Source of the DNA: an uncultured Planctomycetia bacterium
GTDB lineage: Bacteria; Omnitrophota; Gorgyraeia; Pluralincolimonadales; Pluralincolimonadaceae
Reading direction: 5' to 3'
Assembly: GCA_964650515.1 (NCBI GenBank)
Contig: CAZYUB010000001.1
Coordinates: 65,726 to 129,725 of the forward strand
DNA length: 64,000 bases
In this document: positions 1 through 64,000 of the stretch, piece after piece
How positions within the stretch are numbered: position 1 is the first letter of the stretch
Layout of the letters: the number at the start of each line of letters is the position of its first letter
Position numbers and translations under genes: made by a program
The notes under the pieces: model-generated
Databases searched by the model: none
Told to the model about the DNA's origin: nothing
What the model saw: the letters and a program-made list of their open reading frames with translations, nothing else

Positions 1-12
1 CGATAACAGCAA

Positions 13-2460
13 ATGTACGCACGCAATGAAAAGGTGTTGCCGGTATATATAGAAGACGAGATGAAGGATTCGTACATCTCGTACGCGATGAGCGTAATAG
101 TCGGCAGGGCGCTGCCCGACGTAAGGGACGGCCTGAAACCGGTGCACCGCAGGATATTATACGGGATGAACGAGCTCGGCCTGGAGCATTCGAAACCCTA
201 CAAGAAGTCGGCGAGGATCGTCGGAGAGGTCCTCGGCAAGTACCATCCGCACGGCGACGTGGCAATATACGATTCCCTCGTAAGGATGGTGCAGGACTTC
301 TCACTGAGGTACCCGTTGGCCGACGGCCAGGGCAACTTCGGCTCTGTCGACGGCGATTCGCCGGCCGCCATGAGGTATACCGAGGCGCGTATGGCCGCGA
401 TAACGGAAGAGATGCTCGGCGACCTCGAAAAAGACACGGTGAATTTCGTCCCCAACTTCGACGCCTCGCTCAAGGAACCGGTGGTCCTTCCAGCCGCGCT
501 GCCGAACCTGCTTATCAACGGCTCATCGGGCATAGCGGTAGGCATGGCGACCAACATACCGCCGCACAACCTGGCGGAGGTGTCGGAGGGCATCGGCGCG
601 GTAATAGACGACCCGGATATATCCATAAAAGACCTGATGAAGATAATCAAGGCGCCGGATTTCCCGACGGGCGGCATAATATGCGGCCGCGAGGGGATCA
701 AGCAGGCGTATACTACAGGCCGCGGCCTCATAAAGATAAGGGCGAAGGCAAGCATTGAGTCGCAGAAGTCGGGCAAGGAATCGATAGTCATAACCGAGAT
801 CCCTTACCAGGTCAACAAGGCTAACCTCATCGAGAGCATCGCCCAGCTCGTCACCGACAAGAAGATAGAGGGGATATCCGACCTGCGTGACGAGTCCGAC
901 AAGGACGGCCTCAGGGTCGTAGTCGAGATGAAGAGGGACGCCAATGCTCAGGTCGTCCTGAACCAGCTCTTCAAGCACACACAGCTCGAGACGTCCTTCG
1001 GCATCATAATGCTGGCGCTCGTCGACAGCAGGCCGAAGGTACTGAACCTCAAACAGATGCTCGAGTGCTATATAAAGCACCGCAAGGAGATCGTGATTCG
1101 CAGGACGAAGTTCGACCTGGCTCGGGCCAAGGAAAGGGCGCATATATTAGAGGGATTAAAAAAGGCCCTCGCCAACCTCGACAAGATAATAGAGCTCATC
1201 AAGAAGTCGAAATCGGAGGCCGATGCGAAAGAGGGCCTCATGAAGAAATTCGATTTCAGCGAGATACAGGCGCAGGCGATACTCGAGATGCAGCTGCGCA
1301 GGCTTACGGCCCTCGAGCGCGAGAAACTCGAGGCTGAATACCTCGAGCTGATAAAGAAGATAGAATACCTCGAATCGATACTGAAGAGCGAGAAGAAGGT
1401 CTACCAGATAGTAAAGGAAGAGCTGTTCAAGATAAAGGAGAAATACGGCGACGAGAGGCTCACCAATATCGTCGGCGAGATCGAGGACCTTGAGATAGAG
1501 GACCTTATCGCGGAAGAGGACGTCGTCATAACGATAAGTAACACCGGATACATTAAGAGATTGCCGGTCTCCGCCTACCGCAAACAGCGAAGGGGAGGCA
1601 AGGGGGTAACCGGCGCCGACGTGAAAGAGGAGGATTTCGTCGAACACCTCTTCATTGCGACGACGCACGAATACATATTGTTCTTCACGAACCAGGGGCG
1701 CGTGCTGTGGCTGAAGGTCTACGACATACCGCAGGCGGGCCGCCAGGCCAGGGGCAAGGCGATGATAAACCTGCTCGAGATGCAGCAGGGCGAGCGCATA
1801 AGCGCGTTCGTGCCGGTCAAGGAGTTCAAGGCCGAGCACTTTCTCATCATGGCCACAAAACTGGGCGTTATCAAGAAGACATCGCTCGAAGCGTTCAGCC
1901 ACCCGCGAAAAGGCGGCATCATCGGCATAACGCTCGAGAAGGGGGATGAGCTGATAGGGGTCGCGATGACGGACGGGAAGAAGGAGATACTGCTCGCGAC
2001 CAAGGACGGCAAGGCGATAAGGTTCCAGGAGTCCCAGGTAAGGGACATGGGACGCTCGGCCAAGGGGGTAAAGGGCATCACTCTCGGCAAGAAGGACGAG
2101 CTGATAGCGATGGCCGTCGCTGACCCCGAGACGACCGTGCTTACGATAACATCGCTCGGGTTCGGCAAGAGGACGCAAATCAAAGAGTACAGGACGCAGA
2201 GCCGGGGAGGCAAGGGTATAATCAACATAAAGGTCACGCCGAAGAACGGCGAAGCCGTGGCGCTGAAGACCGTCTCCGACAACGACGAGATAATGCTGAT
2301 AACCGGCAAAGGTTCGATAGTCCGCTGCCCGGTCAAGGATATACGTTCGACCGGCCGCGCAGCCCAGGGCGTGAGGATAATCAAACTCGAAGAAAAAGAC
2401 AAAGTAGCTTCTGTCGCCTCGGTGATCGAGGAAGAAGAGGGCGAGGAGGACGCTAAATAA
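13..2460 (+). CDS. gyrA: DNA gyrase subunit A
   Basis: N-terminus carries the GyrA signature [33 protein letters not shown], with the active-site Tyr region. The C-terminal acidic tail [10 protein letters not shown] and the 815 aa length are typical for GyrA. Confidence 0.95.
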
Positions 2461-2475
2461 CACGCCCCGGCGGCA

Positions 2476-2504
2476 TGGACAAAACGATCGCAATCAGGTA
2501 TAAT
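2476..2504 (+). promoter_or_regulatory. sigma70-like promoter for tRNA-Glu (TGGACA, 17 nt spacer, TATAAT)
   Basis: TGGACA at 2476-2481 and TATAAT at 2499-2504 read directly from the sequence. The -10 element lies about 37 nt upstream of the mature tRNA 5' end. Confidence 0.5.
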
Positions 2505-2541
2505 TGTCCGGAACCTGCCCCGAAACAGATAAATATGACGC

Positions 2542-2618
2542 GTCCCCATCGTCTAGCCTGGTCAGGACACGAGCTTTTCAAGCTTGCGACCGGGGTTCAA
2601 ATCCCCGTGGGGACGCCA
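2542..2618 (+). tRNA. tRNA-Glu (anticodon UUC), CCA encoded
   Basis: Cloverleaf built by hand. Acceptor stem GTCCCCA pairs with TGGGGAC. D-arm is GTCT...GACA. Anticodon arm is CGAGC-TTTTCAA-GCTTG, giving loop TTTTCAA and anticodon TTC. T-arm is CGGGG-TTCAAAT-CCCCG. Discriminator G precedes CCA. The sequence is near-identical in pattern to E. coli tRNA-Glu. Confidence 0.9.
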
Positions 2619-2642
2619 TAATTAAAAATAAGGAGCAAAACA

Positions 2643-3257
2643 ATGAAAAACAGGATGAGGCCCATATGCCTGTTATTTGTTTTTTTAGGGGCGCTTCTAT
2701 CCGTCCTCCCGGCGGCTGACGCCGGCGAACTCATGATAGCGAGTTTTGAAGGGAACGGGCGGAGCGACCTCGGCACCGACATAGGCGCGTGGAATTCCAA
2801 CCCGCTTGATACCTCGCAGGGCTGCACGATCGAGATGAAAAAACTCTACGGCGTGCTCGGAAAACCGACCGAAGAGAGCCGCGTGATGATGATATCCTAT
2901 GATGTCGCGGCGAGCGGCCCGGCCTTCAACGGCATATACATAAAACTCAACGATACCGACCTTACCCCTTACGACCGGATGAAGATGGCCATAAAAGGGG
3001 ACGCCGGAAAGGGGTTCACGACAAAGTTCAAGCTAGAGATGAAGAACAATAAGGGCGAGCGGGTCGTCTTCATAATAAAAGGGATTACCGCCGAATGGCA
3101 GGAAGTCACGGTGCCGATGCAGGGGCTGAAAGACCTCGGCTCCATAACCGACTGGACTAAGATGAGGGAGATCGTCTTCACCTTTGACGACATGACCTGC
3201 GATTACAAGGAAGGCGTCCTTTACGTAGACAACATAACTTTCTCGTCAGACAAGTAG
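2643..3257 (+). CDS. secreted beta-sandwich protein, paralog A (CBM11/CIA30-like fold suspected)
   Basis: AAGGAG RBS sits 7 nt upstream of the start. Sec signal peptide is MKNRMRPICLLFVFLGALLSVLPAADA. C-terminal motif REIVFTFDD...GVLYVDNITF is shared with the downstream paralog. Confidence 0.6.
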   Translation: MKNRMRPICLLFVFLGALLSVLPAADAGELMIASFEGNGRSDLGTDIGAWNSNPLDTSQGCTIEMKKLYGVLGKPTEESRVMMISYDVAASGPAFNGIYIKLNDTDLTPYDRMKMAIKGDAGKGFTTKFKLEMKNNKGERVVFIIKGITAEWQEVTVPMQGLKDLGSITDWTKMREIVFTFDDMTCDYKEGVLYVDNITFSSDK

Positions 3258-3265
3258 GCCCCGCC

Positions 3266-3937
3266 ATGCGCACCGGGACAATAATATTTCTTGTATCGTC
3301 CGTAATTTCAGCGGCGCCTGCGGTTGCCGCTGATGAGGCCGTGAAGTCGTTCATGGTGGATAATTACGACGCCGGGCAGATGTTCAACCTGCTCGGAGGC
3401 AAGACGCAGGGATACGAAGAAGCGGGAGTCAAATGCATACCGACGTTCACAAAGGACCCCGGAGAGAGGCACGGCGATAGCGGTGCTTCGCTGCGGCTGG
3501 ATTTCGACGTGAGCAAAGGCGCCGGTTTTTCATATTACTGGTCTACGCTGCTTGCGGGCAGGAAGACCGACGTTGCCGGACAAGCGATAGAGCTTATGGC
3601 GTTCAGCGACCTCAGGGGTTATGGCTTCCTTTCGTTCTGGTACAGGGACCCCGCCGGAGGCGCGCTCTTTACGATCGAGATGCACCAGGACACCGACGGG
3701 GACGGCTCGTACATAATGGGCGTGGACAAGATATCGTCGGTGGACATAGCCCAGTATATAGACAAGCTTGCAGCGGGAAAATGGCAGAAGGTCGAAATAC
3801 CGCTCTCAAGGTTCTCGAATATAAACGACTGGAGCAGGGTGCTCGATATAGTATTCGTTTTCAGGAACGGCCGCGGCCTTAATAAGGGGACGGTATTCAT
3901 AGACGACCTGTCCTTCGTCAAATACGCCGCAAGATGA
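3266..3937 (+). CDS. secreted beta-sandwich protein, paralog B
   Basis: Signal peptide is MRTGTIIFLVSSVISAAPAVAADEA. C-terminal motif WSRVLDIVFVFRNG...GTVFIDDLSF aligns with paralog A. The two genes sit in tandem 9 nt apart. Confidence 0.6.
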   Translation: MRTGTIIFLVSSVISAAPAVAADEAVKSFMVDNYDAGQMFNLLGGKTQGYEEAGVKCIPTFTKDPGERHGDSGASLRLDFDVSKGAGFSYYWSTLLAGRKTDVAGQAIELMAFSDLRGYGFLSFWYRDPAGGALFTIEMHQDTDGDGSYIMGVDKISSVDIAQYIDKLAAGKWQKVEIPLSRFSNINDWSRVLDIVFVFRNGRGLNKGTVFIDDLSFVKYAAR

Positions 3938-5037
3938 ACTTCCTTATATTTAATGCTAACATCCTGGCGGCGGGCGGGGAAGTCATAAAAGAGGGCTCGA
4001 TCCTTGTAAAGGACGGCAGGATATCGAAGATCGGCAGGAAGCCGGCGTCCGGGCTCCCCTGCCATAGGATCATAGACGCGAACGGATGTTTTGCGGCGCC
4101 GGGTTTCATAGACCTGCAGGTATACGGCGACCCGGAGAGGGTCGCGTGCCACGAGGCGATGTTCGGGACCACGGGGTTCCTTATCACGATACCGTGCTCA
4201 AGCCGAAAGGCGACGGCGAAGAGGGTCGATTCCGCGGTAAACGATATAGGAGGGCAGTCCGGCGGCGCGAGGATGCTCGGGATTAACCTCGAGGGCCCTT
4301 ACCTGAACAGGGCGAAGCCGGGGGCGCAGGATAAGCGATCCGCGAGGAATCCGGACAGGCCGGAACTGAGGGACCTGGTCAGGAGGTCGAAAGGGCACCT
4401 GAAGCTTATGACGGTAGCCCCGGAACTTAAAGGGGCCTCCGAGGTGATAAAGGCCCTGAAGTCGAAAGGCGTGGTCCCCTCGATCGGCCACACGAAAGCG
4501 GCATTCGGGGAAGTCGAGAACGCCGCGGACCTCGGGGCGAATTGCGCGACGCACGTTTTTAACGCCATGGCCGAGTTTCACCACAGGGAGCCCGGGGCTA
4601 TTGGCGCGATACTGGAAGACCACAGGATAAGCGCGACGGTGATCCTCGACGGCGAACATATCAGCCCGCTGGCTTTCCGGATCCTGCTGAAGTGCAAAGG
4701 CAAAGAGAAGGTGATCCTCATCACCGATTCGCTAAGGAACGACTCGTCGTTCAACGCCAAGTGGGACGGCGGCGTATACAGGCTTAAGGACGGCACGATC
4801 GCGGGCAGTGGGCTTACAATGATAAACGCGGTCAAGAATGCGGTAAGGTTCGGCGACCTGTCTGTGGCCGAAGCCGTCGGGCTTGCCTCCGGCAACCCGG
4901 CAAAACTGCTCGGGCTCGGCAGTAAAGGCGCGATATGCCCCGGCAACGACGCGGATATAGTGCTCTTCGACAACAGGTTCGATGTCTGGCTTACTATGGC
5001 GGAAGGAAGGATAATATATAAAAAATGTGCGGCATAA
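3934..5037 (+). CDS. nagA: N-acetylglucosamine-6-phosphate deacetylase (E. coli-type single-metal class)
   Basis: GFIDLQVYGD aligns with E. coli GFIDVQLNGCGG. GINLEGPYLN aligns with GLHLEGPWLN. SIGHTKAA...ATHVFNAM...REPGAIGAIL also aligns along the E. coli NagA sequence. Confidence 0.85.
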   Translation: MNFLIFNANILAAGGEVIKEGSILVKDGRISKIGRKPASGLPCHRIIDANGCFAAPGFIDLQVYGDPERVACHEAMFGTTGFLITIPCSSRKATAKRVDSAVNDIGGQSGGARMLGINLEGPYLNRAKPGAQDKRSARNPDRPELRDLVRRSKGHLKLMTVAPELKGASEVIKALKSKGVVPSIGHTKAAFGEVENAADLGANCATHVFNAMAEFHHREPGAIGAILEDHRISATVILDGEHISPLAFRILLKCKGKEKVILITDSLRNDSSFNAKWDGGVYRLKDGTIAGSGLTMINAVKNAVRFGDLSVAEAVGLASGNPAKLLGLGSKGAICPGNDADIVLFDNRFDVWLTMAEGRIIYKKCAA

Positions 5038-6854
5038 CAGGATATATAGGCAGCGAGCAAGCGGCCCCTGTGCTGGTAAGGGGCCTCGCGAGGCTTGAAT
5101 ACAGGGGTTACGATTCCGCCGGCATTGCGGTTCTCGAGGGGTCGAGGATCAGGTCCCTCAAGATGCCGGGGAAGATAAAAGGGCTTTACGAAGGGCTCAG
5201 GAAAAACCCGCTTACCGGTTGCACCGGGATAGCCCATACGAGATGGGCCACCCACGGCGTCCCGAACTACGTGAACGCCCACCCGCACTACGACTGCAAA
5301 AAAGAAATAGCCCTTGTACATAACGGCATAATAGAGAATTGCGAGGAGCTCAAGGCCATGCTCCAGAAGAAAGGCCATAAGTTCTGCTCCGATACCGACA
5401 CCGAGGTCCTGCCTCACCTAATCGAGGAACATTACCGCGGAAATCTCGAGGATGCGGTAAGGAAGGCGCTGAAAGAAGCCCAGGGGTCCTACGCGATAGC
5501 GGTTATACATAAGGATGAGCCGGGAAAGCTGGTCGGCGCCCGTAACGGGAGCCCGCTCATAGTCGGCATAGGGAAAGGCGAGAACCTCCTCGCCTCGGAT
5601 TGCCCGGCCGTAATGGATAGGACTCGCAAGGTGATCTTCGTGGACGACAAGGAGGTCATCGCGCTGACGAAAGACAGCGTTTCGATAACGGACTTGGACG
5701 GCAGGAAGGTCCACAAGAAGGCGACCAGGATAGAATGGGACATCTCCCAGGCGGAGAAGGGCGGGTTCGCCCATTTCATGCTCAAGGAGATATACGAGCA
5801 GCCGCGTGTCATACATAAGATACTCACGACAAGGACGGACGCTGCCAAGGGAAAGATAAGACTCGACGGGATAAACCTCAGGCCTTCGGAGTTGAAAGGC
5901 ATAGACAATATAATGATCTCCGCCTGCGGCACGGCGTACCACGCGGGCCTCGTCGGCGAATATCTTATAGAGAAATTCGCCAAGATACCCGTAGAGGTGG
6001 ATGTCTCGAGCGAGCTGAGGTACCGCGATCCGGCCTATTCGCGCAGGACCCTATTCATAGCCGTCAGCCAGTCGGGAGAGACGGCGGACACGCTAGCCGC
6101 GCTCAGGGAAGCGAAGAAGAAAGGCATAAAAGTAATATCGATATGCAACGTGGTCGGCTCGACTATAGTCAGGGAGTCCGACGGCGTCATATACACTCAC
6201 GCCGGCCCGGAGATCGGCGTGGCCTCGACAAAAGCGTACACGGCCCAGGTCGCGATATTCATCCTGCTGGCGCTGTACCTCGGAGCGGCTAACGGCAGGA
6301 TCGGGCGCAGGCAGATGAAGAAGATGCTGGCCGAATTCGAGATGATACCGGAGCGCATGGACGGCATCCTCGACGAGGCCGGCAGGATAAAGGAATGCGC
6401 GAGGAAATATTATAAGCTGCCCTGTTTCATGTATATAGGCCGCGGAGTAAATTACCCGAACGCGTTCGAGGGCGCACTGAAACTCAAAGAGATATCTTAT
6501 ATACACGCGGAAGGGTACGGCGCGGGCGAGATGAAACACGGGCCGATAGCCCTGATAGAAAAGAACATGGCCGTGGTCGCTATAACACCGAGATCGCTTA
6601 CGTACGACAAGATGATATCAAACATCCAGGAGATACGCGCGCGCGACGGAAAAGTCATCGCGATAGCGACCGAGGGCGACCTCTCGGTAAAAAAATACGT
6701 AAGCACGGTGCTGTATATACCGAAGACCGAAGAGCCGCTATCCCCGCTGCTGACGGTAATGCCGCTGCAGCTCCTGGCATACCATATAGCGGTCGCCAGG
6801 GGAAGGGACGTTGACCAGCCGAGGAACCTGGCAAAATCGGTCACGGTCGAATAG
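5025..6854 (+). CDS. glmS: glutamine--fructose-6-phosphate aminotransferase
   Basis: N-terminal MCGITGYIG has the nucleophilic Cys2. Two SIS domains are visible. Length is 609 aa. The start overlaps the nagA end by 13 nt. Confidence 0.95.
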   Translation: MCGITGYIGSEQAAPVLVRGLARLEYRGYDSAGIAVLEGSRIRSLKMPGKIKGLYEGLRKNPLTGCTGIAHTRWATHGVPNYVNAHPHYDCKKEIALVHNGIIENCEELKAMLQKKGHKFCSDTDTEVLPHLIEEHYRGNLEDAVRKALKEAQGSYAIAVIHKDEPGKLVGARNGSPLIVGIGKGENLLASDCPAVMDRTRKVIFVDDKEVIALTKDSVSITDLDGRKVHKKATRIEWDISQAEKGGFAHFMLKEIYEQPRVIHKILTTRTDAAKGKIRLDGINLRPSELKGIDNIMISACGTAYHAGLVGEYLIEKFAKIPVEVDVSSELRYRDPAYSRRTLFIAVSQSGETADTLAALREAKKKGIKVISICNVVGSTIVRESDGVIYTHAGPEIGVASTKAYTAQVAIFILLALYLGAANGRIGRRQMKKMLAEFEMIPERMDGILDEAGRIKECARKYYKLPCFMYIGRGVNYPNAFEGALKLKEISYIHAEGYGAGEMKHGPIALIEKNMAVVAITPRSLTYDKMISNIQEIRARDGKVIAIATEGDLSVKKYVSTVLYIPKTEEPLSPLLTVMPLQLLAYHIAVARGRDVDQPRNLAKSVTVE

Positions 6855-6859
6855 GGACT

Positions 6860-7552
6860 ATGCCAACAGGCACACTGCATGTAGTCGCGACGCCGATAGG
6901 CAACCTCAAGGACATCACGTTCAGGGCTATCGAGACCCTTAAGGGCGTCGACCTCATAGCGGCGGAAGACACCCGCCACACTAAGATACTTACCGCGCAT
7001 TACGGGATAACAACCCCGCTTACGAGCTATTTCGAGCACAACCAGGTGACCAAGGGCGAACACCTTATAGGGCTGCTGAAGGAAGGCAGGGATATTGCGC
7101 TCGTCTCCGACGCAGGCACGCCGGGCATATCCGATCCAGGCGCGCACATAATAGGCCTTGCGGTCAAGAACGGCATAAGCGTCGTCGGGATACCCGGCCC
7201 GAGCGCGGTGATCATCGGACTCGTCGTATCCGGCATGCCGACCGACAGGTTCATATTCGAGGGGTTCCTCCCGAACAAGTCATCAGCGCGCAGGAAACGC
7301 CTTTCAGAGCTCAAGGACGAGAAGAGGACCGTCGTGCTTTACGAGTCGCCGCACCGCATATCGAAGACGCTTTCCGACATACTGGAGATATTCGGTGATA
7401 TAAAGTTGTCGGTGATGCGCGAGCTTACGAAAAAATTCGAGGAAACCCTGCGTTGCGGCGCGGCGGAAGCCGTCACGCATTTCGAGAAGACGAAGCCGAG
7501 AGGGGAGTTCATGATCGCTTTTAACCCGAAAGAAGGTGCGAGAGATGCCTAA
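6860..7552 (+). CDS. rsmI: 16S rRNA (cytidine1402-2'-O)-methyltransferase
   Basis: GTLHVVATPIGNLKDITFRAIETLKGVDLIAAEDTRHTKILTAHYGI is a typical RsmI/tetrapyrrole-methylase-like N-terminus. Length is 230 aa. Confidence 0.85.
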   Translation: MPTGTLHVVATPIGNLKDITFRAIETLKGVDLIAAEDTRHTKILTAHYGITTPLTSYFEHNQVTKGEHLIGLLKEGRDIALVSDAGTPGISDPGAHIIGLAVKNGISVVGIPGPSAVIIGLVVSGMPTDRFIFEGFLPNKSSARRKRLSELKDEKRTVVLYESPHRISKTLSDILEIFGDIKLSVMRELTKKFEETLRCGAAEAVTHFEKTKPRGEFMIAFNPKEGARDA

Positions 7553-8345
7553 GATACATCCTACGGCGATAATCGGCGGTAAGGCCGTGCTCGGTGACGT
7601 CGATATCGGGCCTTACGCGGTGATCGAGGACGGGGCGGCCATAGGCGACGGGACCTCGGTATTGGCGCACGCTTATGTCGCCGGCGGCACTACTATCGGG
7701 AAAGATTGCGAAGTCCATATGGGGGCGGTCGTCGGCCACGTCCCGCAGCACCTGAAGTATAAAGGCGCCAGGACATACCTGAAGATAGGCGACAGGAATA
7801 TCATACGCGAATACTGCAGCATACACCGCGGGTTCGAGGAAGGCTCGGCGACTGTCATAGGCGACGATAACCTCTTCATGGGCTTTTCGCATATCGCGCA
7901 CGACTGCCATATCGGGAACAATACCGTCGTATGCAACGGAGCGCTCGTTGCGGGGCACGTCACCGTCGAGGACGGCGCGTTCGTATCGGGGAACGTGACT
8001 ATACACCAGTTCGTGAAGATTGGGACTCTGGCGATGATAGGCGGCCTGGCCCGCGTGAACAAGGATGTTGTGCCGTATACGCTGATAGAAGGGGATTCCG
8101 AGGCCTGCTCCCTGAACACCGTCGGGATAAAACGCTCGGGCATAGGCGAGGAAGCCGCGGCGCAGATAAAGAAGATATACAGGCTCATCTACCGCTCGGG
8201 GCTGAACGTGAGCCAGGCGCTCGCGGAGGCCGCGAAACTCGGCGCGCTCTCCCCCGAGGCGGAAAAAATGGTTAGTTTCATTAAATCTTCGGAGCGTGGG
8301 ATATGCAAACACAGAAGACCGGCATCGAGCGAAGAAGATATATAA
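7536..8345 (+). CDS. lpxA: acyl-ACP--UDP-N-acetylglucosamine O-acyltransferase
   Basis: IHPTAIIGGKA... shows hexapeptide repeats. LKYKGARTYLKIGDRNIIRE, HIAHDCHIGN and the C-terminal KKIYRLIYRSGLN align with E. coli LpxA. Confidence 0.9.
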   Translation: MREMPKIHPTAIIGGKAVLGDVDIGPYAVIEDGAAIGDGTSVLAHAYVAGGTTIGKDCEVHMGAVVGHVPQHLKYKGARTYLKIGDRNIIREYCSIHRGFEEGSATVIGDDNLFMGFSHIAHDCHIGNNTVVCNGALVAGHVTVEDGAFVSGNVTIHQFVKIGTLAMIGGLARVNKDVVPYTLIEGDSEACSLNTVGIKRSGIGEEAAAQIKKIYRLIYRSGLNVSQALAEAAKLGALSPEAEKMVSFIKSSERGICKHRRPASSEEDI

Positions 8346-10399
8346 GGTTAAGCACGGTATTTCCCGTCGAATTCGAGGTAATAAGCCTCGACGACAAGGA
8401 AGTATTCTGCGAGTTCCACCAGGCCTTCACGCGCGACGTAAGCGAAGGGGGCATGTGCCTAGAGATAAACAACCTCAAAGACGACCTTGCCGAAAAGCTT
8501 AACAGGAAATCCGCGAAACTCCGCCTCCAGATAAACATGCCGTTCTCCTCTAAGCCGATCGAAGCGGTAGCGGAGACCGCCTGGATAAAGAAGATAAAAG
8601 AACACCATCCCAACAAATACCTCGCCGGCGTCTATTACGAAAAGATCGCGGAAAAAGACAGGCGCGGGATAGTGGGGCACGCCAGGTTCCTTACCTTAAG
8701 GCCGTTCTTCGTCGGCGCCGCCATAATCCTTCTGGCCGTCTCAGTCGCGCTGACAAGGATGGAACTCGCGAAGAAAGAGGCGATGCGCAAGGAGACGGAG
8801 AAGAAGCTAGCGCTTATAGAATCCGAAAGGTCGAAACTTGCGCAGGTCCTCGACGAGCTCAGGACGAACAGGGGCGAACTCGAATCGAAGATCAAGAGGT
8901 TTGAGCAGGAGAAGATGGACCTCCAGAGGAAGCTCGAAGAGGCGAAGGCAGAGGCGATGCAGAAGCCCGAGGAGATCGCAAAACTTGAGACGGAACTGGC
9001 CAAGGCAAAAGAAAGGACCGACGCGCTCAACGCCGAACTCGGCAAGGTCGCCGATTCGAGAAAAGCGCTTGAAGAACAGCTTAAGGTCCTGGAAGAGATA
9101 AAGGCCTCGAAGCCGGTCAAAGTCACGCTTGCCGCGGGAGGCATAATCGTAGGAAAGGTCATACTTGAGACGGCTGATTCCGTAAGGGTCGAGGTCCCGA
9201 CAGGCGTCATAACACTTAAGAGGGAGCTTATATCATCGATGGCCACCCCGAGCGAGGAAGAGGTCGCCGAGCTGGCCCGCGAAAGGATAAGGCTAGAGCT
9301 TAGGGCCAAGGAGGTAGAGAAGCAGAGGGACCTCGAGCGCAGGAGAGCGGAAGAGAGGGAGAAGACCGAGAAGGTGATAACGAAGAAGACACCCGGGGAG
9401 CCCGACCAGCTCGTATCGAGGAAGATCACCGACCGCGGGGTCATCATCAGGGACGGGAGGATATATTCCGACGGCTCGCTCTTCTTCATAAAGGGCGTCG
9501 CGTACGGCGTGAGCGCGCCGGGCCTGCCGCCCGGGGTCGACGGGTGTTTTTCGAAGATACCTTTATCGGTCTTTGAGAATGATTTCAGGATGATGAAGGG
9601 TGCCGGGATAAACACGATAAGGACATACGAGCCGTTCCCGGACGCGCTGCTCGACCTTGCCGAGAAATATGACCTGAAGATCATAGAGCAGGTGGTATAT
9701 CCGTCCGCATACACCGACTATTCCTCCGAGATCGAGCTGAAGGCCCTCAAGAAGATAGCGGCCGAGGCCGTGAAGAAGCACAAGAACAGGAAATGTATAC
9801 TGATGTGGTCGATATGGAACGACGCGCCGTTCTGCTACGACGAGCCGGGCAACCCCGTCCCCCGCTACGGGTTCGAGGCCGTGAATAAGTTCATGAAGGA
9901 GATATATCTTGCCGTCAAAGCCGCCGACAAGAGCCGACCGGTAACGGCGGCGAACATACTGAAGGTAAAGGGCTATGACCTCGGGTTCGATTTCCTCGAC
10001 GTGATAGGGTGCAACGCGTATATCGGAGGCCACGGTTTCAACTGGCGCGGCAGGGAAGAGGCGGTGAAGTCGGTCAAGGAGATGAAGGAGATATCCAGGA
10101 AGTACAAGAAGCCGGTCATAATTACCGAGACCGGGTTCAGCACTTTCGTAAAGAAGGACTCCCAGGACAAGGCGCTCGGCACGCAGATAAAAAGCGCCGA
10201 GGACGACCTTGCCGGCATCGTGATATTCGAATGGACGGACGAATGGTGGAAGGGCGGGAACCCGTCGGTCCAGGACAAGCATATAGAGGAGTACTGGGGC
10301 ATATTGACCTGGGACCGGAAGCCGAAACCCGGCTTCGAGACGGTCTCGAAGCTGTTCAATTCCATACCGACGGATTCGCTCGGATACTCGCCGCAATAG
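8303..10399 (+). CDS. PilZ domain - TM helix - coiled coil - TIM-barrel glycoside-hydrolase-like fusion protein
   Basis: PilZ motifs RRRYIR and DVSEGG sit in the first 60 aa. A single hydrophobic helix FFVGAAIILLAVSVALT follows, then about 180 aa of K/E/L-rich heptads. The C-terminal region of about 330 aa has a b/a pattern with IITETGF and MWSIWNDAPF strands reminiscent of clan GH-A enzymes. Confidence 0.75.
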   Translation: MQTQKTGIERRRYIRLSTVFPVEFEVISLDDKEVFCEFHQAFTRDVSEGGMCLEINNLKDDLAEKLNRKSAKLRLQINMPFSSKPIEAVAETAWIKKIKEHHPNKYLAGVYYEKIAEKDRRGIVGHARFLTLRPFFVGAAIILLAVSVALTRMELAKKEAMRKETEKKLALIESERSKLAQVLDELRTNRGELESKIKRFEQEKMDLQRKLEEAKAEAMQKPEEIAKLETELAKAKERTDALNAELGKVADSRKALEEQLKVLEEIKASKPVKVTLAAGGIIVGKVILETADSVRVEVPTGVITLKRELISSMATPSEEEVAELARERIRLELRAKEVEKQRDLERRRAEEREKTEKVITKKTPGEPDQLVSRKITDRGVIIRDGRIYSDGSLFFIKGVAYGVSAPGLPPGVDGCFSKIPLSVFENDFRMMKGAGINTIRTYEPFPDALLDLAEKYDLKIIEQVVYPSAYTDYSSEIELKALKKIAAEAVKKHKNRKCILMWSIWNDAPFCYDEPGNPVPRYGFEAVNKFMKEIYLAVKAADKSRPVTAANILKVKGYDLGFDFLDVIGCNAYIGGHGFNWRGREEAVKSVKEMKEISRKYKKPVIITETGFSTFVKKDSQDKALGTQIKSAEDDLAGIVIFEWTDEWWKGGNPSVQDKHIEEYWGILTWDRKPKPGFETVSKLFNSIPTDSLGYSPQ

Positions 10400-10418
10400 G
10401 CGAATTAGAAATTATGCC

Positions 10419-10447
10419 TTGACAAACAGGTATGCCCATGCTATCCT
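10419..10447 (+). promoter_or_regulatory. sigma70-like promoter of the pyr operon (TTGACA, 17 nt spacer, TATCCT)
   Basis: TTGACA at 10419-10424 and TATCCT at 10442-10447. The promoter sits in the 186 nt gap between the upstream gene and pyrR. Confidence 0.45.
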
Positions 10448-10453
10448 TTACCA

Positions 10454-10575
10454 CTGGAACCTTTTAACCCGGCCCGGTGAGGCCGGAAAAGGAGAAGAAG
10501 ATGTACCATAATACGGAGAATACTATATTGTGCCTGTTTTCGGCGTATGTGCCGGGGACAGGCATTTGTATTTGT
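10454..10575 (+). promoter_or_regulatory. PyrR-binding loop plus intrinsic terminator (pyr attenuator)
   Basis: CCCGGUGAGGCCGGAAAAGGAGAAG at 10469-10500 closely matches the B. subtilis PyrR binding-loop consensus UCCAGAGAGGCUGAGAAGGAU. Downstream hairpin TGCCTGT...ACAGGCA at 10531-10564 is followed by a T-rich tract, TTTGTATTTGT. Confidence 0.55.
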
Positions 10576-10585
10576 GGGGGCTTTA

Positions 10586-11134
10586 ATGAAGCTTAAAGAG
10601 AAGGCAAAGGTCCTTGATGCGGAGCAGATCGACAAGTCGCTTGTCCGCATAGCGCACGAGGTGCTCGAGAGTAACAAGGACACGGACGGCCTGGCCATAG
10701 TAGGCATCAGGACCCGCGGGGCGGTGCTTGCCCAGAGGCTGGCCGGCAAGATCAGGAGTATATCCGGCGCCGAGATCCCTGTCGGCGCGCTCGACATAAC
10801 CCTTTACAGGGACGACCTTACGACGGTAGCGGAGCAGCCCGTGGTGCACAAGACGGAGATAGATTTCGATATCCATAACAGGGTGATAGTGCTAGTAGAC
10901 GATGTGCTTTATACCGGAAGGACGATACGCTGCGCGCTGGATGCACTGATAGATTTCGGCAGGCCCAGGAGCATACAGCTCGCGGTGCTCGTTGACAGGG
11001 GGCACAGGGAGCTGCCCATAAGGGCCGATTATGCGGGCAAGAACATCCCGACCTCGCAAAAGGAGACGGTCCAAGTGAAGATAGCGGAAACGGACGGGGC
11101 CGATGAAGTCGTAGTGGCGGAAAAGGAGGAGTAA
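10586..11134 (+). CDS. pyrR: bifunctional pyrimidine operon regulator / uracil phosphoribosyltransferase
   Basis: MKLKEKAKVLDAEQIDKSLVRIAHEVLESNK...IVGIRTRGAVLAQRLA...LDITLYRDDL aligns with B. subtilis PyrR. PRPP motif VLVDDVLYTGRT is present. Confidence 0.9.
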   Translation: MKLKEKAKVLDAEQIDKSLVRIAHEVLESNKDTDGLAIVGIRTRGAVLAQRLAGKIRSISGAEIPVGALDITLYRDDLTTVAEQPVVHKTEIDFDIHNRVIVLVDDVLYTGRTIRCALDALIDFGRPRSIQLAVLVDRGHRELPIRADYAGKNIPTSQKETVQVKIAETDGADEVVVAEKEE

Positions 11135-11135
11135 G

Positions 11136-12074
11136 GTGGCCGTTATGTGGAAGAAGAAAGACCTGCTCGACCTCGAGAGCCTCTCCACCCAGGAGATAGA
11201 GCTGATCCTCGAGACGACGGGTTCTTTCAAGGAGATATCCCAGAGGCCGATAAAGAAGGTCCCGACTCTGCGCGGCCAGACGGTCGTGCTCTTCTTCTTC
11301 GAGCCGTCGACAAGGACGCGGACCTCGTTCGAACTGGCCGCGAAACGCATGAGCGCGGATATCGTGAACATCCAGACGGGCTCCTCGAGCCTTACGAAGG
11401 GGGAGACGCTCAAGGACACCGCCAGGAACATAGAGGCGATGAAGGTAAATATAATAATTATGCGCCATTCGTCCTCGGGCGCGCCGCACCTGCTCGCGAG
11501 ATCGGTCGCGCCGTCGATAATAAACGCCGGCGACGGCTCGCACGAGCACCCGACGCAGGGGCTGCTCGACATATTCACGATAAAAGAGCACAAGAAAAAG
11601 ATAAACGGGCTTAACGTCTCGATAATCGGCGATATAGCGCATTCGAGGGTCGCGCGTTCGAATATCTGGGGGCTCGTGAAGCTCGGGGCCAACGTGACGG
11701 TCTGCGCCCCGGCGACCTTGATGCCGCCGGAGATAGAGAAGCTCGGCGTGAAGGTGACCTACGATATAAACGAGGCGATAGAGGGCGCCGACGTCATAAA
11801 TATGCTGAGAATACAGCTCGAGCGCCAGGGGCAGAGCCTCTTCCCGTCCATAAGGGATTATTCGATGAGCTTCGGCCTGGACGCCGAAAAGATGAAGAGA
11901 GCGAAAAAAGACGTGCTTATCATGCACCCGGGCCCGATAAACAGGGGCGTGGAGATAACGCCCGAGATAGCGGACGGGCCGTATTCGGTCATACTCGAGC
12001 AGGTCACGAACGGTATCGCGGTAAGGATGGCCGTCCTGTACCTCGTATCCGGCGTCAAAGAAAGGATCGGGTAA
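11136..12074 (+). CDS. pyrB: aspartate carbamoyltransferase catalytic subunit (GTG start)
   Basis: STRTRTSFELAAKRMSAD, HPTQGLLD and HPGP motifs are present. AGGAGG lies 6 nt upstream of the GTG at 11136. The start is 1 nt after the pyrR stop. Confidence 0.9.
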   Translation: MAVMWKKKDLLDLESLSTQEIELILETTGSFKEISQRPIKKVPTLRGQTVVLFFFEPSTRTRTSFELAAKRMSADIVNIQTGSSSLTKGETLKDTARNIEAMKVNIIIMRHSSSGAPHLLARSVAPSIINAGDGSHEHPTQGLLDIFTIKEHKKKINGLNVSIIGDIAHSRVARSNIWGLVKLGANVTVCAPATLMPPEIEKLGVKVTYDINEAIEGADVINMLRIQLERQGQSLFPSIRDYSMSFGLDAEKMKRAKKDVLIMHPGPINRGVEITPEIADGPYSVILEQVTNGIAVRMAVLYLVSGVKERIG

Positions 12075-12075
12075 A

Positions 12076-13365
12076 ATGGACATCCTCCTTAAGGGCGGAC
12101 GGGTTATCGACCCGGCAAGCGGCACGGATACGACAGCCGACGTCCTCATAAAAGGCGGCAAGATAGCGCAGGCAGGCAAGGACATAAAGGCCGCCGGCGC
12201 GAAACAGGTTGACTGCAAGGGCAGGATCGTCCTCCCCGGGCTTATAGATGTCCACACGCATTTCAGGCAGCCCGGGCGGGAGGACGAGGAGACGTTTGTC
12301 ACGGGCTCAAGGGCCGCGCTGAAAGGCGGTTTCACGTCGGTCCTCTGCATGGCGAACACGAGCCCGGTAATAGACAATAAGGGCGTCGTAGAATACGTAT
12401 ATGCCGAGGCCGCCAAGGCCGGCCTCATCAATATATACACGGCGGCCGCGGTCACGAAGAACCTTGAAGGCAAGGAGCTGACGGAGATCGGCCAGATAGC
12501 GGCGGCGGGCGCAAAGGCGCTCTCCGACGACGGGAAACCCGTGATGAACGCCGAAATACTGCGCCGCGCGATGGAGTACGCGAAGATGTTCGGGCTCCCG
12601 GTGATCTCGCACTGCGAGGACATTAACCTATCGAGGAACGGCGTCATGAACGAGGGCTCGCTCTCGACAAGGCTCGGGCTAAAAGGTATTCCGCGCGCCT
12701 CAGAGACGGTAATGGTCATAAGGGATATAGAGATCGCGCAGCTTACGGGCGCGAAACTGCATATTGCGCACGTCTCGGCAAAGGAGAGCATAGAAGCTTT
12801 AAGGCAGGCGAAGAAGAGGAAGGTAAAGGTCACCTGCGAGACATGCCCGCATTATTTTGCGCTTACGGAAGAGGCGGTATTGGGTTATAATACGGGCGCG
12901 AAGGTCAGCCCGCCGCTTAGGACAAAAGAAGACGTCGAAGCGGTAAAAAAGGGCCTCTCGGACGGCACTATAGACATCATATCCACGGACCATGCGCCGC
13001 ATTCTCCGGAAGAGAAGGATGTGGAATTCGACTTCGCGTCGACGGGGATGATAGGACTGGAATTCGCGGCTTCCCTGGTGAACTCCGAGCTGGTCAGCGG
13101 CGGCGTGCTCGGATGGAAAGAGGTCGCGCAGAAGATGTCCGTAAACCCCGCGGCACTGCTTGGCCTGGAAGGGAAAGGGTCCCTTTCCGAGGGCTCGGAT
13201 GCCGACATTACCGTCTTCGACCCCGTCGCCGAATGGACCGTAGAGGCGGGGCGCATAGAATCAAAATCGAAAAATACGCCGTTGATAGGAAAGAAGCTCA
13301 GCGGCTTGGCGGTTATCACGATAGTCGGCGGAAAGATAAGGTATGAGAACGGGAGATTCGCCTAA
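12076..13365 (+). CDS. pyrC: dihydroorotase (multimeric type)
   Basis: GLIDVHTHFRQPG shows the HxH metal site. Length is 429 aa. Pathway context supports the call. Confidence 0.9.
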   Translation: MDILLKGGRVIDPASGTDTTADVLIKGGKIAQAGKDIKAAGAKQVDCKGRIVLPGLIDVHTHFRQPGREDEETFVTGSRAALKGGFTSVLCMANTSPVIDNKGVVEYVYAEAAKAGLINIYTAAAVTKNLEGKELTEIGQIAAAGAKALSDDGKPVMNAEILRRAMEYAKMFGLPVISHCEDINLSRNGVMNEGSLSTRLGLKGIPRASETVMVIRDIEIAQLTGAKLHIAHVSAKESIEALRQAKKRKVKVTCETCPHYFALTEEAVLGYNTGAKVSPPLRTKEDVEAVKKGLSDGTIDIISTDHAPHSPEEKDVEFDFASTGMIGLEFAASLVNSELVSGGVLGWKEVAQKMSVNPAALLGLEGKGSLSEGSDADITVFDPVAEWTVEAGRIESKSKNTPLIGKKLSGLAVITIVGGKIRYENGRFA

Positions 13366-13383
13366 ACGAAAAGGAGGAGGTCG

Positions 13384-13698
13384 ATGGGTATCAGGATGAT
13401 CAAGGTTTTGGCGTCCGTTATGGTCGTCTCGCTCGCTATGGGCTGCGCAGCCCCGGCGAACATGCTCTCGGGCAAGGAGAAACTCGAAGCGAAGGATTGG
13501 CTTGCCGCCGGCGACCTGTCTTTCCAGAACAGAGATTGGGACACCGCCCAGTATTTTTATGACCTCGTGGTCAGGAAATACCCCGATTCATATTACGGCG
13601 AGAAGGCCAAGGAAAACCTCAAGTACGTGGATTACCACAGGAGCCCTGCCGGGAAGACGATAGATGCCGGCAAGGATGCCCTTTCGCCCGTATTCTAA
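13384..13698 (+). CDS. small lipoprotein with a single BamD/TPR-like unit
   Basis: AAGGAGG RBS precedes the start. Signal peptide plus lipobox is VVSLAMGC. DWDTAQYFYDLVVRKYPDSYYGEKAKENLKYV resembles one TPR-like unit of BamD (YfiO). The protein is only 104 aa. Confidence 0.55.
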   Translation: MGIRMIKVLASVMVVSLAMGCAAPANMLSGKEKLEAKDWLAAGDLSFQNRDWDTAQYFYDLVVRKYPDSYYGEKAKENLKYVDYHRSPAGKTIDAGKDALSPVF

Positions 13699-13717
13699 GG
13701 GATAACCAGGGAGATAA

Positions 13718-14807
13718 ATGAAAGCACACTTAGTCCTCGAAGACGGGACCCATTTTGCCGGCGAGCAGTTCGGAGCCGAAGCGGAGGCGTTCGGGGAACT
13801 CGTCTTCAACACATCGATGACCGGATACCAGGAGATACTGACCGACCCTTCGTATAAGGGGCAGGTGGTCACGATGACATACCCGTTGATAGGCAATTAC
13901 GGGGTCAACGGCGAGGATGTAGAATCGTCGAGGCCGTGGGTGGAGGGCTTTGTTGTCAAGGAACTCAGCAGTATCGCGTCCAACTACCGCAGCAGCGGGA
14001 CGCTCAACGGCTATATGAAAAAGCACGGCATAGTCGGGATACAGGGCGTCGATACGAGGGCCGTCACGAGGATACTGCGGACAAAGGGCGCGATGAAATG
14101 CGCAATATCCGCCGGGGACCATGATGTTAAGGGCCTTCTTGAAAAAGTGAAAGCGTCAGCCGGCCTCATGGGAAGGGACCTCGTCAAGGAGGTCGCCTGC
14201 GCGGAACCCTTCGATTGGCCGCCGCAGCCTGGGCAAAAGACCGAGTTCACCGTCGCGGCCGTGGATTGCGGGATGAAACTGAATATCCTCAGGAACCTGG
14301 GCAGGATAGGATGCAAGGTCAGGGTCTTCCCTGCCTCGGCCAGCGCAAGCGATATAATGGCCGTGAAACCCGACGGCCTCTTCCTTTCCAACGGTCCCGG
14401 AGACCCAGAGGCGGTGCCTTACCACATAAAAACGGTAAGGGATCTGAGGGACAGGCTGCCGATATTCGGCATATGCCTCGGCCATCAGATACTCGGCCTC
14501 GCGTTCGGCGGAAAGACGTATAAACTGAAATTCGGGCACCATGGCGGCAACCATCCGGTCATGGACCTGCGGACGAGGAAAGTCGATATCACGTCGCAGA
14601 ACCACGGGTTCGCGGTCGATATAGATTCCATACCGGAAAAACAGATGGAGCTGACGCACGTGAACCTTTACGACAAGACCGTAGAGGGGATGGAACACAA
14701 AGAGCTGCCGGTCTTCTCAGTCCAGTACCACCCGGAGGCCTGCCCGGGGCCGCACGACGCGGAATATCTTTTCGGCAAATTCGCGGGAATGATGAGGGAG
14801 AGGAGAC

Positions 14808-14815
<8 letters not shown>
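13718..14815 (+). CDS. carA: carbamoyl-phosphate synthase small (glutaminase) subunit
   Basis: N-terminus is [16 protein letters not shown]. GATase motifs ICLGHQ and HHGGNHP are present. Confidence 0.95.
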
Positions 14816-18053
<3,238 letters not shown>

Positions 18054-18827
18054 ATGAAGCAGGCAAAAGGGAAGGTCTTATCTAACAGGGAAGTCAAGCC
18101 CGGGTATTTCCTTATGTCCGTAAAATGCCCGCCTGTTGCACGGGCCGCGAGGCCGGGGCAGTTCCTCACTATAAGGTGCGGCGATTCCGCCGAGCCGCTC
18201 CTCAGGCGGCCGTTCGGTTTTCACGGCGTAGAAGGCGGTTCGTTCCGGATACTTTATGAAGTGCTTGGGAAGGGGACGGCGAAGTTATCATCGGCGAAAG
18301 CCGGGGATACGCTCGATATACTGGGGCCCCTCGGCAACGGGTTCACTGTCCCGGAAGGCAGGAAAGATATAGTGATAATCGCAGGAGGAATAGGCGTAGC
18401 GCCTCTCGCTTTCCTCGCGGAAGAGATTTTAAAAGATAAAAGGAAATGCGTTTCGGTTATAATAGGGGCGAGGGGCAGGAAGTCGCTCCTTTGCAGGGAA
18501 CATTTCGAAAGCCTCGGCATGAAGACATTTGTGGCGACGGATGACGGCAGCTGCGGCAGGAGATGCTTTGCGACGGACCTGCTGGAAAGGTCGATCGCGG
18601 GGAAAAAGCCCTCGGAAACGGTCGTGTATGCCTGCGGGCCGTCCCCGATGCTTAAAGCCGCCGCGAATGCCGCGAAGAAACGCGGGATCGAGGCGTACGG
18701 GTCTTTCGAGGAGTATATAGCTTGCGGTGTTGGCGCGTGCCTCGGCTGCGCGATAAGGACAAAGTCCGGATATAAACTCATCTGTAAGGACGGGCCGGTG
18801 TTCAAACTGGAAGAGATGATATGGTAA
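18054..18827 (+). CDS. pyrK: dihydroorotate dehydrogenase electron-transfer subunit
   Basis: FAD/NAD-binding ferredoxin-reductase-like fold. C-terminal 2Fe-2S cysteines CGVGACLGCA are present. Length is 257 aa. Confidence 0.85.
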   Translation: MKQAKGKVLSNREVKPGYFLMSVKCPPVARAARPGQFLTIRCGDSAEPLLRRPFGFHGVEGGSFRILYEVLGKGTAKLSSAKAGDTLDILGPLGNGFTVPEGRKDIVIIAGGIGVAPLAFLAEEILKDKRKCVSVIIGARGRKSLLCREHFESLGMKTFVATDDGSCGRRCFATDLLERSIAGKKPSETVVYACGPSPMLKAAANAAKKRGIEAYGSFEEYIACGVGACLGCAIRTKSGYKLICKDGPVFKLEEMIW

Positions 18828-19735
18828 GACCCTCACTGAAGGTCAGGATAGGCGGGTTGGAGCTGAAGAACCCGGTCATGGCCGCTTCGGGCACTTTCGG
18901 CTCCGGCGAAGAGTATAAAGGCCTCGTTGATCTTAACGGCCTCGGCGCGATAGTAACCAAATCGGTGACTCTAAAGGCGCGGGAAGGCAACCCGCCTCCG
19001 CGCATGGTCGAGACGCCTTCGGGCATGCTGAATTCGATAGGCATACAGAATGACGGTGTTGACGTTTTCATAAAAGACAAGATGCCGTTCCTGGATAAAC
19101 TGAGAGCCGCCGTAGTCGTATCGATAGCGGGGCACTGCATAGAGGATTACGCGCGGCTGGCTGCGAAGCTCGACAAGGTAAAAGGGGCGGATGCCATAGA
19201 GATAAACATCTCCTGCCCGAACGTAAAAGGCGGCCTTGAATTCTCAAAGGAGCCCGGATCGGCGGCGGATGTCGTAAGGGCGGTAAGGAGATCCACCCGA
19301 AAGCCGGTCATTACCAAGCTTTCCCCTAACGTGAAGGACATAAGCGAGATAGCGCTCGCGGCGCAGGAGGCCGGCACGGACGCCGTTTCGCTCGTCAATA
19401 CGTTTACCGGTATGGCGGTGGATATCAATTCCCGGATGCCGGTACTCGGTAATATCGTCGGAGGGCTCAGCGGCCCCGCGATAAAACCAATCGCGCTCCG
19501 AATGGTTTGGGAGACGGCCCGCAAGGTCAGGGTCCCGGTAATAGGCATGGGCGGGATAATGGATAGCGGCGACGCGCTCGAGTTCATAATAGCCGGGGCC
19601 TCAGCGGTGCAGGTCGGCACCGCGAACTTCGTGGACCCGTCGGTGATGGCGGGTATAATAGGCGGTATAGAGAGATATATGCGTGCCGGGAAGATAAAAA
19701 ATATAAAGGAGCTGACCGGATGCCTGAAAACGTAG
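18821..19735 (+). CDS. pyrD: dihydroorotate dehydrogenase catalytic subunit (class 1B)
   Basis: LKNPVMAASGTFG...NSIGIQNDG...ISCPN motifs are present. Length is 304 aa. Confidence 0.9.
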   Translation: MVRPSLKVRIGGLELKNPVMAASGTFGSGEEYKGLVDLNGLGAIVTKSVTLKAREGNPPPRMVETPSGMLNSIGIQNDGVDVFIKDKMPFLDKLRAAVVVSIAGHCIEDYARLAAKLDKVKGADAIEINISCPNVKGGLEFSKEPGSAADVVRAVRRSTRKPVITKLSPNVKDISEIALAAQEAGTDAVSLVNTFTGMAVDINSRMPVLGNIVGGLSGPAIKPIALRMVWETARKVRVPVIGMGGIMDSGDALEFIIAGASAVQVGTANFVDPSVMAGIIGGIERYMRAGKIKNIKELTGCLKT

Positions 19736-20448
19736 CGGCCGGCGATAAGCTTATAGTGGCCCTTGACATGAAAACACTCGACGAGGCCGCCCTGATGGTC
19801 AAGAAGCTCGGGACGGCCGTGCGCGTCTTCAAGGTAGGCATGGGCCTGTTCACGGCTTACGGGCCGGATGCCGTTAAGATGGTCCACGATAAGGGCGCGA
19901 AGGTATTCCTTGACCTTAAATTCCACGACATACCGAATACGGTGGCGCATGCCGTAAGGTCGGCGGCAAAGCTAGGCGTGTTCATGATGAATATCCATGC
20001 GATGGGAGGTTCTGAGATGATGTCGGCGGCGTCTTCGGCGGCGGCAGAGGCCGCCGCGGCCGCAAGTCCCGGCAACAGGCCGATACTGCTTGGCGTAACA
20101 GTCCTGACAAGCATGGACCAGGCATCGATAGGAGAGATAGGGGTCGACAGGAAGATAGACGAAGAGGTCATCGCCCTCGCGAGGCTCGCTAAGGACGCCG
20201 GGCTCGACGGAGTTGTCGCCTCGCCGAACGAGACCCCGCTTATAAGGCAGAATCTCGGAAAGGATTTCGTAATAGTCACCCCTGGGATACGCCCCGCGGG
20301 CGCGGAAAAAGGCGACCAGAAGAGGACGATGACGCCCGACGGCGCCATCAGAGCCGGCGCGGATTATATTGTGGTAGGCAGGCCGGTCGTCGAGGCGAAA
20401 GACCCGGTATATGCGGCAAAGAACATAATAAAGGAGATGGGGGGTTGA
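19720..20448 (+). CDS. pyrF: orotidine-5'-phosphate decarboxylase
   Basis: KLIVALDMKTLDEA...DLKFHDIPNTV motifs are present. Confidence 0.9.
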   Translation: MPENVAAGDKLIVALDMKTLDEAALMVKKLGTAVRVFKVGMGLFTAYGPDAVKMVHDKGAKVFLDLKFHDIPNTVAHAVRSAAKLGVFMMNIHAMGGSEMMSAASSAAAEAAAAASPGNRPILLGVTVLTSMDQASIGEIGVDRKIDEEVIALARLAKDAGLDGVVASPNETPLIRQNLGKDFVIVTPGIRPAGAEKGDQKRTMTPDGAIRAGADYIVVGRPVVEAKDPVYAAKNIIKEMGG

Positions 20449-21014
20449 ACCAAAAGGCCGTTTTAGATATCTTCAGGAGATGCAACGCGTTCCACAAAGG
20501 CCATTTTAAGCTCTCAAGCGGCCTGCACAGCGAATATTATATGCAATGCGCCCTGGTATTAGCCGATACGAAGATGTCGGCCAAATTATGCGGGGAGCTG
20601 GCGAAAAAGTTCAAAACCAAAAAAGCCAACGTCGTGATAGGCCCGGCCATCGGCGGCATAACGGCTGCGTATGAGGTCGCCCGCGCGCTCGGCATAAAGG
20701 GCATATTCGCCGAGAGGGAGGACGGCAAGATGGCGTTAAGGCGCGGTTTCACGCTCTCTCGCGGTGACAGGGCCATCGTGATAGAGGATGTGACCACTAC
20801 CGGCGGTTCCGCGCGCGAAGTAGCCGAACTTGTCAAAGGCCTCGGCGCGAAGGTCGTCGGGGTAGGGGCTATCATCGACAGGTCTGCAGGGAAGGCGAAA
20901 TTCGGCGTGCCGTTCAAATCGCTCGCCAGGTTGAAGATAGACACATTCCGCCCGGAAGAGTGCCCGTTATGCAAGGCGGGAAAACCCATCATAAAACCGG
21001 GCAGCAGGAAGTAA
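20445..21014 (+). CDS. pyrE: orotate phosphoribosyltransferase
   Basis: GHFKLSSGLHSEYYM N-terminus. PRPP-binding motif VIEDVTTTGGS is present. Confidence 0.9.
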   Translation: MNQKAVLDIFRRCNAFHKGHFKLSSGLHSEYYMQCALVLADTKMSAKLCGELAKKFKTKKANVVIGPAIGGITAAYEVARALGIKGIFAEREDGKMALRRGFTLSRGDRAIVIEDVTTTGGSAREVAELVKGLGAKVVGVGAIIDRSAGKAKFGVPFKSLARLKIDTFRPEECPLCKAGKPIIKPGSRK

Positions 21015-21017
21015 ACC

Positions 21018-22252
21018 CTACAGTTCCAGCAGTTTCTTCTTCGGGAAGACGAGCCGCAGGAGTGGCGGGGTAACGAGCGTCGTGGCAAGCACCATTATTA
21101 CCATGGCGGAAAAGATATCTTTCTCAATTATCGAATGGCCGAGCCCAAATCCCGCGATTATCAGGCCGACCTCCCCCCTTGAGATCATCCCGACGCCTAC
21201 CCTCAGAGATTCACGGGTGTCGAATCCGGTCATCCTCGCTCCTGCCATGCTGCCGATTACTTTGGTCAAGATCGCGATGAGGGTTATCCCGGCCACGAAT
21301 ACGATATTGTCCCCGAGTTCACGCGCGTTCGCGCGCAGGCCGATATCGACGAGGAATATCGGGACGAAGAACGGGTAAGCGAACGTCTTGGCAGAATGTT
21401 CGATCTTCTCGAAATGCTTCGACCTCGTGAGCAATACGCCGCAGAGGTAGGAGCCGGTTATTGCCGCTACCTTACCTATATATTCCGCGCCCCACGCATA
21501 GAAGAACGATATGACCAGGGCCATCGCGAAGAGCGCATGCGCGGAGGTAAGCTTCACGGAAAAATCCAGTATCCTGTCGAATAATCTCACGCCTATCAGG
21601 ATCGCGACGAGGAAGAACCCCGACATCTGCAGCAGCAGCAGCGCGACCGGCCAGACGGTGGAAGAGAGCGAGCTTCCGGAGGCGCCTACCGGGCTTATCG
21701 ACAGCGCAACTACAAGGGAGAGCACGATTATGCCCATCACGTCATCTATGACGGCGGCGCCAAGTATCGTAGAGCCCTCCTTGGACTTGACCGCGCCTAT
21801 TTCGAGCAGCGTCTGGGCGGTGATGGAGACCGAAGTCGCTGTGAGGATCGTCCCTATGAAGACGGCTTCCGGAACAGGAAACCCTAATAACAGCGAAAAC
21901 CATGTGCCTGCGCCCATCGGCAATATGACTCCGCCGGCCGCCGCCCAGAAGGCATTTTTGCCGACGGCCAGGATACCTTTAAGGTCTGTCTCGAGCCCGG
22001 CAATGAACATAAGCAGGACTACGCCTATCTCCGCGATATCATGGACTATCCCGCCGATATCGGGCGCGGCTTCAGCGCCGTTAGGGATAAATATCGGCCA
22101 GCCCATCATGTTCAGCACGCTCGGCCCGAGCAACAGGCCGACAAGTATCTCGCCGAATACCGGAGGTTGTTTTATAGCGGCGCTCAAGCTGCCGATGAGT
22201 TTAGCCGCGGCTATTATTATCCCGAGGGCGAGCAAAAGCTGCATCATATGGT

Positions 22253-22256
<4 letters not shown>
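21018..22256 (-). CDS. monovalent cation:proton antiporter, CPA2 family (NapA/Kef-like)
   Basis: 412 aa polytopic membrane protein. LLALGIIIAAAKLIGSLSAAIKQPPVFGEILVGLLLGPSVLN is a typical CPA2 N-terminus. The start overlaps the atpC stop. Confidence 0.75.
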
Positions 22257-23996
<1,740 letters not shown>

Positions 23997-24863
23997 TTAT
24001 TTGAGCGCTTCCGCCGAAGACGCCACTTCAAGCACTTGGTTCGTTATCGAGGCCTGGCGCGCCTTGTTCCTCAGCATCGTCAGGCTGTCTATGAGCTCCA
24101 CGGCGTTATCCGTCGCCGACTGCATCGCTATCATCCTCGAGGAATGCTCCGTCGTAAAAGCGTCGAGCAGTATCAGCCGCATCTTTACCGACAGGTATCT
24201 CGGGATCAGCCCTTCCAATATCTCGTCTATGCCAGGGTCCGCGATAAACTCCATCTCGCCCTTTATGGGGTGCGGAGGAGTGATACTGAGGAATTTCCTG
24301 ATATCCGGCTTATATTTTGTCGCCGACTCAAAATGGCTGTGGGCTATATATATTTCGTCCGCCTCACGGCTGAGGAACATATCTATCATGTCCTTCGCGA
24401 TCCTGTCGGCGGTCTCGGCGAAATAGCGCCCATGCAGGCCTATGTAACTCTTGACTATCTGGGCGCCCCTCTTGCTGAAATGGACGAAACCCTTCCTGCC
24501 GACCGCTATTATCTTTACGTTCTCCCTGCCGTGCTGCCTCAGCATCTTCTCCGTCAGGCGTATGATATTGTTGTTGTATACGCTGCAGAGCCCGCTGTCG
24601 GAGGTTATCATGCAGAGCGCGAATTTCCTCGCGCCGTCCCTTTCCTCGAGGAGCGGGTGCGCCTTCAGCTGCTCGGGGCTCAGGCTCAGCAGGAGTTTTA
24701 TGAGAATGGAGTCGAGCTTACGGTAATAAGGCCTGCCGGTGTCCAGCATCTGCTCGCTGCGTTTGAATTTCGCGGTCGAGACCATCTGCATGGCGCGCGT
24801 GATCTTCTTCGTGCTCTCGACGCTTCTTATCCTGCTCTTTATCTGCCTAAGCGATAGTATCAT
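23997..24863 (-). CDS. atpG: F0F1 ATP synthase gamma subunit
   Basis: [29 protein letters not shown]-terminus. Length is 288 aa. Confidence 0.9.
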
Positions 24864-26382
24864 TTTTTGTCAGCGCTTCGTTGAACTGCCTCTTAAACTC
24901 CGAGACCGCCTTATTGAGCTTAGCGGCGGTGCTGTCGCTTATCTCTTTCTTCGTGTCTATCTCGTGCTCTATCTCGGGATACTTTTCGGCCGCGAAAGCG
25001 TAGAGGCCCGCCTCGAACTTCTTTATATGCTCTACCGGCATGTCATCGAGATAGCCGTTAGTCCCGGCGTATATTATGATGACCTGTTTCGACAGCGGAA
25101 GCGGCTCGTACTGGCCCTGCTTGAGCAGCTCGGTCATCTTCTCGCCGCGCGTCAGCTGCGCCTGGGTCACTTTATCGAGCTCCGAGCCGAACTGCGCGAA
25201 AGCAGCCAGTTCCCTGTATTGCGCGAGGTCGATCCTGAGCTTAGCGGCTACGCTCTTCATGGCCTTCGTCTGCGCTTTTCCGCCGACGCGCGACACTGAG
25301 AGGCCGACGTTTATGGCCGGCCTGACACCGCCGTAGAAGAGGTCGGTCTCGAGGTATATCTGGCCGTCGGTTATAGAGATGACGTTCGTGGGGATGTAGC
25401 TTGTTATATCCCCGGCCTGCGTCTCTATGAACGGCAGGGCGGTAAGGGAGCCGCCGCCGAGTTCGTCCGAAAGTTTCGCGGCGCGCTCGAGAAGCCTCGA
25501 ATGCAGGTAGAAGATGTCCCCGGGATACGCCTCGCGCCCCGGCGGACGCCTCAACAGCAGCGAGAGCTGCCTGTACGCCTGCGCGTGCTTCGAAAGGTCG
25601 TCGTATATGACCAGCGCGTGCTTGCCGTTATACATGAACTCCTCGCCCATCGCGCAGCCGGCGTATGGCGCCAGGTATTGAAGCGGGGCGGGGGATTCGG
25701 CAGGCGCGCTGACTATCGTCGTATATTCCATCGCGCCGTATTTGGCGAGCGTCTCCGATACCGAGACGATCGTCGAAAGCTTCTGCCCGATCGCGACGTA
25801 TATGCAATAGACGCCTTTGTCCTTCTGGTTTATTATCGTATCTATGGCTATTGCCGTCTTGCCGGTCTGCCTGTCACCTATGACCAGCTCGCGCTGGCCG
25901 CGCCCGATAGGTATCATCGAATCTATGGCCTTGATGCCCGTCTGAAGGGGCTCCTTGACCGGCTGGCGCTGGATGACGTTCGGCGAGTGGCCCTCTATGG
26001 GCCTGTACCTGTCCGCGACCACCGGGCCCTTGTCGTCTATCGGGTTGCCGAGCGCGTCGACGACCCTGCCGACGAGCGCCTTTCCGGCCGGGACCTGCGC
26101 TATCTTTCCGGTCCTCTTGACGGTATCGCCGTCCTTGATATTCTCATCGGATCCGAAGATGGCAATGCCGACGCTCTCTTCCTCGAGGTTCAGGACCATG
26201 CCCATTACCCCGCCCGGGAGCTCGACGAGCTCTCCCATCATCGCGTCATCGAGCCCGTAGACCCGCGCGATCCCGTCGCCGACCTGGAGTATAGTCCCGA
26301 CGGATTCCATCTTCATCTTGGACTTGAATTTTTCCAGTTCGCCTTTTATGACTGAAGTCACTTCTTCCGGTCTTAGTGCCAT
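24847..26382 (-). CDS. atpA: F0F1 ATP synthase alpha subunit
   Basis: [16 protein letters not shown]-loop. Length is 511 aa. Confidence 0.97.
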
Positions 26383-26383
26383 G

Positions 26384-26932
26384 TCAATCCACCTTTATTT
26401 CCATTAGATGTTCCCTCAATTCGGAAAGTTTCCTTCTTACCGAGCCGTCTATTACGATATTTCCGACCGTAGCCTGCACCCCGCCTATAAGCCAGGGATC
26501 GACCTCGATCTCGACCTCGAGCTTCTTGCCGATCTTATCCTCGAGCTTTTTCTTGATGGACTCGATCATGGCAGGGGAGAGGGGCTTCGCGCTTTTTATG
26601 AGCGCGTGCTCTATTCCCATCTCGCGGTAGTAAAATTCCTTAGCTTCGAGCGCGATGTTCGGGGCCTCTTCGCTGCGGTGCTTTTCCACTATAAGCTTCA
26701 TGAATTCGCGCGTCTGCTCGGAGAAGGTCCTCGCGAACACTTTATCTATGAATGCCGCCTTGTCCTTATAAGATATCTCCGGGTTCTTGAGGAATTTCAG
26801 CAACTCGGGGTCTGCCTCGAGCATCTTCCCGAGCAATATCAGGTCCTCGAGCCCGGCCTTAGCGCCTACGTTCTCCTTGGCGTAATCAAGGAACCCTTCG
26901 GCGTATCTCCTGGCGACCGAACGGTCGTTCAT
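26384..26932 (-). CDS. atpH: F0F1 ATP synthase delta subunit
   Basis: OSCP/delta pattern. [15 protein letters not shown]-terminus. Operon position supports the call. Confidence 0.8.
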
Positions 26933-27426
26933 TTCACCTTCTCCAGCTCATCGAGGAAGTCGGAAGCCAGCTTCCTGTCCTTCTCGTCGGTGACCTTCTC
27001 TTTAAGCAGTTTTTCCGTGGTGCCGAGCGTGAGCTCGACGACCCTTTCCTTGAGCTCCTGCTTCGCTTTCGAGACCTCTATCTCGATATTTTCCTGCGCC
27101 TTGTCGAGTATCGTGCGCGCTTCCTGCCTTGCGCCTTCCCTGATCTCCTGGGAGACCTTCTTGCCTTCGGCCACCGCCTCCTGTATCTTCGCGCGGGCCT
27201 CGGCCTCTATCCCGGCAAGCCGCTTGTCGTAATCGGCCCTGAGTTTCTCGACCGCGGACTGCGCGTCCTCGATCTTCCTGAACTCCGAGGCGATCCTCTC
27301 GCGCCTGTCGTCGAGCATCTTCAGCAGCTTCTTCCAGGCGAATATGCGCAGCAGGGTAAGCAGCAGCAGGAAGCTGACGACCTGTGCCACGATCTCGTTA
27401 GCGCTTAAAGACTTTAAGAGTTCCAT
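26929..27426 (-). CDS. atpF: F0F1 ATP synthase B subunit
   Basis: N-terminal TM helix followed by a long charged coiled coil. Operon position supports the call. Confidence 0.8.
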   Translation of the reverse strand: MELLKSLSANEIVAQVVSFLLLLTLLRIFAWKKLLKMLDDRRERIASEFRKIEDAQSAVEKLRADYDKRLAGIEAEARAKIQEAVAEGKKVSQEIREGARQEARTILDKAQENIEIEVSKAKQELKERVVELTLGTTEKLLKEKVTDEKDRKLASDFLDELEKVK

Positions 27427-27435
27427 CGCGGGATA

Positions 27436-27666
27436 TTATATCTTCCCCAGCAGAGAGAACGAAAGCACGAGCGCGTATATCGTGAGAGCCTCGATAAGGG
27501 CGCAACCGGCTATCATGTTGATGAGTATCTTCATTGAGGCCTCGGGCTGCCTGGCGGTCGCCTCCATGGCGGCGGCTACGGCCTTTCCGAGGGCTATTGC
27601 CGAACCAAACGCGGCAATAGCGAGCCCTATCGGGACCGATATGGAAAGCATTGCTTTGTAGTCCAT
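27436..27666 (-). CDS. atpE: F0F1 ATP synthase C subunit (H+ type)
   Basis: 76 aa two-helix hairpin. The ARQPEA loop is present. Carboxylate E sits in ALIEALTIY. Confidence 0.9.
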   Translation of the reverse strand: MDYKAMLSISVPIGLAIAAFGSAIALGKAVAAAMEATARQPEASMKILINMIAGCALIEALTIYALVLSFSLLGKI

Positions 27667-27706
27667 CTTGTTACCTCCTTTTAAGGTTAGCCCCGCAAGG
27701 GGGCGG

Positions 27707-28456
27707 TCATTCCTCGTGGTGCGGCAGTATAAGCGCGAAATACACCGTGCTTAACAAGCTGAAGACTACCGCCTGCATCACGCTGCTCAGCAGGGTCAGG
27801 AACATGTTGAACAGGAAGAGGGGGACGCCCCCTATCCCGAATTGCGCCGATACCGCCAAGAGCATATCCTCCGCCCAGACGTTGCTCCGGAGACGGAGGG
27901 AGAGGCTCAGCGGCTTCACGAGCTCCGATATTATATGTATGAAGAAGAGCAGGACCGGTATGAAGACCGTGAAAGCTATGACGCCCCTCGGGTTTCCCAT
28001 CAGGTGGTCTACATATCCGATGATGCCGTTCTCCTTTATTGCCGTGAACTGCACGTACAGGAAGACGCATATCGCGAGGGCGACCGTGGTCGAGAGGCTC
28101 GATGTGGACGACTTCAAGAACGGCACCATTCCCATCAGGTTCATGAGCAATATATAGATGAAGAGCGTCCCGATGAACGGCGTGAACCTTTTTCCTTTCG
28201 GCCCGAGTATGCCGCATACGAAATCATCTAGCCCACCGACGACGATCTCCATGAACAACTGGAGCCGCCCGGGTATCATCGAGCTCCTGCGGGACGCGAA
28301 GAACGCCAGCAGGGATACGAGCGCGACGATCATCAGCGAATATATTATGTTCTCGTAGAGGTGCAGGAAGTGCGCGAAAGGCGTCCCCTCGAGCTTCTCC
28401 GCCAGGAGCCCTACGAGATTAGGGAGTTCAGGTTGTGCCGCGTGAGTTTCTGTCAT
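27707..28456 (-). CDS. atpB: F0F1 ATP synthase A subunit
   Basis: 249 aa polytopic membrane protein. The conserved Arg-containing helix LSLSLRLRSN is present. Operon position supports the call. Confidence 0.85.
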   Translation of the reverse strand: MTETHAAQPELPNLVGLLAEKLEGTPFAHFLHLYENIIYSLMIVALVSLLAFFASRRSSMIPGRLQLFMEIVVGGLDDFVCGILGPKGKRFTPFIGTLFIYILLMNLMGMVPFLKSSTSSLSTTVALAICVFLYVQFTAIKENGIIGYVDHLMGNPRGVIAFTVFIPVLLFFIHIISELVKPLSLSLRLRSNVWAEDMLLAVSAQFGIGGVPLFLFNMFLTLLSSVMQAVVFSLLSTVYFALILPHHEE

Positions 28457-28688
28457 CTTTGTTGATTATCTTGAGTATTTTAATTATCTCTCTTACGCTT
28501 GTGTAGAAGCCAAACCCCATAAAAATCAGCGAAAGATAAGGCGCGAACCCGATCTTCTTCTCCAGGTATTCGCCTAAGAAGTATCCCGCCAGTGGGCCTG
28601 CCGCAAGGACTACGGGGACGAAGGTAAGAAGCCCCCAGACCTTAGTCAGCCTGTAGAATTCCGCCTTCTTTTTATCCTCTTCCCGCAT
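28428..28688 (-). CDS. ATP synthase gene-1 product (AtpZ/AtpI-like small membrane protein)
   Basis: 86 aa with two TM helices. GPLAGYFLGEYLEKKIG motif matches the ATPase_gene1 family. The gene sits immediately 5' of atpB. Confidence 0.55.
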   Translation of the reverse strand: MREEDKKKAEFYRLTKVWGLLTFVPVVLAAGPLAGYFLGEYLEKKIGFAPYLSLIFMGFGFYTSVREIIKILKIINKDDRNSRGTT

Positions 28689-28700
28689 ATTATACCACAG

Positions 28701-29846
28701 TCATTTTATCGTCTCAAGGACAAGCTTTTCGTTCGCGACGTCCATCTTGATATTGAAATTGCTGAGGAACGACATCCCGAGCAGCCCGTCTATGCCGTGG
28801 CCCGGGGGGTTTTCCGAAACAGCGACCGGCACGTCGTAGGCGGTCGAATTCCCGACTTTTATGCTCTTGACTATTATTACGTCGCTTTTCGTGGTGCTTC
28901 CGTCCGCGAGCGTGAAATTCACGCCTTCTATCGTATCGTTCGGGTTCGTCTCTATCTTTTGCGCTATCTCGCGCGATATCACGACTATAGACGCGCCCGT
29001 GTCGACGGCCAGCAGGCAGGTCGTGCCGCCGTTTAGTACGGCCTTGACCGTCATGCCGTTCGCCGTTTTTGTCAGCGAGACGGAGTCCCTGTTCAGGCCC
29101 TTCTCGATATCAAGGATCGCTTTTGACGCTATGCCCGCGTAGAGGGCCTCTTCCTCGCTGATGCCGCGGCTCTTCATGCCTTCGACTTTCTTATCGAACT
29201 CAAGCCGGAAATTCCCGACGGCATTCCCGTATTCGGTGATCGCCTTCCAGTAATTACGCTCGTATTCCGGAACCTTCATGCTCAACGCGTTTAGGTCCTC
29301 CACGATAGAAGCGATCTGGCTGTTCAGGGAGTTCATCTCCGTTATATGGCGGTTATAGCTCATTATGTCGCTCTGCGGATCCATCCCGGCAACCTCACCG
29401 TTGACCGCGTCGAATTTCACCCTGAGGTTCTTATATTTCTTCTTTTTTGACAATAAGGATGACTTCGCGTTATCGAGCAGTTTTTTCGCGTCGTCCGCGG
29501 CCTTCCTGCCCGCTATCAGTTCGCGGAGCTGCCTGGCCGTGTCCGCGAAGGATTCCGGGACGAGCGCGCCCTTCTCGATGGCTTTCTTCCTGGCGGCGGC
29601 CTCTATGGCGGCATTTTCCTTTTCGGAGGCCTTTTCGATGGATTCGATCTGGTCCCTGGATATCTTCATCGTGCCGGTGCCTATCGATAACGTCACGCGG
29701 TAGGGGTCCTCGGCCCTTATGACCCCCTTGAGCACGCCTTTGTTCTTAAGATAGACGGTATCGGCATGCGCCGCGGAGTGAAGCCGCGGCACAACCGCCG
29801 GCGCGAAGGCCAGCAGTATGGCTATAGCAAGTTTTCTTGTCACCAT
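28701..29846 (-). CDS. secreted retropepsin-like (clan AA) aspartic protease with coiled-coil region
   Basis: True start is placed at ATG 29844-29846, giving MVTRKLAIAILLAFAPAVVPRLHSAAHA as signal peptide. The central region is a K/E/A-rich coiled coil. The C-terminus has LLAVDTGAS (DTG motif) and GLLGMSFL, typical of the TIGR02281-like bacterial retropepsins. The upstream part of the track ORF overlaps nuoN and is rejected. Confidence 0.7.
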   Translation of the reverse strand: MVTRKLAIAILLAFAPAVVPRLHSAAHADTVYLKNKGVLKGVIRAEDPYRVTLSIGTGTMKISRDQIESIEKASEKENAAIEAAARKKAIEKGALVPESFADTARQLRELIAGRKAADDAKKLLDNAKSSLLSKKKKYKNLRVKFDAVNGEVAGMDPQSDIMSYNRHITEMNSLNSQIASIVEDLNALSMKVPEYERNYWKAITEYGNAVGNFRLEFDKKVEGMKSRGISEEEALYAGIASKAILDIEKGLNRDSVSLTKTANGMTVKAVLNGGTTCLLAVDTGASIVVISREIAQKIETNPNDTIEGVNFTLADGSTTKSDVIIVKSIKVGNSTAYDVPVAVSENPPGHGIDGLLGMSFLSNFNIKMDVANEKLVLETIK

Positions 29847-29848
29847 AT

Positions 29849-31270
29849 TTACAGTAAGGAGCTTCCTATCCACCTGAGGAACGGTACCGGGAAGAGGCCC
29901 GCTACTAGCACGCCTGCCAGCGCGATGACCAGCGCGAGCTTTACCGATAACGGCTTCGGTTCCCTGACCATAGTGTGAGGTTCGTTCAGGTACATGAATT
30001 TGACGACTTTTACGTAATAAAAGACCGCCAATACGCTGTTGATGACGCCGGCGACCGCTAGCATATAGTATTTCGACTGTATCGCGGCGGCAAAGACGAG
30101 GAACTTTCCGAAGAAACCCGCGAGAGGGGGTATGCCCGCAAGCGAGAGGAGGAATACCGTCAGTATGAACGCGAGGACGGGTTCCCGCTTCGAGAGCCCG
30201 CTGTATTCCTCGATATGGTCGCTCTTGATCGAGTTCGAGACGAGGACGACGCACCCGAACGCGCCTATATTCATCAGCACATACGCCAGAAGGTAATACA
30301 TGACCGCCTGTATGCCGAGGGACGTCCCGACGACGAAACCTATCAGAATATAGCCGGCCTGCGCTATCGAAGAATAACCGAGCATGCGCTTGATGTCTTC
30401 CTGGTTGATAGCGATGATATTTCCGGCGGTCATCGTGATTATCGCGACCGCCTGCGCTATATCCGCCCAGCCGGTGAACATCGGGAAGAAATTCTTCAGG
30501 AAGACCCTGACGAGGATCGCGAAACCTATCGCCTTGGGCCCGGCGGACAGGAATGCGGTTATCGGCGTCGGCGCGCCCTGGTAGGCGTCAGGCACCCACA
30601 TATGGAACGGGACGAGCGCGCATTTGAAACTAAGCCCGGCGAAGACCAGCAGCAGCGCCACCGCGGCGGCGAGCGAATTGGAGCCCCCGGCGTTTATAGC
30701 GCCCGATATCGCGGAAAGGTCCGTCGTGCCGAAAAGGCCGTATATAAACGATATACCGTAGAGCATAACCCCGGTCGCGAGCGCGCCGAACAGGAAATAC
30801 TTAAGCGCGGCTTCGCTCGAGAACGGGTTGCGTTTCAGGAAAGCGGTAAGCATATACGAGATCAGTGATATCGCCTCAAGCGATATGTATATCATCATCA
30901 GGTTGTTCGAGGATGCGGCTACCATCATGGCCACTGCGGCCGCGAGCAGCAGGAAATAGTATTCGCCGGCGTCCTCATCGGAGAACGGCCTGTACCCGAG
31001 CGATACCAGTATCACGAGCCCTGTGACAAGCAGGGAGATCTCCTTGAAGAATTCCGAGAACGTATCGTTCAGCAGCATGTTGGAGAAGAGGGGGCCCGCC
31101 GCCTCGTAACTGTGCGGCATGCATAATATGGAAAGCAGTATGGCCGCGAGGCAGAACACGCCGAGGACGGCCCTCTTTTTTACAAAGAGGCCCGCTATCA
31201 GCACCGCGACCGCCGATGCCGCAAGCAGCAGTTCGGGAAAAAAGAATTTTACGCTTTCCGCGACGCTCAA
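29849..31270 (-). CDS. nuoN: NADH-quinone oxidoreductase subunit N (TTG start inferred)
   Basis: Polytopic antiporter-like subunit. Start is set at the TTG preceded by GGGGGA, just inside the nuoM stop region. The more upstream part of the track ORF overlaps nuoM. Confidence 0.8.
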   Translation of the reverse strand: MSVAESVKFFFPELLLAASAVAVLIAGLFVKKRAVLGVFCLAAILLSILCMPHSYEAAGPLFSNMLLNDTFSEFFKEISLLVTGLVILVSLGYRPFSDEDAGEYYFLLLAAAVAMMVAASSNNLMMIYISLEAISLISYMLTAFLKRNPFSSEAALKYFLFGALATGVMLYGISFIYGLFGTTDLSAISGAINAGGSNSLAAAVALLLVFAGLSFKCALVPFHMWVPDAYQGAPTPITAFLSAGPKAIGFAILVRVFLKNFFPMFTGWADIAQAVAIITMTAGNIIAINQEDIKRMLGYSSIAQAGYILIGFVVGTSLGIQAVMYYLLAYVLMNIGAFGCVVLVSNSIKSDHIEEYSGLSKREPVLAFILTVFLLSLAGIPPLAGFFGKFLVFAAAIQSKYYMLAVAGVINSVLAVFYYVKVVKFMYLNEPHTMVREPKPLSVKLALVIALAGVLVAGLFPVPFLRWIGSSLL

Positions 31271-32745
31271 AGGAGTAATCCCCCGATGTTCCGGATGAGT
31301 TCCGTTATGGCTGTTGACTGGTAGTTCAGTATCAGCAGCGGGTAAACGCCGATGGCGATGACGACCGCCATGAGCGGCACGAGAGTGAACAGCTCGCGTT
31401 TGTTGATATCCGCGATGCCGGCCCAAGCGTTATTCAAGGGCCCGAGCAGCACGCGCTGTATCATGTAAAGGAAGTATCCGGCCGTTATCACGATGCCGAG
31501 CACCGATATTATCGTTATGAGCCGGAAGGAGATAAAGCCGCCCATTAGCGACATGAACTCGCTGACGAACCCGCTGAGGCCGGGAAGGCCGAGGGAGGCG
31601 AGCGTAAACACTATCAGCACGCCCGAATAGACCGGCATCTTCGTCCCGAGGCCGCCGAACTTTCCGAGGTCCCTCGTGTGGGCGCGGTCATAGAGCACGC
31701 CGACCAGGAGGAACATGCCGCCGGTAATGACGCCGTGGTTGAACATCTGCAGCAGGGCGCCGTTAAAGCCGGTGACCGTCATGCTCGCAAGCCCGAGCAT
31801 GACGAATCCCATGTGGCTTACCGAAGAGTACGCGACCATCTTCTTGAAATCCGTCTGCGCCATCGCTACGAACGCGCCGTACACGATATTTATCAGCCCG
31901 AGTATCGCGAACGGAAGCGCGAAATAAACGGCGGCGTCCTTGAGTATCGGATAGCTTATCCTGAAGAACCCGTATCCGCCCATTTTAAGCAGGACGCCCG
32001 CGAGCAGCACGCTGATCGGCGTCGGGGCCTCGACGTGCGCGTCGGGCAACCACGTGTGGAACGGGAATACGGGGACCTTTATCGCGAAACCGAGGTAGAA
32101 ACCTATGAAGACCATGACCTGCAGGCCCAAGGCGAGGCCGCTTCCGGCGGACGCGAGCTCGAGCATATTGAACGTATGCGGGTTGGACGTGAAATAGAGC
32201 GCGAGTATCGAAAGCAGCATGAAGACCGACCCGGCCAGCGTATATATGAAGAACTTGATCGCGGCGTATTCCCTGCGCGGCCCGCCCCATATGCCTATAA
32301 GGAAATACATCGGGACGAGCACTACCTCCCAGAACACGTAAAAGAGGAAGAGGTCGAGCGACAGGAACGTTCCGAGCATGCCGGTGTTAAGCAGGAGGTA
32401 TAGGAAATAGTATTCTTTCTGGCGTTCCTTGATTCCGTATGAGCCGATGCACGCGAGAAAACCGAGCAGCGCCGTCAGGAAGACGAGCCCTATGCTTATC
32501 CCGTCGATGCCGAGGTGATAGTTGATGTTCACCTGCGGTATCCACGGCACCTTCTCGACGAACTGCATCGCGGCCTCGTTATAGTCGAAGCCCAGAACGG
32601 CCATTACCGCCAGCAGCAGCGTTATGCCGGTTGCGGCGGTCGCGATGCCCTTGATCAGGCCGGTCCTGCCTTTCGGGACAAAAAGGATAAGCAGTCCCGC
32701 CAGCAGCGGCAGGAATATTACGGAACTCAATAACGGAAAAGGCAT
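31267..32745 (-). CDS. nuoM: NADH-quinone oxidoreductase subunit M
   Basis: Start ATG at 32743-32745 is preceded by AGGAGG and overlaps the nuoL stop (TGATG). MPFPLLSSVIFLPLLAGLLILF is a typical NuoM N-terminus. Confidence 0.85.
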   Translation of the reverse strand: MPFPLLSSVIFLPLLAGLLILFVPKGRTGLIKGIATAATGITLLLAVMAVLGFDYNEAAMQFVEKVPWIPQVNINYHLGIDGISIGLVFLTALLGFLACIGSYGIKERQKEYYFLYLLLNTGMLGTFLSLDLFLFYVFWEVVLVPMYFLIGIWGGPRREYAAIKFFIYTLAGSVFMLLSILALYFTSNPHTFNMLELASAGSGLALGLQVMVFIGFYLGFAIKVPVFPFHTWLPDAHVEAPTPISVLLAGVLLKMGGYGFFRISYPILKDAAVYFALPFAILGLINIVYGAFVAMAQTDFKKMVAYSSVSHMGFVMLGLASMTVTGFNGALLQMFNHGVITGGMFLLVGVLYDRAHTRDLGKFGGLGTKMPVYSGVLIVFTLASLGLPGLSGFVSEFMSLMGGFISFRLITIISVLGIVITAGYFLYMIQRVLLGPLNNAWAGIADINKRELFTLVPLMAVVIAIGVYPLLILNYQSTAITELIRNIGGLLL

Positions 32746-34607
32746 CACTGACCTCCTGTCAATTTTATCAGTATCATTATCGCAAGGCCGAAGAACGCTA
32801 TTAGGATATAATTTTGGACGAAACCGGTCTGGAGCCGGCGGAATACCGCGGAACAGAGCCATGTTATATTCGCGGCCATGTTCACTATGCCGTCTACGAT
32901 ATAAAGGTCAAACCAGTACTGAATCCTGCCGGATACGGCCGAAAGATATGCGGTAAGGTTCACCGCGCCGTCGACTACCTTCGAATCGAACGCGGCGGCG
33001 ATGTCCGCTAACCGCATGCTCGGCCTTATTATGAGCGCGTCGTATATCTCGTCCACATAGTACTTGTTCGATATGAGCTTATACAGGAAAGCGAACCTCG
33101 AGCGCAGGGGAGCAGGGAGTATCTTGTTATCAAGTATGTAGAATACATACGCTGCGCCTATACCCGCGGCGGATATCGCTATAGATATGCCCATCATAAG
33201 GGGTTCGAGTTTTACCGGCCTGAAGAAACCCGCGAATACCGAGAATGCCGCCAGTATGCCAAGCGGTACGGTCATTACGGCAGGCGACTCGTGAGCGTGC
33301 AGTTCCGAGCGCGGCTTGCCGAACAGCACGACGAATATCAGGCGGAACATATAAAATGCCGTGAGCAGGCTCGTCACTGCGGCAATGCCGAACAGGACCG
33401 GGTGGCCTTCCCTGAGGATCTCGGAGAGGATCTCGTCCTTCGACCAGAACCCCGACAGCGGCGGAACGCCTGCGATCGCGAGCGCGCCTATTATGAAAGT
33501 CCATCCGGTGGCCTTCATCTTCCCGAGCAGGCCGCCCATCTTGAATATGTCCTGCGTATGGACCGCGTGTATGACACTTCCGGCACAGAGGAAGAGCAGG
33601 GCCTTGAAGAACGCGTGCGTCATGAGATGGAATGTGCCGCCGTCGTAGCCGCCGACGCCGAGCGCGAGCATCATAAAGCCCAGCTGGCTTATCGTAGAGT
33701 AAGCTAGTATGCGCTTAATGTCGTTATTTACCGTCGCGATGGTTGCCGCCATGAACGCGGTTATGGCACCAATATATGCTACCCAGATTAGCGAAGAATG
33801 GTGCGCCAGGAACAGCCCGTAGGTACGCGCGACGAGGTATACGCCCGCGGCCACCATCGTCGCCGCGTGTATGAGGGCCGAGACCGGCGTCGGGCCTTCC
33901 ATCGCGTCGGGAAGCCATACATGCAGCGGGAATTGCGCCGATTTGCCTACAGCGCCGCAGAATATGAGCAACGCGATGATTGTCAGCAGGGAGTCGTTAA
34001 TCCCGAGGTTGCCGAGGTCCCTGAAATAGAGCGTCTTTGTGGCGGAGAACAGCAGCAGTATCCCTATCAGCAGGCCCGTATCGCCTATCCTGGTGGTTAT
34101 GAACGCCTTCATACCGGCCCTGGCGGCAGCCGGCCGCTCGAACCAGAAAGATATGAGCAGGTACGAGCAAAGGCCCACGCCTTCCCAGAATATATAGAGC
34201 ATCACGAAATTGTCGGAGAGCAGAAGGCCCAGCATCGAGCCCATGAACAGCGACATATAGGCGAAGAACCTCGAAAAACGCCCGTCGTCGCGCATGTACC
34301 CTATGGAATATATCTGTATGAGGGTTCCTACGACGGTCACGACCATCAGCATCATGCACGACAACGGGTCCACCGTGACGCCGAAATCGAGGGAGATGCC
34401 GCCGAACGAAAGCCAGCGGCCTACCATATATGAACCTTCGCCGAAGCGCGAGTTCCCGATGAAGGTCATCGCGGCGATGGCAAGCGATATGAAGGAGGCG
34501 CCTATCGAGACGAGTGCCGCCGATTTCTTGAGCCTGCGCCCGAAGAGGATATTCACCGCGAAGGCAGCAAACGGGAATAAGGGTATAAGGTGCGCGTATC
34601 TTACCAT
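32745..34607 (-). CDS. nuoL: NADH-quinone oxidoreductase subunit L
   Basis: 620 aa antiporter-like subunit with a long C-terminal amphipathic extension. Confidence 0.9.
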   Translation of the reverse strand: MVRYAHLIPLFPFAAFAVNILFGRRLKKSAALVSIGASFISLAIAAMTFIGNSRFGEGSYMVGRWLSFGGISLDFGVTVDPLSCMMLMVVTVVGTLIQIYSIGYMRDDGRFSRFFAYMSLFMGSMLGLLLSDNFVMLYIFWEGVGLCSYLLISFWFERPAAARAGMKAFITTRIGDTGLLIGILLLFSATKTLYFRDLGNLGINDSLLTIIALLIFCGAVGKSAQFPLHVWLPDAMEGPTPVSALIHAATMVAAGVYLVARTYGLFLAHHSSLIWVAYIGAITAFMAATIATVNNDIKRILAYSTISQLGFMMLALGVGGYDGGTFHLMTHAFFKALLFLCAGSVIHAVHTQDIFKMGGLLGKMKATGWTFIIGALAIAGVPPLSGFWSKDEILSEILREGHPVLFGIAAVTSLLTAFYMFRLIFVVLFGKPRSELHAHESPAVMTVPLGILAAFSVFAGFFRPVKLEPLMMGISIAISAAGIGAAYVFYILDNKILPAPLRSRFAFLYKLISNKYYVDEIYDALIIRPSMRLADIAAAFDSKVVDGAVNLTAYLSAVSGRIQYWFDLYIVDGIVNMAANITWLCSAVFRRLQTGFVQNYILIAFFGLAIMILIKLTGGQ

Positions 34608-34906
34608 TTCAGTATGTTCATCTTTTCCGTGAAGATCGTTTTCATGTTCCTGTAAACCGCTATGACCAGCACAAGCCCTATCACCGCGGAAGCGGCGGCT
34701 ATCGCCATGACAAACAGCGCGAAGACCTGCCCAAGCGTCCCGTTCCCGATGAATTTATTGAACGTTATGAGATTAATGTTCGCGGCGTTTAATATCAGCT
34801 CTATCGACATCAATATCCCGATCGCCGTCCTGCGTGTCAACGCACCGTAAAGGCCCGTCGCGAAGAGGACCGCGCCCAATATAAGGAAATGGCTCTGGGG
34901 TATCAT
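34601..34906 (-). CDS. nuoK: NADH-quinone oxidoreductase subunit K
   Basis: 101 aa three-helix membrane protein. LILGAVLFATGLYGALTRR N-terminus. Confidence 0.85.
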   Translation of the reverse strand: MIPQSHFLILGAVLFATGLYGALTRRTAIGILMSIELILNAANINLITFNKFIGNGTLGQVFALFVMAIAAASAVIGLVLVIAVYRNMKTIFTEKMNILKW

Positions 34907-35469
34907 TGTTTTTTGGCCTTTCCTATGACTATCGCGCCGACGAGCGCGGCGAGCAGTATGAGTGAGATGAACTCGAACGGAAGCGCGTATGCGGACATGA
35001 GCGCGCGCCCGATATTCTCCAGCCCGGGCGCCTCGGCCGAAGCCGCGCCTTCAGAAGCGGTTTTCCACGGCGCGCCGCTGATAATGAATATAAAGAAAGA
35101 CAAAATAGCCGCGGTCACGGCGGCCGACACCAGGACCTGCCTGTTCGCCTGCCTTATCGAGCGGTCCTCGATGTTGGACGTCAGCATAATCGCGAATATG
35201 AATAGCGTGACGATAGCGCCTACGTATATGAGCACCTGGACTATCGCGAGGAACTCCGCGTTCAGGAAGAGGTAGACCCCCGCGACGCAGAAGAGGCAAA
35301 GCGCGAGCGAGACCGCGCAATGGAATATATTGCGCATGGCCACGACGCCGAACGCGAAGACGCAGGCAAGTCCCGCTATCACATAGAAGGAGGCCTGCAC
35401 GACGAAATCCCGCGGCAGCCCGTAATTGCTTACGATATCACTTAACTGTCGGATGAGCCCATTCATCAT
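34903..35469 (-). CDS. nuoJ: NADH-quinone oxidoreductase subunit J
   Basis: 188 aa membrane protein. Operon position supports the call. Confidence 0.8.
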   Translation of the reverse strand: MMNGLIRQLSDIVSNYGLPRDFVVQASFYVIAGLACVFAFGVVAMRNIFHCAVSLALCLFCVAGVYLFLNAEFLAIVQVLIYVGAIVTLFIFAIMLTSNIEDRSIRQANRQVLVSAAVTAAILSFFIFIISGAPWKTASEGAASAEAPGLENIGRALMSAYALPFEFISLILLAALVGAIVIGKAKKQ

Positions 35470-35836
35470 ATTTGTTTGTACCCAAAAGGTCTATGTGCAG
35501 TTTATCGTGCCCGTAAACGGCTATCTCGTAGATCTTGTTCATGTATATCGCCTGCGTCGGGCAGGCCTGTTCGCACAGCCCGCAGAAGCAGCACAGCTCC
35601 ATGTTATATTTGAAGTGCCCGAAATCCTTTTTCTTGTCGGCACCCTCCTTCACGGAAAGGTCGAGGCAGGATGTCGGGCATATCTTAACGCACTGGTTGC
35701 ATTTGATGCATTTCTCCGTCCGCAGGTCGACGAGCCCCCTGAACCTTTCGGACATAGGCATCTTCTGCGTCGGGTATTGCAGCGTCACCGGCTTCACGAA
35801 TATGTTCTTCAGCGTCACGAACAGAGCTTTTATCAT
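35438..35836 (-). CDS. nuoI: NADH-quinone oxidoreductase subunit I (2x[4Fe-4S] ferredoxin-like). Start is uncertain, either 35836 or 35851
   Basis: CIKCNQCVKICP and CCFCGLCEQACP cluster motifs. ATGA overlap with the nuoH stop at 35836. Upstream in-frame extension is rejected. Confidence 0.85.
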   Translation of the reverse strand: MIKALFVTLKNIFVKPVTLQYPTQKMPMSERFRGLVDLRTEKCIKCNQCVKICPTSCLDLSVKEGADKKKDFGHFKYNMELCCFCGLCEQACPTQAIYMNKIYEIAVYGHDKLHIDLLGTNKYDEWAHPTVK

Positions 35837-36777
35837 CTCAGTAATACCCATCCCGCTACGGCAAGGTTTGCGAACGATACCGGCGTAAGCACCTTCCACG
35901 CAAAATTCATCAGCTGGTCGACCCTCACCCTCGGCAGCGTCCACCTTATCCACATCATCAGCGTAACGATCCCGTATGTCTTTATTAGGAACCATATTAT
36001 AGGATGCAGGAACGGCCCGTTCCAGCCGCCGAGGAACAGCACCGCTGCCAGAGCCGATATGATGAACATGTTCGTGTACTCGCCGAGGAAGAACATCGCG
36101 AACTTCATCCCCGAGTATTCGGTATGGAACCCCGCCACGAGCTCCGACTCCGCCTCCGGGATGTCGAATGGCGTCCTGTTGACTTCCGCGGTCCCGGCGA
36201 TAAGGAAGATGAGGAACGCGACGGCCATGCTCGGATGGAATACGAACCAGGCGCTCTTCTGCGCCTCAACGATCTTCTGCACGGAGAGCGTGCCGGCGAA
36301 CATCACGGCCGTCACCATCGCCAGTATAAGGGGGATCTCATAGCTGATTATCTGCGCGGCCGACCTCATGCCGCCGAGCAGGGAATATTTGTTGTTCGAG
36401 CCCCATCCGGCCATGAATATCCCGAGGACGCAAAGCGAGGTCATCGCCATGATGTAAAGCACGCCTATATTCAGGTCGTGGCCTATCGGAGCGAATACCA
36501 TTACGGACGGCACTACGGCGAAGAAGGGGGCGGTCCACCAAACGAGCTTATCCGCTCCCGTCGGGGTGATGTTTTCCTTAAGGAGCAGCTTGATGACGTC
36601 CGCGACCGACTGCAGGGCGCCGTGCCAGCCGACGCGCATCGGCCCGTAGCGCGTCTGGATATGCGCCGAGACCTTGCGCTCCCACCATATAAGGAACATG
36701 GCCGATACGGCGATAAACCCGAGGACCATCACGCCTACTATCACCATTATTATGAAGGTCAGTATGGAGACGGTCAT
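35833..36777 (-). CDS. nuoH: NADH-quinone oxidoreductase subunit H
   Basis: WWERKVSAHIQTRYGPMRVGWHG motif. Start is placed at MTVSILTF, adjacent to the nuoD stop. Confidence 0.9.
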   Translation of the reverse strand: MTVSILTFIIMVIVGVMVLGFIAVSAMFLIWWERKVSAHIQTRYGPMRVGWHGALQSVADVIKLLLKENITPTGADKLVWWTAPFFAVVPSVMVFAPIGHDLNIGVLYIMAMTSLCVLGIFMAGWGSNNKYSLLGGMRSAAQIISYEIPLILAMVTAVMFAGTLSVQKIVEAQKSAWFVFHPSMAVAFLIFLIAGTAEVNRTPFDIPEAESELVAGFHTEYSGMKFAMFFLGEYTNMFIISALAAVLFLGGWNGPFLHPIIWFLIKTYGIVTLMMWIRWTLPRVRVDQLMNFAWKVLTPVSFANLAVAGWVLLR

Positions 36778-37898
36778 CTGTCTATCTCCCCCATGACCAC
36801 ATCGAGGCTCCCGAGAACGCATACCGCGTCCGCGATCTTGAGGCCTTTTATCAATTCGGGCAGTACCGAGATATTCGAGAAGGAAGGGGCGCGTATCTTT
36901 AACCTGTACGGCATCGGCGATCCGTCGCTGACTATATAAAACCCGAGCTCGCCGCGTGGGTTCTCGCTCCTCATATATGCCTGTCCGGGCGCCGGCCTGA
37001 ATATCCTGCCCGCCTTGACCGTCGGGTCGCCTTCGGGAATACCCCCGGCGGCCTGCTCGATGATGCGCAGGCTCTGGCGCATCTCCTCCATCCTTACCTT
37101 ATACCTGTCCCATGCGTCGCCGTTGCTGCCGGTCGGGATATCGAAATCGAATTTGTCGTAGCACTCATAGGGCTCATCCTTGCGAAGGTCCCATTTTACC
37201 CCCGAAGCGCGCAGGTTCGGCCCGGTCACCCCGTAGTTGACCGCTTTCTCGGCGGTCAGCGTGCCTATGCCTTTCGTCCTGGCGGTAAATATCCTGTTCG
37301 CGCTGAACATCGCCTCGAGATCATCCAGCTTCGGCCGCATATACGCGACGATCTTCTTTATCTTTTCCCCGGAGCCCGCGGGCAGATCGTGCGATACGCC
37401 GCCTATCCTCATATAATTGTAGGTCAGCCGCTGGCCGCATACAGAATCGAAGAACTCCACTATCTTCTCGCGCTCGCGCATGCCGTAAAAGAGGGGAGTG
37501 GCGAAAGCGCCGAGGTCCTGGGTGAAAGTAGTCACCCCGAAGAGATGGCTCGCTATCCTGTTGAGCTCCGCCATTATGACCCTGATATATTTTGCCCGGT
37601 CATTCGCCTCGATGCCCAGGAGCTTTTCGGCGGCGAGGACATAGGCGAGATTATTGTTCATCGACGCGAGGTAGTCGAGCCTGTCGGTAAAAGGTATGAA
37701 TTGCGTATATGAGCGATTCTCGGCGATCTTCTCGATACTGCGGTGCAGGTAGCCGATATGGACGATACTGTCGACGACCGTCTCGCCGCTGAGCTTGAGC
37801 TCGAGGCGCAGGACCCCGTGGGTGGACGGGTGCTGCGGCCCCATATTCACCCAGAACTCTTCGGTAGTTATGTCTTCCTTAACGGATGTATAGTCCAT
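36774..37898 (-). CDS. nuoD: NADH-quinone oxidoreductase subunit D (49 kDa)
   Basis: NMGPQHPSTHGVLRLELKLSGE N-terminus. Length is 374 aa. Confidence 0.95.
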   Translation of the reverse strand: MDYTSVKEDITTEEFWVNMGPQHPSTHGVLRLELKLSGETVVDSIVHIGYLHRSIEKIAENRSYTQFIPFTDRLDYLASMNNNLAYVLAAEKLLGIEANDRAKYIRVIMAELNRIASHLFGVTTFTQDLGAFATPLFYGMREREKIVEFFDSVCGQRLTYNYMRIGGVSHDLPAGSGEKIKKIVAYMRPKLDDLEAMFSANRIFTARTKGIGTLTAEKAVNYGVTGPNLRASGVKWDLRKDEPYECYDKFDFDIPTGSNGDAWDRYKVRMEEMRQSLRIIEQAAGGIPEGDPTVKAGRIFRPAPGQAYMRSENPRGELGFYIVSDGSPMPYRLKIRAPSFSNISVLPELIKGLKIADAVCVLGSLDVVMGEIDR

Positions 37899-38218
37899 TC
37901 TTCCGGATTCAGTATCCTTCTGAGGTCAGGATGGTTCAGGAATTTCACGCCGAAGAGGTCGAAGACCTCGCGCTCGAGCCAGTCCGCGGACCTCCACAAT
38001 CCCTCGAGGCTTTCGACGGTAAGGTCGCCTTTCAGCCGCGTCCTGATTACCGCGGCGGCGCGGCCCTTCATAGAATAAAAGCTGTATATTAATTCGATAT
38101 GGTCCTTATTATCCACGGCGGTTATGCAGTGCAGGCTGTCGAAGCCCCTGTTGAGCAGGCCGCGCGCGGCTTCAAGCAGGCCGTCCTTGGGTATCTCCAG
38201 GGCTTCAACGTTTGCCAT
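37868..38218 (-). CDS. nuoC: NADH-quinone oxidoreductase subunit C (30 kDa), short form
   Basis: 116 aa. [22 protein letters not shown] is the NuoC signature. The gene is separate, not fused to nuoD. Confidence 0.85.
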
Positions 38219-38720
38219 GTCTCTCCTTCATTATCTTTTCCTGCAGCTTCATTATCCCGAAAAGGAGGTTCTCGGGCCTCGGCGGGCAGCCGGGTATGTG
38301 CACGTCGACCGGGATCCCGAGCGCTTCGGTCCCCTTTACGACGGAGTAGGTATCATTATAGAAGATGCCGCCGGATACCGCGCAATTGCCCATCGCGATG
38401 ACGTACTTGGGCTCGGGCATCTGGGCGTAAAGCCGTTTCATGCAGTCGCCCATCTTCACGCATATGGTCCCGGCGACTATCATCACGTCGCATTGCCTGG
38501 GGCTGGCGCGGAAGACGCCGGCGCCGAAACGGTCGATATCGAACCTTGAGGCACCCGTTCCTATCATTTCGATGGCGCAGCAGGCGAGGCCGAAGGTAAG
38601 AGGCCAGAGCGAAGAGGCCTTGCTCCACTTGAGCACGCTTTCGCTCGTCGTCAGGACGAGGTTGCCGCCGGGGAACTTCTCGATCAGGCCCGAAGCAGGT
38701 ATCTTCTCTATTACTGCCAT
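38205..38720 (-). CDS. nuoB: NADH-quinone oxidoreductase subunit B (20 kDa)
   Basis: Start is at [11 protein letters not shown] 38718-38720, overlapping the nuoA stop. Motifs [14 protein letters not shown] and IPGCPP are present. Upstream extension is rejected. Confidence 0.9.
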
Positions 38721-39067
38721 TCGAGGGCCCCTTTCTTCCACGCATATATGAGGCCGGCTATCAGGACCGCGATGAATACCATCATCTCGGCGAAAGCAAT
38801 GACGCCCGACTCGCGGAATATGACCGCCCACGGCACAAGGAAGAGTATTTCCACGTCGAACACGACGAAGATAAGCGCGATTATGTAATAACGGACATTG
38901 AATTGTATCCAGGAATTGCCCCTGACCGTCTCGCCGCATTCGTAGCAGGAGTTCTTCGCGGGATTAGGGTCCCGCGGGCGCAGGAACCAGGAGACTATGA
39001 ATGCCCCGGCAACGAAAGCGATGCCGAAGAGTAGAAAAAGGCCTGCGTACCCGTAATCTGCGATCAT
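38711..39067 (-). CDS. nuoA: NADH-quinone oxidoreductase subunit A
   Basis: 118 aa three-helix membrane protein. YECGE motif is present. Confidence 0.85.
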
Positions 39068-39124
39068 AAGTTAATGCGGCTCCTATGGGATGCAAAACCG
39101 GTCAAAATCTGGCTGGCTCCTGTA

Positions 39125-39154
39125 ATTATACAAAATATCGGCCCATTATGTCAA
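39125..39154 (-). promoter_or_regulatory. sigma70-like promoter of the nuo operon on the minus strand (TTGACA, 18 nt spacer, TATAAT)
   Basis: Reverse complement of 39125-39154 reads TTGACAtaatgggccgatattttgTATAAT. It lies about 60 nt upstream of the nuoA ATG. Confidence 0.5.
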
Positions 39155-39179
39155 AGGTATAAATGCCCAATAAAAAACC

Positions 39180-39207
39180 TTGACAAGCGGCGGGCGTATG
39201 TTATAAT
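39180..39207 (+). promoter_or_regulatory. sigma70 promoter of cspA (TTGACA, 16 nt spacer, TATAAT)
   Basis: Consensus hexamers read directly from the sequence. The promoter lies about 125 nt upstream of the cspA ATG and is divergent from the nuo promoter. Confidence 0.55.
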
Positions 39208-39331
39208 TACTTCCGTAGTAAATAAGATTAGAAATCGTATACCGCAGCGGTTGATGATAACTAACCTTTGCGGTTTTTTTACGACCAGGTCATTATTTAC
39301 TATAATCCAAGAGGAAAGGAGGTAGTAAGTA

Positions 39332-39532
39332 ATGGCTAAGGGCAAGGTAAAGTGGTTCAGCGATCAGAAAGGTTACGGATTCATTACTCCTGAGAACGGC
39401 AAGGATGTGTTTGTTCATCACAGCGCGATCCAGGGTGAAGGTTATAAATCTTTAACCGAGGGACAGGAAGTCCAGTTCGACATCGAGAAGGGTCCCAAGG
39501 GTGAGCAGGCTACGAACGTAGTAAAGCTCTAA
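39332..39532 (+). CDS. cspA: cold-shock protein
   Basis: [16 protein letters not shown] is RNP1 and VFVHHS is RNP2. Length is 66 aa. AAGGAGG RBS precedes the start. Confidence 0.95.
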
Positions 39533-39550
39533 TAAGGACGCTAACACGAT

Positions 39551-39588
39551 ATAGGGGGTATCCCAAAAGGATGCCCCCTATTTTTTAT
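39551..39588 (+). terminator. rho-independent terminator of cspA
   Basis: TAGGGGGTATCCcaaaaGGATGCCCCCTA stem followed by TTTTTTATT. Confidence 0.8.
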
Positions 39589-39622
39589 TGAATTTTTTCC
39601 GCAAAAGCGTAAAATACGGGCC

Positions 39623-40147
39623 ATGGCAAAGTTCAAACTCAAGAAGAAGACGCTTATCTATGACGGCAGGATAGTCCGGCTCGTCGTCAGCGACGGCACG
39701 ATAAAGGGCAGGAAGGCCAGGTGGGAGGTAGTCCACCATATCGGCTCGGTGGGCATACTGCCGCTGCTGCCGGGCGGAAAGGTCGTCCTCGTGGAGCAGT
39801 TCCGTTATGCCGTCGGGGAGAAGTTGCTCGAGATACCGGCAGGCACCCTGCATAAAGGCGAAGCGCCACTGTCTGCGGCCCGCAGGGAGATTCGCGAGGA
39901 GATCGGCTATGCCGCGGAAAAGTTCGAAAAGCTCGATATCTTCTACCCCTCTCCGGGGGTAACGGATGAGTTCGTGGTCATATATAAAGCTACCTGGCTG
40001 AAGCCCTCGAGGCTGGAACCCGATTTCGACGAGGACATAAAGGTGAGGACGGTCAAGCTTTCCGACGCCTTGAAATATGTCAGGCAGGGCAGGATAAAGG
40101 ACGCAAAGACGATAATAGCGCTGCTGCTCATTTCGGGGAAAAGATGA
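39623..40147 (+). CDS. Nudix hydrolase (ADP-ribose pyrophosphatase-like)
   Basis: Nudix box GTLHKGEAPLSAARREIREEIG fits Gx5Ex7REUxEExGU. Confidence 0.85.
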   Translation: MAKFKLKKKTLIYDGRIVRLVVSDGTIKGRKARWEVVHHIGSVGILPLLPGGKVVLVEQFRYAVGEKLLEIPAGTLHKGEAPLSAARREIREEIGYAAEKFEKLDIFYPSPGVTDEFVVIYKATWLKPSRLEPDFDEDIKVRTVKLSDALKYVRQGRIKDAKTIIALLLISGKR

Positions 40148-40518
40148 AGGAACGCCTGGATATAACCGGGATACTCGAGAAGATCGCGGAGAAGGACCCG
40201 AGGTATAAGACCGACGCCTACCTCTTTGTGCTCAATGGCCTTACCCACACGGTATCGAGGTTCGAGAAGCCGCGCCATGTCAACGGCAGGGAGCTCTCCG
40301 AAGGGCTCCGCGAATACGCGATAGACCAGTTCGGCCCGCTCGCCCGCACGGTGCTGGAGAGCTGGGGGGTCACGAAGACCGAGGATTTCGGGAACATCGT
40401 ATTTAGCCTCATAAAAGCCAAACTTCTCTCCAAGACGGAAGAGGACTCGATCGATGACTTCAGGGACGTCTTCGAGTTTAAGAAAGCCCTCGATAATACC
40501 GTAAAATACGTCCTATAA
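40144..40518 (+). CDS. conserved hypothetical protein translationally coupled to the Nudix gene
   Basis: ATGA overlap with the Nudix stop. 124 aa helical protein with LFVLNGLTHTVSRF...GRELSEGLREYAIDQFGPLARTVLESWGV. I recognise no family. Confidence 0.45.
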   Translation: MKERLDITGILEKIAEKDPRYKTDAYLFVLNGLTHTVSRFEKPRHVNGRELSEGLREYAIDQFGPLARTVLESWGVTKTEDFGNIVFSLIKAKLLSKTEEDSIDDFRDVFEFKKALDNTVKYVL

Positions 40519-40707
40519 AAAAGCAATTAATTTCGTTTGACCTGCCGATGTATATAATGTATATTTATCGGAGATTCGGGGGATGGGGTAAACGCCAGGA
40601 AAGAACCAATCCTGGCAGAAAAACTCGTTCTTCGAGTCATTTTTTTGTCCATTTTTTTGGCGCGAAATATTGAAGGTTAGCGGAGCGGAGAAAAGCGAGG
40701 CTTAGAA

Positions 40708-41433
40708 GTGGGTAAGAAAGCGTTATCGGTTGTTTTCCTTATTTCGGCTATGCTTGCTTGCGGGAACACCCGCGCAGACGTTACCCTGCAGAATGCAGGG
40801 TTCGAATCCTGGACCGGAGGGTCCCCTGACGGGTGGAATGTATCTACGGTATCCGCCGGCGCAGCAGCGGGCGCGTATTCAATAAGCGATTCCGGAGTTT
40901 ACGTGAATGACGGGGCAAAAAGCGGCATGATCTATTTCTTTTCAAGGCCCAATTTCGGCAGTTTTAACATCGATACCTATATATTTCAGCGCTTGTCCGG
41001 GGCAGAGGCGGGGCAGGCATATACATTCGGTATCAGCAAACGCTGTTCCGTCGGCAGCAACTTTTCGGGCTTAGGAAGCGCTTCGATGGCCGTGGGTATA
41101 GATCCTTACGGAGGCACTGACCCGCTTTCTTCAAATATTATATGGGGCGTCGCCGATTCGACCGGGCTATACGGCCAAGACGCCGCTTTCGTCCCCCTTA
41201 CATCCGAAGCGGTCGCGCAGGGGCCGGGGATAACAGTGTTCCTGAAGAGCAATACACTTGCCCAAACATATCCGGCGGGAGGAAGCGGCCAACCGTACAG
41301 CACGGACCTGTACACGTACGCCTATTTTGATTCGGCGCAAGTCAATCCGGTTCCCGAACCGGCGACGATGCTTCTTTTCAGCGCGGGGCTCGGAGGATTA
41401 CTGATATCGAAGAGGAAAAAGCTTGAGAAATAA
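40708..41433 (+). CDS. PEP-CTERM sorting-domain protein (GTG start)
   Basis: Signal peptide present. C-terminal motif NPVPEPATMLLFSAGLGGLLISKRKK is VPEP plus TM plus a basic tail. The roughly 190 aa body is shared with the C-half of the next gene. Confidence 0.8.
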   Translation: MGKKALSVVFLISAMLACGNTRADVTLQNAGFESWTGGSPDGWNVSTVSAGAAAGAYSISDSGVYVNDGAKSGMIYFFSRPNFGSFNIDTYIFQRLSGAEAGQAYTFGISKRCSVGSNFSGLGSASMAVGIDPYGGTDPLSSNIIWGVADSTGLYGQDAAFVPLTSEAVAQGPGITVFLKSNTLAQTYPAGGSGQPYSTDLYTYAYFDSAQVNPVPEPATMLLFSAGLGGLLISKRKKLEK

Positions 41434-42967
41434 ATTAATAATCATAACAGCGGCGCTATTGTGCATTTCCGGAAACGCGCAAGCGCTGGATATAAGCGGC
41501 TACGACGCGGACCTCTATGACCGTTTCGTCGCAGGCACTTACGGCACCGATAACCCGATAGCCAATTCTGACTTCATCGGCGCTTCTTACGACTGGTCAG
41601 GCGTCGGATGGCAGACGGACCAGAACTGGAAGAGCGTGGCGATGGTCTCCGCGCAGAACTTCGTATGCGCGAACCATTACAGGGTGCCGGTAGGGAGCAC
41701 CGTCTCGTTCTTTAACGCGGACGGGCAGCTCAAGACCTATACCGTGCAGGGTTACTCCACGTTCGACTACCAGCTTACGCAGAACGGCAATCCACTCTTC
41801 GATAACAACGGCAACCCTTATATGTGCATACCGGACCTCGCTCTCGGCTGGCTTACAGAGGCGATCCCGGTTTCGGACGGCATCACGGCCTATTCGGTGC
41901 TTGACGCCGATGATTATTCCACCTCGTGGTTCGATACCGGCTGGTACGTCGGCAAGGACATCCTTTCGTACGGCTGGACCGCGAAAGCAGGGAACAATAC
42001 GATAGATAACTTCCAGAATGTCGCCACCACCGGTTTTTCCAATCCGACTAACGGCACGACGACCGCTGTTTACAGCTACGACAGGAACAATGACCCGCAG
42101 GGGCAGGCGGGGGCGCAGGGTGGCGACTCAGGAAGCCCGAGCTTCATGGTATGGGACGGGCAGCTGACCATCGCGGGAACACATTTCGCCGTATCTAACG
42201 GCACCGAGGCCTGGAATACCTACGATTCTTTCGTGCCGTATTATGCCGACGCTATCGATGCCGCGATGAGTTCCGCCGGGTATTCCCTTAACAGGATAAC
42301 TATAGATGTCTTTCCGACGAAGCTGAAGAACGCGGGTTTCGAGAGCGTGAGCTGGAATACCTGCCAGCCCAATGACTGGAACTACCGGGAAACTTCGTCC
42401 GGCGGCTTCTTCTTCGACACATCCTATTACAGCGGCGGGAACAAAAGATCAGGCACGTATTCTGTCGGGATGGGCGAGGAGATAAATGACGCGGGTTCGT
42501 TCGAGCATGACGGCTCTTTCAACCAGACGCTGGCGGGCTCGACCGCGGGTACGACTTACGGATTCTCGTTCTGGTTCCAGAGCGTAAATTATATACCGGC
42601 GGATATGCTGGCATCCGATGCGACCGTGATGGTGGCCGCCGGCATCGACCCGACGGGCGGTTCCGATCCCGATTCGCCCGATATAATATGGAACATGGTC
42701 GCGCTGACGCCCGAGCAGTTCACCGCCGCCTGGCAGCAGATGATAGTGACCGCGCAGTCCAACGGCACGCCGATGACGTTCTTCATCCGCAGGCACCTGT
42801 TATGCAACATATCCGAAGCCGATATCGCGGCCGGCAGGTATTGGAGCTCGTCTATATACGTGGACGACGCTTCGATATTCATCGTGCCCGAGCCCGCGAC
42901 TTTCCTGATGCTCATGGCGGGGCTTTCCGGCCTCCGGTTTTTCTTCCCAAGAAGGCGCCCTTCGTAG
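41423..42967 (+). CDS. PEP-CTERM protein with N-terminal trypsin-like (S1) domain
   Basis: Signal peptide present. Candidate triad residues are H85 in FVCANHY, D138 in IPDLALGWL and S236 in GGDSGSPS. The spacings 53 and 98 resemble those of the S1 fold. C-terminal domain is homologous to the previous gene. VPEPATFLMLMAGLSGL...RRR is the PEP-CTERM anchor. Confidence 0.7.
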   Translation: MRNKLIIITAALLCISGNAQALDISGYDADLYDRFVAGTYGTDNPIANSDFIGASYDWSGVGWQTDQNWKSVAMVSAQNFVCANHYRVPVGSTVSFFNADGQLKTYTVQGYSTFDYQLTQNGNPLFDNNGNPYMCIPDLALGWLTEAIPVSDGITAYSVLDADDYSTSWFDTGWYVGKDILSYGWTAKAGNNTIDNFQNVATTGFSNPTNGTTTAVYSYDRNNDPQGQAGAQGGDSGSPSFMVWDGQLTIAGTHFAVSNGTEAWNTYDSFVPYYADAIDAAMSSAGYSLNRITIDVFPTKLKNAGFESVSWNTCQPNDWNYRETSSGGFFFDTSYYSGGNKRSGTYSVGMGEEINDAGSFEHDGSFNQTLAGSTAGTTYGFSFWFQSVNYIPADMLASDATVMVAAGIDPTGGSDPDSPDIIWNMVALTPEQFTAAWQQMIVTAQSNGTPMTFFIRRHLLCNISEADIAAGRYWSSSIYVDDASIFIVPEPATFLMLMAGLSGLRFFFPRRRPS

Positions 42968-42994
42968 TATAATCTTCGCTCGGAGGGATCCATC

Positions 42995-45661
42995 GTGAAG
43001 TGGTACCAGCTCGGCCAAGAAGAAGTATTCTCTGCCTTTAAGGCTTCCGAATCGGGGCTTAACAGCCCTGAGGCGTCCAGGCGCCTTTCCGAATACGGCC
43101 CCAACTCCCTTCCGGAAGAAGGAAAAATAAGCAAGCTTAAGATACTTATCCACCAGTTCGCAAACCCGCTTATCTATATCCTTATGGCGGCTGCGGTCGT
43201 CACTACCGTCCTGAAAGATTATATAGATACCGGTGTCATCGCCGGCGTCCTTATCCTTAACGCTATAATAGGTTTTATACAGGAATTCAGGGCCGAGACG
43301 AGCGTCAGGGCGCTCAGGGCCATGACCGTCACGAAGGCAAGGGTCCTGCGCGACGGCATCGAAAAGGAGATCGACAGCAGGGGGCTCGTACCCGGCGATG
43401 TCGTGATGCTCGCCTCAGGAGACAAGGTGCCCGCGGAGATGCGCTTGTTCGGCGTCAACGAGCTTAATATCGAAGAAGCGATGCTGACCGGTGAGTCGCT
43501 TCCGGTCGAGAAGACGGTAAAGCCCATATCCGAAGACGACCTGACTTACGGCGACCAGACAAATATCGCGTTCATGGGGACGATGGTCGTAAGGGGCAGG
43601 GGGAAGGGCGTGGTAGTCGGGACTGGTGTCAAGACCGCGCTCGGCCGCATCGCGAAGGACGTCAAGGAACTTTCCATAACGAAGAACCCCCTGCAGGAGA
43701 AGATAGAGAAGTTCGCGCATTTTATCGGGGCGCTTTCGATAGGCGGCGCCGCGGCGGTATTCGCGCTCGGCATGGCGCTCGGCTTCAAGGCCGCGGAGAT
43801 GTTCAAGACCGCCGTGGCCGTAACGGTCGCGACGGTGCCGGAGGGGCTCCCGATAGTCGTTACCGTCACGATGGCTATAGGGCTGAACAGGATGGCGCGC
43901 CGCAACGCGATAATACGCAAACTCCACGCGGTCGAAACGCTCGGCAGCACGACGGTCATCTGTTCCGACAAGACCGGGACCCTGACGAAGAACGAGATGA
44001 CGGTGCGCCTTATACATGACGGCCGCAAGGCCTATGAGGTCGAAGGCACCGGTTATGAGCCGAGGGGTTATATACTGCATGAAGGTAACCGGGCGGACAT
44101 CTCCGAGCTCAACGACTTGCAGGGCCTCCTGAGGATAGGCCTGCTCTGCAACGAGTCCGAGATATACGAGGAGGAAGGGCGTTTCAAGGTCAAGGGCGAC
44201 CCGACCGAAGGCGCGTTGATCGTCTCCGCGATGAAGGCGGGGCTCGATCCCGAGAAAGAGAGGGACGCATACCCGCAGATCTCCGTGATACCGTTCGAGT
44301 CCGACCGCGGGTATATGGCGACGCTCCATGACCGCGGCGGAAAGCGGCTTATTTTTGTAAAAGGCACGCCGGAGAACATCGTCGGTATGTGCACCGAATG
44401 CATGCTCGACGGCGAGTTGAGAAGGAAAGAGATACTCAGGGCTTCCGAATCGTTCGCGGCTGAGGGGATGAGGGTCCTCGCAATGGGGTATAAGGAAGCG
44501 CCCGCGGGCTCGGAGGCGCTTACGCATGATGACATAAAAGAAGGCGTGAAATTCGCCGGGCTCCAGGGCATGATAGACCCGCCCAGGCCCGAATCGATAG
44601 AAGCGATAAAGGGCTGCAAGGCCGCCGGGATAAGGGTGGTCATGATAACCGGCGACCACGCCGTGACCGCCGGCGCTATAGGCAGGCAGATAGGGATAAC
44701 CGGCGGCGACGCGAAAGTCATAACGGGCAAGGAACTCGCGGTCATGGGCGACGGCGAGCTATACGAGAGGGTGGCGGATGTCTCGATATTCGCGAGGGTC
44801 GCGCCGGAGCATAAGCTCAGGATAGTCCAGCAGTTGATGAAGCGCGGCGAGATCGTCGCGGTGACCGGCGACGGCGTAAACGACGCTCCCGCGCTCAAGG
44901 CCGCGCACATAGGCGTCGCGATGGGCCGTTCAGGGACCGATGTCGCGAAGGAAGCGGCCGATATGGTGGTCGTCGACGACAATTTCGCGAGCATCTTCAG
45001 CGCCGTTGAAGAAGGCAGGATCGTCTTCGATAACCTGCGCAAGGTCGTGGTCTTCCTTATACCGACAGGTTTCGCCGCACTGATATCCATAGGCATATCT
45101 ATGGTCCTCGGCCTCCCGGCTCCGTACCTTCCCGCGCAGCTGCTCTGGATAAACCTCGTAACGAACGGCCTGCAGGACGTGGCGCTCGGTTTCGAGCCGG
45201 GCGAGAAGGATATAATAAGGAGAAAGCCGAGGCCCCCGAAAGAGGGGATCATGTCCCGCCTGATGCTCGAAAGGAGCATCCTCGTGGGCTCGTTGATATC
45301 CGCAGGCGTCGTATTCAATTATCTCGCGGCCATAAAGGACGGCGGCGATATCGCGAACGCGAGGACTACGGCGGTCACAACGATGGTATTCTTCCAGTTC
45401 TTCCAGGCATGGAACTCCCGCTCCGAGACCGTATCCGTGTTCAGGATTCCGCTGCTGAGCAACCCGTTCCTCTTCTACAGCATGATAGCGGCGTTCTTCG
45501 CGCAGCTCGCCTTCATCTATGTCCCGGCGATGCAGTGGGTCTTCAGGACCGTCCCGTTGACGGCGGCGGAGTGGGGGCGTATCGCACTGGTCTCACTGTC
45601 CGTCATCATAGTCGTGGAGCTGGACAAGGCCGCAAGGAACAGGTTCTCCCGCGGCAGGTAA
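42995..45661 (+). CDS. P-type cation-transporting ATPase (type IIA, Ca2+-ATPase-like), GTG start
   Basis: DKTGTLT phosphorylation motif. TGDGVNDAPALK motif. Ten-TM architecture. Length is 888 aa. Confidence 0.9.
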   Translation: MKWYQLGQEEVFSAFKASESGLNSPEASRRLSEYGPNSLPEEGKISKLKILIHQFANPLIYILMAAAVVTTVLKDYIDTGVIAGVLILNAIIGFIQEFRAETSVRALRAMTVTKARVLRDGIEKEIDSRGLVPGDVVMLASGDKVPAEMRLFGVNELNIEEAMLTGESLPVEKTVKPISEDDLTYGDQTNIAFMGTMVVRGRGKGVVVGTGVKTALGRIAKDVKELSITKNPLQEKIEKFAHFIGALSIGGAAAVFALGMALGFKAAEMFKTAVAVTVATVPEGLPIVVTVTMAIGLNRMARRNAIIRKLHAVETLGSTTVICSDKTGTLTKNEMTVRLIHDGRKAYEVEGTGYEPRGYILHEGNRADISELNDLQGLLRIGLLCNESEIYEEEGRFKVKGDPTEGALIVSAMKAGLDPEKERDAYPQISVIPFESDRGYMATLHDRGGKRLIFVKGTPENIVGMCTECMLDGELRRKEILRASESFAAEGMRVLAMGYKEAPAGSEALTHDDIKEGVKFAGLQGMIDPPRPESIEAIKGCKAAGIRVVMITGDHAVTAGAIGRQIGITGGDAKVITGKELAVMGDGELYERVADVSIFARVAPEHKLRIVQQLMKRGEIVAVTGDGVNDAPALKAAHIGVAMGRSGTDVAKEAADMVVVDDNFASIFSAVEEGRIVFDNLRKVVVFLIPTGFAALISIGISMVLGLPAPYLPAQLLWINLVTNGLQDVALGFEPGEKDIIRRKPRPPKEGIMSRLMLERSILVGSLISAGVVFNYLAAIKDGGDIANARTTAVTTMVFFQFFQAWNSRSETVSVFRIPLLSNPFLFYSMIAAFFAQLAFIYVPAMQWVFRTVPLTAAEWGRIALVSLSVIIVVELDKAARNRFSRGR

Positions 45662-45684
45662 GGCGTTTTATTTTTGAATATTAC

Positions 45685-45713
45685 TTGACAACATAACAAT
45701 TATGGTATATACT
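45685..45713 (+). promoter_or_regulatory. sigma70 promoter of the marR operon (TTGACA, 17 nt spacer, TATACT)
   Basis: Hexamers read directly from the sequence. The promoter lies about 30 nt upstream of the marR ATG. Confidence 0.55.
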
Positions 45714-45744
45714 ATTAGTAAGTTAACAGATAACGGAGAATAAC

Positions 45745-46203
45745 ATGGCTACAGATCTCGACAGGTTGAACAACGACAGCGTGCGCCGGCTCGTTAATGT
45801 CTCTGAGGCGATAATCAAGGCCGCCGACAGGTTCTTCGCGAAGTTCGGCGTGACTACCGCCCAGTACGATATCCTTGTGATACTGAAATACTCCAAAAGG
45901 AGATTGACCCAAAGCGACCTCGGGATAAACAGGGTCGTCTCCCGCTCTAACATAACCGGCATCCTCGACAGGCTGGAGAAGACCGGCATGGCGAAGAGGG
46001 AAGGCAGCGCCGACGACCGCAGGATAAAGCATATCTCGATAACAAAAAAAGGCCTCGACCTCATAGATAAAGTAGAAGGCAAGTATTTCGATAACGTAAA
46101 GAAGCTCGTATGGTTCCTCGACGATAAGGATAAGAAGGGGCTCGTCGAGATCCTGGACCGGCTCGAGAGGGGCCTAAGGAGGGCGGAAGATGTATTATCA
46201 TGA
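45745..46203 (+). CDS. MarR-family transcriptional regulator
   Basis: Winged-helix region TTAQYDILVILKYSKRRLTQSDLGINRVVSRSNITGILDRLEKTGMAKR. Length is 152 aa. Confidence 0.85.
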   Translation: MATDLDRLNNDSVRRLVNVSEAIIKAADRFFAKFGVTTAQYDILVILKYSKRRLTQSDLGINRVVSRSNITGILDRLEKTGMAKREGSADDRRIKHISITKKGLDLIDKVEGKYFDNVKKLVWFLDDKDKKGLVEILDRLERGLRRAEDVLS

Positions 46204-48832
46204 TATTTTCAACCTGTTCGAATATTTCCCGCTGCTGTGGATAGCGTCCATAATCGCGACGCCTATAATTGCCGGGAACAAGAAACGCAACGCTGTCCTG
46301 TGGCTGTTGCTGGCGATACCGCTGGGGCCGCTCGCACTTTTCATCATTGCCGTAATGCCTAAGCCCGACAGGGCCAAGGAAGACCCATCCGGGCTCGACG
46401 CAAGGATCTCGGACCTCGAAAGGCGCGTATGGCGCATCGAGCACGCCGCAATACAGGCTGCGCCGAAAGAAGCGGCGCAGCCCGAGATAAAGCCCGTCAT
46501 TGCCGAGACGCCGCGGCCTGCGGCACATCAGGAGGTCCGGCCGAAACCCGTTCCTGCGCCCAGCCACGATCTCGAGCAGAAGATGGGCCGCTATTGGCTC
46601 AACCGCATAGGCATCCTCGTGCTCGCGATGGGTGTCGCGTTCCTTGTAAGCTATACATTCAAGTATTTCGGACCGTTCGTGAAGATACTTACCGGATACC
46701 TTATAGCGTCCGCGCTGTTCATTACCGGCTTCAGGCTGGAGAGGAAGCAGAAGTACGTGTATTACGGGCGCACCCTGCTCGGCGGCGCGTGGGCTATAGC
46801 TTATTTTACGACGTATGCAATGTACCATTTCCCGGCGTCGCGCATAATTCATAGCCAGCTTCTTGACCTTGTCCTGCTCGCCGTCGTAGCGGTAGCGATG
46901 CTGCTGCGCTCGTTGAGGTACAAGTCCCAGGAGCTGTCATCTGTCGCGCTCTTCGTGGGTTATTTCACGGCCACGATGGGAGACATCAACTATTTCACGC
47001 TCGCGAGCTGCCTCATGCTCGCGGTAATATCAGTAATACTCGTGTATAAGATGCGCTGGCTCAGGATGATATTCATAGGGATAGCGCTGACCTACCTTAC
47101 GCATATATTCTGGGTGGTAAAGCAGGTCAAGCTGTCGTATGTCCCCATCGGGCAGCTCGACGTCAGCCAGGTGCAGTTCTGGCTGAATAACGGGTTCGTA
47201 TTCCTTTACTGGCTTGTATTCACAGTCTCGATATATATGATAAGGAACCCCGTGGAAAGGGAGGAGAAGCAACTCGCGGTCGCGAACTTTTCCAACTTCC
47301 TTCCTTTCTTCGTGCTGGCGTATTCCAGGATATACGTGGAATACCCGGAATGGAAGTTCCCGTTCGTCCTCGGGCTCGGCATAGTTTACTCCGCGCTGGC
47401 GTTCATATCGTCCCGCGCGAAGAACGGCATCATGACGACGGTAAACACGCTTATAGCGCTGTCGCTCGTGACGTTCTCGATACCGCTCATGGCGGTCCCG
47501 CTCAGCACGACGATAATATGGCTGGTCGAGCTCCCGTGCCTGGTCTACATCGGCCAGCGTTTCGGGAATAAGGCGTTCAGGATATTCGCCCTGCTGTTAT
47601 CCGCGGCCGTATTCTTCAGGGTCGCGACATTCGATTTCGCGATATCGAAAGACCTCGTATTGCTGATAGGCGCGCTGTCGTCTTTCGCGAGCGTGTTCGT
47701 ATCCAGGATGATCAAGGAAGATGCCGCGTTCAGGGGGGAGAAGTTCCTCGTAAACGCGTATTCGCTGTTCGGTACCGTATATTTGACAACGCTGCTATGG
47801 AACAAAGTCCCGGAAGCGTGGCTTGGCACGGCGCTCTTCGAAGAAGTGTTTGCTCTTGCGCTGGCAGCCTGCCTGATGAAGGACAAGGCGCTGCGCGCTT
47901 ATTCGTATATCCTCATCATTGTCGCCTTGATCGTGTTATACTTTACAGGCACCGGAAATAATTTTATCTGGATAATTGTCCAGCTGCCGGCGCTCCTGTT
48001 CATAGGGCTGCGTTACGGCATGAGGCCTGTCAGGATAATCGCCCTCGCGAGCGCCGCGGCCTTGTTCATGAGGGCGTGTTGGGCGGACAGCAGGATGATT
48101 GCGTTCGCCGGTATGGCGGCGATGTACCTTTGCGATTGCCTTAACAGGTATCTGAAACGCGAGGAGAGCTTTGGCGGAGAAAGTAATCTGATAAAGGCGT
48201 ACTCGGCGCTCGGGACCGCGTATCTGACGTTCTTCCTCTGGGATATCGTCCCTCTGCGCTGGCTGACACTCGCGCTTGCGTCCGAGATGGCGGCCCTGTT
48301 TATAGTCGGCCGCACCGTCAAGGACGCGTCTTTCCGGGTTTATTCGCTCGTCCTGCTTGTGATGGCGGCTTTCCGCATGGCTTTTATTGACGGGAGCGGA
48401 GGATTCGGCGCAGCGGACTGGACGGCTTTTGCGGTCGAGGCCGCGATGATGGCCTTCGTCTACCTGTCGTATAGGGGCATGAAGAACAGGAACGAGGTAT
48501 CCGGGGTCGAAAATCCGGCGCCTACGGCCGTATTCGTGATCGCCGCGCTGGCGCTTACCTTTGTCATGTTTGATAACGTCGAAAGGAACCTCATAAGTTT
48601 GGCTTTGGGCGTGGAAGGAGCGGCCATGTTCGCGCTCGGCTTCGCGGCGAAAGACAAGGCCTCGAGGATTGGCGGTTTTGGCGTTTTCGGGATCACGCTG
48701 GCGAGGATAATCATCGTGGACATGGCGCATGTAGCGGTTACCTATAAGATAATAAGTTTCATGGCCCTCGGCGCCATATTCCTTGTAACGTCGTTCTTGT
48801 ATAACAAATACAATATAGGCCGGGATAAATGA
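46190..48832 (+). CDS. large polytopic membrane protein (DUF2339-like)
   Basis: 880 aa with more than 20 predicted TM helices. The protein has a short N-terminal membrane hairpin followed by a proline-rich linker. The start overlaps the marR stop. Confidence 0.5.
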   Translation: MYYHDIFNLFEYFPLLWIASIIATPIIAGNKKRNAVLWLLLAIPLGPLALFIIAVMPKPDRAKEDPSGLDARISDLERRVWRIEHAAIQAAPKEAAQPEIKPVIAETPRPAAHQEVRPKPVPAPSHDLEQKMGRYWLNRIGILVLAMGVAFLVSYTFKYFGPFVKILTGYLIASALFITGFRLERKQKYVYYGRTLLGGAWAIAYFTTYAMYHFPASRIIHSQLLDLVLLAVVAVAMLLRSLRYKSQELSSVALFVGYFTATMGDINYFTLASCLMLAVISVILVYKMRWLRMIFIGIALTYLTHIFWVVKQVKLSYVPIGQLDVSQVQFWLNNGFVFLYWLVFTVSIYMIRNPVEREEKQLAVANFSNFLPFFVLAYSRIYVEYPEWKFPFVLGLGIVYSALAFISSRAKNGIMTTVNTLIALSLVTFSIPLMAVPLSTTIIWLVELPCLVYIGQRFGNKAFRIFALLLSAAVFFRVATFDFAISKDLVLLIGALSSFASVFVSRMIKEDAAFRGEKFLVNAYSLFGTVYLTTLLWNKVPEAWLGTALFEEVFALALAACLMKDKALRAYSYILIIVALIVLYFTGTGNNFIWIIVQLPALLFIGLRYGMRPVRIIALASAAALFMRACWADSRMIAFAGMAAMYLCDCLNRYLKREESFGGESNLIKAYSALGTAYLTFFLWDIVPLRWLTLALASEMAALFIVGRTVKDASFRVYSLVLLVMAAFRMAFIDGSGGFGAADWTAFAVEAAMMAFVYLSYRGMKNRNEVSGVENPAPTAVFVIAALALTFVMFDNVERNLISLALGVEGAAMFALGFAAKDKASRIGGFGVFGITLARIIIVDMAHVAVTYKIISFMALGAIFLVTSFLYNKYNIGRDK

Positions 48833-49575
48833 CGGGAACCGGGGCTTCAAAGAAACTTACCACGAGCGACGGGGTCGGCATCGCTTACGAGCATTTCAGG
48901 AACGGGCACGACTCGGTCGTCGTGGTCTGCCCGGGGTTCTTCAACAGCAAGAAGAACGGCGGGATACGCAAGGCGATAGATATCGTCTCCGGTTCTCACG
49001 ACGTCGTAATATTCGATTTCCGCGGGCACGGCGACAGCGGCGGTAAATTCAGCTGGACCGCGAAAGAGCCGCTGGACCTCCGGGCGGTCCTCGATTACAC
49101 GGCCGGCTTCGGGTACAGGAAGACGGGGATACTCGCGTTCTCGCTCGGGGCCGCGGTCTCGCTCATAGTCGCGCCCGACAGGCCGGAGATAAAAAGCATG
49201 GTACTCGTCAGCGCGCCTTACAGCTTCTGGGACATCAATTACCATTTCTGGGAGCCGGAGATGTTCTCGGACCTGAAAGCGAACATGGAATGCAGATGGG
49301 AAGGCAAGGGCGCGAAAGTCGACCACGTATTCATGGACAAGGACAAGCCGATAGACCGCGTCTCCTCGATAAAAAATACCGCGATCATGTTCATACACGG
49401 AGCGAAGGACTGGGTTATCAAGGACTACCATTCGAAGAAGCTCTACAATTCGGCGGCCGTCAACGAGAAGAAGCTCGAGATATTCAACGACGGGCTGCAC
49501 GCGGAGCGGCTTATAGAGCAATATCCGGAGAGGATGGCGGAACTCGTCACCGGCTGGTTCGGCAGGACTTTATAA
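48829..49575 (+). CDS. alpha/beta-hydrolase
   Basis: GxSxG in ILAFSLGAAV. HGxGDS motif in FRGHGDSGG. Length is 248 aa. Confidence 0.75.
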   Translation: MTGTGASKKLTTSDGVGIAYEHFRNGHDSVVVVCPGFFNSKKNGGIRKAIDIVSGSHDVVIFDFRGHGDSGGKFSWTAKEPLDLRAVLDYTAGFGYRKTGILAFSLGAAVSLIVAPDRPEIKSMVLVSAPYSFWDINYHFWEPEMFSDLKANMECRWEGKGAKVDHVFMDKDKPIDRVSSIKNTAIMFIHGAKDWVIKDYHSKKLYNSAAVNEKKLEIFNDGLHAERLIEQYPERMAELVTGWFGRTL

Positions 49576-49588
49576 AAGGAGACGGCAG

Positions 49589-50314
49589 ATGAGGTGGCTT
49601 ATCATGACGGTAATGCAGCTGGTATTCACGCTTGCGCTTTACGTGATGGGCGCGGTATTGATAGGATTATCGCTCTACCCGGGCGTAAACCTGGTCTTGC
49701 ATACGGTCGAGCCCGCGTCGGGGCTCGGGCTTGTCCCGGGCCTGATCGTCATCTGCATATCGATAGCGGCCGGGTATTTCCTCTATGGGCTCACGCTGAT
49801 ACTACTCGTCGGTGGGATAAGGACCGTGCTGAACCTGCGGCTTAAGGAAGGCGATTACCCGATACCGTCGGCCGGCGCGTTCAAATGGGCCTTCGTCAAT
49901 TCGCTCTTCCTGCTCGTCTCCGTCACGTTCATGGATTTCATCCTGCTTACGCCTTTCTGCAACCTCTTCTACCGCCTCATGGGAGCGAAGATGGGAAAGA
50001 ACGTGCAGATAAATTCCAAGAATGTGGCAGACATATCGCTTCTCGAGATAGGGGACCGTTCAGTCATCGGCGGGAATTCGACCGTGATATGCCACTCGTT
50101 CGAGAGGGGGCGGCTGAAGTTGCGCAAAGTCAGGATAGGAAACGACGCGGTCATCGGGCTCAACTCTGTGATACTCCCCGGAGTCGAGATCGGCGACCGC
50201 GCGATGGTCGCGGCCGGCGCGGTGCTTCTTAAGGACACGAAGGTAGGCCACGGCGAATTATTCTACGGAGTGCCGGCCGAGTCGGCGAAAGAAAGGCACA
50301 AAGAGGTAAAGTAA
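49589..50314 (+). CDS. membrane-anchored hexapeptide-repeat (LbH) acyltransferase
   Basis: About 130 aa with 3-4 TM helices, then hexapeptide repeats: VQINSKNVADISLLEIGDRSVIGGNSTVI...VRIGNDAVIGLNSVILPGVEIGDRAMV. Confidence 0.65.
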   Translation: MRWLIMTVMQLVFTLALYVMGAVLIGLSLYPGVNLVLHTVEPASGLGLVPGLIVICISIAAGYFLYGLTLILLVGGIRTVLNLRLKEGDYPIPSAGAFKWAFVNSLFLLVSVTFMDFILLTPFCNLFYRLMGAKMGKNVQINSKNVADISLLEIGDRSVIGGNSTVICHSFERGRLKLRKVRIGNDAVIGLNSVILPGVEIGDRAMVAAGAVLLKDTKVGHGELFYGVPAESAKERHKEVK

Positions 50315-52021
50315 ATGGCCAAGCCGAATTTCGATAACCTTTCCATACACGAGATAACGGAGTCGATAAACAAGCGCTGGTTCTCGAAGACCGCCCTGCA
50401 GATAAAGACGAAGGACGGCTGGAATGCGCTTTCGTATGTCCCGCTCGGCGAAAGGGCAGTGGATATCTCCTCGACACTGCTGAAGCTCGGTATGGAAAAA
50501 GGCGACCGCGCGGCAATACTTTCGGAATCGCGCCCGGAGTGGGGCATCGCGCTCTTCGGGACGATCTCATGCGGCGGGATAGTCGTCCCGATAGACGTGA
50601 AGCTCAGCGAAAAAGAGATAGAGTTCATATTAAACGACAGCGGCGCGAAATTTATCTTTGTGTCGGAGAAGCACCTGCCCGAGATAGACCATATCAGGCC
50701 GAAGCTCACCGCGCTTAAGCACGTCTTCCTGCTCGATGATTCCGCGCGCGACGACGTCATAAAGATCAGCGGCTTGAAGATGAAGGAGGGGGACAGGAAA
50801 TACCTGCCGCTTGAGGCCGGCGATACCGCGGTCATCGTCTATACGTCCGGCACGACGGGTGTCGCGAAGGGCGTGGAGCTGACCTACAAGAACCTGATGT
50901 TCCAGGCGAAGGAGCTCAACCGGCTCGTCCGTTATTCCGAGGCGGATAACTTCCTGTCGATGCTGCCGCTCAACCACATGCTGGAACTTACCGGCGGTTT
51001 CCTCTCACCGCTTTACGTCGGCGCCACGATAACCTATTGCGACAGCTTAAAGCCGGCGAACATCATCGCGCTGATGAACGAGACGCGGACGACCGTAATG
51101 ATCACGGTGCCGCTGGTGCTGAAGATGTTCCACGACGGCATAATCAAAAAGGCGAGGTCGCTGCCGTTCGTCCAGAGGCAGTTCTTTTTCATCTGCCTGC
51201 ACCTTTGCAGGTTCCTCCTGAAGTTTAATATGAAACCGGGAAAAGCCGCATTCTCGAAGATACACGGCCAGTTCGGCAGGCACCTGAGGTGTTTCGTCTC
51301 GGGCGGGGCGCCGCTGGACCTTACCGTCGAGATGGATTTTAACGCGATGGGATTCACGATATTGCAGGGCTACGGGCTGACCGAGACATCACCGGTCATC
51401 GCGGTCAACACCTTCAGGGAATTGAAATACGGCTCCGTCGGCAAGCCGATCCCCGGCGTCGAGGTCAAACTGATGAAGCCCGACGGCACATTCGGCGAAG
51501 AAGGCGAGATAGTCACGCGCGGGGACCATGTTATGAAAGGGTATTACAAGAACCCCGGAAAGACCGCCGAGATGATAAGAGACGGCTGGCTGCATACAGG
51601 AGATATCGGCAAGTTCGATAAAGACGGATTCCTGTATATTACGGGCCGGATAAGGAACCTCATAGTCCTCGGCGGAGGCAAAAAGGTATTCCCGGAAGAG
51701 ATAGAGGAGGTAATGTCCGCGAGCCCGTATATAAAAGAGATATGCGTCCTCGGCAGGAAAGCAACGGAAGGGCTCAAGGCCGGCACTGAGGAGGTGTTCG
51801 CGGTCATCGTGCCCAATCTCGAACATTTTGAAGGCAGCGATAAAAAAGATAAAGACCTTATCAGGAATAAGGTAGCGTCCGAAGTAAGCCGCCTCAGCAG
51901 TAACCTTGCCGAATACAAGAAGATATCGGATTTCATGCTGTATTTCGACGAACTTCCGAAGACATCGACGAGGAAGATCAAAAGGAATGCTGTTAAAGAA
52001 CTGGCAGGGCCTACCGGTTAG
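50315..52021 (+). CDS. AMP-dependent acyl-CoA (or acyl-ACP) synthetase
   Basis: YTSGTTGVAKGV AMP-binding motif. Length is 568 aa. The start is immediately after the LbH gene stop. Confidence 0.85.
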   Translation: MAKPNFDNLSIHEITESINKRWFSKTALQIKTKDGWNALSYVPLGERAVDISSTLLKLGMEKGDRAAILSESRPEWGIALFGTISCGGIVVPIDVKLSEKEIEFILNDSGAKFIFVSEKHLPEIDHIRPKLTALKHVFLLDDSARDDVIKISGLKMKEGDRKYLPLEAGDTAVIVYTSGTTGVAKGVELTYKNLMFQAKELNRLVRYSEADNFLSMLPLNHMLELTGGFLSPLYVGATITYCDSLKPANIIALMNETRTTVMITVPLVLKMFHDGIIKKARSLPFVQRQFFFICLHLCRFLLKFNMKPGKAAFSKIHGQFGRHLRCFVSGGAPLDLTVEMDFNAMGFTILQGYGLTETSPVIAVNTFRELKYGSVGKPIPGVEVKLMKPDGTFGEEGEIVTRGDHVMKGYYKNPGKTAEMIRDGWLHTGDIGKFDKDGFLYITGRIRNLIVLGGGKKVFPEEIEEVMSASPYIKEICVLGRKATEGLKAGTEEVFAVIVPNLEHFEGSDKKDKDLIRNKVASEVSRLSSNLAEYKKISDFMLYFDELPKTSTRKIKRNAVKELAGPTG

Positions 52022-52766
52022 AGCGCCAGAGGCGGTAGAGTTCCTCGAACCCGCATTCGTTTATCTTCCTGCCGCTTTTCTTGACAGCGCGTTCGACATT
52101 ACCGAAGCGTTTCGCGAACTTTTTCGTGGCGTTGTGCAGGGATTCCTCGGCGTCGATTCCGCCGAAGCGAGAGAGTATCACTACCGCGAACAGTAAGTCG
52201 CCGATCTCCTCGGCGAGACGGCGCTTATTGCCGCTCTTGATCTCCGCCTTGACTTCATCCAGCTCTTCGTGGATCTTGTCGACGACGAACTTAACGTCCG
52301 GCCAGTCGAATCCCTGTGTCGCGGCGCGCCTTGATATCTTCTGGGCTTCTATCAGGGCGGGAAGGGTCTTCGGCACGCCGTCTAAAATGCTCTTGCGGTC
52401 CTTATAGCCCCTTTCCTTCTCCTTGCGCGATTGCCAGTGGCGGTAGGCGTCGTCGGGGTCCTTGGCTTTATGTTTTTCGAAGACATGCGGATGCCTGTTG
52501 AGCATTTTTTCGGAAGACGTGCGCAGCACGTCGTAGATGTCGAACGCGCCGCGCTCCCTGGCTATCTGCGCCTGGAAGATAACCTGGAAGAGGAAATCAC
52601 CGAGCTCATCCTTCAGTTTTTCGGGATCTTTCGAGTCGATCGCGTCGCAAAGCTCATACGCTTCCTCGATTATGTGTTTCTTCAGGGAAGCGTGCGTTTG
52701 CGCCCTGTCCCACGGGCAGCCGTCCTTCGCGCGAAGGCGCTCCATTATCTTGACTAGTTTTTTCAT
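52011..52766 (-). CDS. mazG: nucleoside triphosphate pyrophosphohydrolase MazG
   Basis: Two MazG EExxE repeats, EEAYELCDAI and EELDEVKAEI. Length is 251 aa. Confidence 0.85.
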   Translation of the reverse strand: MKKLVKIMERLRAKDGCPWDRAQTHASLKKHIIEEAYELCDAIDSKDPEKLKDELGDFLFQVIFQAQIARERGAFDIYDVLRTSSEKMLNRHPHVFEKHKAKDPDDAYRHWQSRKEKERGYKDRKSILDGVPKTLPALIEAQKISRRAATQGFDWPDVKFVVDKIHEELDEVKAEIKSGNKRRLAEEIGDLLFAVVILSRFGGIDAEESLHNATKKFAKRFGNVERAVKKSGRKINECGFEELYRLWRSNR

Positions 52767-52787
52767 ATTAAGGTATACTGATTATAG

Positions 52788-53967
52788 CATGGAACGCGTA
52801 ATACTCAAAATCCTTGTGTTCGCGGCGTTTGCGGCGCTCGCAGCGCAGCCCGCCTGCGTAGCCATTACGGTCAGGGAAGACCCTGCTGCGGCTGCAGCGT
52901 ATAACCAGATGGGCGTGGACGCTTACAACAAGGGCGCGTATAAGGCCGCGATATCCTACCTCGAGCAGGCGCTGAAACTGAACAGGGGCAACAGGACCGT
53001 CGAGAAGAACCTCGCGGTCGCTTACGCGGGCCAGTCGGAGGCGGAGCTCGAGAGGCGCAACCTGGACCTCGCCGGGCAGTACGCGCAGCAGGCGCTGAAA
53101 TATGACGGGAAGAACATCACCGCGCTTTTCGTGCTCGGTGAGATAAAATATAACTCGCAGGAACTAGATGAGGCGAAAGCGCTCTGGCAGAAGATCCTCG
53201 ATATAGACCCGGATTTCAAATACGCCGAGGAGATCAGGAAGAGGATAGGCAAGGCCGAGACCGAGAACAAGGTCGAAAAAGAATACCGCTCTTCCGGGAT
53301 CGACCAGTTCGATATCAGGTACGCTAAGGAGGGCGCGCGGACCAGTTATAACGTGCGGTACTACCTGCAGGAAGCGTACAGGATACTCGGGCAGGAGTTC
53401 GATTACCGGCCGAAATACAGGATAGGCGTCATCCTTTACGACAGGGGCGATTTCGAGTCCATTCGCGACTGGAAGGGCGGCGCGAGCGGCATCTATGACG
53501 GCAAGATCCGGCTGCCGTTCGTCGGGGCGGGGTTCTCCGGCGACGAAATAAAGGGGATCGTCTGGCATGAATACACGCACCTGCTCGTCAATGATATCTC
53601 GCTCGGCAAGGCGCCGGACTGGCTCCACGAGGGGCTCGCTTATTACGAACAGTACAGGTGCATGCGCAGCAACCTCACGATACTGAAGAATGCCGTGAAG
53701 AACGACCTGTTGTTGGGGTTCGCCGAGCTTGATGGCGTTATCGGCGCCTCGACGGATAATGTACAATATCACCTTGCCACCCAGGAAGCGTATACGCTCG
53801 TGAAATATATGATGAAGAGGTACAATAAATACACGGTAAGGGAAATGCTCAGGATGCTCGGGGAAGGGATGGCATTCGAGGAAGTGGCGAAAAAGAAACT
53901 GTACGTGACTGTGCAGGAGCTCGAGAAACGCTGGTTGAAAAAGCTGAAAGCGGGGGAACTTTACTGA
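52788..53967 (+). CDS. secreted TPR-repeat protein with C-terminal HExxH (MA-clan-like) domain
   Basis: Start is placed at MERVILKILVFAAFAALAAQPACVA (signal peptide). TPR units are present. HEYTH and downstream EGLAYYE could be zinc ligands. Upstream part of the track ORF overlaps mazG and is rejected. Confidence 0.6.
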
Positions 53968-53968
53968 T

Positions 53969-54865
53969 ATGGCGGAAGATAATAAGATCAAGTCCGGTTT
54001 CGTCGCGATAGTCGGAAGGCCCAACGTCGGCAAGTCGACGGTGCTGAACCGCCTCGTCGGCGAAAAGGTCGCGATAGTCACCGAAAAGCCGGAGACGACG
54101 CGCAACAGGATACAGGGCATACTGACGGACAAGGACGCGCAGGTCGTCTTTGTGGATACGCCGGGCATACATAAGCCGAAGAACCTGCTCGGCAAGTACA
54201 TAACGAAGGCCGCGAAGGACTCGCTGCTCGAGGTCGACCTCGTCATATTCATAATCGACATGACAAAGGGTATCACCGACGAGGACAAGCTGATATTCAA
54301 GCTCGTGAAAGAGGCCGGCAAGCCCGCGCTGCTGCTGATAAACAAGGTCGACCTCAAGAGCAAATCACTCGCTCTGCCGCTCATAGAGGAGGCCGCGAAG
54401 CTTTACGATTTCAAGGAGCTGATACCGACATCGGCCCTGACCGGCGACAATATGGACGCGGTATTGGCGATGGCCATAAAGCACCTTCCGTACGGGCCGA
54501 AACTGTTCCCGGACAGCCAGTTTACCGATAAGACCGAAAGGTTCATGGCCGGCGAGATCGTCCGCGAGAAGGCGCTCGAGCTCACGCACGAAGAGGTCCC
54601 GCATTCGATAGCGGTGCTTATCGAGGAGTTTGCCGAAAGGCCGAAGAAGGTAACCTTCATCAGGGCGACGATATACGTCGAGCGGCAGTCGCAGAAGAAG
54701 ATAATAGTCGGGCACAGGGGGCAGATGCTCAAGTATATCGGCGAAGCCGCGAGAAGGGACATCCAGAAACTGATCGGAAGGCATGTTTTTATAGAACTCT
54801 GGGTCAAGGTCCATGAGAACTGGCGCAAGGACCCCCAGGCGCTGAAGGTCCTCGGTTATACATGA
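53969..54865 (+). CDS. era: GTPase Era
   Basis: G1 GRPNVGKST. G3 DTPG. G4 NKVD. C-terminal KH domain is present. Confidence 0.95.
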   Translation: MAEDNKIKSGFVAIVGRPNVGKSTVLNRLVGEKVAIVTEKPETTRNRIQGILTDKDAQVVFVDTPGIHKPKNLLGKYITKAAKDSLLEVDLVIFIIDMTKGITDEDKLIFKLVKEAGKPALLLINKVDLKSKSLALPLIEEAAKLYDFKELIPTSALTGDNMDAVLAMAIKHLPYGPKLFPDSQFTDKTERFMAGEIVREKALELTHEEVPHSIAVLIEEFAERPKKVTFIRATIYVERQSQKKIIVGHRGQMLKYIGEAARRDIQKLIGRHVFIELWVKVHENWRKDPQALKVLGYT

Positions 54866-54874
54866 TCGGCGGAT

Positions 54875-56566
54875 ATGAATAAATACGTAATACCTGCATC
54901 CCTGCTCCTGGTCCTTATCATGACATTTGTATCCTTCTATCCATGCCTCGGGAACGGTTTTACGCAGTGGGACGACAACCACCTTGTCACGGAGAACAGG
55001 CTTATACGCGACATCTCGCCGCGCGGCATCATCCGTATCTTCTCGACAGCGGATAACAGCAATTATAACCCGCTCACTCTCGTGTCCTACGCCGTGGAAT
55101 ACCGCCTCGCGGGGCTCGGTGACCCGTTCGTCTTCCACGCAACAAACCTTGCGCTGCACCTGCTGAATTCCGCCCTCGTCTTCTGGTTCATATACCTGGT
55201 AAGCAGGAGCGCGGCGGTATCGGTAATAACGGCGCTGTTGTTCGGCGTACACCCGATGCATGTCGAATCCGTCGCCTGGATCGCCGAACGAAAAGACGTG
55301 CTCTATTCGTTCTTCTTCCTGTCATCGCTGGTCGCCTACGTTTATTCCACGGAAAAAGGAGGGAGGAGGGGATTTTATTATCTTTCTCTGTGCCTCTCCC
55401 TTTTATCCATGCTTTCGAAGACCATGGCCGTCACTATGCCCGCGGTATTGCTGCTTATCGATTACCTGCTGCGCAGGAAGATAGACGGCAAGTCCCTGAT
55501 GGGGAAGGCGCCGTTTTTCGCGATAGCGTTCATCGTCGGCGCGGCGGGCTATTTCGCGCAACACGGCGGCGGGGCCCTGGGCCAGGCATACTTCGGGCCG
55601 GTAAAGAACGCGATGGTGGCGGTATACGGCCTCGGGTTTTACCTGAAGAAACTCTTTTTCCCGTCGGGCCTTTCCGCGTTCTATCCGTATCCGGCGGGCG
55701 CAGGGGACGCCATAACAGGCATGTTTCTTGCTTCGTTGCCGTTATTGCTGGCCGCGGCGGCGGCCGTCATCATTTCGTCCAGGTATACGAGAAAGGCGGT
55801 CTTCGGCGCGCTTTTCTTCCTCGTAGTCCTGTCGCCTGTGCTGAAATTCATCCCGCTCGGCAGGGCGATAGCCGCCGACCGTTATGTATATATCGCGTAC
55901 ATCGGGTTGTTTTACGTTATAGCCGAAGGCCTTTGCTCCATGGGGCGCAAAGGACCGGCCTTTAAATTCATGGTATCGGCGGCTGCAGCGGCGGCAATAT
56001 GTTTCCTGTCGTACCTGACATGGCAGAGGTGTTTCGTATGGAAGGACGATATCTCGCTGTGGAACGACGCGCTTAAACGCTATCCGAGCACGGAGGCCTA
56101 TTTCGGGCGCGGCGTAGGCCATGCCAACGCGGGACGGATTGACGACGCCATGCGGGATTATAACAAAGCGCTCGAATACGACCCGTACCTGAGCGACGTA
56201 TACGTAAACAGGGGGATACTATACGCGGCCACGGGGCAGGCGGAGAAGGCCCTGGAAGATTACTCGACCGCAATAATGTTAAGCCCCGGTTCGTATAAAC
56301 CGTATTATAACCGCGGCCTTATCTACGTCGCTATCGGGGATTACGAGAGGTCTGTCGGGGACTTCAGCGAGGTGATAAAACTAAAACCCGGCCATGCCGA
56401 GGCGTACTCGAACCGCGGCGCGAGTTTCGGCAATATGGGCAGGAACGAAGAGGCCATCGCCGATTTTGAAAAAGCAATAGAGATAGACCCGGGCTGCGAG
56501 GAAGCGCTTCGCAACAGGGCGGCCTATTATAATTCCAAAGACGAAAAATCGGGCAAAGCCCCTTGA
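54875..56566 (+). CDS. GT-C fold glycosyltransferase (PMT/TMTC-like) with C-terminal TPR repeats
   Basis: About 380 aa polytopic N-terminal region. Five or more TPR units at the C-terminus: YFGRGVGHANAGRIDDAMRDYNKALEYDP... Confidence 0.55.
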   Translation: MNKYVIPASLLLVLIMTFVSFYPCLGNGFTQWDDNHLVTENRLIRDISPRGIIRIFSTADNSNYNPLTLVSYAVEYRLAGLGDPFVFHATNLALHLLNSALVFWFIYLVSRSAAVSVITALLFGVHPMHVESVAWIAERKDVLYSFFFLSSLVAYVYSTEKGGRRGFYYLSLCLSLLSMLSKTMAVTMPAVLLLIDYLLRRKIDGKSLMGKAPFFAIAFIVGAAGYFAQHGGGALGQAYFGPVKNAMVAVYGLGFYLKKLFFPSGLSAFYPYPAGAGDAITGMFLASLPLLLAAAAAVIISSRYTRKAVFGALFFLVVLSPVLKFIPLGRAIAADRYVYIAYIGLFYVIAEGLCSMGRKGPAFKFMVSAAAAAAICFLSYLTWQRCFVWKDDISLWNDALKRYPSTEAYFGRGVGHANAGRIDDAMRDYNKALEYDPYLSDVYVNRGILYAATGQAEKALEDYSTAIMLSPGSYKPYYNRGLIYVAIGDYERSVGDFSEVIKLKPGHAEAYSNRGASFGNMGRNEEAIADFEKAIEIDPGCEEALRNRAAYYNSKDEKSGKAP

Positions 56567-56639
56567 ATTTCAGCCATCATATGGCATACTTTAATTGACC
56601 GAAAGGGCGGTCCGGCCGCCGGCCGGGCCTGACGCTCGG

Positions 56640-56790
56640 TGCGAAATACCCAAAGCGCACCGACCCCCATCAGGGCCGAAAGGGCGTGACGCAAAACTTC
56701 GGGCCTAAACCGAGGCCATTCCAGGTGGCACGGCAGGGCGGCGGAGTTACCGAAACCGGAGAAAAGGTCAAAGGCGTAGGTTGCCTCCCT
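56640..56790 (+). ncRNA. cyclic-di-GMP-I (GEMM) riboswitch aptamer
   Basis: CAGGGCCGAAAGGGCGUGACGCAAAACUUCGGGCCUAAACCGAGGCC...GGCAGGGCGGCGGAGUUACCGAAACCGG parallels V. cholerae Vc2 CAGGGCAAACC..GAAAG..GGGACGCAAAGCCUCCGGCCUAAACC...GGUAGGUAGCGGGGUUACCGAUGG. 5' boundary is uncertain. Confidence 0.6.
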
Positions 56791-56812
56791 TTATCGGTCG
56801 ACGTAAGATTTC

Positions 56813-56858
56813 GCCAGCGGCTAGAAGGAAGAGTTCCACAGCCGCTGGCCTGTTTTTT
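56813..56858 (+). terminator. intrinsic terminator in the riboswitch expression platform
   Basis: GCCAGCGGCT-(17 nt)-AGCCGCTGGC 10 bp stem followed by TGTTTTTT. Confidence 0.65.
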
Positions 56859-56882
56859 GCGAGCTGCGTAAGCAGCGAGCAT

Positions 56883-56907
56883 CCCGCAGATAGAATCTGC
56901 GGGAGAG
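56883..56907 (+). promoter_or_regulatory. SD-sequestering hairpin
   Basis: CCCGCAGA-TAGAA-TCTGCGGG is a perfect 8 bp stem. Its 3' arm overlaps GGGAGAG, the RBS of the ATG at 56912. Confidence 0.55.
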
Positions 56908-56911
56908 ACTC

Positions 56912-59044
56912 ATGCTTATATTTCGATGTTCTTCTCAGCAAGCGCAATCGCGCTTGCCATTTTGTTTTATAGCCTATATAATACAGCTGATGAACCCTGC
57001 CAACGTGAGCAATTTAGACAGAGCCGCGGTAGTCAGGAAGATACCGCTTTTTTCGGACCTGCCGCAGGTGGCGCAGAAGCTTATAGAAGAGCGCTGCTAC
57101 ATAGCGGAGTACAGGAAGGGCCATATCCTGTACAGGGAAGGCCTTCCGTCAGATTCTTTTTATTGTATCGTCTCCGGCCGTGCGAAAGTGTTCGTGAAGA
57201 CGCCTTCGGGCGAGGAGAAGACCCTCATATTCCTGCACAGGGGCGATTACGTCGGGATCGTGTCCCTGCTGACCAACGAGCCCCATTCCGCTTCGGTGCA
57301 GATGGTCAACGATTCCGTAGTCCTCAGGATAGACAAGAAGGATTTCGGCCAGCTTCTTAACGATGTCCCGCAACTCGCGCTTAAGCTCAGCGAATCGCTT
57401 TCGCGCCGCCTGAAAAGGAAAGAATCCAGGGCCAAGGCCGTATTCGAATCCACGATAATATCGGTCTATGGGCCCGCCAAGAAGACCGGCAGGACGATGT
57501 ATTCGGTGAACCTCGCGATAGCGCTCGCTTACGAGACGCGCAAAAAGGTCATGCTGATAGATATGAGCGCGACGGGCAAAGAATGCTCGTCGATGCTGCG
57601 CATGGAAGGCGAACTCCCCTGCGTCGGCATGGAGTCCGGCATGCTCAGTTACGAGGACGTGAAGGACAAGATGATCAAGTATGAGGCCGGGGGCATATTC
57701 CTGCTTAACGCCGCCTGCGGCCCGTCATCGCGCATAGACTCAGGCACGGTGATATCACTGCTCAGTTCGATAGCCGCGGAATTCAATTATATTGTCGTGG
57801 ATATGCCCGCGGAGATGGACAAGCCGATATATTCCGTATTGACCCAATCCGACCTGATACATATCGTCACCGATTCCGGGGAGCATAATCTCAGGTCCAC
57901 CGGACGGCTCATAGAGGAGCTCAGGAAGACGGTAAAGGACCCCGACGCGACGATAAAGACGATAATAAACGAATTCGTCATGACAAAGACATTCGAGGAG
58001 GAGATCAAGCTTCTCGGGCACAAGGCGTACGCGACATTGCCGGACCTTGGTATGCTTGCGGGAATGATGGCAGCGGGCCTGCCGCCGGTCCTCGCGGTGC
58101 CGGAATGCCTCTATTCGAGGTCGGTGCGCAGGATCGCCAGGGAGATAGGCAGGATACTCGTGGGCCTCGCGCTCGGTTCAGGCGCGGCGCTCGGCCTTGT
58201 CCATATAGGGGTGCTGAAAGTCCTCGAGAAAGAGAAGATACCGATAGATTTTATCGCGGGGACCTCGATCGGCGCGGTCGTAGCCGCGTTCTGGGCGTCG
58301 GGCATGGAAGCGGCCGAGCTCGAAAAGGTCGCGATGAGGTTCAAGGACAGGAAGATGCTGCTTTCGCTCGCGGACTTCTCGCTGATGCCTCTGCAGGGTT
58401 TCCTTAACGGGAACAACCTCAAGAAACTTTACCGTGAGTACCTCGGAAGGAAGACGTTCCACGACACGCATACGCCGCTCAAGATAGTCGCGAACACGCT
58501 GCGCTCGCGCGAAAACATAATATTCGACGAGGGAAGCCTGGTCGACGCGGTCCGCGCGTCGAGCTCGATACCCGCGATAATAAAGCCGGTCCGTTACGGC
58601 GATGATTTCCTGATAGACGGCGGGACGTTCGATCCGGTGCCGATAGACGTGCTCATGAAAGGCGGCGCAAAGAAGATCATAGCGGTCAACTGCCTGCCGA
58701 GCCAGGACGAGATGAAGAAGATATTCGACGAGTTCGAGCAGAAACGCCGCAAGGAAGAGGCAAAACTCGCGAACGGCTCGATATTCGCGCGCATATCGTA
58801 TAATTTCAATAACTGGGTGCGCAGGACATTCGCGCCGAACGTATTCGACGTGATGATGAACACCTCGCTCGCCATGCAGTATGTGCTGGCCGAGGAGTCG
58901 TCGCGCGAAGCGGACTGCGTAATACACCCCATACTCACGAACGCGGTCTGGTTCGAGCTGTATAAGGCGGAAGAGCTTATCAAGCGCGGTGAGGAGGAGA
59001 CACGCAGGATGCTCCCCCAGATAAAAGCGCTTATCGAAGAATAA
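56912..59044 (+). CDS. cNMP-binding domain - degenerate ParA/CpaE-like domain - patatin-like phospholipase
   Basis: cNMP-binding beta-barrel at about aa 40-160. Central MinD/ParA-like segment without an intact Walker A. Patatin motifs GLALGSGAALG (GxGxxG), GTSIGAVV (GxSxG) and IDGGTFD (DGG). Confidence 0.75.
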   Translation: MLIFRCSSQQAQSRLPFCFIAYIIQLMNPANVSNLDRAAVVRKIPLFSDLPQVAQKLIEERCYIAEYRKGHILYREGLPSDSFYCIVSGRAKVFVKTPSGEEKTLIFLHRGDYVGIVSLLTNEPHSASVQMVNDSVVLRIDKKDFGQLLNDVPQLALKLSESLSRRLKRKESRAKAVFESTIISVYGPAKKTGRTMYSVNLAIALAYETRKKVMLIDMSATGKECSSMLRMEGELPCVGMESGMLSYEDVKDKMIKYEAGGIFLLNAACGPSSRIDSGTVISLLSSIAAEFNYIVVDMPAEMDKPIYSVLTQSDLIHIVTDSGEHNLRSTGRLIEELRKTVKDPDATIKTIINEFVMTKTFEEEIKLLGHKAYATLPDLGMLAGMMAAGLPPVLAVPECLYSRSVRRIAREIGRILVGLALGSGAALGLVHIGVLKVLEKEKIPIDFIAGTSIGAVVAAFWASGMEAAELEKVAMRFKDRKMLLSLADFSLMPLQGFLNGNNLKKLYREYLGRKTFHDTHTPLKIVANTLRSRENIIFDEGSLVDAVRASSSIPAIIKPVRYGDDFLIDGGTFDPVPIDVLMKGGAKKIIAVNCLPSQDEMKKIFDEFEQKRRKEEAKLANGSIFARISYNFNNWVRRTFAPNVFDVMMNTSLAMQYVLAEESSREADCVIHPILTNAVWFELYKAEELIKRGEEETRRMLPQIKALIEE

Positions 59045-59059
59045 TAAAGGAGAGTCATA

Positions 59060-60370
59060 ATGGCAAGCGGCGAGAAATTCGATTGCATAGTGGTAGGGGC
59101 GGGCCCCGCCGGGACGACGTGCGCGTACGCGCTCGCGAAAGCCGGCCTCAGCGTGGTCCTGCTCGAGCGCGGGGAGAAGCCCGGCTCGAAGAACGTGATG
59201 GGAGGCATACTCTACTCGACCATACTGAACAAAGTGATCCCGGAATTCTGGAAAGAGGCGCCGGTCGAGCGCAGGATAGTTCAGAAAAAATTCGCGGTGC
59301 TTTCGGACGATTCCGAGGTCGGCCTCGGGCTGAGGTTCGAGGGATTCAACAAGCCGCCGTATAACAACACGTTCTCCGTATTGCGCGGGAAATTCGACGC
59401 GTGGTACGCGGCCAAGGCCGAAGAGGCCGGGGTGATGATACTCAACGAGGCCGTCGTCGATAAGGTCATCGTCGAGGGCAAGAAGGCCGTCGGGGTCAAG
59501 ACGCGGCTCGAGGACGGAGACCTTTTCGCGGACACGGTCGTCGTTGCGGAAGGCGTGACGTCGCTGCTGGCGCAAGGGCTGGGCCTGCGCGAGAAACACG
59601 TGCCCGAGCATATGGTGACATGCTGCAAAGAGGTAATCGGCCTGCCGAAAGAAACCATCGAAGAGAGGTTCGGCATTGAGGGCGATGAGGGCGCGTCGCT
59701 CGAGTATTTCGGAGGGTCGGTCAAGGGGCTCGTGGGCTCGGCGTTCTTATACACGAACAAGGAATCGGTATCGCTCGGCATTGGCGTCTCGACAAACGAC
59801 CTGAAGAACAATAAACTGACCCCGAACGACCTGATTGAGAATTTCAAGGAGCACCCGTCGATAAAACATTACATAAAAGGCGGGAAGCTGCTCGAATATT
59901 CCGCGCATATGATCCCTGAGTTCGGTTACGACCATCTTCCGAAACTCACGATGGACGGGCTAATTATCGCGGGCGACGCCGCCGGCTTCGTGAACATGAA
60001 CCCGCTCTACCACGAGGGCTCGAACCTCGCGATGGCGTCCGGGCTCGCCGCGGCCGAAACGATAATAGAAGCGAAGAAGAACAACGATCTCTCGGAGAAG
60101 GGCCTCGCCGGGTACCGCAGGAGGCTAGAGGGCTCATTCGTGTTGATGGACCTCAAGAGGTATAAGGGCATATCGAATTTCGCGCTGAAGCATCCCGAAT
60201 TTTTCAAGGAATACCCGGAATTGCTGGTAGATCTGGCGGAGGAGTTCTTCACCGTGTCCGAGACGCCTAAGGGCAAGTCGAGGATGGCCGTGATCAAGAA
60301 AGGCCTGAAGAGCGTGAACCTGCTGAAACTCGCCGTCGGGATGAATCGCGCGCGCAAAGTGATGTTCTAA
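59060..60370 (+). CDS. FixC-like FAD-dependent dehydrogenase (ETF-QO family)
   Basis: KFDCIVVGAGPAGTTCAYALAKAGLSVVLLERGEKPGSKNVMGG aligns with E. coli FixC KFDAIVVGAGLAGSVAALVLAREGAQVLVIERGNSAGAKNVTGG. SVLRGKFDAW also aligns. Confidence 0.75.
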   Translation: MASGEKFDCIVVGAGPAGTTCAYALAKAGLSVVLLERGEKPGSKNVMGGILYSTILNKVIPEFWKEAPVERRIVQKKFAVLSDDSEVGLGLRFEGFNKPPYNNTFSVLRGKFDAWYAAKAEEAGVMILNEAVVDKVIVEGKKAVGVKTRLEDGDLFADTVVVAEGVTSLLAQGLGLREKHVPEHMVTCCKEVIGLPKETIEERFGIEGDEGASLEYFGGSVKGLVGSAFLYTNKESVSLGIGVSTNDLKNNKLTPNDLIENFKEHPSIKHYIKGGKLLEYSAHMIPEFGYDHLPKLTMDGLIIAGDAAGFVNMNPLYHEGSNLAMASGLAAAETIIEAKKNNDLSEKGLAGYRRRLEGSFVLMDLKRYKGISNFALKHPEFFKEYPELLVDLAEEFFTVSETPKGKSRMAVIKKGLKSVNLLKLAVGMNRARKVMF

Positions 60371-60380
60371 AGAGAAACTT

Positions 60381-62183
60381 ATGCGTGAAGACACGATTCC
60401 TTTGATGTTTTTCGCGAGGGCGAACAAGTACGGCAACAGGTGCGCCCTGAGGCACAAGGCCGGCGGAAGGTACCACGACATAAGCTGGTCGGAGTTCGAG
60501 GGCAAGGTCAAGGACCTGGCTTTCGGGCTGATCACCCTCGGCCTGAAGCCGGGCGAGAAGGTCGCGCTGCTTTCGGAGAACCGTCCCGAGTGGGCGTATT
60601 CAGACCTGGCCGTCCTTTCGCTCGGATGCGCCGACGTGCCGCTTTACCCGACCGACGTCCCCCACCAGATGGAATATATAATAAGGGATTCCGACTCGGT
60701 AATCGCGATCGTCTCGACCGCCGGGCAGCTCGACAAGATACTTTCCGTAAGCGCGCGCCTGCCGTCGCTCAGGAAAATAATAGTCATGGACCCCGACGGC
60801 AGGGCAAAGAGGCCCGAGGTCATATCCTTCGCGGACCTGCTCGATGCGGGCTCCGCAGCCGCCGCGGACGCGAGGATGGATTTCGAGTCACGTCTCCGGT
60901 CACTGAAGAAGGAAGGCCTCGCCTCGATAGTATACACGTCGGGGACTACCGGCCAGGCGAAAGGCGTCTGCCTAACGCACGATAACTTCCTTTCCAACTG
61001 CCGTTCTTCATTGGATGTCCTGCCGTTCAACGAGAACGATGTATGCCTTTCTTTCCTGCCGCTTTCGCATGTCTTCGAAAGGATGGCGAGTTATTATTTC
61101 ACGCTGACGATCGGCGGCACGATCGCCTACGCGGAGAATATGGAATCGGTCGGCAGGAACCTGAAGGAAGTCCGGCCCACTTACGCCTGCGCGGCCCCGA
61201 GGTTCTACGAGAAACTCCACGCGGGAATAATGGAGAAGGCCTCGCAGAGCCCGCCGTCGAAGCAGAAAGCGCTCGAATGCGCCCTGAATACCGCCAAAGA
61301 ATACGCGCGGGCGAAACTGAACAACCTCGAGGCCGGACCGGCGCTCTGGCTTAAATACCATTGCGCGAAGATATTTATATTCCGCAGGATAAACGAGGCA
61401 GTCGGAGGGCGCATAAGGTTCTTCATATCCGGGAGCGCGCCGCTGTCTAAGGAACTGGCGGAGTTCTTCTATTCGGTCGGGATCTTCATATTCGAGGGGT
61501 ACGGGCTCACGGAGACGTCCCCGGTAGTGACCGTCAATACGTTCCGCGCGTTGAGGTACGGATCCGTAGGAAGGCCGATAAAGGACGTCGAGGTGAAGAC
61601 CGCTTCCGACGGGGAGATACTCATAAAAGGCCCGTCGGTCATGAATGGTTACTACAAGAACGATAGGGCAACGGCCGAATCGATAGACCCCGAGGGCTGG
61701 CTGCATACCGGCGATATCGGGTATTTCGACGCCGATGGCTTCCTGTATATCACAGACAGGAAGAAGGACATAATAATAACCGCGGGCGGCAAGAATATCG
61801 CGCCGCAGAACGTCGAGAACCTCATAAAGAGCGATTCATACATACAGGAAGTCGTGGTCCATGGCGACCGCAGGCCGTACCTGACGGCGCTGATAGTGCC
61901 GGATTTCAACGCGATGAAAGGCCTCGCGCTGCGGCTCGGGATACCGTACACGTCGGTGCCGGAACTTGTCGGGCATCCGCGCGTCCAGGAGTTCCTGTCG
62001 AAGAGGATAGAGGAAAAACAGGCGGAACTGGCCAATTACGAGAAGATAAAGAAATTCAGGATTCTCGACAGGGGACTGACGATAGAAGAAGGCGAGATCA
62101 CGCCCACGCTGAAAGTAAAGCGCCGGGTCGTCGCGGAGAAATACAAAGAGGTCTTCGACGAGATGTATTCGTCGCGGGGGTGA
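60381..62183 (+). CDS. long-chain acyl-CoA synthetase (AMP-forming)
   Basis: YTSGTTGQAKGV AMP-binding motif. Length is 600 aa. Confidence 0.85.
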   Translation: MREDTIPLMFFARANKYGNRCALRHKAGGRYHDISWSEFEGKVKDLAFGLITLGLKPGEKVALLSENRPEWAYSDLAVLSLGCADVPLYPTDVPHQMEYIIRDSDSVIAIVSTAGQLDKILSVSARLPSLRKIIVMDPDGRAKRPEVISFADLLDAGSAAAADARMDFESRLRSLKKEGLASIVYTSGTTGQAKGVCLTHDNFLSNCRSSLDVLPFNENDVCLSFLPLSHVFERMASYYFTLTIGGTIAYAENMESVGRNLKEVRPTYACAAPRFYEKLHAGIMEKASQSPPSKQKALECALNTAKEYARAKLNNLEAGPALWLKYHCAKIFIFRRINEAVGGRIRFFISGSAPLSKELAEFFYSVGIFIFEGYGLTETSPVVTVNTFRALRYGSVGRPIKDVEVKTASDGEILIKGPSVMNGYYKNDRATAESIDPEGWLHTGDIGYFDADGFLYITDRKKDIIITAGGKNIAPQNVENLIKSDSYIQEVVVHGDRRPYLTALIVPDFNAMKGLALRLGIPYTSVPELVGHPRVQEFLSKRIEEKQAELANYEKIKKFRILDRGLTIEEGEITPTLKVKRRVVAEKYKEVFDEMYSSRG

Positions 62184-62187
62184 GAGC

Positions 62188-63033
62188 TTGAAATTCGAAG
62201 GGTCCTTCAAGAACAAGGACGCGCAGAATATAATATACAGGGCGTTCATCCCCGATAACCCGAAGGCCGTCGTCGTCCTCGCGCACGGGCTCGGTGAGCA
62301 CTCGCTGAAATACGGGTATTTCGGAGACGCGCTTTATTCCGCGGGCATCGCGGCGTTCCTGTACGACCAGCGCGGGCACGGCAGGTCGCAGGGAAGGCGC
62401 GTCTATGTGAAGGATTTCGACGATTACGTGAGCGACCTCCGGCAGATGGCCGTGATCGCGAAGGTCGAGACGCTCTGCGACAGGGTTTTTATCGTCGGGC
62501 TCAGCATGGGCGGGCTGCTCGCGCTTGAATACGCGATAAGATACTCCGATGCCAGGAACGGAATAAGGGGCATCGTCGTTAGCGCGCCGGCGCTTAAACT
62601 GAAGTCGCCGCCGAGCGGCATAGAGAAAGGCATAGTCGGGCTCATCGCGTTCCTGATGCCGCGGCTTACTACGCCGAACAGGATACCGTTCGAGTGGCTG
62701 ACGCACGACAGGGAGCTCATAAAGGACACGAAGGCAGACAAGCTTTCGCAGCGCGTGATATCGTTCGGGTTATACGCCGAGATGACCAAGGCGATGCGTT
62801 TTGTCTCCGAGAATATCGGGAAAATGGATGTCCCTGCGTTATTCCTGCAGGGAACGGACGACAAGGTCGTGGATATGGCAGGCGTCAGGGAGATATTCGA
62901 CAGGATACCTGCCAAGGACAAGGAGCTCGCCCTTTATGAAGGGATGTACCATGAATTACTCAGGGAGACGCGGCGGGAAGAGATAATCGGGAAGATCACG
63001 GATTGGGTCTTAAAAAGAGCGGGGGAGAGATGA
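62188..63033 (+). CDS. alpha/beta-hydrolase, lysophospholipase/monoacylglycerol-lipase-like
   Basis: HGLGEHS. GLSMGG, GxSxG. Length is 281 aa. Confidence 0.75.
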   Translation: MKFEGSFKNKDAQNIIYRAFIPDNPKAVVVLAHGLGEHSLKYGYFGDALYSAGIAAFLYDQRGHGRSQGRRVYVKDFDDYVSDLRQMAVIAKVETLCDRVFIVGLSMGGLLALEYAIRYSDARNGIRGIVVSAPALKLKSPPSGIEKGIVGLIAFLMPRLTTPNRIPFEWLTHDRELIKDTKADKLSQRVISFGLYAEMTKAMRFVSENIGKMDVPALFLQGTDDKVVDMAGVREIFDRIPAKDKELALYEGMYHELLRETRREEIIGKITDWVLKRAGER

Positions 63034-63560
63034 AGGGGATAATAATAAGGTTAAAGATAATACTGGCCCTGGCGGCGTTGATGGCCGCCGTGGTCGTGTT
63101 GTATAAGCCGGTCCAGATAACGCTTTTCCACCTGATGGAGCCGAAGTTCGTGCTGCCGGTCGCTACGTCCGAAGCGAAGATACGCAGTGATGATTACGGC
63201 GACGGCACATTCGGCGCTAAACGCAGGGGCGGCCGCCTGCATCTCGGCATCGACCTAGCCGCGCCCGTAGGCACGCCGGTAAAGGCGGGAAAATCGGGCT
63301 TCGCCGTCTCAAAGAGCAGTAAGGGTATGGGCAAGTATGTAGCGATACAGCACGTGGACGGCACGAGGACGGTATACGGGCATCTTTCCAAGACGTTCGT
63401 CGACTCTCGCGGCGAAAAGGTCAAAAAAGGTGATATAATAGGCGAAGTAGGCAAGACCGGAAACGCGTGGAACCCGTGCATGGTCGCGCACCTGCATTTC
63501 GAGCTGTGGGTGGACGGCGAACCGGTCGATCCTCTTGCGGGGTATATGCAGCTGAAATGA
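63003..63560 (+). CDS. M23 family metallopeptidase. Start is uncertain, either TTG 63003 or ATG 63030
   Basis: N-terminal TM helix. HLGIDLAAP, HxxxD. AHLHFEL, HxH. Confidence 0.8.
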   Translation: MGLKKSGGEMKGIIIRLKIILALAALMAAVVVLYKPVQITLFHLMEPKFVLPVATSEAKIRSDDYGDGTFGAKRRGGRLHLGIDLAAPVGTPVKAGKSGFAVSKSSKGMGKYVAIQHVDGTRTVYGHLSKTFVDSRGEKVKKGDIIGEVGKTGNAWNPCMVAHLHFELWVDGEPVDPLAGYMQLK

Positions 63561-64000
63561 GATATGCGGTAAAGTATATAACGTTATTGCTTGTCCTGCC
63601 GGTATTTTTTTCGGGATGCGCGACGGTTGTGAACCCGGCTACCGGGAAGAAGGAATTCGTGATGATAGGCACGAAGGAAGAAGTGTCTATCGGCAACCAG
63701 GTAGCGACCGAGATAGAGACGAATTTCAGGCTTTCTAAGGACGAGGCGCTCATCGAAAGGGCCAACAGGATAGGCATGAGGATCGTGAAGGTGAGTGACA
63801 GGCAGGATATAAGGTATTATTTCAGGGTGCTGGAAAATAAGGACGCGAACGCACTCTCGACGCCCGGCGGTTACGTGTACGTGAACAGCGGCCTCATGCA
63901 GCGCGCGGACGACAATGAGCTCGCCGCGGTAATTGCCCATGAAGTCGGGCATATAGCCGCGCGGCACTCGGTAATGGCTATGCAGTCGAACATGGCGACA
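63557..64000 (+). CDS. M48 family metalloprotease lipoprotein (BepA/YfgC-like), 3'-truncated by the window edge
   Basis: ATGA overlap with the M23 gene stop. Lipobox FFSGC. HEVGH zinc motif. Reading frame is open to the end of the window. Confidence 0.7.
   Translation, partial: MRYAVKYITLLLVLPVFFSGCATVVNPATGKKEFVMIGTKEEVSIGNQVATEIETNFRLSKDEALIERANRIGMRIVKVSDRQDIRYYFRVLENKDANALSTPGGYVYVNSGLMQRADDNELAAVIAHEVGHIAARHSVMAMQSNMAT

Follow-up and report, generated by a model that had tools for sequence, protein, structure and literature searches.

The open reading frame at 8303..10399 of the window (the whole 64,000-nucleotide stretch of DNA that was analysed, with all of the features described below on its + strand) raises the question of whether a cytoplasmic signal may act on an enzyme that lies beyond the cytoplasm through the fusion of a PilZ domain, a stalk and a glycosidase in a single protein. 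The 698 aa protein that it encodes, from an uncultured Candidatus Omnitrophota bacterium, consists of a PilZ domain, a transmembrane (TM) helix, a coiled coil, a beta-domain, a charged helix and a clan GH-A barrel. Our analyses have identified 46 full-length homologs of this protein (37–100% identity) in MAGs of Ca. Omnitrophota, and because its features recur across all of them the layout is not due to chance. We have found no published description of an arrangement in which a PilZ domain, a TM helix and a stalk are joined to a periplasmic glycosidase. In the reading that we favour, and to which we assign a probability of roughly 55%, this is a bitopic inner-membrane protein whose c-di-GMP-binding PilZ domain gates a periplasmic, beta-1,3-glucan-active barrel through a continuous helix.

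The gene is located directly after lpxA (7536..8345; Hexapep and Acetyltransf_11 domains), as a sequence-only reading of this DNA had pointed out in describing the spacing as promoter-less; the 3' end of lpxA in fact overlaps the start of the ORF by 43 nt. Overlaps of 49 nt and 25 nt are also present in the orthologous loci L006 and L003, respectively, and the overlap is consistent with co-transcription of the two genes. A candidate Shine-Dalgarno-like GGAG (8291..8294), recognised by reading of the sequence alone, lies within the lpxA 3' end, 8 nt 5' of the ATG. Past the stop codon and before pyrR there is a sigma70-like promoter match (TTGACA-17-TATCCT with an upstream TG; 10419..10447; 10 of 12 consensus matches), which suggests, on the basis of consensus, that the PilZ gene is the final gene of a glmS-rsmI-lpxA unit. 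This neighbourhood is of a housekeeping nature (viz. glmS, rsmI, lpxA, and the pyr operon) and it gives no direct hint of the substrate; genes for GGDEF, EAL or HD-GYP proteins were not found in the 64-kb window. Both points count against the favoured reading.

The N-terminal region (aa 9–124; 8327..8674) is assigned to the PilZ fold, a six-stranded beta-barrel with a helix behind it, by Pfam, AF2, Foldseek and the family profile. The match of the query to Pfam PF07238 (25.2 bits; E=2.2e-5; aa 9–124) is above the gathering cut-off of 22.5, and one family member, P0059, matches the PilZ profile with E=2.6e-10. The AF2 model places strands at aa 21–114 and a helix from aa 117 onward (pLDDT ~90 for aa 14–114), and its top Foldseek matches are the PilZ domains of MotI, YcgR, MrkH, PlzA, BcsA, PP4397, and Alg44; the predicted fold matches PilZ structures with bound c-di-GMP. 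The family profile also matches MotI/YpfA (5vx6; E=0.0028) with the c-di-GMP motifs in register. Both halves of the c-di-GMP signature that had earlier been recognised near the N-terminus are present. In the RRxxxR motif (R10 R11 R12 Y I R15, i.e., RRRYIR; aa 10–15; 8330..8347), R11 and R15 are invariant in the homologs (46/46). In the D/NxSxxG motif (D45 V S47 E G G50, i.e., DVSEGG; aa 45–50; 8435..8452), G50 is likewise invariant (46/46) and position 45 is occupied by D in 34/46 and by N in 12/46. The Ser at position 47 is kept in 34/46 homologs, and the remaining 12/46 have G, N or C there, a loss that could reduce c-di-GMP binding; the same position is mostly Gly in a third class of proteins sharing this head, those with a C-terminal domain of ~370 aa. 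For the query, these motifs point to a canonical-type PilZ domain that is predicted to bind c-di-GMP.

The C-terminal helix of the PilZ domain is continuous with the single TM helix (aa ~134–153; 8702..8761), which is the only hydrophobic segment of the protein: in a hydropathy scan, all 19-mers with a KD value >1.6 fell within one segment with its core at aa ~134–152. AF2 predicts one unbroken helix (aa 117–218; pLDDT >90) passing through this segment. The net charge of its flanks is +3 on the N side and 0 on the C side, and the earlier claim of a single TM helix thus stands, with a positive-inside bias that argues for an N-in topology. This bias, together with the signal peptides that are carried by relatives without a PilZ domain (viz. 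P0051, P0052, and the glucan-cluster paralogs), places the barrel by inference in the periplasm.

Beyond the TM helix, the stalk proved to be composite. Its first part is a heptad coiled coil of 109 aa, predicted to be periplasmic (aa 160–268, with one break at aa 219–222; 8780..9106), in which the 3.5-residue periodicity has z=11.4, a value reached in 0/2000 shuffles, and in which 53–69% of the residues at a/d positions are L/I/V/M, compared with 6–10% at the other positions. The coiled coil is conserved in length, at 111 aa (25 homologs) or 122 aa (13 homologs). It is followed by an Sm/SH3-like five-strand beta-domain (aa 270–315, 47 aa; 9110..9247), for which AF2 predicts strands within aa 272–314 (pLDDT 64–70) and Foldseek gives Hfq-like matches with E about 3e-3; this domain measures 47 aa in 45/46 homologs and it is also present in P0051, behind a plain signal peptide. 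A charged helix (aa 318–357, 40 aa; 9254..9373), helical in the AF2 model, comes next; it is 65% E/R/K, lacks heptad periodicity (z=−0.5) and is probably a spacer of the ER/K single-alpha-helix type. The earlier description of ~180 aa of coiled coil was therefore correct as regards the existence of a coiled-coil stalk, but only 109 aa are coiled coil and the remainder is made up of the beta-domain and the 40-aa ER/K helix. The linker past this helix has pLDDT <50 (aa 357–375, in an AF2 model that is of a monomer and ends at aa 375) and varies from 42 to 99 aa among the homologs. The beta-domain and this flexible linker separate the TM helix from a distant barrel, which counts against gating.

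The C-terminal part of the protein (aa ~380–690; 9440..10372) is, by profile and alignment, a (beta/alpha)8 barrel of clan GH-A that is GH157/GH2-like and belongs to a subclade referred to here as W-N-D, and the proposal of a TIM barrel made from the sequence is borne out with respect to the fold. The region matches Pfam PF02836 (the GH2 barrel), and it is about equally distant from GH2 and GH157: the family profile gives E=3e-15 for GH157 and 1e-17 for GH2, and a true GH157 encoded beside a member of a sister clade scores 4.7e-64. The query aligns with the GH157 structure 9fz9 over the full barrel (E=2.5e-10; 23% identity), and GH157 is the sole solved relative that aligns over its entire length, inclusive of a DxWWKxG/EExxG signature that was derived from the present alignments and is not a CAZy definition (FEWTDEWWKGGN and HIEEYWG in the query, ADGWWKGG and EEWFG in 9fz9). 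The alignments with GH2 end at about aa 616–631, short of the last part of the barrel. The similarity to GH157 is no stronger than that to GH2 glucuronidases, an observation that counts against our favoured explanation. The domain layout of GH2 is lacking; the Pfam domains Glyco_hydro_2_N and Glyco_hydro_2 (Ig-like) are absent before the barrel, which is preceded instead by the coiled coil, the beta-domain and the helix.

The two segments put forward earlier as candidate catalytic strands, MWSIWNDAPF and IITETGF, both correspond to the expected elements of this barrel, ILMWSIWN forming beta4, with D507 just after it, and VIITETG forming beta7, with E609. The latter residue (10127..10129; strand aa 605–611) aligns with the nucleophile of human GUS and with the GH157 Glu that is mutated to Ala in 9g4n, and it is kept in 45/46 homologs. 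The acid/base position at the C-terminal end of beta4 is occupied by W505-N506-D507 (9815..9823), aligned with the N-E of human GUS and of GH157 9fz9; D507 is kept in 45/46 and N506 in 44/46 homologs. The wider barrel family shows N-E at this position in 87 relatives and N-D in 27, and W505 and D507 set the subclade apart from the 87 canonical relatives, in which G and E take their place. Besides D507 and E609, R440, N506, N571, Y573, and D646 of the barrel are conserved. Hence, the catalytic assignment to clan GH-A made from the sequence holds for the nucleophile Glu on beta7 but not for the acid/base residue, where the Asn of the clan-defining Asn-Glu pair is retained and the Glu is replaced by a conserved Asp; judged by these alignments, the acid/base strand is remodelled from the canonical Gly-Asn-Glu to Trp-Asn-Asp. 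We are not aware of a characterised clan GH-A enzyme with Asp as its acid/base residue, nor of any report of a W-N-D acid/base motif in one. Because the replacement is without characterised precedent, the barrel may possibly be slow, a transglycosylase or non-catalytic.

Beta-1,3-glucan is most likely the substrate of the barrel, as suggested indirectly by a domain swap, by gene clusters and by fusions to CBM11. P0043, an ortholog that occupies the same glmS-rsmI-lpxA slot, is 63% identical to the query over aa 1–384 and then continues into a GH16 laminarinase domain (E=4e-45; catalytic EIDIME motif intact) in place of the barrel. A sister clade (~40% identical) is found in a conserved gene cluster, of which there are three independent copies, together with genes for a GH157 (E=5e-64), a GH158-like protein, a GH161 beta-1,3-glucan phosphorylase (E=1e-222), ABC and MFS transporters and a GlgC-like protein; W-N-D is confined in all three to the PilZ-anchored copy, and the canonical N-E is found in the two secreted paralogs alongside it. 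The W-N-D subclade includes relatives with a fused CBM11, and W-N-D barrels also occur as secreted proteins with CBM11 or TPR fusions and no signalling domain. GH157 is a family for which endo-beta-1,3-glucanase activity has been shown experimentally (PMC10229575). The gene contexts therefore favour glucan processing or utilisation over biofilm-matrix trimming. The sequence-only reading had proposed matrix trimming or biofilm dispersal, for which the gene contexts give no support: no glycosyltransferase (GT2 type or other synthase) was found in the 64-kb window or in loci L001–L006, nor did the window and the loci with examined gene content yield genes for polysaccharide export, and the evidence points to beta-1,3-glucan.

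The PilZ-TM-coil head is not restricted to the W-N-D barrel. It is found in 50 Omnitrophota species genomes; its partner is this barrel in 15 of them and, in the other 35, an unrelated domain of ~370 aa that is remotely GH15-like, and overall it is joined to three C-terminal domains, two of which are distinct glycosidase folds and the third uncharacterised. Many proteins of ~156 aa in Omnitrophota consist of the PilZ domain and TM anchor alone. A GAF-HD-GYP gene with intact motifs is located 7 kb from the family member P0032 and speaks for c-di-GMP turnover in the lineage. We suggest tentatively, with the odds against it, that the head may be a general inside-out transducer specific to Omnitrophota, by which c-di-GMP would switch three unrelated periplasmic glycan-cleaving folds on or off. 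The three would be the GH157-like TIM barrel with its W-N-D motif, the beta-jelly-roll of GH16 and an (alpha/alpha)6 domain that is GH15-like but falls in no described family. The Omnitrophota in question are ultra-small, possibly host-dependent bacteria, and such a head, if it exists, would link their state of attachment or feeding to the breakdown of beta-glucan derived from hosts, prey or particles.

For the query, the favoured mechanism would operate in the following manner. The PilZ domain would face the cytoplasm and bind c-di-GMP, and its C-terminal helix would run uninterrupted into the TM helix and then into a coiled coil that is presumably dimeric in the periplasm. The beta-domain and the stiff ER/K helix would position the GH157/GH2-related barrel out in the periplasm, where it would act as a glucanase, or perhaps as a transglycosylase, on laminarin- or curdlan-type beta-1,3-glucan. 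Binding of c-di-GMP would alter the pairing or orientation of the PilZ domains, the continuous helix and the coiled coil would relay this change across the membrane (inside-out signalling), and the activity, spacing or position of the paired catalytic domains would shift as a result. We infer the trans-membrane coupling from the continuous helix predicted by AF2 (aa 117–218) and from the heptad periodicity and conserved length of the coiled coil.

The same architecture may be explained in other ways. If the barrel were to trim or release beta-glucan of the cell's own making (viz. exopolysaccharide, capsule, or periplasmic glucan), in a role like that of BcsZ, PslG, PelA or AlgL, c-di-GMP would tie its activity to the biofilm state or to envelope remodelling. 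PilZ/c-di-GMP control is classically associated with exopolysaccharide production, e.g., in Alg44 and BcsA (10.1101/814665), and both the overlap with lpxA and the position after glmS, two envelope-precursor genes, are conserved in the clade of the query; however, the lack of synthase and export genes in the window and the examined loci, and the catabolic context of the sister clade, with its secreted endo-glucanases, importers, cytoplasmic GH161 phosphorylase and GlgC-like gene, make this explanation improbable. It is slightly less probable still that the glucanase is constitutive and that the PilZ domain, with no catalytic gating, controls stability or serves as a c-di-GMP-dependent docking or localisation module (at a transporter, the pole or a contact site). 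This would agree with the protein-protein contacts that the C-terminal helix mediates in many PilZ proteins (10.1101/814665), with the ~156 aa proteins, in which the head can evidently work without a periplasmic domain, with the ABC and MFS transporter genes adjoining the sister-clade gene, and with the poorly predicted linker, whose variable length (42–99 aa) argues against rigid mechanical coupling. Nevertheless, a PilZ helix, TM helix and coiled coil that are continuous and conserved in length look like a transmission element and not a simple tether, and the head persists in combination with three different periplasmic domains.

Signalling might also proceed in the opposite direction, with the W-N-D barrel acting as a non-enzymatic sensor of beta-glucan whose ligand signal, relayed inward, changes the PilZ partner and thereby regulates the glucan-utilisation cluster. 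The restriction of W-N-D to the PilZ-anchored copy in the three clusters, next to two secreted N-E paralogs, and the absence of a recognisable transcription factor from the cluster stretches that were read would suit such a sensor. It is nonetheless very improbable, since a pure binding module has no need of E609 (45/46), D507 and the other conserved active-site residues, since the swapped-in GH16 domain retains its catalytic EIDIME motif, and since W-N-D barrels are also secreted with CBM11 or TPR and no signalling domain. In addition, PilZ is known as a receiver domain and not as an output domain.

If gating of a periplasmic glucanase by the PilZ domain is taken as the working interpretation, the protein can be compared with several known systems, each of which resembles it in part. 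Among solved PilZ domains, those of MotI/YpfA (DgrA), YcgR, and MrkH are nearest to that of the query, both by profile (5vx6, E=0.0028) and by fold (Foldseek E=4e-5 to 1e-3). They belong to soluble proteins of the cytoplasm whose targets are the flagellar motor or DNA, and which have neither a membrane anchor nor a fused periplasmic enzyme. The GH2 beta-glucuronidases and beta-galacturonidases (e.g., 1bhg, 6u7j, 6ncw) have N-terminal sugar-binding and Ig-like domains and an acid/base Glu, all of which are missing from the query. With GH157 (LaGH157, PDB 9fz9; BcellWH2_01931) the query shares the (beta/alpha)8 barrel of clan GH-A, the DxWWKxG and EExxG motifs and the Glu on beta7, but the identity is only 23%, the acid/base motif is W-N-D in place of x-N-E, and the query is PilZ-anchored, unlike the GH157 enzymes, which Bacteroidota secrete or carry on their surface (PMC10229575).

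The BcsA PilZ/BcsZ, PslG, PelA and AlgL systems combine a c-di-GMP receptor with a periplasmic polysaccharide-cleaving enzyme, and the query has both in one polypeptide. Systems of the BcsA type use PilZ to gate a glycosyltransferase in the cytoplasm, and their hydrolase is a protein of its own that is not regulated; for the query, in contrast, no synthase was found in the window, and the contexts point to degradation of beta-1,3-glucan. Alg44 of Pseudomonas aeruginosa likewise has an N-terminal cytoplasmic PilZ domain (RxxxR, DxSxxG), then one TM helix and a periplasmic part rich in helices, and its PilZ structure (4rt0) is matched by the PilZ fold of the query (Foldseek). The periplasmic part of Alg44 is, however, HlyD/membrane-fusion-protein-like and not an enzyme, and its partner is the GT2 polymerase Alg8 of the alg operon. 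The query has no HlyD/MFP domain (Pfam and NCBIfam, E<=1) and ends in a glycoside-hydrolase barrel, and there is no synthase near the family members whose loci were examined. Hence, the Alg44-like layout proposed earlier applies to the N-terminal half, a PilZ domain followed by a single TM helix, and not to the HlyD/MFP domain or to a nearby GT2 polymerase gene.

In LapD-LapG of Pseudomonas fluorescens, a cytoplasmic c-di-GMP receptor transmits a conformational change through the inner membrane and thereby controls the activity of a periplasmic hydrolase. The likeness is in the inside-out concept, a matter of mechanism alone and not of homology: LapD has a degenerate EAL/GGDEF pair, a HAMP domain and two TM helices, whereas the query has a PilZ domain, one TM helix and a coiled coil, and shows no degenerate GGDEF-EAL, HAMP or LapG-binding domain in Pfam or NCBIfam. 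LapD sequesters a separate protease, LapG, and the hydrolase of the query is a covalently fused glycosidase.

Our analyses have identified a conserved family of proteins in which a PilZ domain is joined, through a transmembrane (TM) helix and a long stalk, to a TIM barrel related to glycoside hydrolases. In the window, the gene at 8303-10399 (+) encodes a member of 698 aa with a PilZ domain at aa 9-124 (Pfam, 25.2 bits against a cut-off of 22.5) and a Glyco_hydro_2_C TIM barrel at aa 421-658 (44 bits against 21), and this domain architecture is secure. The motifs noticed in the sequence-only reading are present at aa 10-15 (RRRYIR), 45-50 (DVSEGG), 501-510 (MWSIWNDAPF) and 606-612 (IITETGF); its observation is confirmed as a whole, but its interpretation, a c-di-GMP-gated periplasmic polysaccharide hydrolase, is supported in part. 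A search of 5.8 billion proteins recovered 46 full-length homologs (37-100% identity), all from Candidatus Omnitrophota-type metagenome assemblies and publicly annotated either as 'glycoside hydrolase family 2 TIM barrel-domain containing protein' or as 'hypothetical'. R11, R15 and G50 are invariant in these homologs and position 45 is D or N in every one; the barrel residues N506, D507 and E609 are present in 44, 45 and 45 of the 46, respectively. This conservation excludes a chance pattern and establishes the protein as belonging to a conserved gene family. Homolog searches with aa 1-369 were swamped by low-complexity words of the coiled coil (6 matches), and an alignment of the PilZ domain only was used instead; PF23649, a precomputed annotation consisting only of a weak FKBP15 coiled-coil match, was disregarded.

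In an AlphaFold2 model of aa 1-375, built from 43 sequences, aa 14-114 form a confident beta-barrel (pLDDT about 90) followed by one uninterrupted helix (aa 117-218), within which falls the sole hydrophobic segment of the protein (core aa ~134-152). The best PDB matches of this model (Foldseek) are solved PilZ domains (viz. MotI, YcgR, MrkH, PlzA, BcsA, PP4397, and Alg44), several of them c-di-GMP complexes. A profile of 24 family sequences matched MotI/YpfA (5vx6) at E=0.0028 with both motifs in register; the family profile was required, as a search of the PDB with the single PilZ sequence gave no relevant match. The domain is predicted as likely to bind c-di-GMP. The stalk was originally described as a coiled coil of about 180 aa. 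A true heptad coiled coil does occupy aa 160-268, C-terminal to the membrane (3.5-residue periodicity, z=11.4; L/I/V/M at 53-69% of a/d positions versus 6-10% elsewhere), and its length is kept at 111 or 122 aa among homologs, but the remainder is a five-strand beta-domain of fixed length (47 aa), similar to Sm/Hfq-like small barrels, and a 40-aa helix (65% E/R/K, without heptad signal), which is taken to be an ER/K-type single alpha-helix spacer. Hence, the supposed coil comprises three distinct elements.

The flanks of the hydrophobic segment carry net charges of +3 on the N-side and 0 on the C-side, compatible with an N-in orientation. Because a PilZ domain must meet c-di-GMP in the cytoplasm, and because relatives of the barrel that lack PilZ carry signal peptides, we infer that the protein is bitopic and N-in, and that its enzyme lies in the periplasm. 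In Alg44, dimerisation depends on the C-terminal helix of the PilZ domain, which in other PilZ proteins makes the contacts with partners (10.1101/814665). In the predicted model of our protein this helix runs straight on into the TM helix and then into the coiled coil. Binding of c-di-GMP could alter the pairing of two PilZ domains, which would shift or rotate the helices of a dimeric stalk and might thereby change the activity, mutual arrangement or reach of the two periplasmic catalytic domains. Such putative trans-membrane gating by c-di-GMP is plausible. The PilZ domain might instead merely dock or localise an enzyme that is constitutively active, and the linker between the E/R/K helix and the catalytic domain, which is length-variable and poorly predicted, favors this explanation in that it counts against rigid coupling; we nevertheless regard docking as unlikely and retain gating as our working interpretation.

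The TIM barrel proposed for the C-terminal part of the protein is borne out by the predicted model of aa 360-698, which is an eight-fold beta/alpha barrel (pLDDT 88.4, pTM 0.90). The barrel matches GH2 and GH157 about equally well, favoring neither family, in searches with the single sequence (E=5e-11 and E=2.5e-10, respectively) and with a profile (E=1e-17 and E=3e-15), and only GH157 yields a whole-barrel alignment and shares the DxWWKxG and EExxG motifs. The ends of strands beta4 and beta7 bear the two catalytic positions that define clan GH-A. In our protein, E609 lies within strand beta7 (aa 605-611) and is aligned with the nucleophile of beta-glucuronidase (GH2) and with the Glu mutated to Ala in the 9g4n variant of GH157, and D507 directly follows strand beta4 (aa 499-506). 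Thus, of the expected acid/nucleophile pair, the nucleophile Glu is in place, but the acid/base position holds Asp and the Glu of the clan is absent; the barrel belongs to clan GH-A by fold and nucleophile, and it departs from the clan in its Asn-Glu acid/base motif. To our knowledge, an Asp in the acid/base position is without precedent among characterised enzymes of this clan.

When 1.84 billion cluster representatives were searched exhaustively with the barrel (HMMER), 974 relatives reached E<1e-3; of these, 206 reached E<1e-10 and only 30 reached E<1e-30. The nearest relatives share W-N-D (W505-N506-D507), and G-N-E is retained in the wider family; among aligned domains having the nucleophile Glu, 27 carry N-D and 87 carry N-E. 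The positions W505, D507, G561 and W665 distinguish the subclade, and R440, N506, N571, Y573, E609 and D646 form an active-site scaffold common to both groups. W-N-D barrels are also found in secreted proteins fused to CBM11 or TPR repeats, and the named members of the subclade are from Auribacterota and 'PVC group' assemblies. Among the GH157/GH2-like barrels, the family thus delimits a subclade in which W-N-D is conserved.

Three independent pointers suggest beta-1,3-glucan as the probable substrate of the barrel, on the evidence of homology and gene context. The first is its likeness to GH157, a family of endo-beta-1,3-glucanases (PMC10229575). Another is provided by a related protein, P0043, whose gene occupies the same glmS-rsmI-lpxA slot and which is 63% identical to our protein over aa 1-384 and completely divergent afterwards; in its C-terminal part it carries a GH16 laminarinase domain with an intact EIDIME motif, for which the GH16 laminarinase structures 4dfs and 3azx are the top matches (E=4e-45). 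The P0043 locus is an ortholog of the locus in the window in which the catalytic module has been swapped for a different fold of known activity. The remaining pointer is a gene cluster, conserved in three unrelated assemblies, that accompanies a sister clade of ~745-aa proteins (P0037, P0046, and P0048; ~40% identity). Besides the PilZ-anchored barrel, this cluster encodes a true GH157 (E=4.7e-64 to the GH157 structure 9fz9), a GH158-like enzyme (E=3e-10 to 9oro), a GH42-type enzyme and a GH161 beta-1,3-glucan phosphorylase (E=1e-222 to 9qqk). Transport is represented by two ABC permeases and an MFS transporter, and genes for a GlgC-like nucleotidyltransferase, a TPR protein and a beta-propeller protein are also present. 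Its logic is catabolic, leading from extracellular or periplasmic endo-cleavage through import and phosphorolysis to glucose-1-phosphate and on to storage. At L001:3130-6996, L004:4980-8834 and L005:4546-8273, both secreted paralogs (GH157 and GH158-like) keep N-E and the PilZ-anchored copy alone has W-N-D. On one Omnitrophota contig, the beta-glucan cluster is adjoined by a gene for a multi-domain protein of more than 3000 aa that is S8 peptidase/fervidolysin-like (L004:19099-22238 (-)).

The N-terminal PilZ-TM-coiled-coil module, or head, is found at 50 loci, nearly all labelled Candidatus Omnitrophota, in a scan of GTDB with one genome per species; the nearest species genome is JBAZJG010000004.1 (94% identity over the module). 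A W-N-D barrel is encoded at 15 of these loci. The other 35 (L024-L057; e.g. L031:4001-6034 and L032:3980-5932) encode a third class of ~645-680 aa, in which the same head is followed by an unrelated ~370-aa domain that matched no Pfam family; GH15 glucoamylase (TIGR01535, E=1.7e-5) and (alpha/alpha)-barrel structures resemble it only remotely. Many Omnitrophota proteins of ~156 aa consist of the same PilZ domain and a C-terminal TM anchor, and nothing else; in both loci examined (L007:6001-6471 and L008:453-929; P0252 and P0227) their genes lie directly upstream of tilS-ftsH-folP-dacA, and one full-length member (P0032, locus L002) is inserted between tilS and ftsH in the same kind of neighbourhood. 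The neighbourhoods of the third-class proteins and of these short paralogs gave no clue to function. That the same head has been kept with at least two unrelated catalytic folds, and probably with three, speaks for a function of the head itself, whatever its nature.

The gene order in the window is gyrA, a tRNA, two small genes, a nagA-like gene, glmS, rsmI, lpxA, the PilZ-barrel gene, pyrR-pyrB-pyrC-carAB and further pyr genes. The earlier placement of the gene directly after lpxA holds, as the 3' end of lpxA covers its start codon, with 43 nt of overlap; L006 and L003 show a conserved overlap as well, and a GGAG precedes the ATG by 8 nt. A sigma70-like promoter match (10419-10447 (+); 10/12 plus an upstream TG, a consensus match only) follows the stop codon ahead of pyrR, so that the gene is probably the last of a glmS-rsmI-lpxA unit. 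A hairpin with a 16-bp stem (10530-10565 (+)) overlaps the pyrR start; the Rfam scan of the window gave only a tRNA, with no riboswitch or leader near the PilZ-barrel gene and no PyrR element. The two small genes (2643-3937 (+)) that separate the tRNA (2542-2615) from the nagA-like gene encode 204 aa without a Pfam match and 223 aa with a weak CBM30 carbohydrate-binding match (E=4e-4), and L003 and L006 have a ~200-aa gene in the equivalent position. A motif scan of the window, together with Pfam assignments for about 40 of its genes, revealed no GGDEF, EAL or HD-GYP genes and no polysaccharide synthase, the rest of the window being housekeeping (ATP synthase, complex I, transporters). At L002, a putative c-di-GMP phosphodiesterase is encoded 7 kb upstream of P0032 (L002:1-1012 (+)); it is a GAF-HD-GYP protein in which both the HD and the GYP motif are intact. 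Elsewhere in the window are a 517-aa protein whose C-terminal part holds a retropepsin-like aspartyl protease domain (aa 403-496), encoded between the ATP synthase and complex I blocks (28704-30254 (-)); a 241-aa PEP-CTERM protein followed by a 514-aa protein without a Pfam match (40708-42967 (+)); and a 710-aa protein (56912-59044 (+)) in which a cyclic-nucleotide-binding domain (aa 66-150) is accompanied by an AAA_31 ATPase-like region and by a patatin-like phospholipase (aa 419-581), so that it may be a cNMP-regulated lipase.

Omnitrophota are a widespread phylum, of which we know no cultured representatives, and the family offers a concrete, testable handle on their carbohydrate use and c-di-GMP signalling. 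With one head and interchangeable catalytic domains, it also lends itself to studies of how a second messenger signals across a membrane, being a simple system contained in one polypeptide. Known PilZ fusions act on cytoplasmic or membrane-embedded machines (viz. cellulose synthase, alginate polymerase, flagellar motors, chemoreceptors, and transcription factors), and the known systems tie c-di-GMP to polysaccharide production. In searches of 8 million full-text papers, PilZ and glucanases were discussed together solely in connection with synthase operons, hydrolase fusions go unmentioned in a survey of PilZ architectures, and we found no description of a PilZ receptor fused across the membrane to an extracytoplasmic polysaccharide-degrading enzyme, of which this family would be a case. 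The proposed resemblance to Alg44 holds for the N-terminal third of the protein, but the MFP-like domain and the partner synthase that define Alg44 are both missing, the synthase from the window and from loci L001-L006. Considering these two differences, the departure from the Asn-Glu motif and the lack of precedent in literature and annotation, we regard the protein as a PilZ receptor whose output, beyond the membrane, is of a new class. In principle, the closest known parallel is the inside-out signalling of LapD-LapG, although it is built from unrelated parts.

Follow-up and report, generated by a model that had tools for sequence, protein, structure and literature searches.

Tandem genes in the stretch of Omnitrophota DNA analysed here (64 kb, referred to below as the window) encode two proteins that end in PEP-CTERM signals and have one domain in common, and one of the two carries a trypsin-like region in addition. 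The locus raises the questions of whether this region is a genuine serine protease, what the common domain does and how a protease and a protease-free relative came to lie side by side. The two genes probably form a unit that encodes exported proteins of the envelope or surface, in which ORF-B combines a protease, a carbohydrate-binding module (CBM)-like domain and a PEP-CTERM tail and ORF-A consists of the binding module and the tail.

Gene structure of the locus

Both reading frames were found at precisely the coordinates given in the original prediction, and the 3' end of ORF-A and the 5' end of ORF-B have 11 nt in common. Each start codon is preceded by a Shine-Dalgarno sequence, GAGG 7 nt 5' of the GTG of ORF-A and AAGAGGA 6 nt 5' of the TTG of ORF-B. 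The two genes are probably co-transcribed, and the leader 5' of ORF-A that contains the promoter candidate is conserved in three sister loci (L001, L007 and L008).

40537-40565, plus strand: sigma-70-like promoter candidate TTGACC-17-TATATT (10 of 12 consensus matches; predicted only)
40708-41433, plus strand: ORF-A, GTG start, 241 aa; signal peptide, CBM-like beta-sandwich, PEP-CTERM
41423-42967, plus strand: ORF-B, TTG start, 514 aa; signal peptide, S1-type peptidase, CBM-like domain, PEP-CTERM
40708-40776, plus strand: ORF-A signal peptide, residues 1-23, with a cut predicted between TRA and DV, read from the sequence
41423-41485, plus strand: ORF-B signal peptide, residues 1-21, with a predicted cut between AQA and LDISGY

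By inspection, the N-terminal signal peptides of both proteins have a basic n-region, a hydrophobic h-region and an AxA-type site. At the position matching the ORF-A cut site, homolog P0027 has AYA followed by VTLQNPGFE. The NCBI version of ORF-A (P0025) begins at M15, which shortens the signal peptide, and the 241-aa form is also among database proteins (P0184); for ORF-B, an identical 514-aa product is present in NCBI (P0001). A riboswitch or other structured leader was ruled out, with no Rfam match at E<=1 over 40300-43200.

Ratios of dN/dS between 0.07 and 0.14 indicate that both genes are under purifying selection. The values were 0.065-0.082 for the S1 domain of ORF-B, 0.11-0.14 for its CBM-like domain, and 0.10 for the CBM-like domain of ORF-A compared with the L008 ortholog.

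A divergent S1-type domain in ORF-B

AlphaFold, Foldseek, hhalign and conservation all support an S1-type domain of chymotrypsin fold in the N-terminal half of ORF-B, with His, Asp and Ser in canonical order. The contexts in which the original prediction had placed the triad (H85 in CANHY, D138 in PDLAL and S236 in GDSGSP) are correct.

41486-42310, plus strand: divergent S1 (chymotrypsin-fold) peptidase domain, ORF-B residues 22-296 (AlphaFold, Foldseek, hhalign)
41675-41677, plus strand: codon CAT of predicted catalytic His85, equivalent to chymotrypsin H57 (155 of 156 members)
41834-41836, plus strand: codon GAC of predicted catalytic Asp138, equivalent to D102 (156 of 156 members)
42125-42130, plus strand: codons GAC TCA of Asp235-Ser236 in GDSGSP, equivalent to D194-S195 (155 of 156 members each)
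42128-42130, plus strand: Ser236 codon, within GDSGSP

The AlphaFold model of ORF-B had a pLDDT of 83.5, with blocks of the N-terminal domain mostly above 90, and gave 408 matches at E<=1e-3 in a Foldseek search of the PDB. Structure prediction matched this domain to chymotrypsin-fold proteases, the top matches being thrombin, prostasin, VesC, chymotrypsin, factor Xa and norovirus NS6 (E~1e-7, probability 1.00, target TM 0.5-0.69). When a profile was compared with PDB sequences, 65 weak matches were obtained, all 65 of them to chymotrypsin-fold proteases; a phmmer search of the same sequences with ORF-B gave no match. Alignment of the N-terminal domain profile with chymotrypsinogen by hhalign (E=8.6e-4) was single and colinear, and placed ANHY, DLAL and GDSGSP on AAHC (H57), DITL (D102) and GDSGGP (S195), respectively; bovine trypsin by itself gave no useful alignment (probability 1.3 %). 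From the fold match and the in-register alignment, the three residues would be expected to lie next to one another in the folded protein. None of the three varies among the 23 close homologs, and across 156 diverse family members each is kept in 155 or 156, which points to conservation far beyond chance.

Pfam and NCBIfam scans of ORF-A and ORF-B returned PEP-CTERM matches only and none for either globular domain, and the S1 domain of ORF-B matched neither PF00089 (Pfam Trypsin) nor PF13365 even at E<=10. Among 105 relatives, PF00089 was matched directly by 15 (best E=1.8e-9; relative P0040 scored 26.4 bits against a cutoff of 20.6) and PF13365 by two. Since homologs match these models and the copy in the window does not, the S1 membership of ORF-B is transitive rather than direct. 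ORF-B shares with S1/PF00089 proteases (PA clan) the double beta-barrel, the H-D-S order, and AxH, DxxL and GDSGxP in register. It differs from them in that ORF-B and most of its relatives lie below the reach of the model, in having family-specific invariant motifs and a PVC-restricted distribution, and in the lack of conserved disulfides in the family. The family-specific invariant positions are DRF34-35, GVGW60-63, G184, H254 and D268.

The failure of the window copy to match any curated protease model, together with a 37-residue N-terminal extension of the S1 domain and unusual family motifs that include DRF, GVGW and GTHF, could be read as the mark of a pseudo-protease that has kept the chymotrypsin fold and serves in binding, without cleaving peptides. 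This is highly improbable, because the oxyanion-hole glycines of GDSG are as invariant as H, D and S among the 156 diverse members and pseudo-enzymes do not maintain such residues; a dN/dS of 0.07 also argues against it. Mature ORF-B would instead be a catalytically competent, highly divergent serine endopeptidase of the S1 family, with His85, Asp138 and Ser236 as its triad.

Distribution and N-terminal processing of the protease family

An exhaustive profile search recovered 2,727 cluster representatives of the ORF-B protease family, compared with 24 matches only, a strong undercount, from a word-indexed homolog search. Its members are spread over the PVC superphylum (Omnitrophota, Auribacterota, Verrucomicrobiota, Planctomycetota and Lentisphaerae), and the matches indicate a concentration in PVC phyla. 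No Pfam or NCBIfam model is dedicated to it, and its members are currently annotated as 'PEP-CTERM sorting domain-containing' or 'hypothetical'. With the present analysis, a protease family of at least 2,700 sequence clusters gains a name and a testable catalytic mechanism.

A propeptide is absent from the ORF-B family, and the mature N-terminus would lie at the signal peptidase cut. The predicted signal peptidase site falls immediately before an invariant L/I in 103 of 106 members, and the cut-site residues A(-3), A(-1) and L(+1) are invariant in the close family. ORF-B would be exported by the Sec pathway, and signal peptidase would then cut after Ala21 and expose the invariant Leu22.

Activation by exact N-terminal processing is a property of S1A zymogens (Ile16-Asp194 salt bridge) and of staphylococcal SplB (PMC3793935). 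As in these proteins, ORF-B has an invariant hydrophobic mature N-terminus (L/I-x-I/V-x-G-Y, compare IVGG) that would arise from a single cleavage, and the Asp before the catalytic Ser is invariant in its family. However, cleavage of ORF-B would be carried out by signal peptidase, without a propeptide, and the distance from the N-terminus to the catalytic His is 63 residues, compared with 41 in chymotrypsin.

A beta-sandwich common to both proteins

The domain of ~190 aa that the original prediction had assigned to both proteins was recovered by BLASTP (residues 27-237 of ORF-A against 301-512 of ORF-B; E=1e-19, 31 % identity), and the two motifs quoted for it, VGIDPYGGTDPLSSNIIW and AGIDPTGGSDPDSPDIIW, are both present. 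An invariant loop signature, GIDPxGGxDPxSxxIIW, is this domain's own, and the domain is rare.

40777-41346, plus strand: ORF-A CBM-like beta-sandwich, residues 24-213, which holds the invariant GIDPxGGxDPxSxxIIW
42323-42883, plus strand: ORF-B CBM-like beta-sandwich, residues 301-487, homologous to the ORF-A body

A CBM-like fold, raised beforehand as a possibility, was returned by Foldseek for the shared domain. For the AlphaFold model of ORF-A (pLDDT 84.8, pTM 0.77), the top match was TmCBM61 (2xom; E=5.6e-9, TM 0.67), and other top matches were the hyaluronan-binding module CBM70 (4d0q), CBM4 and CBM22; the C-terminal domain of ORF-B had the same top match (E=4e-8). The domain is a jelly-roll of like size to CBM61 (2xom), CBM70 (4d0q), CBM4 (1gui, 3k4z) and CBM22 (4xup), with E values from 5.6e-9 to 1e-5 and a target-normalised TM of up to 0.67, but it differs from them in its loop motif and in lacking sequence-level membership. 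Neither ORF-A nor ORF-B had a Pfam match to a CBM family at E<=1, and a profile of the shared domain had no match among PDB sequences.

This fold suggests that the shared domain binds carbohydrate. A somewhat unlikely alternative is that the domain binds protein, mediates adhesion or acts as a spacer; ORF-A would then serve as an adhesin or as a structural protein of the surface, and ORF-B would use the domain to recognize a protein substrate. Similarity to CBM folds (TM 0.4-0.67) is accompanied by a sequence identity of 13-16 %, neither protein fits a CBM model of CAZy or Pfam, and the C-terminal domain of VesC, discussed below, is not a known CBM, all of which would suit that alternative. 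The Foldseek list bears on both readings: lower-ranked matches include non-glycan beta-sandwiches (MAM, ephrin-receptor ligand-binding domain), and Cry toxin and phage tail-fibre domains also appear in it, but the nine best structural matches are all carbohydrate-binding or carbohydrate-active modules (CBM61, CBM70, 2c26, tailspike and arabinanase CBM). Glycan binding is further favoured by distant relatives, one of which (P0036) has a sub-threshold match to PF02018 (CBM_4_9; E=0.008) and one of which is a fusion with peptidoglycan-binding LysM repeats. With NxGFE at its start and YxDD at its end, the domain also resembles CBM_4_9-type jelly-rolls.

C-terminal sorting signals

Both tails are PEP-CTERM signals, as had been proposed. 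The ORF-A tail scored 25.0 bits with PF07589 (cutoff 20.7) and 27.2 bits with TIGR02595 (cutoff 16). The ORF-B tail scored 16.6 bits with TIGR02595 (cutoff 16) and 18.9 bits with PF07589, slightly below the cutoff of 20.7.

41347-41430, plus strand: ORF-A PEP-CTERM tail, PVPEPATMLLFSAGLGGLLISKRKKLEK (PF07589, TIGR02595)
42884-42964, plus strand: ORF-B PEP-CTERM tail, VPEPATFLMLMAGLSGLRFFFPRRRPS (TIGR02595; PEP kept in homologs)

The residues P489-E490-P491 are kept in at least 90 % of 23 aligned ORF-B homologs, and the ORF-B family as a whole conserves the VPEP motif, the transmembrane (TM) helix and the basic cluster. A six-frame regex scan of the 64-kb window found genuine VPEP, TM and basic tails in ORF-A and ORF-B only. 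Both proteins share with the PEP-CTERM/exosortase system (TIGR02595; Haft et al. 2006, as summarised in PMC3237569) the VPEP motif, hydrophobic helix, Arg/Lys cluster and N-terminal signal peptide, and at this locus, as in that system, the tail is a portable suffix on unrelated heads. The locus departs from that system in that the 64 kb contain two PEP-CTERM genes only, no exosortase and no adjacent EPS locus.

No exosortase was detected by a Pfam scan of ~42 large ORFs in the window; the annotation of the nuo genes at ~30.2-39 kb came from synteny only. None was present in the Pfam lists of six neighbourhoods within 10 kb of relatives, and among 10 polytopic membrane ORFs in the vicinity of relatives a Pfam scan identified Wzx, Wzy, GT4 and transporters instead of an exosortase. 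A regex for the exosortase active-site motif 'CSG', an unreliable filter, had zero matches in 1.18 Mb made up of the window and the loci. A literature search on Omnitrophota returned nothing relevant on PEP-CTERM or exosortase, and the two phylum-level genomic surveys consulted mention neither.

Because an exosortase was not found in the 64-kb window, surface anchoring of ORF-A and ORF-B rests on the published rule that genomes with PEP-CTERM proteins always carry an exosortase (PMC3237569), from which exosortase dependence and anchoring would be expected. The tails might instead be plain C-terminal membrane anchors that require no exosortase; both proteins would then remain tethered in the inner membrane on its periplasmic side, and ORF-B would act as a periplasmic housekeeping or quality-control protease. 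We regard this as quite unlikely. It would account for the absence of an exosortase from the window and every neighbourhood examined, for the sub-threshold PF07589 score of ORF-B and for the silence of the Omnitrophota surveys, but it sits poorly with the family-wide conservation of all three parts of the tail, the passing of TIGR02595 by both proteins and the published rule itself. Moreover, it is in PVC phyla that the family is concentrated, and a cognate exosortase has been reported for Verrucomicrobium spinosum (PMC3237569); a CBM-like module would also be more sensible on an exposed protein. Sorting by an exosortase to the cell surface remains the preferred reading. A further proposal, that the proteins are associated with exopolysaccharide, was not established: the window contains no EPS genes, and Wzx/Wzy-type genes adjoin a few distant relatives only. 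Conserved gene partners were ruled out, as neighbourhoods are wholly different between lineages.

Proposed function and comparison with VesB and VesC

Trypsin-like proteases are recurrent cargo of C-terminal sorting tags (PMC3237569). VesB and VesC of Vibrio cholerae (PDB 6bqm; PMC3237569) have the same order of signal peptide, S1 domain, beta-sandwich and tripartite tail as ORF-B, and VesC was among the top Foldseek matches of ORF-B, with a 552-column alignment and an rmsd of 23 A. However, the VesB/VesC tag is GlyGly-CTERM (rhombosortase) and that of ORF-B is PEP-CTERM (exosortase): the ORF-B tail is of VPEP type, TIGR02595 was the best-scoring sorting model and no GlyGly-CTERM model appeared in the NCBIfam output. 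The protease domain of ORF-B is also far more divergent, with no PF00089 match and the 37-residue N-terminal extension, its second domain has a CBM-like fold and a signature not shared with VesB or VesC, and its host belongs to PVC/Omnitrophota rather than Gammaproteobacteria. VesB has a propeptide and ORF-B does not. The resemblance is best taken as an architectural analogy only.

In the proposed working of the locus, the beta-sandwich of ORF-B most likely keeps the enzyme attached to a glycan, for which the candidates are the cell's own envelope or exopolysaccharide and the surface of another cell. The PEP-CTERM tail would first retain ORF-B in the inner membrane, and an exosortase encoded elsewhere would then be expected to cut the tail and so hand ORF-B on to the cell surface or the matrix. 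ORF-A, with the same binding module and tail and no protease, would follow the same route as a non-catalytic surface glycan-binding protein.

A protease-plus-binding-domain pair is a sound but fairly ordinary find, which adds to themes already known (S1 proteases, sorting tags at the C-terminus and targeting by CBMs) and does not overturn current understanding. It defines a second, rare glycan-binding-like module and places PEP-CTERM cargo in Omnitrophota. A predatory or parasitic way of life has been proposed for members of this phylum (PMC10066038), and surface proteases with targeting modules would be plausible tools for such host- or prey-dependent lifestyles.

Origin of ORF-A

The original prediction described the protease as paired with a non-catalytic paralog. 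A homologous, protease-free partner is indeed present, but the pairing is lineage-specific rather than conserved and the partner is a chimera that did not arise by simple tandem duplication. In the closest sister genome ORF-B occurs without ORF-A, and another sister genome has a protease-only gene where ORF-A stands. As the pairing is not conserved, ORF-A and ORF-B need not act together.

40612-40680, plus strand: signal-peptide coding relic LAEKLVLRVIFLSIFLARNIEG, with its start changed from TTG to CTG and an in-frame TAG at 40678-40680

Comparison of these loci indicates that ORF-A is a recombinant chimera, in which a new head was inserted before an older PEP-CTERM tail. DNA homology with the tail of the protease-only gene P0030 (L007) resumes at 41345, and the relic corresponds to a signal peptide (M[T/Q]KKLILRVIFLS...) that is still live in the L001 ORF-B ortholog and in P0030. 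The locus is a clean natural example of the PEP-CTERM tail as a fixed recombination module on which heads are swapped. A broader reading, which is tentative and rather doubtful, joins an as yet undescribed, PVC-wide S1 subfamily activated by signal-peptidase cleavage to an Omnitrophota hot-spot for head swapping before a fixed PEP-CTERM tail. The exposed L/I-x-I/V-x-G-Y N-terminus may then insert and pair with the invariant Asp235, in a manner that may be likened to Ile16-Asp194 of chymotrypsin. The exchanged heads may be either a protease or a glycan-binding module, and their exchange, if this reading is true, would vary the cell surface of Omnitrophota.

Gene layout and transcription

The window derives from a Candidatus Omnitrophota MAG. 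ORF-A and ORF-B occupy exactly the coordinates named in the original prediction and overlap by 11 nt. The features of the locus are as follows.

40537–40565, + strand: sigma-70-like promoter candidate TTGACC-17-TATATT, within a leader kept in sister genomes
40612–40680, + strand: dead signal-peptide relic, LAEKLVLRVIFLSIFLARNIEG followed by a stop, just 5' of ORF-A and in the same frame
40708–41433, + strand: ORF-A, GTG start, 241 aa
41423–42967, + strand: ORF-B, TTG start, 514 aa

Shine–Dalgarno-like motifs precede both starts (GAGG, 7 nt 5' of the GTG; AAGAGGA, 6 nt 5' of the TTG). Since the promoter candidate lies in a conserved leader and no convincing terminator was found between the two genes, they are likely to be co-transcribed. 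The public NCBI version of the ORF-A protein (P0025, 227 aa) begins at Met15 and thereby loses most of the signal peptide (window 40708–40749). The GTG at 40708, with its Shine–Dalgarno motif, yields a complete signal peptide, and the 241-aa version is present in another source (P0184).

ORF-B carries a divergent S1 peptidase domain

The window copy of the ORF-B N-terminal domain matched none of the curated models searched. An AlphaFold2 model of ORF-B, built on 23 homologs, had a mean pLDDT of 83.5, with most of residues 22–296 above 90. Foldseek comparison with the PDB gave 408 matches at E≤1e-3; those for this domain were to thrombin, prostasin, plasmin, factor Xa, chymotrypsin, Vibrio cholerae VesC and norovirus NS6 (E~1e-7, probability 1.00, target TM 0.5–0.69). 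A profile of the domain searched against PDB sequences (threshold E≤10) returned 65 weak matches, at E 0.03 and weaker, all 65 of them chymotrypsin-fold proteases. Aligned by hhalign with chymotrypsinogen A, the domain gave a single colinear alignment (E=8.6e-4) that placed ANHY against AAHC (H57), DLAL against DITL (D102) and GDSGSP against GDSGGP (S195).

Searched exhaustively with a profile, 1.84 billion cluster representatives yielded 2727 relatives at E≤1e-3, 384 of them at E≤1e-30. Across an HMM alignment of 156 relatives, D138 was invariant, and H85, D235 and S236 were each present in 155. Pfam Trypsin was matched directly by 15 of 105 scanned members (best E=1.8e-9), including the homolog P0040 (26.4 bits against a cutoff of 20.6, model positions 30–204 of 220), and Trypsin_2 by two. 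Because these four independent lines (fold, profile-to-PDB search, triad register and family-wide data) converge, homology to family S1 is established transitively; fold, triad and this transitive link all place the domain in the S1 superfamily. The structural reading in the original prediction was thus essentially right: the H-D-S contexts that it quoted (H85 in CANHY, D138 in PDLAL, S236 in GDSGSP) are correct, and the AlphaFold comparison that it proposed recovered chymotrypsin-fold proteases.

The dN/dS of the protease domain was 0.065–0.082 against three orthologs, which points to constraint on the triad of the kind expected of an active enzyme. The residue six before Ser236 is Gly230, at the position of Asp189 in trypsin, so trypsin's preference for a basic residue at P1 would not be expected.

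Features and distribution of the protease family

No NCBIfam model was found for the protease family, which is marked by invariant or near-invariant motifs of its own (DRF34-35, GVGW60-63, G184, H254 and D268). Counted from the mature N-terminus, sequence and model secondary structure place about 37 residues of ORF-B ahead of the first core strand, compared with about 13 in chymotrypsin. The signal peptide is nearly always followed immediately by the S1-like domain. Across 106 aligned members, 103 have A, G or S at −1 of the cleavage site and 105 a small or aliphatic residue at −3; position +1, whose median location is residue 25, holds L in 88, I in 17 and M in 1. As the domain begins right at the signal-peptide cut in these members, the family appears to have no propeptide, with a mature N-terminus fixed as L/I-x-I/V-x-G-Y.

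This fixed N-terminus, together with the invariant Asp235 (the Asp194 equivalent), raises the tentative idea, which we regard as somewhat doubtful, that removal of the signal peptide might itself be the activating cleavage. The mature N-terminus and Asp235 would then be the analog of the Ile16–Asp194 salt bridge of S1A enzymes, and an analog of the process would be SplB, which requires exact N-terminal processing (PMC3793935). The closest architectural analogs are VesB and VesC of Vibrio, which combine an S1 domain, a beta-sandwich and a GlyGly-CTERM tag; ORF-B differs from them in its sorting tag, its degree of divergence, its second domain and its lack of a propeptide.

PEP-CTERM tails were detected in at least 65 of 144 members by a strict regular expression and in 16 of 105 by HMM. 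C-terminal PATR autotransporter-type repeats occurred in 19 of 105, with occasional dockerin, DUF11, CARDB and FG-GAP partners and one T9SS tail. A subgroup of about 510–540 aa (among P0143–P0178) has the same N-terminal S1-like domain and a conserved C-terminus of the form ...FFRLRV.L.E that is not PEP-CTERM and could represent another type of C-terminal domain or sorting signal.

Within GTDB species representatives the family occurs in Omnitrophota, Auribacterota, Verrucomicrobiota, Planctomycetota and Lentisphaerae. Verrucomicrobial carriers include the cultured Verrucomicrobium sp. BvORR034 and BvORR106 and MAGs assigned to Chthoniobacter and Methylacidiphilum; two stray MAG contigs with a member are labelled Cryomorphaceae and Alcaligenaceae. 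The architecture type is already known; what is new is an unmodelled S1 subfamily spanning PVC phyla, together with a rare putative binding module.

Sorting tails and the shared domain

The C-termini of ORF-A and ORF-B each consist of a VPEP motif, a hydrophobic helix and a cluster of Arg/Lys residues, and no other tail of this type occurs in the 64-kb window. The ORF-A tail scored above the cutoffs of both PF07589 and TIGR02595, while that of ORF-B passed TIGR02595 (16.6 bits, cutoff 16) and narrowly missed PF07589 (18.9, cutoff 20.7). By their tails both are predicted PEP-CTERM cargo, as originally proposed. Neither an exosortase (Pfam, about 42 large ORFs) nor an EPS cluster was found in the 64-kb window.

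The proposed homology between the ORF-A body and the second domain of ORF-B also held, residues 27–237 of ORF-A aligning with 301–512 of ORF-B at 31 % identity (E=1e-19). The ORF-A model, built on 14 sequences, is an all-beta sandwich (pLDDT 84.8, pTM 0.77). Its first Foldseek match was TmCBM61 with galactotriose (2xom; E=5.6e-9, target TM 0.67), also the top match of the ORF-B C-terminal domain, followed in order by 4d0q (the hyaluronan-binding module of pneumococcal hyaluronate lyase), 2c26, the CBA120 tailspike TSP4 and an arabinanase CBM. Lower-ranked matches were CBM4 (1gui, 3k4z), an alginate-binding CBM (8zqf) and CBM22 (4xup), the kind of fold for which a check had been suggested. Sequence membership in any defined CBM family was not found, and the domain is CBM-like by predicted fold only; glycan binding is its most likely function.

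The domain is rare, with only eight matches in a profile search of 5.8 billion proteins. Its signature opens with LxNxGFE...W, continues with an invariant GIDPxGGxDPxSxxIIW loop and TxF, and closes with YxDD; its dN/dS was 0.10–0.14. Distant copies among the eight matches carry the GIDPTGG motif, one from Chloroflexota being fused to LysM repeats. The copy in the homolog P0036 gave a sub-threshold CBM_4_9 match (E=0.008), and hhalign linked the domain to the homolog P0034 with 96.5 % probability.

A variable slot with a mosaic history

Housekeeping genes flank the locus. On the upstream side are the nuo operon, csp, a NUDIX gene and a conserved gene of 124 aa; on the downstream side are P-type ATPase, MarR and DUF2339 genes. 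The 124-aa gene (40144–40518), directly upstream, has no Pfam match; it shows 91–96 % amino-acid identity in all sister loci, always preceding the variable PEP-CTERM slot. Among these Omnitrophota loci, L001 and L002 hold an ORF-B ortholog alone (81 % identical), L008 an A+B pair (89 % identity each), and L007 the protease-only PEP-CTERM protein P0030 followed by an ORF-B ortholog (88 % identical).

DNA homology between the window and L007 extends to 40661 and resumes at 41345, so that the break corresponds exactly to the ORF-A head versus the P0030 protease head, and homology returns at the codons of the PEP-CTERM tail. P0030 (L007 917–1888, against window 40662–41344) has a tail nearly identical to that of ORF-A; translation probably begins at a TTG 12 codons 5' of the called ATG, giving a full signal peptide, MQKILILRVIFLSIFLALSSAPAARA, followed by LEIYGYD. 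In the relic at 40612–40680 the TTG start has become CTG and an in-frame TAG is present. It matches the live signal peptides of the L001 ORF-B ortholog and of P0030; a comparable relic in L008 terminates in TGA. The relic at 40612–40680 marks the 5' breakpoint of a head-cassette replacement. This relic and a homology break limited to the head show ORF-A to be a chimera: the head of an older gene gave way to a cassette bringing a new RBS, a signal peptide and a CBM-like head, and the sorting tail was retained.

In ORF-B, dS against L007 and L008 was about 0.82 in the protease half and about 0.35 in the CBM-like half, which suggests that ORF-B is a mosaic whose halves differ in history through intragenic recombination. 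Given the varying slot content and the chimeric ORF-A, the A–B pairing is recent and lineage-specific, with no obligate partnership. The term 'paired paralog' in the original prediction is therefore better replaced by 'recombinant, lineage-specific neighbour', L001 and L002 having the ORF-B ortholog alone. Relative to L001, the window carries inserted genes downstream: MarR is preceded by a P-type cation ATPase gene and followed by one for a DUF2339 membrane protein of 880 aa (42995–45661 and 46190–48832), pointing to repeated indels 3' of ORF-B.

Proposed mechanism

Both proteins would be exported by Sec, with signal peptidase cutting ORF-B after A21 and ORF-A after A23; the PEP-CTERM helix would hold each transiently in the inner membrane until cleavage by an exosortase passed it on to the cell surface or matrix, steps that follow established Sec and PEP-CTERM knowledge (PMC3237569). 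From folds and conservation, the CBM-like module would then dock on a glycan and the S1 domain cleave nearby proteins, ORF-A offering the same docking module without catalysis. A mostly predatory or parasitic way of life has been proposed for Omnitrophota (PMC10066038); a role in cell–cell contact is conceivable.

Neighbourhoods of distant relatives and other genes

Distant relatives lie in unrelated contexts, often variable islands with Fic or defence genes, which suggests that the protease genes often occupy variable genomic regions. The homolog P0007 is beside a defence-type island (L004 3142–6469: a SMODS and S_4TM CBASS-like pair, ApeA HEPN and Fic), and P0018 adjoins a Fic gene and a SocA_Panacea gene. 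In another Omnitrophota lineage, a protein of about 1007–1009 aa without a Pfam match is encoded near 505–507-aa protease–CBM genes (P0007, P0009) and may be a recurrent neighbour (L012 11718–14741; L004 16164–19193; L005 7768–10797). Some planctomycete and verrucomicrobial members lie within 5–10 kb of Wzx-type Polysacc_synt, Wzy_C and Glycos_transf_4 genes (L065 1374–5595; L022 880–2829; L067 19475–20788; L058 10080–11480), which weakly supports an association with envelope polysaccharide for a few lineages.

Elsewhere in the window, a 517-aa ORF between the ATP synthase and nuo operons (28704–30254, − strand), which as listed overlaps the nuoN ORF, has a C-terminal retropepsin-like aspartyl protease domain (Asp_protease_2/gag-asp_proteas, E~1e-16). 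Between gyrA and an amidohydrolase gene lie two adjacent ORFs (204 and 223 aa; 2643–3937) with no Pfam match, and a 710-aa protein (56912–59044) has a cyclic-nucleotide-binding domain together with an AAA_31-like region and a patatin phospholipase domain.

Follow-up and report, generated by a model that had tools for sequence, protein, structure and literature searches.

A predicted, interrupted class I c-di-GMP (GEMM-I) RNA conserved upstream of a patatin phospholipase gene in Omnitrophota

GEMM-I elements are almost always cis-regulatory, and crystal structures of Vc2, the archetype of the Rfam family RF01051, show the ligand contacted by G20, A47 and C92. In the GEMM-Ib (3',3'-cGAMP) riboswitches of the Geobacter literature G20 is replaced by A, and the GGC variant family RF03167 is defined by a G at the position equivalent to A47. 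The binding mutants G20U and C92U of Vc2 are consistent with these ligand-contact roles (10.1101/617340). At the tfoY gene of Vibrio cholerae, to which Vc2 belongs, most transcripts start at the gene-proximal promoters P3/P4, within or 3' of the aptamer, and those from P1/P2, further upstream, include the aptamer and for the most part end up as sRNAs (10.1101/617340). A stand-alone GEMM-I RNA, merRNA, occurs in Bdellovibrio bacteriovorus (PMC3627812), and the roles proposed for it and for the Vc2 sRNAs are ligand storage, as a sponge, or ligand-dependent RNA stability (PMC3627812; 10.1101/617340). In Bc1 of the Bacillus cereus group, a constitutive second terminator masks the ligand response (PMC11218506). 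Our full-text literature search found no paper describing riboswitches in Omnitrophota.

In the window analysed here, which is the whole 64,000-nt stretch of DNA from an uncultured bacterium of that phylum, the gap between a GT-C/TPR gene and a phospholipase gene holds what is, by homology and covariation, a genuine but interrupted class I c-di-GMP (GEMM-I) RNA, expected to bind the ligand; on the same comparative grounds it is a new copy of the class, conserved across Omnitrophota before the phospholipase gene (Table 1). The comparison set comprised 18 copies, 12 of them in alignment A2, with L018, L020, L021, L024 and L025 among the further ones. The preliminary description of this DNA had proposed a Vc2-like aptamer, and the class is borne out by RF01051 and the orthologues, while the element had been drawn too small and in another register. 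The strings on which it relied, CAGGGCCGAAAGGGC (56671-56685), GACGCAAAA (56688-56696), GGCCTAAACC and GGCAGGGCGGCGGAGTTACCGAAA, are present and are not due to chance, given the RF01051 score, but its limits (56640-56911) miss the real 5' third at 56563-56639, with the promoter box, the G20/P1a strand and the proximal part of P1b.

Table 1. Features of the locus in window coordinates
Feature	Position	Strand	Description
Promoter P1 of the RNA, predicted	56563-56590	+	TTGAAT 56563-56568, 16-nt spacer, TGGCATACT 56582-56590
5' strand S5, UUGACCGAAAGGGC	56595-56608	+	G20/P1a placed here by cmscan in L020, L025 and L024
Hairpin H1, GGUCCGGCC-GCC-GGCCGGGCC	56609-56629	+	Replaces the canonical AAA internal loop
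P1b proximal 5' strand, ACGC	56632-56635	+	Pairs with GCGU 56684-56687
Hairpin H2, UCGGUGCG - 12-nt loop - CGCACCGA	56636-56663	+	Interrupts the P1b 5' strand
Hairpin Px, CCC-CCAUCA-GGG	56664-56675	+	Second inserted hairpin
P1b distal, CC-GAAA-GG, to P1a 3' strand	56676-56692	+	6-bp stem, matching the Rfam consensus and canonical L024
J2/3, helix P2 and 3' tail	56693-56755	+	RF01051 alignment; P2 97-100% paired, 3 covarying pairs
3' domain: S5* (CCGGAGAAAAGG), UCAA and H3	56756-56785	+	28-nt block invariant in A2
Switching sequence X, CCUCCCUUUAUCGGUCGA	56784-56801	+	Predicted to pair with S5, giving helix P0+ext
Intrinsic terminator T1	56813-56858	+	GCCAGCGGCU 56813-56822, 17-nt loop, AGCCGCUGGC 56840-56849, CUG, U6 56853-56858
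Window-specific insert	56859-56937	+	Hairpins, GGGAGAG and ATG 56912
T2, terminator-like	56938-56967	+	GCAAGCGC-AAUC-GCGCUUGC 56938-56957, then CAUUUUGUUUU; called by scan
Promoter P2, predicted	56954-56992	+	TTGCCA 56954-56959, 17 nt, TATAAT 56977-56982, 7 nt, ATG 56990-56992

With cmscan, the full RF01051 model matches 56664-56754 at 33.6 bits, which is 1.4 below the curated gathering score of 35 bits (E = 6.4e-5 in a local scan, 0.0086 over the whole window), so that a default gathering-threshold Rfam scan of the window returns no RF01051 match. The gathering-threshold search suggested with the preliminary description thus falls narrowly short for the window copy itself, and the assignment is rescued by the orthologues found before this gene in other Omnitrophota, of which five pass (L025, 61.6 bits; L009, 41.1; L021, 38.2; L006, 35.6; L002, 35.0). 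A distant copy at the same locus, L024, contains the canonical aptamer without interruption and reaches 66.9 bits (E = 5.6e-14). Judged on these alignments, the window copy belongs to RF01051 by virtue of its homology to members rather than of the score it reaches itself. The 66.9 bits of L024, like the 50.6 bits of L020, come from RF03167, the best-scoring model for both, likely because that model includes helix P1 pairs and tolerates inserts. The GGC variant is nevertheless ruled out for this RNA, for all 18 copies have A and not G at position 47 (within GACGCAAA or GGCACAAA) and a canonical G/A/C triad. In the window the triad is G 56606, A 56693 and C 56750, and its equivalents are unchanged in 18/18 copies, with L022 masked at G20 for its ambiguous register. 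A G at G20 wherever the register is unambiguous likewise speaks against the 3',3'-cGAMP class.

The aptamer core is canonical as far as its pairing and conservation can tell: P1a of 2 bp, P1b of 6 bp capped by GAAA, helix P2 with the tetraloop receptor of type 1 GEMM RNAs, and G20, A47 and C92. On the 5' side, S5 contributes the helix P1 'CG' (56600-56601), the A-run of J1/2, G19 (56605), G20 (56606) and the P1a bases G21-C22 (56607-56608); its GGGC is invariant in A2, and P1a covaries from C-G to U-A. The proximal part of P1b changes from A-U to C-G between clades, the distal CC/GG becomes CU/AG in L018 and L022, and 4/6 P1b pairs covary in the spliced alignment. The GNRA tetraloop (56678-56681) is followed by a continuous 6-nt P1b 3' strand, GGGCGU (56682-56687), by GAC (56688-56690) and by the P1a 3' strand GC (56691-56692). 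Across 8 distinct lineages, with L022 masked for its register, the spliced P1a/P1b alignment is paired in 98.4% of cells, with covariation at 5/8 pairs, a result reached by 0/500 shuffles, and slid controls give 34-48% paired. The full structure model in 12 copies is paired in 99.1% of cells with 11 covarying pairs, again matched by 0/500 shuffles. J2/3 is AAA, with A47 at 56693; helix P2 and its receptor (CCUAAA...CAGGG) span 56695-56748, with the motifs CCUAAA and (C/A)A(G/A)GG at their consensus positions, and are followed by A91, C92 and the helix P1 3' strand 'CG' within ACCGAAAC. The AAA and the UU(A/G)CCGA do not vary among the 18 copies.

What makes the element unusual, on this comparison, is that the P1b 5' strand is split by H2 and Px and that, in the window clade, H1 takes the place of the AAA loop. 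H2 (8 bp) is 100% paired, with both-side changes at 5 pairs, and Px covaries across clades (CCC/GGG, GCCG/CGGC, ACCGGA/UCCGGU). H1 (7 bp) is also 100% paired, with one-sided changes only; it occurs in the window-like clade, L018 has a hairpin resembling it, and in our comparison of copies H1 was absent from clades B and C and from L020, L021, L025 and L024. The window clade, in which H1 has displaced the AAA internal loop, is the most derived, and its binding competence is not assured. The 3' arm of Px is the 'CAGGG' that both the preliminary description and the local cmscan alignment took for G19-G21; the 'CAGGGC' equated with the G20 region of Vc2 is thus the arm of an inserted hairpin. The local register, in which G20/P1a would be CAGG|GC (56672-56677) followed by a 'truncated' P1b, was rejected since these bases form the covarying Px; it also fails in L021 and L025, whose 5' dinucleotide is unable to pair with the 3' AC, and for L020 and L025 cmscan of its own accord aligns in the split register, scoring far higher.

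Set beside Vc2, the RNA has the same three-helix core with G20, A47 and C92, the same GACGCAAA, a GAAA tetraloop docking in a CCUAAA.../...AGG receptor, the UU(A/G)CCGA 3' tail and a short helix P1 made from the CG dinucleotides of ACCGA and CCGAA. It differs in that the split P1b would give a four-way junction and not a simple stem, in the hairpin that stands for the AAA internal loop in the window clade, in a long-range 12-13-bp anti-aptamer helix that would enclose the whole domain, and in a 3' domain without counterpart in Vc2, of which 28 nt are identical in the closer relatives.

That 3' domain begins with S5* (56756-56767), a purine-rich mimic of the 5' strand S5, and ends with the H3 hairpin GGCG-UAGGU-UGCC (56773-56785). 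The 28-nt block around it is identical in 12/12 A2 copies and differs by one to several bases in L018, L020, L021 and L025; L024 keeps the motifs alone, CCGGAG..UCAAAGGCG being recognisable even there. Such constancy leaves the block no room for covariation. Downstream, X is complementary to S5, and the helix P0+ext would join 56794-56801 with 56595-56602 and 56787-56791 with 56603-56607, sequestering G19-G21. The S5:X duplex has a computed energy of -17.1 to -22.5 kcal/mol (z = -2.4 to -7.7) in 18/18 copies, pairs without a mismatch over 13 bp in L020, L021 and L024 and over 12 bp in L025, and carries compensatory changes (GA/UC to AG/CU in L024; CCGAU/AUCGG in L020 against CCGAA/UUCGG in L018). 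This covarying 12-13-bp helix (56595-56607 with 56787-56801) would act as an anti-aptamer, and in tail-only folds X pairs with S5*. Other partners were considered. X is complementary to a purine tract in the T1 loop (GAAGGAAG, 56825-56832) in the window and several clades, a pairing rejected for being weak in L022 and impossible in L024, which has a 3-nt loop. A closing helix UUGACC/GGUCAA (56595-56600 with 56766-56771) does not vary in close relatives and is lost in L025, and is unsupported. A small ORF within the RNA (TTG, 56781-56972, 63 aa) reads through T1 and the insert private to the window, and lacks conservation.

The 10-bp hairpin with T6 that the preliminary description had placed at 56813-56858 is exactly as claimed, and this terminator, T1, is conserved and shows compensatory substitutions (clade B, GCCAACGGCU/AGCCGUUGGC; L011 and L022, GCCGGCGG/CCGCCGGC). 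T1 folds in the apo, 'holo' and tail-only models alike (P(paired) = 0.72-1.0), and no conserved antiterminator against it was found in transcripts truncated before its 3' arm, with the 5' strand blocked or in the tail alone; judged from equilibrium folding, T1 is apparently constitutive. Kinetic, co-transcriptional or protein-assisted antitermination is invisible to folding of this kind. Two antiterminators proposed by eye were discarded: H1, whose GGCCGCCGGCC resembles the T1 3' arm but which most lineages lack, and a pairing of CCGCU (P1b) with AGCGG (T1), of 4-7 bp only and not conserved. T2 is shared by the window-like clade, where its pairs vary by G-U and compensatory changes, its 3' arm holds the -35 box of promoter P2, and in L012, which has no T1, it is the sole terminator. 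In L024, UUGUUUUC comes after the anti-aptamer 3' strand, and there the long-range helix itself could serve as a conditional terminator. Between T1 and T2, the insert of the window at about 56859-56937, with its hairpins GCGAGCUGCGUAAGCAGCGAGC (56859-56880) and CCCGCAGA-UAGAA-UCUGCGGG (56883-56903), is missing from every other aligned copy, the first hairpin alone being common to L011.

Two predicted promoters frame the RNA. That of P1 is suggested by conservation: its -35-like box shares bases with the stop codon of the GT-C/TPR gene before it, its -10-like box is extended, and CTTGAaTTT-N13-TGGCATACT is kept in 18/18 copies though the upstream gene varies (Era, GT-C/TPR, HAD); a consensus promoter scan does not call it (8/12 match), and transcription is predicted to start at about 56595-56598. 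Promoter P2 matches the consensus at 11/12 positions in the scan, a box of its type was independently called in L003, L020 and L025, and TTGNNN-17-TATAAT comes after T1 wherever a lineage has kept T1, with a weaker TGATATCAT seen by eye in L024. In L020 and L021 promoter P2 precedes a nitroreductase gene instead. The P1-RNA-T1-P2 module is maintained while flanking genes change. In L014 an unrelated island lies between T1 and any downstream gene, on a single contig that is a possible assembly chimera. The phospholipase gene of the window, read from ATG 56990, runs to 59044 and encodes 684 aa with cNMP-binding, ParA-like and patatin domains; homologues of 681-686 aa begin with MNPAN... at the equivalent of 56990, and by this comparison the start is 56990 and not 56912. 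Promoter P2 lies 7 nt upstream of ATG 56990. No Shine-Dalgarno sequence precedes this ATG, whereas AAGGAG sites stand before many other genes of the genome, and we accordingly predict an mRNA with no leader or almost none. The RNA is on the same strand and in the same position directly upstream of the patatin gene or operon at protein identities from 42% to 94%.

We give an even chance to the reading in which the locus makes a discrete, terminated, c-di-GMP-binding RNA from its own unit, with the downstream gene expressed mainly from promoter P2, and we propose a discrete terminated RNA because T1 forms in both modelled states. The gap would then be a self-contained transcription unit of about 260 nt, with promoter P1, the GEMM-I aptamer, the anti-aptamer strand and T1. 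Free of ligand, X would pair with the 5' strand (56595-56607), bury G19-G21 and destroy the binding pocket; once c-di-GMP locks the aptamer, X would fold back locally onto the purine-rich mimic at 56756-56767. As T1 would form in both states, the RNA would be released terminated, its conformation and possibly its stability depending on the ligand, and most phospholipase transcripts would come from promoter P2, as leaderless mRNA beginning at 56990. A tentative extension, which we find credible but short of probable, is that this is an independently transcribed c-di-GMP-sensing sRNA whose output is trans-regulation, c-di-GMP buffering or interference with promoter P2, and not a terminator or Shine-Dalgarno switch; the ligand would shift a pyrimidine-rich, anti-SD-like strand, CCUCCCUUUAUCGG, between the 5' strand and the purine-rich mimic, altering either the parts that the terminated RNA leaves exposed or its lifetime. 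Since the RNA is most likely discrete and terminated, its control over the phospholipase gene is unproven. The conserved position and strand before the patatin gene fit cis-regulation at least equally well. The invariant 3' domain, conserved without an assigned role, also counts against a discrete RNA.

A cis-acting transcriptional riboswitch, in which c-di-GMP alters termination at T1 (and T2) and read-through from promoter P1 adds to the output of promoter P2, is possible but somewhat doubtful; in a variant, read-through could occlude promoter P2 by transcriptional interference. Aptamer, switching helix and strong terminator lie in the right order on the strand of the gene, the position has been kept over deep divergence, this is the usual mode of action of the class, and the possible conditional terminator of L024 would fit. 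Yet neither arm of T1 has a conserved antiterminator, the apo, holo-mimic and tail-only models all keep T1 folded, and the stretch from X to T1 varies and lacks structure; a read-through mRNA should moreover be poorly translated from a start codon without a Shine-Dalgarno sequence in a genome that uses them, promoter P2 directly follows T1 in every T1-retaining lineage, and the island of L014 separates T1 from any downstream gene. The same folding results deprive of support the tight c-di-GMP control of the phospholipase gene that had been proposed in the preliminary description. Its dual platform, in which c-di-GMP would control both T1 and a hairpin (56883-56903) sequestering the Shine-Dalgarno sequence of ATG 56912, we consider very improbable. 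The perfect 8-bp hairpin, the GGGAGAG and the in-frame ATG do exist, and a dual transcription-translation mode has been reported for the GEMM-I RNA Bc1, an example that also weakens the claim that such platforms are unusual for the class (PMC11218506). None of the three is conserved in any other copy, however, the whole of 56859-56937 being private to the window; starting at 56912 would add a 26-residue N-terminal extension that the homologues lack and that traverses a terminator-like hairpin and the near-consensus promoter P2, which lies between T1 and the supported start, and nothing links the hairpin to the aptamer.

It is also conceivable, though in our judgement unlikely, that the window copy is a decayed or re-purposed GEMM-I relative that does not bind c-di-GMP, as a structural relic or as a sensor of another ligand. 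The scores of the window-like clade, 25-36 bits and thus sub-threshold or borderline, the replacement of the conserved AAA internal loop by H1 and the preference of L020 and L024 for the variant family model would all agree with decay. Against it, the ligand-contacting G, A and C are canonical in every copy, position 47 being A and not the G of the GGC variant; the GAAA tetraloop, its receptor and the 6-bp length of P1b are all kept, and covariation in both the aptamer and the anti-aptamer helices shows ongoing selection for a switch.

The reading as a discrete, terminated RNA has partial counterparts elsewhere. At tfoY, too, a gene-proximal promoter lies 3' of the aptamer, so that many transcripts of the gene would be without the riboswitch (10.1101/617340). 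The P1-Vc2 and P2-Vc2 sRNAs and merRNA place a GEMM-I aptamer in a discrete non-coding transcript, instead of or in addition to an mRNA leader, as is predicted here from sequence; the Vc2 sRNAs arise by protection from degradation, whereas the 3' end of the Omnitrophota RNA would be set by a predicted strong terminator (10.1101/617340), and merRNA, in contrast to it, has no conserved downstream ORF. Bc1 shares the class I aptamer, a long platform and two tandem rho-independent terminators, one of them ligand-insensitive, which leaves its downstream genes unresponsive (PMC11218506). Unlike the window, where T2 overlaps the -35 box of promoter P2, Bc1 has no reported promoter between terminators and gene; its P1b is uninterrupted, and the two show no sequence homology beyond the aptamer core.

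The default Rfam threshold overlooks the window copy and misaligns its whole clade. P1b tolerates a two-hairpin insertion that curated models penalise, and other GEMM-I aptamers interrupted in this way are probably being under-counted in uncultured phyla. The order of promoter P1, aptamer, anti-aptamer, terminator, promoter P2 and leaderless gene is similar to tfoY/Vc2 and Bc1, which are poorly understood, and, if the discrete ligand-sensing transcript is true, would be a third, phylogenetically distant example with a tractable covarying switch helix. For the Omnitrophota, the locus places predicted c-di-GMP sensing by RNA beside a cyclic-nucleotide-binding, ParA-like patatin phospholipase, an association spanning 42%-94% protein identity.

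The resemblance of this locus to the c-di-GMP-I (GEMM-I) riboswitch class is genuine, though borderline by score. Run over the whole window at gathering thresholds, a default Rfam scan gave a tRNA as its sole match, and a permissive scan of 56500-56980 aligned the full c-di-GMP-I model (RF01051) at 33.6 bits, with an E value of 6.4e-5 locally and 0.0086 for the whole window. Every sequence string listed in the preliminary description was found at the locus, and its assignment to c-di-GMP-I holds as a resemblance, although the score narrowly misses the gathering threshold (35 bits for this family), the cut-off that the description had itself proposed. In the alignment the aptamer stem P1b appears truncated (6 nt versus the 14 expected by the model), and the 349-nt gap folds far better than shuffled sequence (z = -5.85).

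By a metagenome pattern scan and look-ups of increasingly distant orthologues, 18 distinct copies of the RNA were collected. In all 18 the conserved block has a promoter-like box at its 5' edge and a terminator at its 3' edge, and as compared across these copies the conserved RNA extends beyond the element previously drawn (56640-56911). In an alignment of 12 copies (A2), RNAalifold found a 4-bp helix, (A/C)CGC:GCG(U/G), with A-U changed to C-G between clades, and covarying hairpins (H2 and Px) between this helix and the CC-GAAA-GG hairpin, which together suggested a 6-bp P1b with a split 5' strand. The predicted register, with the true G19-G20-G21-C22 placed at an invariant GGGC, was confirmed by three independent results. 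The full model paired 99.1% of the cells of A2, with 11 pairs changed on both sides, none of 500 shuffles as good and slid controls at 27-45%. Likewise, cmscan placed the more distant orthologues in the split register at much higher scores: L025 matched RF01051 at 61.6 bits (E = 5.6e-10) with a 46-nt insert within P1b, L020 reached 50.6 bits with the clan member RF03167 (c-di-GMP-I-GGC) as best model, and L024 (42% protein identity), at the same locus, carries an uninterrupted canonical P1b, GGCAAACCCGUC-GAAA-GGCGGGGACGCAAAG, at 66.9 bits (E = 5.6e-14). Finally, a spliced alignment covering the stems P1a and P1b of eight distinct lineages has 98.4% of its cells paired and shows covariation at five of the eight pairs (0/500 shuffles as good; slid controls 34-48%), including C-G to U-A changes in P1a (L020, L021, L025) and in distal P1b (L018, L022).

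The positions that contact the ligand are invariant in 18/18 copies, namely G20, an AAA with A47 and a CCGA with C92, so that the triad is the canonical G/A/C. An A at position 20 is the mark of the cGAMP-type GEMM RNAs; both this type and the GGC variant are ruled out by the triad. In the window-like clade, which is the most derived, the inserted hairpin H1 stands in for the AAA internal loop, and this replacement explains the low Rfam scores of the clade (25-36 bits).

Features of the locus and other matches in the window (window coordinates; strand where reported)
Feature	Position	Strand	Remarks
P1 box, predicted promoter of the RNA	56563-56590		CTTGAaTTT-N13-TGGCATACT
Anti-aptamer helix, 5' strand (predicted)	56595-56607		UUGACCGAAAGGG
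G19-G20-G21-C22 (predicted)	56605-56608		GGGC
H1	56609-56629
P1b 5' strand, split (predicted)	56632-56635, 56676-56677		ACGC + CC
RF01051 match	56664-56754
P1b 3' strand, continuous (predicted)	56682-56687		GGGCGU
Invariant segment	56756-56767		CCGGAGAAAAGG
Terminator-like hairpin	56788 to 56770	-	followed by GACCTTTTCT
Switching strand X	56784-56801
Anti-aptamer helix, 3' strand (predicted)	56787-56801		CCCUU..UCGGUCGA
Terminator T1	56813-56858
Hairpins between T1 and T2	56859-56880, 56883-56903		L011 shares only the first
Stretch private to the window	~56859-56937
Terminator T2	56938-56967		hairpin and T-run; 3' arm is the P2 -35 box; present in window-like clade
P2 box	56954-56982		TTGCCA-17-TATAAT, 11/12 in promoter scan; 7 nt 5' of ATG 56990
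698-aa ORF	8303-10399	+	PilZ-like motif RRxxR...DxSxxG (regex only)
PyrR binding site, RF00515	10456-10569	+	full model, near-threshold, 50.2 bits (gathering 54), E = 6.7e-4; may be a genuine pyrimidine attenuator
cspA thermoregulator, RF01766	39189-39582	+	full-length, sub-threshold, 46.9 bits (gathering 78), E = 7.6e-9; just 5' of ORF starting 39623

A predicted long-range helix would oppose this aptamer. Its two complementary strands form a duplex of -17.1 to -22.5 kcal/mol in 18/18 copies (z = -2.4 to -7.7 relative to shuffled partners), with compensatory changes of GA/UC to AG/CU in L024 and of CCGAU/AUCGG (L020) versus CCGAA/UUCGG (L018), and an extra U on the 5' strand of L020 and L021 pairs with what is a bulged A in the window clade. 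Because the helix pairs G19-G21 (G20-C22 in L024), it excludes the binding pocket and is regarded as anti-aptamer. With the aptamer taken out of the fold, X has another partner, the invariant CCGGAGAAAAGG, in a hairpin capped by H3; covariation is uninformative on this pairing, as that segment shows no variation. Read from the minus strand, the invariant 3' domain (H3 and an A-rich run) resembles a terminator hairpin, flagged by a scan in four divergent copies (window, L003, L020, L025); this may be coincidence or one reason for the invariance of the domain.

The downstream ORF encodes cNMP-binding, AAA_31 (ParA-like) and patatin domains, and its relatives in reference genomes are without exception from Candidatus Omnitrophota MAGs. 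Since family members in a large protein database are nearly all of 681-686 aa, the start is placed at the in-frame ATG 56990 (684 aa) and not at ATG 56912 (710 aa). A few entries of 694-698 aa have as their first codon the TTG of a promoter-like box, a start-calling artefact; in P0001, P0005, P0011 and P0019 (696-698 aa) this TTG belongs to the P2 -35 box, 12-14 codons 5' of the conserved ATG (in the window, within 56954-56992). In an alignment with five orthologous loci, TTGCCATTTTGTTTTATAGCCTATATAATACAG..ATGAAC is conserved, and the 8-bp hairpin 56883-56903, GGGAGAG and ATG 56912 all lie within the stretch private to the window. P2-type boxes with a constant 17-nt spacer were called independently in L003 (TTGACT, 11/12), L020 (TTGCTA, 10/12) and L025 (TTGCCA, 11/12), and are visible by eye in L009, L018, L019, L021, L022 and L005. 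Many genes of this genome have AAGGAG Shine-Dalgarno sites, and the phospholipase gene has none. The gene is thus predicted to be transcribed from a promoter of its own as a leaderless or near-leaderless mRNA, and the data do not support the translational part of the "dual platform" claimed earlier, a hairpin sequestering the Shine-Dalgarno of ATG 56912.

T1 matches its earlier description as a terminator, and its conservation comes with compensatory changes (GCCAACGGCU/AGCCGUUGGC; GCCGGCGG/CCGCCGGC). A conserved insert of ~60 nt lies inside the T1 stem of most relatives and is missing from the window's T1; the hairpin at 56859-56880 resembles part of that insert (..GCAGUAAGCAGC..), which suggests a local rearrangement. 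In L012 (minus strand, ~7400-7731) T1 is wholly absent and T2, GGCAAGCGC-CAUU-GCGCUUGCC followed by AUUUUGUUUU and overlapping the P2 -35 box, is the sole terminator.

The best-supported reading is a bona fide GEMM-I aptamer whose predicted ligand-bound fold competes with the conserved anti-aptamer helix, in an RNA that would bear its own promoter and terminator 5' of a separately promoted gene. That it is released as a discrete c-di-GMP-binding transcript, with ligand-dependent conformation or stability, we judge about evenly balanced. Its main rival, the classical read-through model or read-through that occludes the promoter, we consider possible but doubtful. T1 stays folded when the RNA is left unconstrained, when the 5' strand of the RNA is blocked (15 of 17 copies) and when the tail is folded by itself (P = 0.72-1.0), and no conserved antiterminator was found; on thermodynamic grounds this points to ligand-independent termination, though kinetic or factor-dependent control may yet act on T1.

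Each unusual feature has a published precedent. At tfoY, most transcripts start from P3/P4, located inside the Vc2 aptamer or 3' of it, and are Vc2-independent, and the upstream promoters P1/P2 give Vc2-containing transcripts that accumulate as sRNAs (10.1101/617340); here too a gene-proximal promoter would leave transcripts without the aptamer, beside sRNA-type aptamer transcripts. The merRNA is a GEMM-I RNA standing alone (PMC3627812), as proposed for this discrete RNA, and Bc1 has tandem terminators, of which the constitutive one masks the ligand response (PMC11218506), much like the pair here, of which one is apparently ligand-insensitive. A crude regex search of the window, which says little on the whole genome, found no GGDEF, EAL or HD-GYP motifs.

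The flanking genes vary while P1, RNA, T1 and P2 persist, so the unit behaves as a module. The upstream neighbour is Era in L001, L003, L009, L018, L020, L021 and L022; in the window Era is separated from the RNA by a GT-C/TPR gene, and in L025 by a HAD hydrolase. Downstream, L020 and L021 have a nitroreductase gene between P2 and the patatin gene. The ~60 nt between P2 and the patatin ATG of L025 (2441-2500) resemble the start of that nitroreductase gene (AAGAAGGAAAATTATTGGGGAG versus AAGATGGAGGATTTCTGGGAAG) and look like a deletion remnant. On the metagenome contig L014 (4480-7821) an unrelated island (a 380-aa ORF without Pfam match and a SNF2/ResIII helicase) comes directly after the RNA and T1, with P2 and the patatin gene missing at the junction; this arrangement may reflect either an insertion or a chimeric assembly. 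The 44% orthologue L023 has neither gap nor RNA at the locus.

With a known class and a canonical core, this RNA is a new member of c-di-GMP-I and no new class. No paper that describes riboswitches of Omnitrophota turned up in a full-text search. What makes the RNA noteworthy is its interrupted P1b, forming a four-way junction, its long-range anti-aptamer helix, its invariant 3' domain and conserved terminator-promoter junction, and the phylum Omnitrophota as its host.
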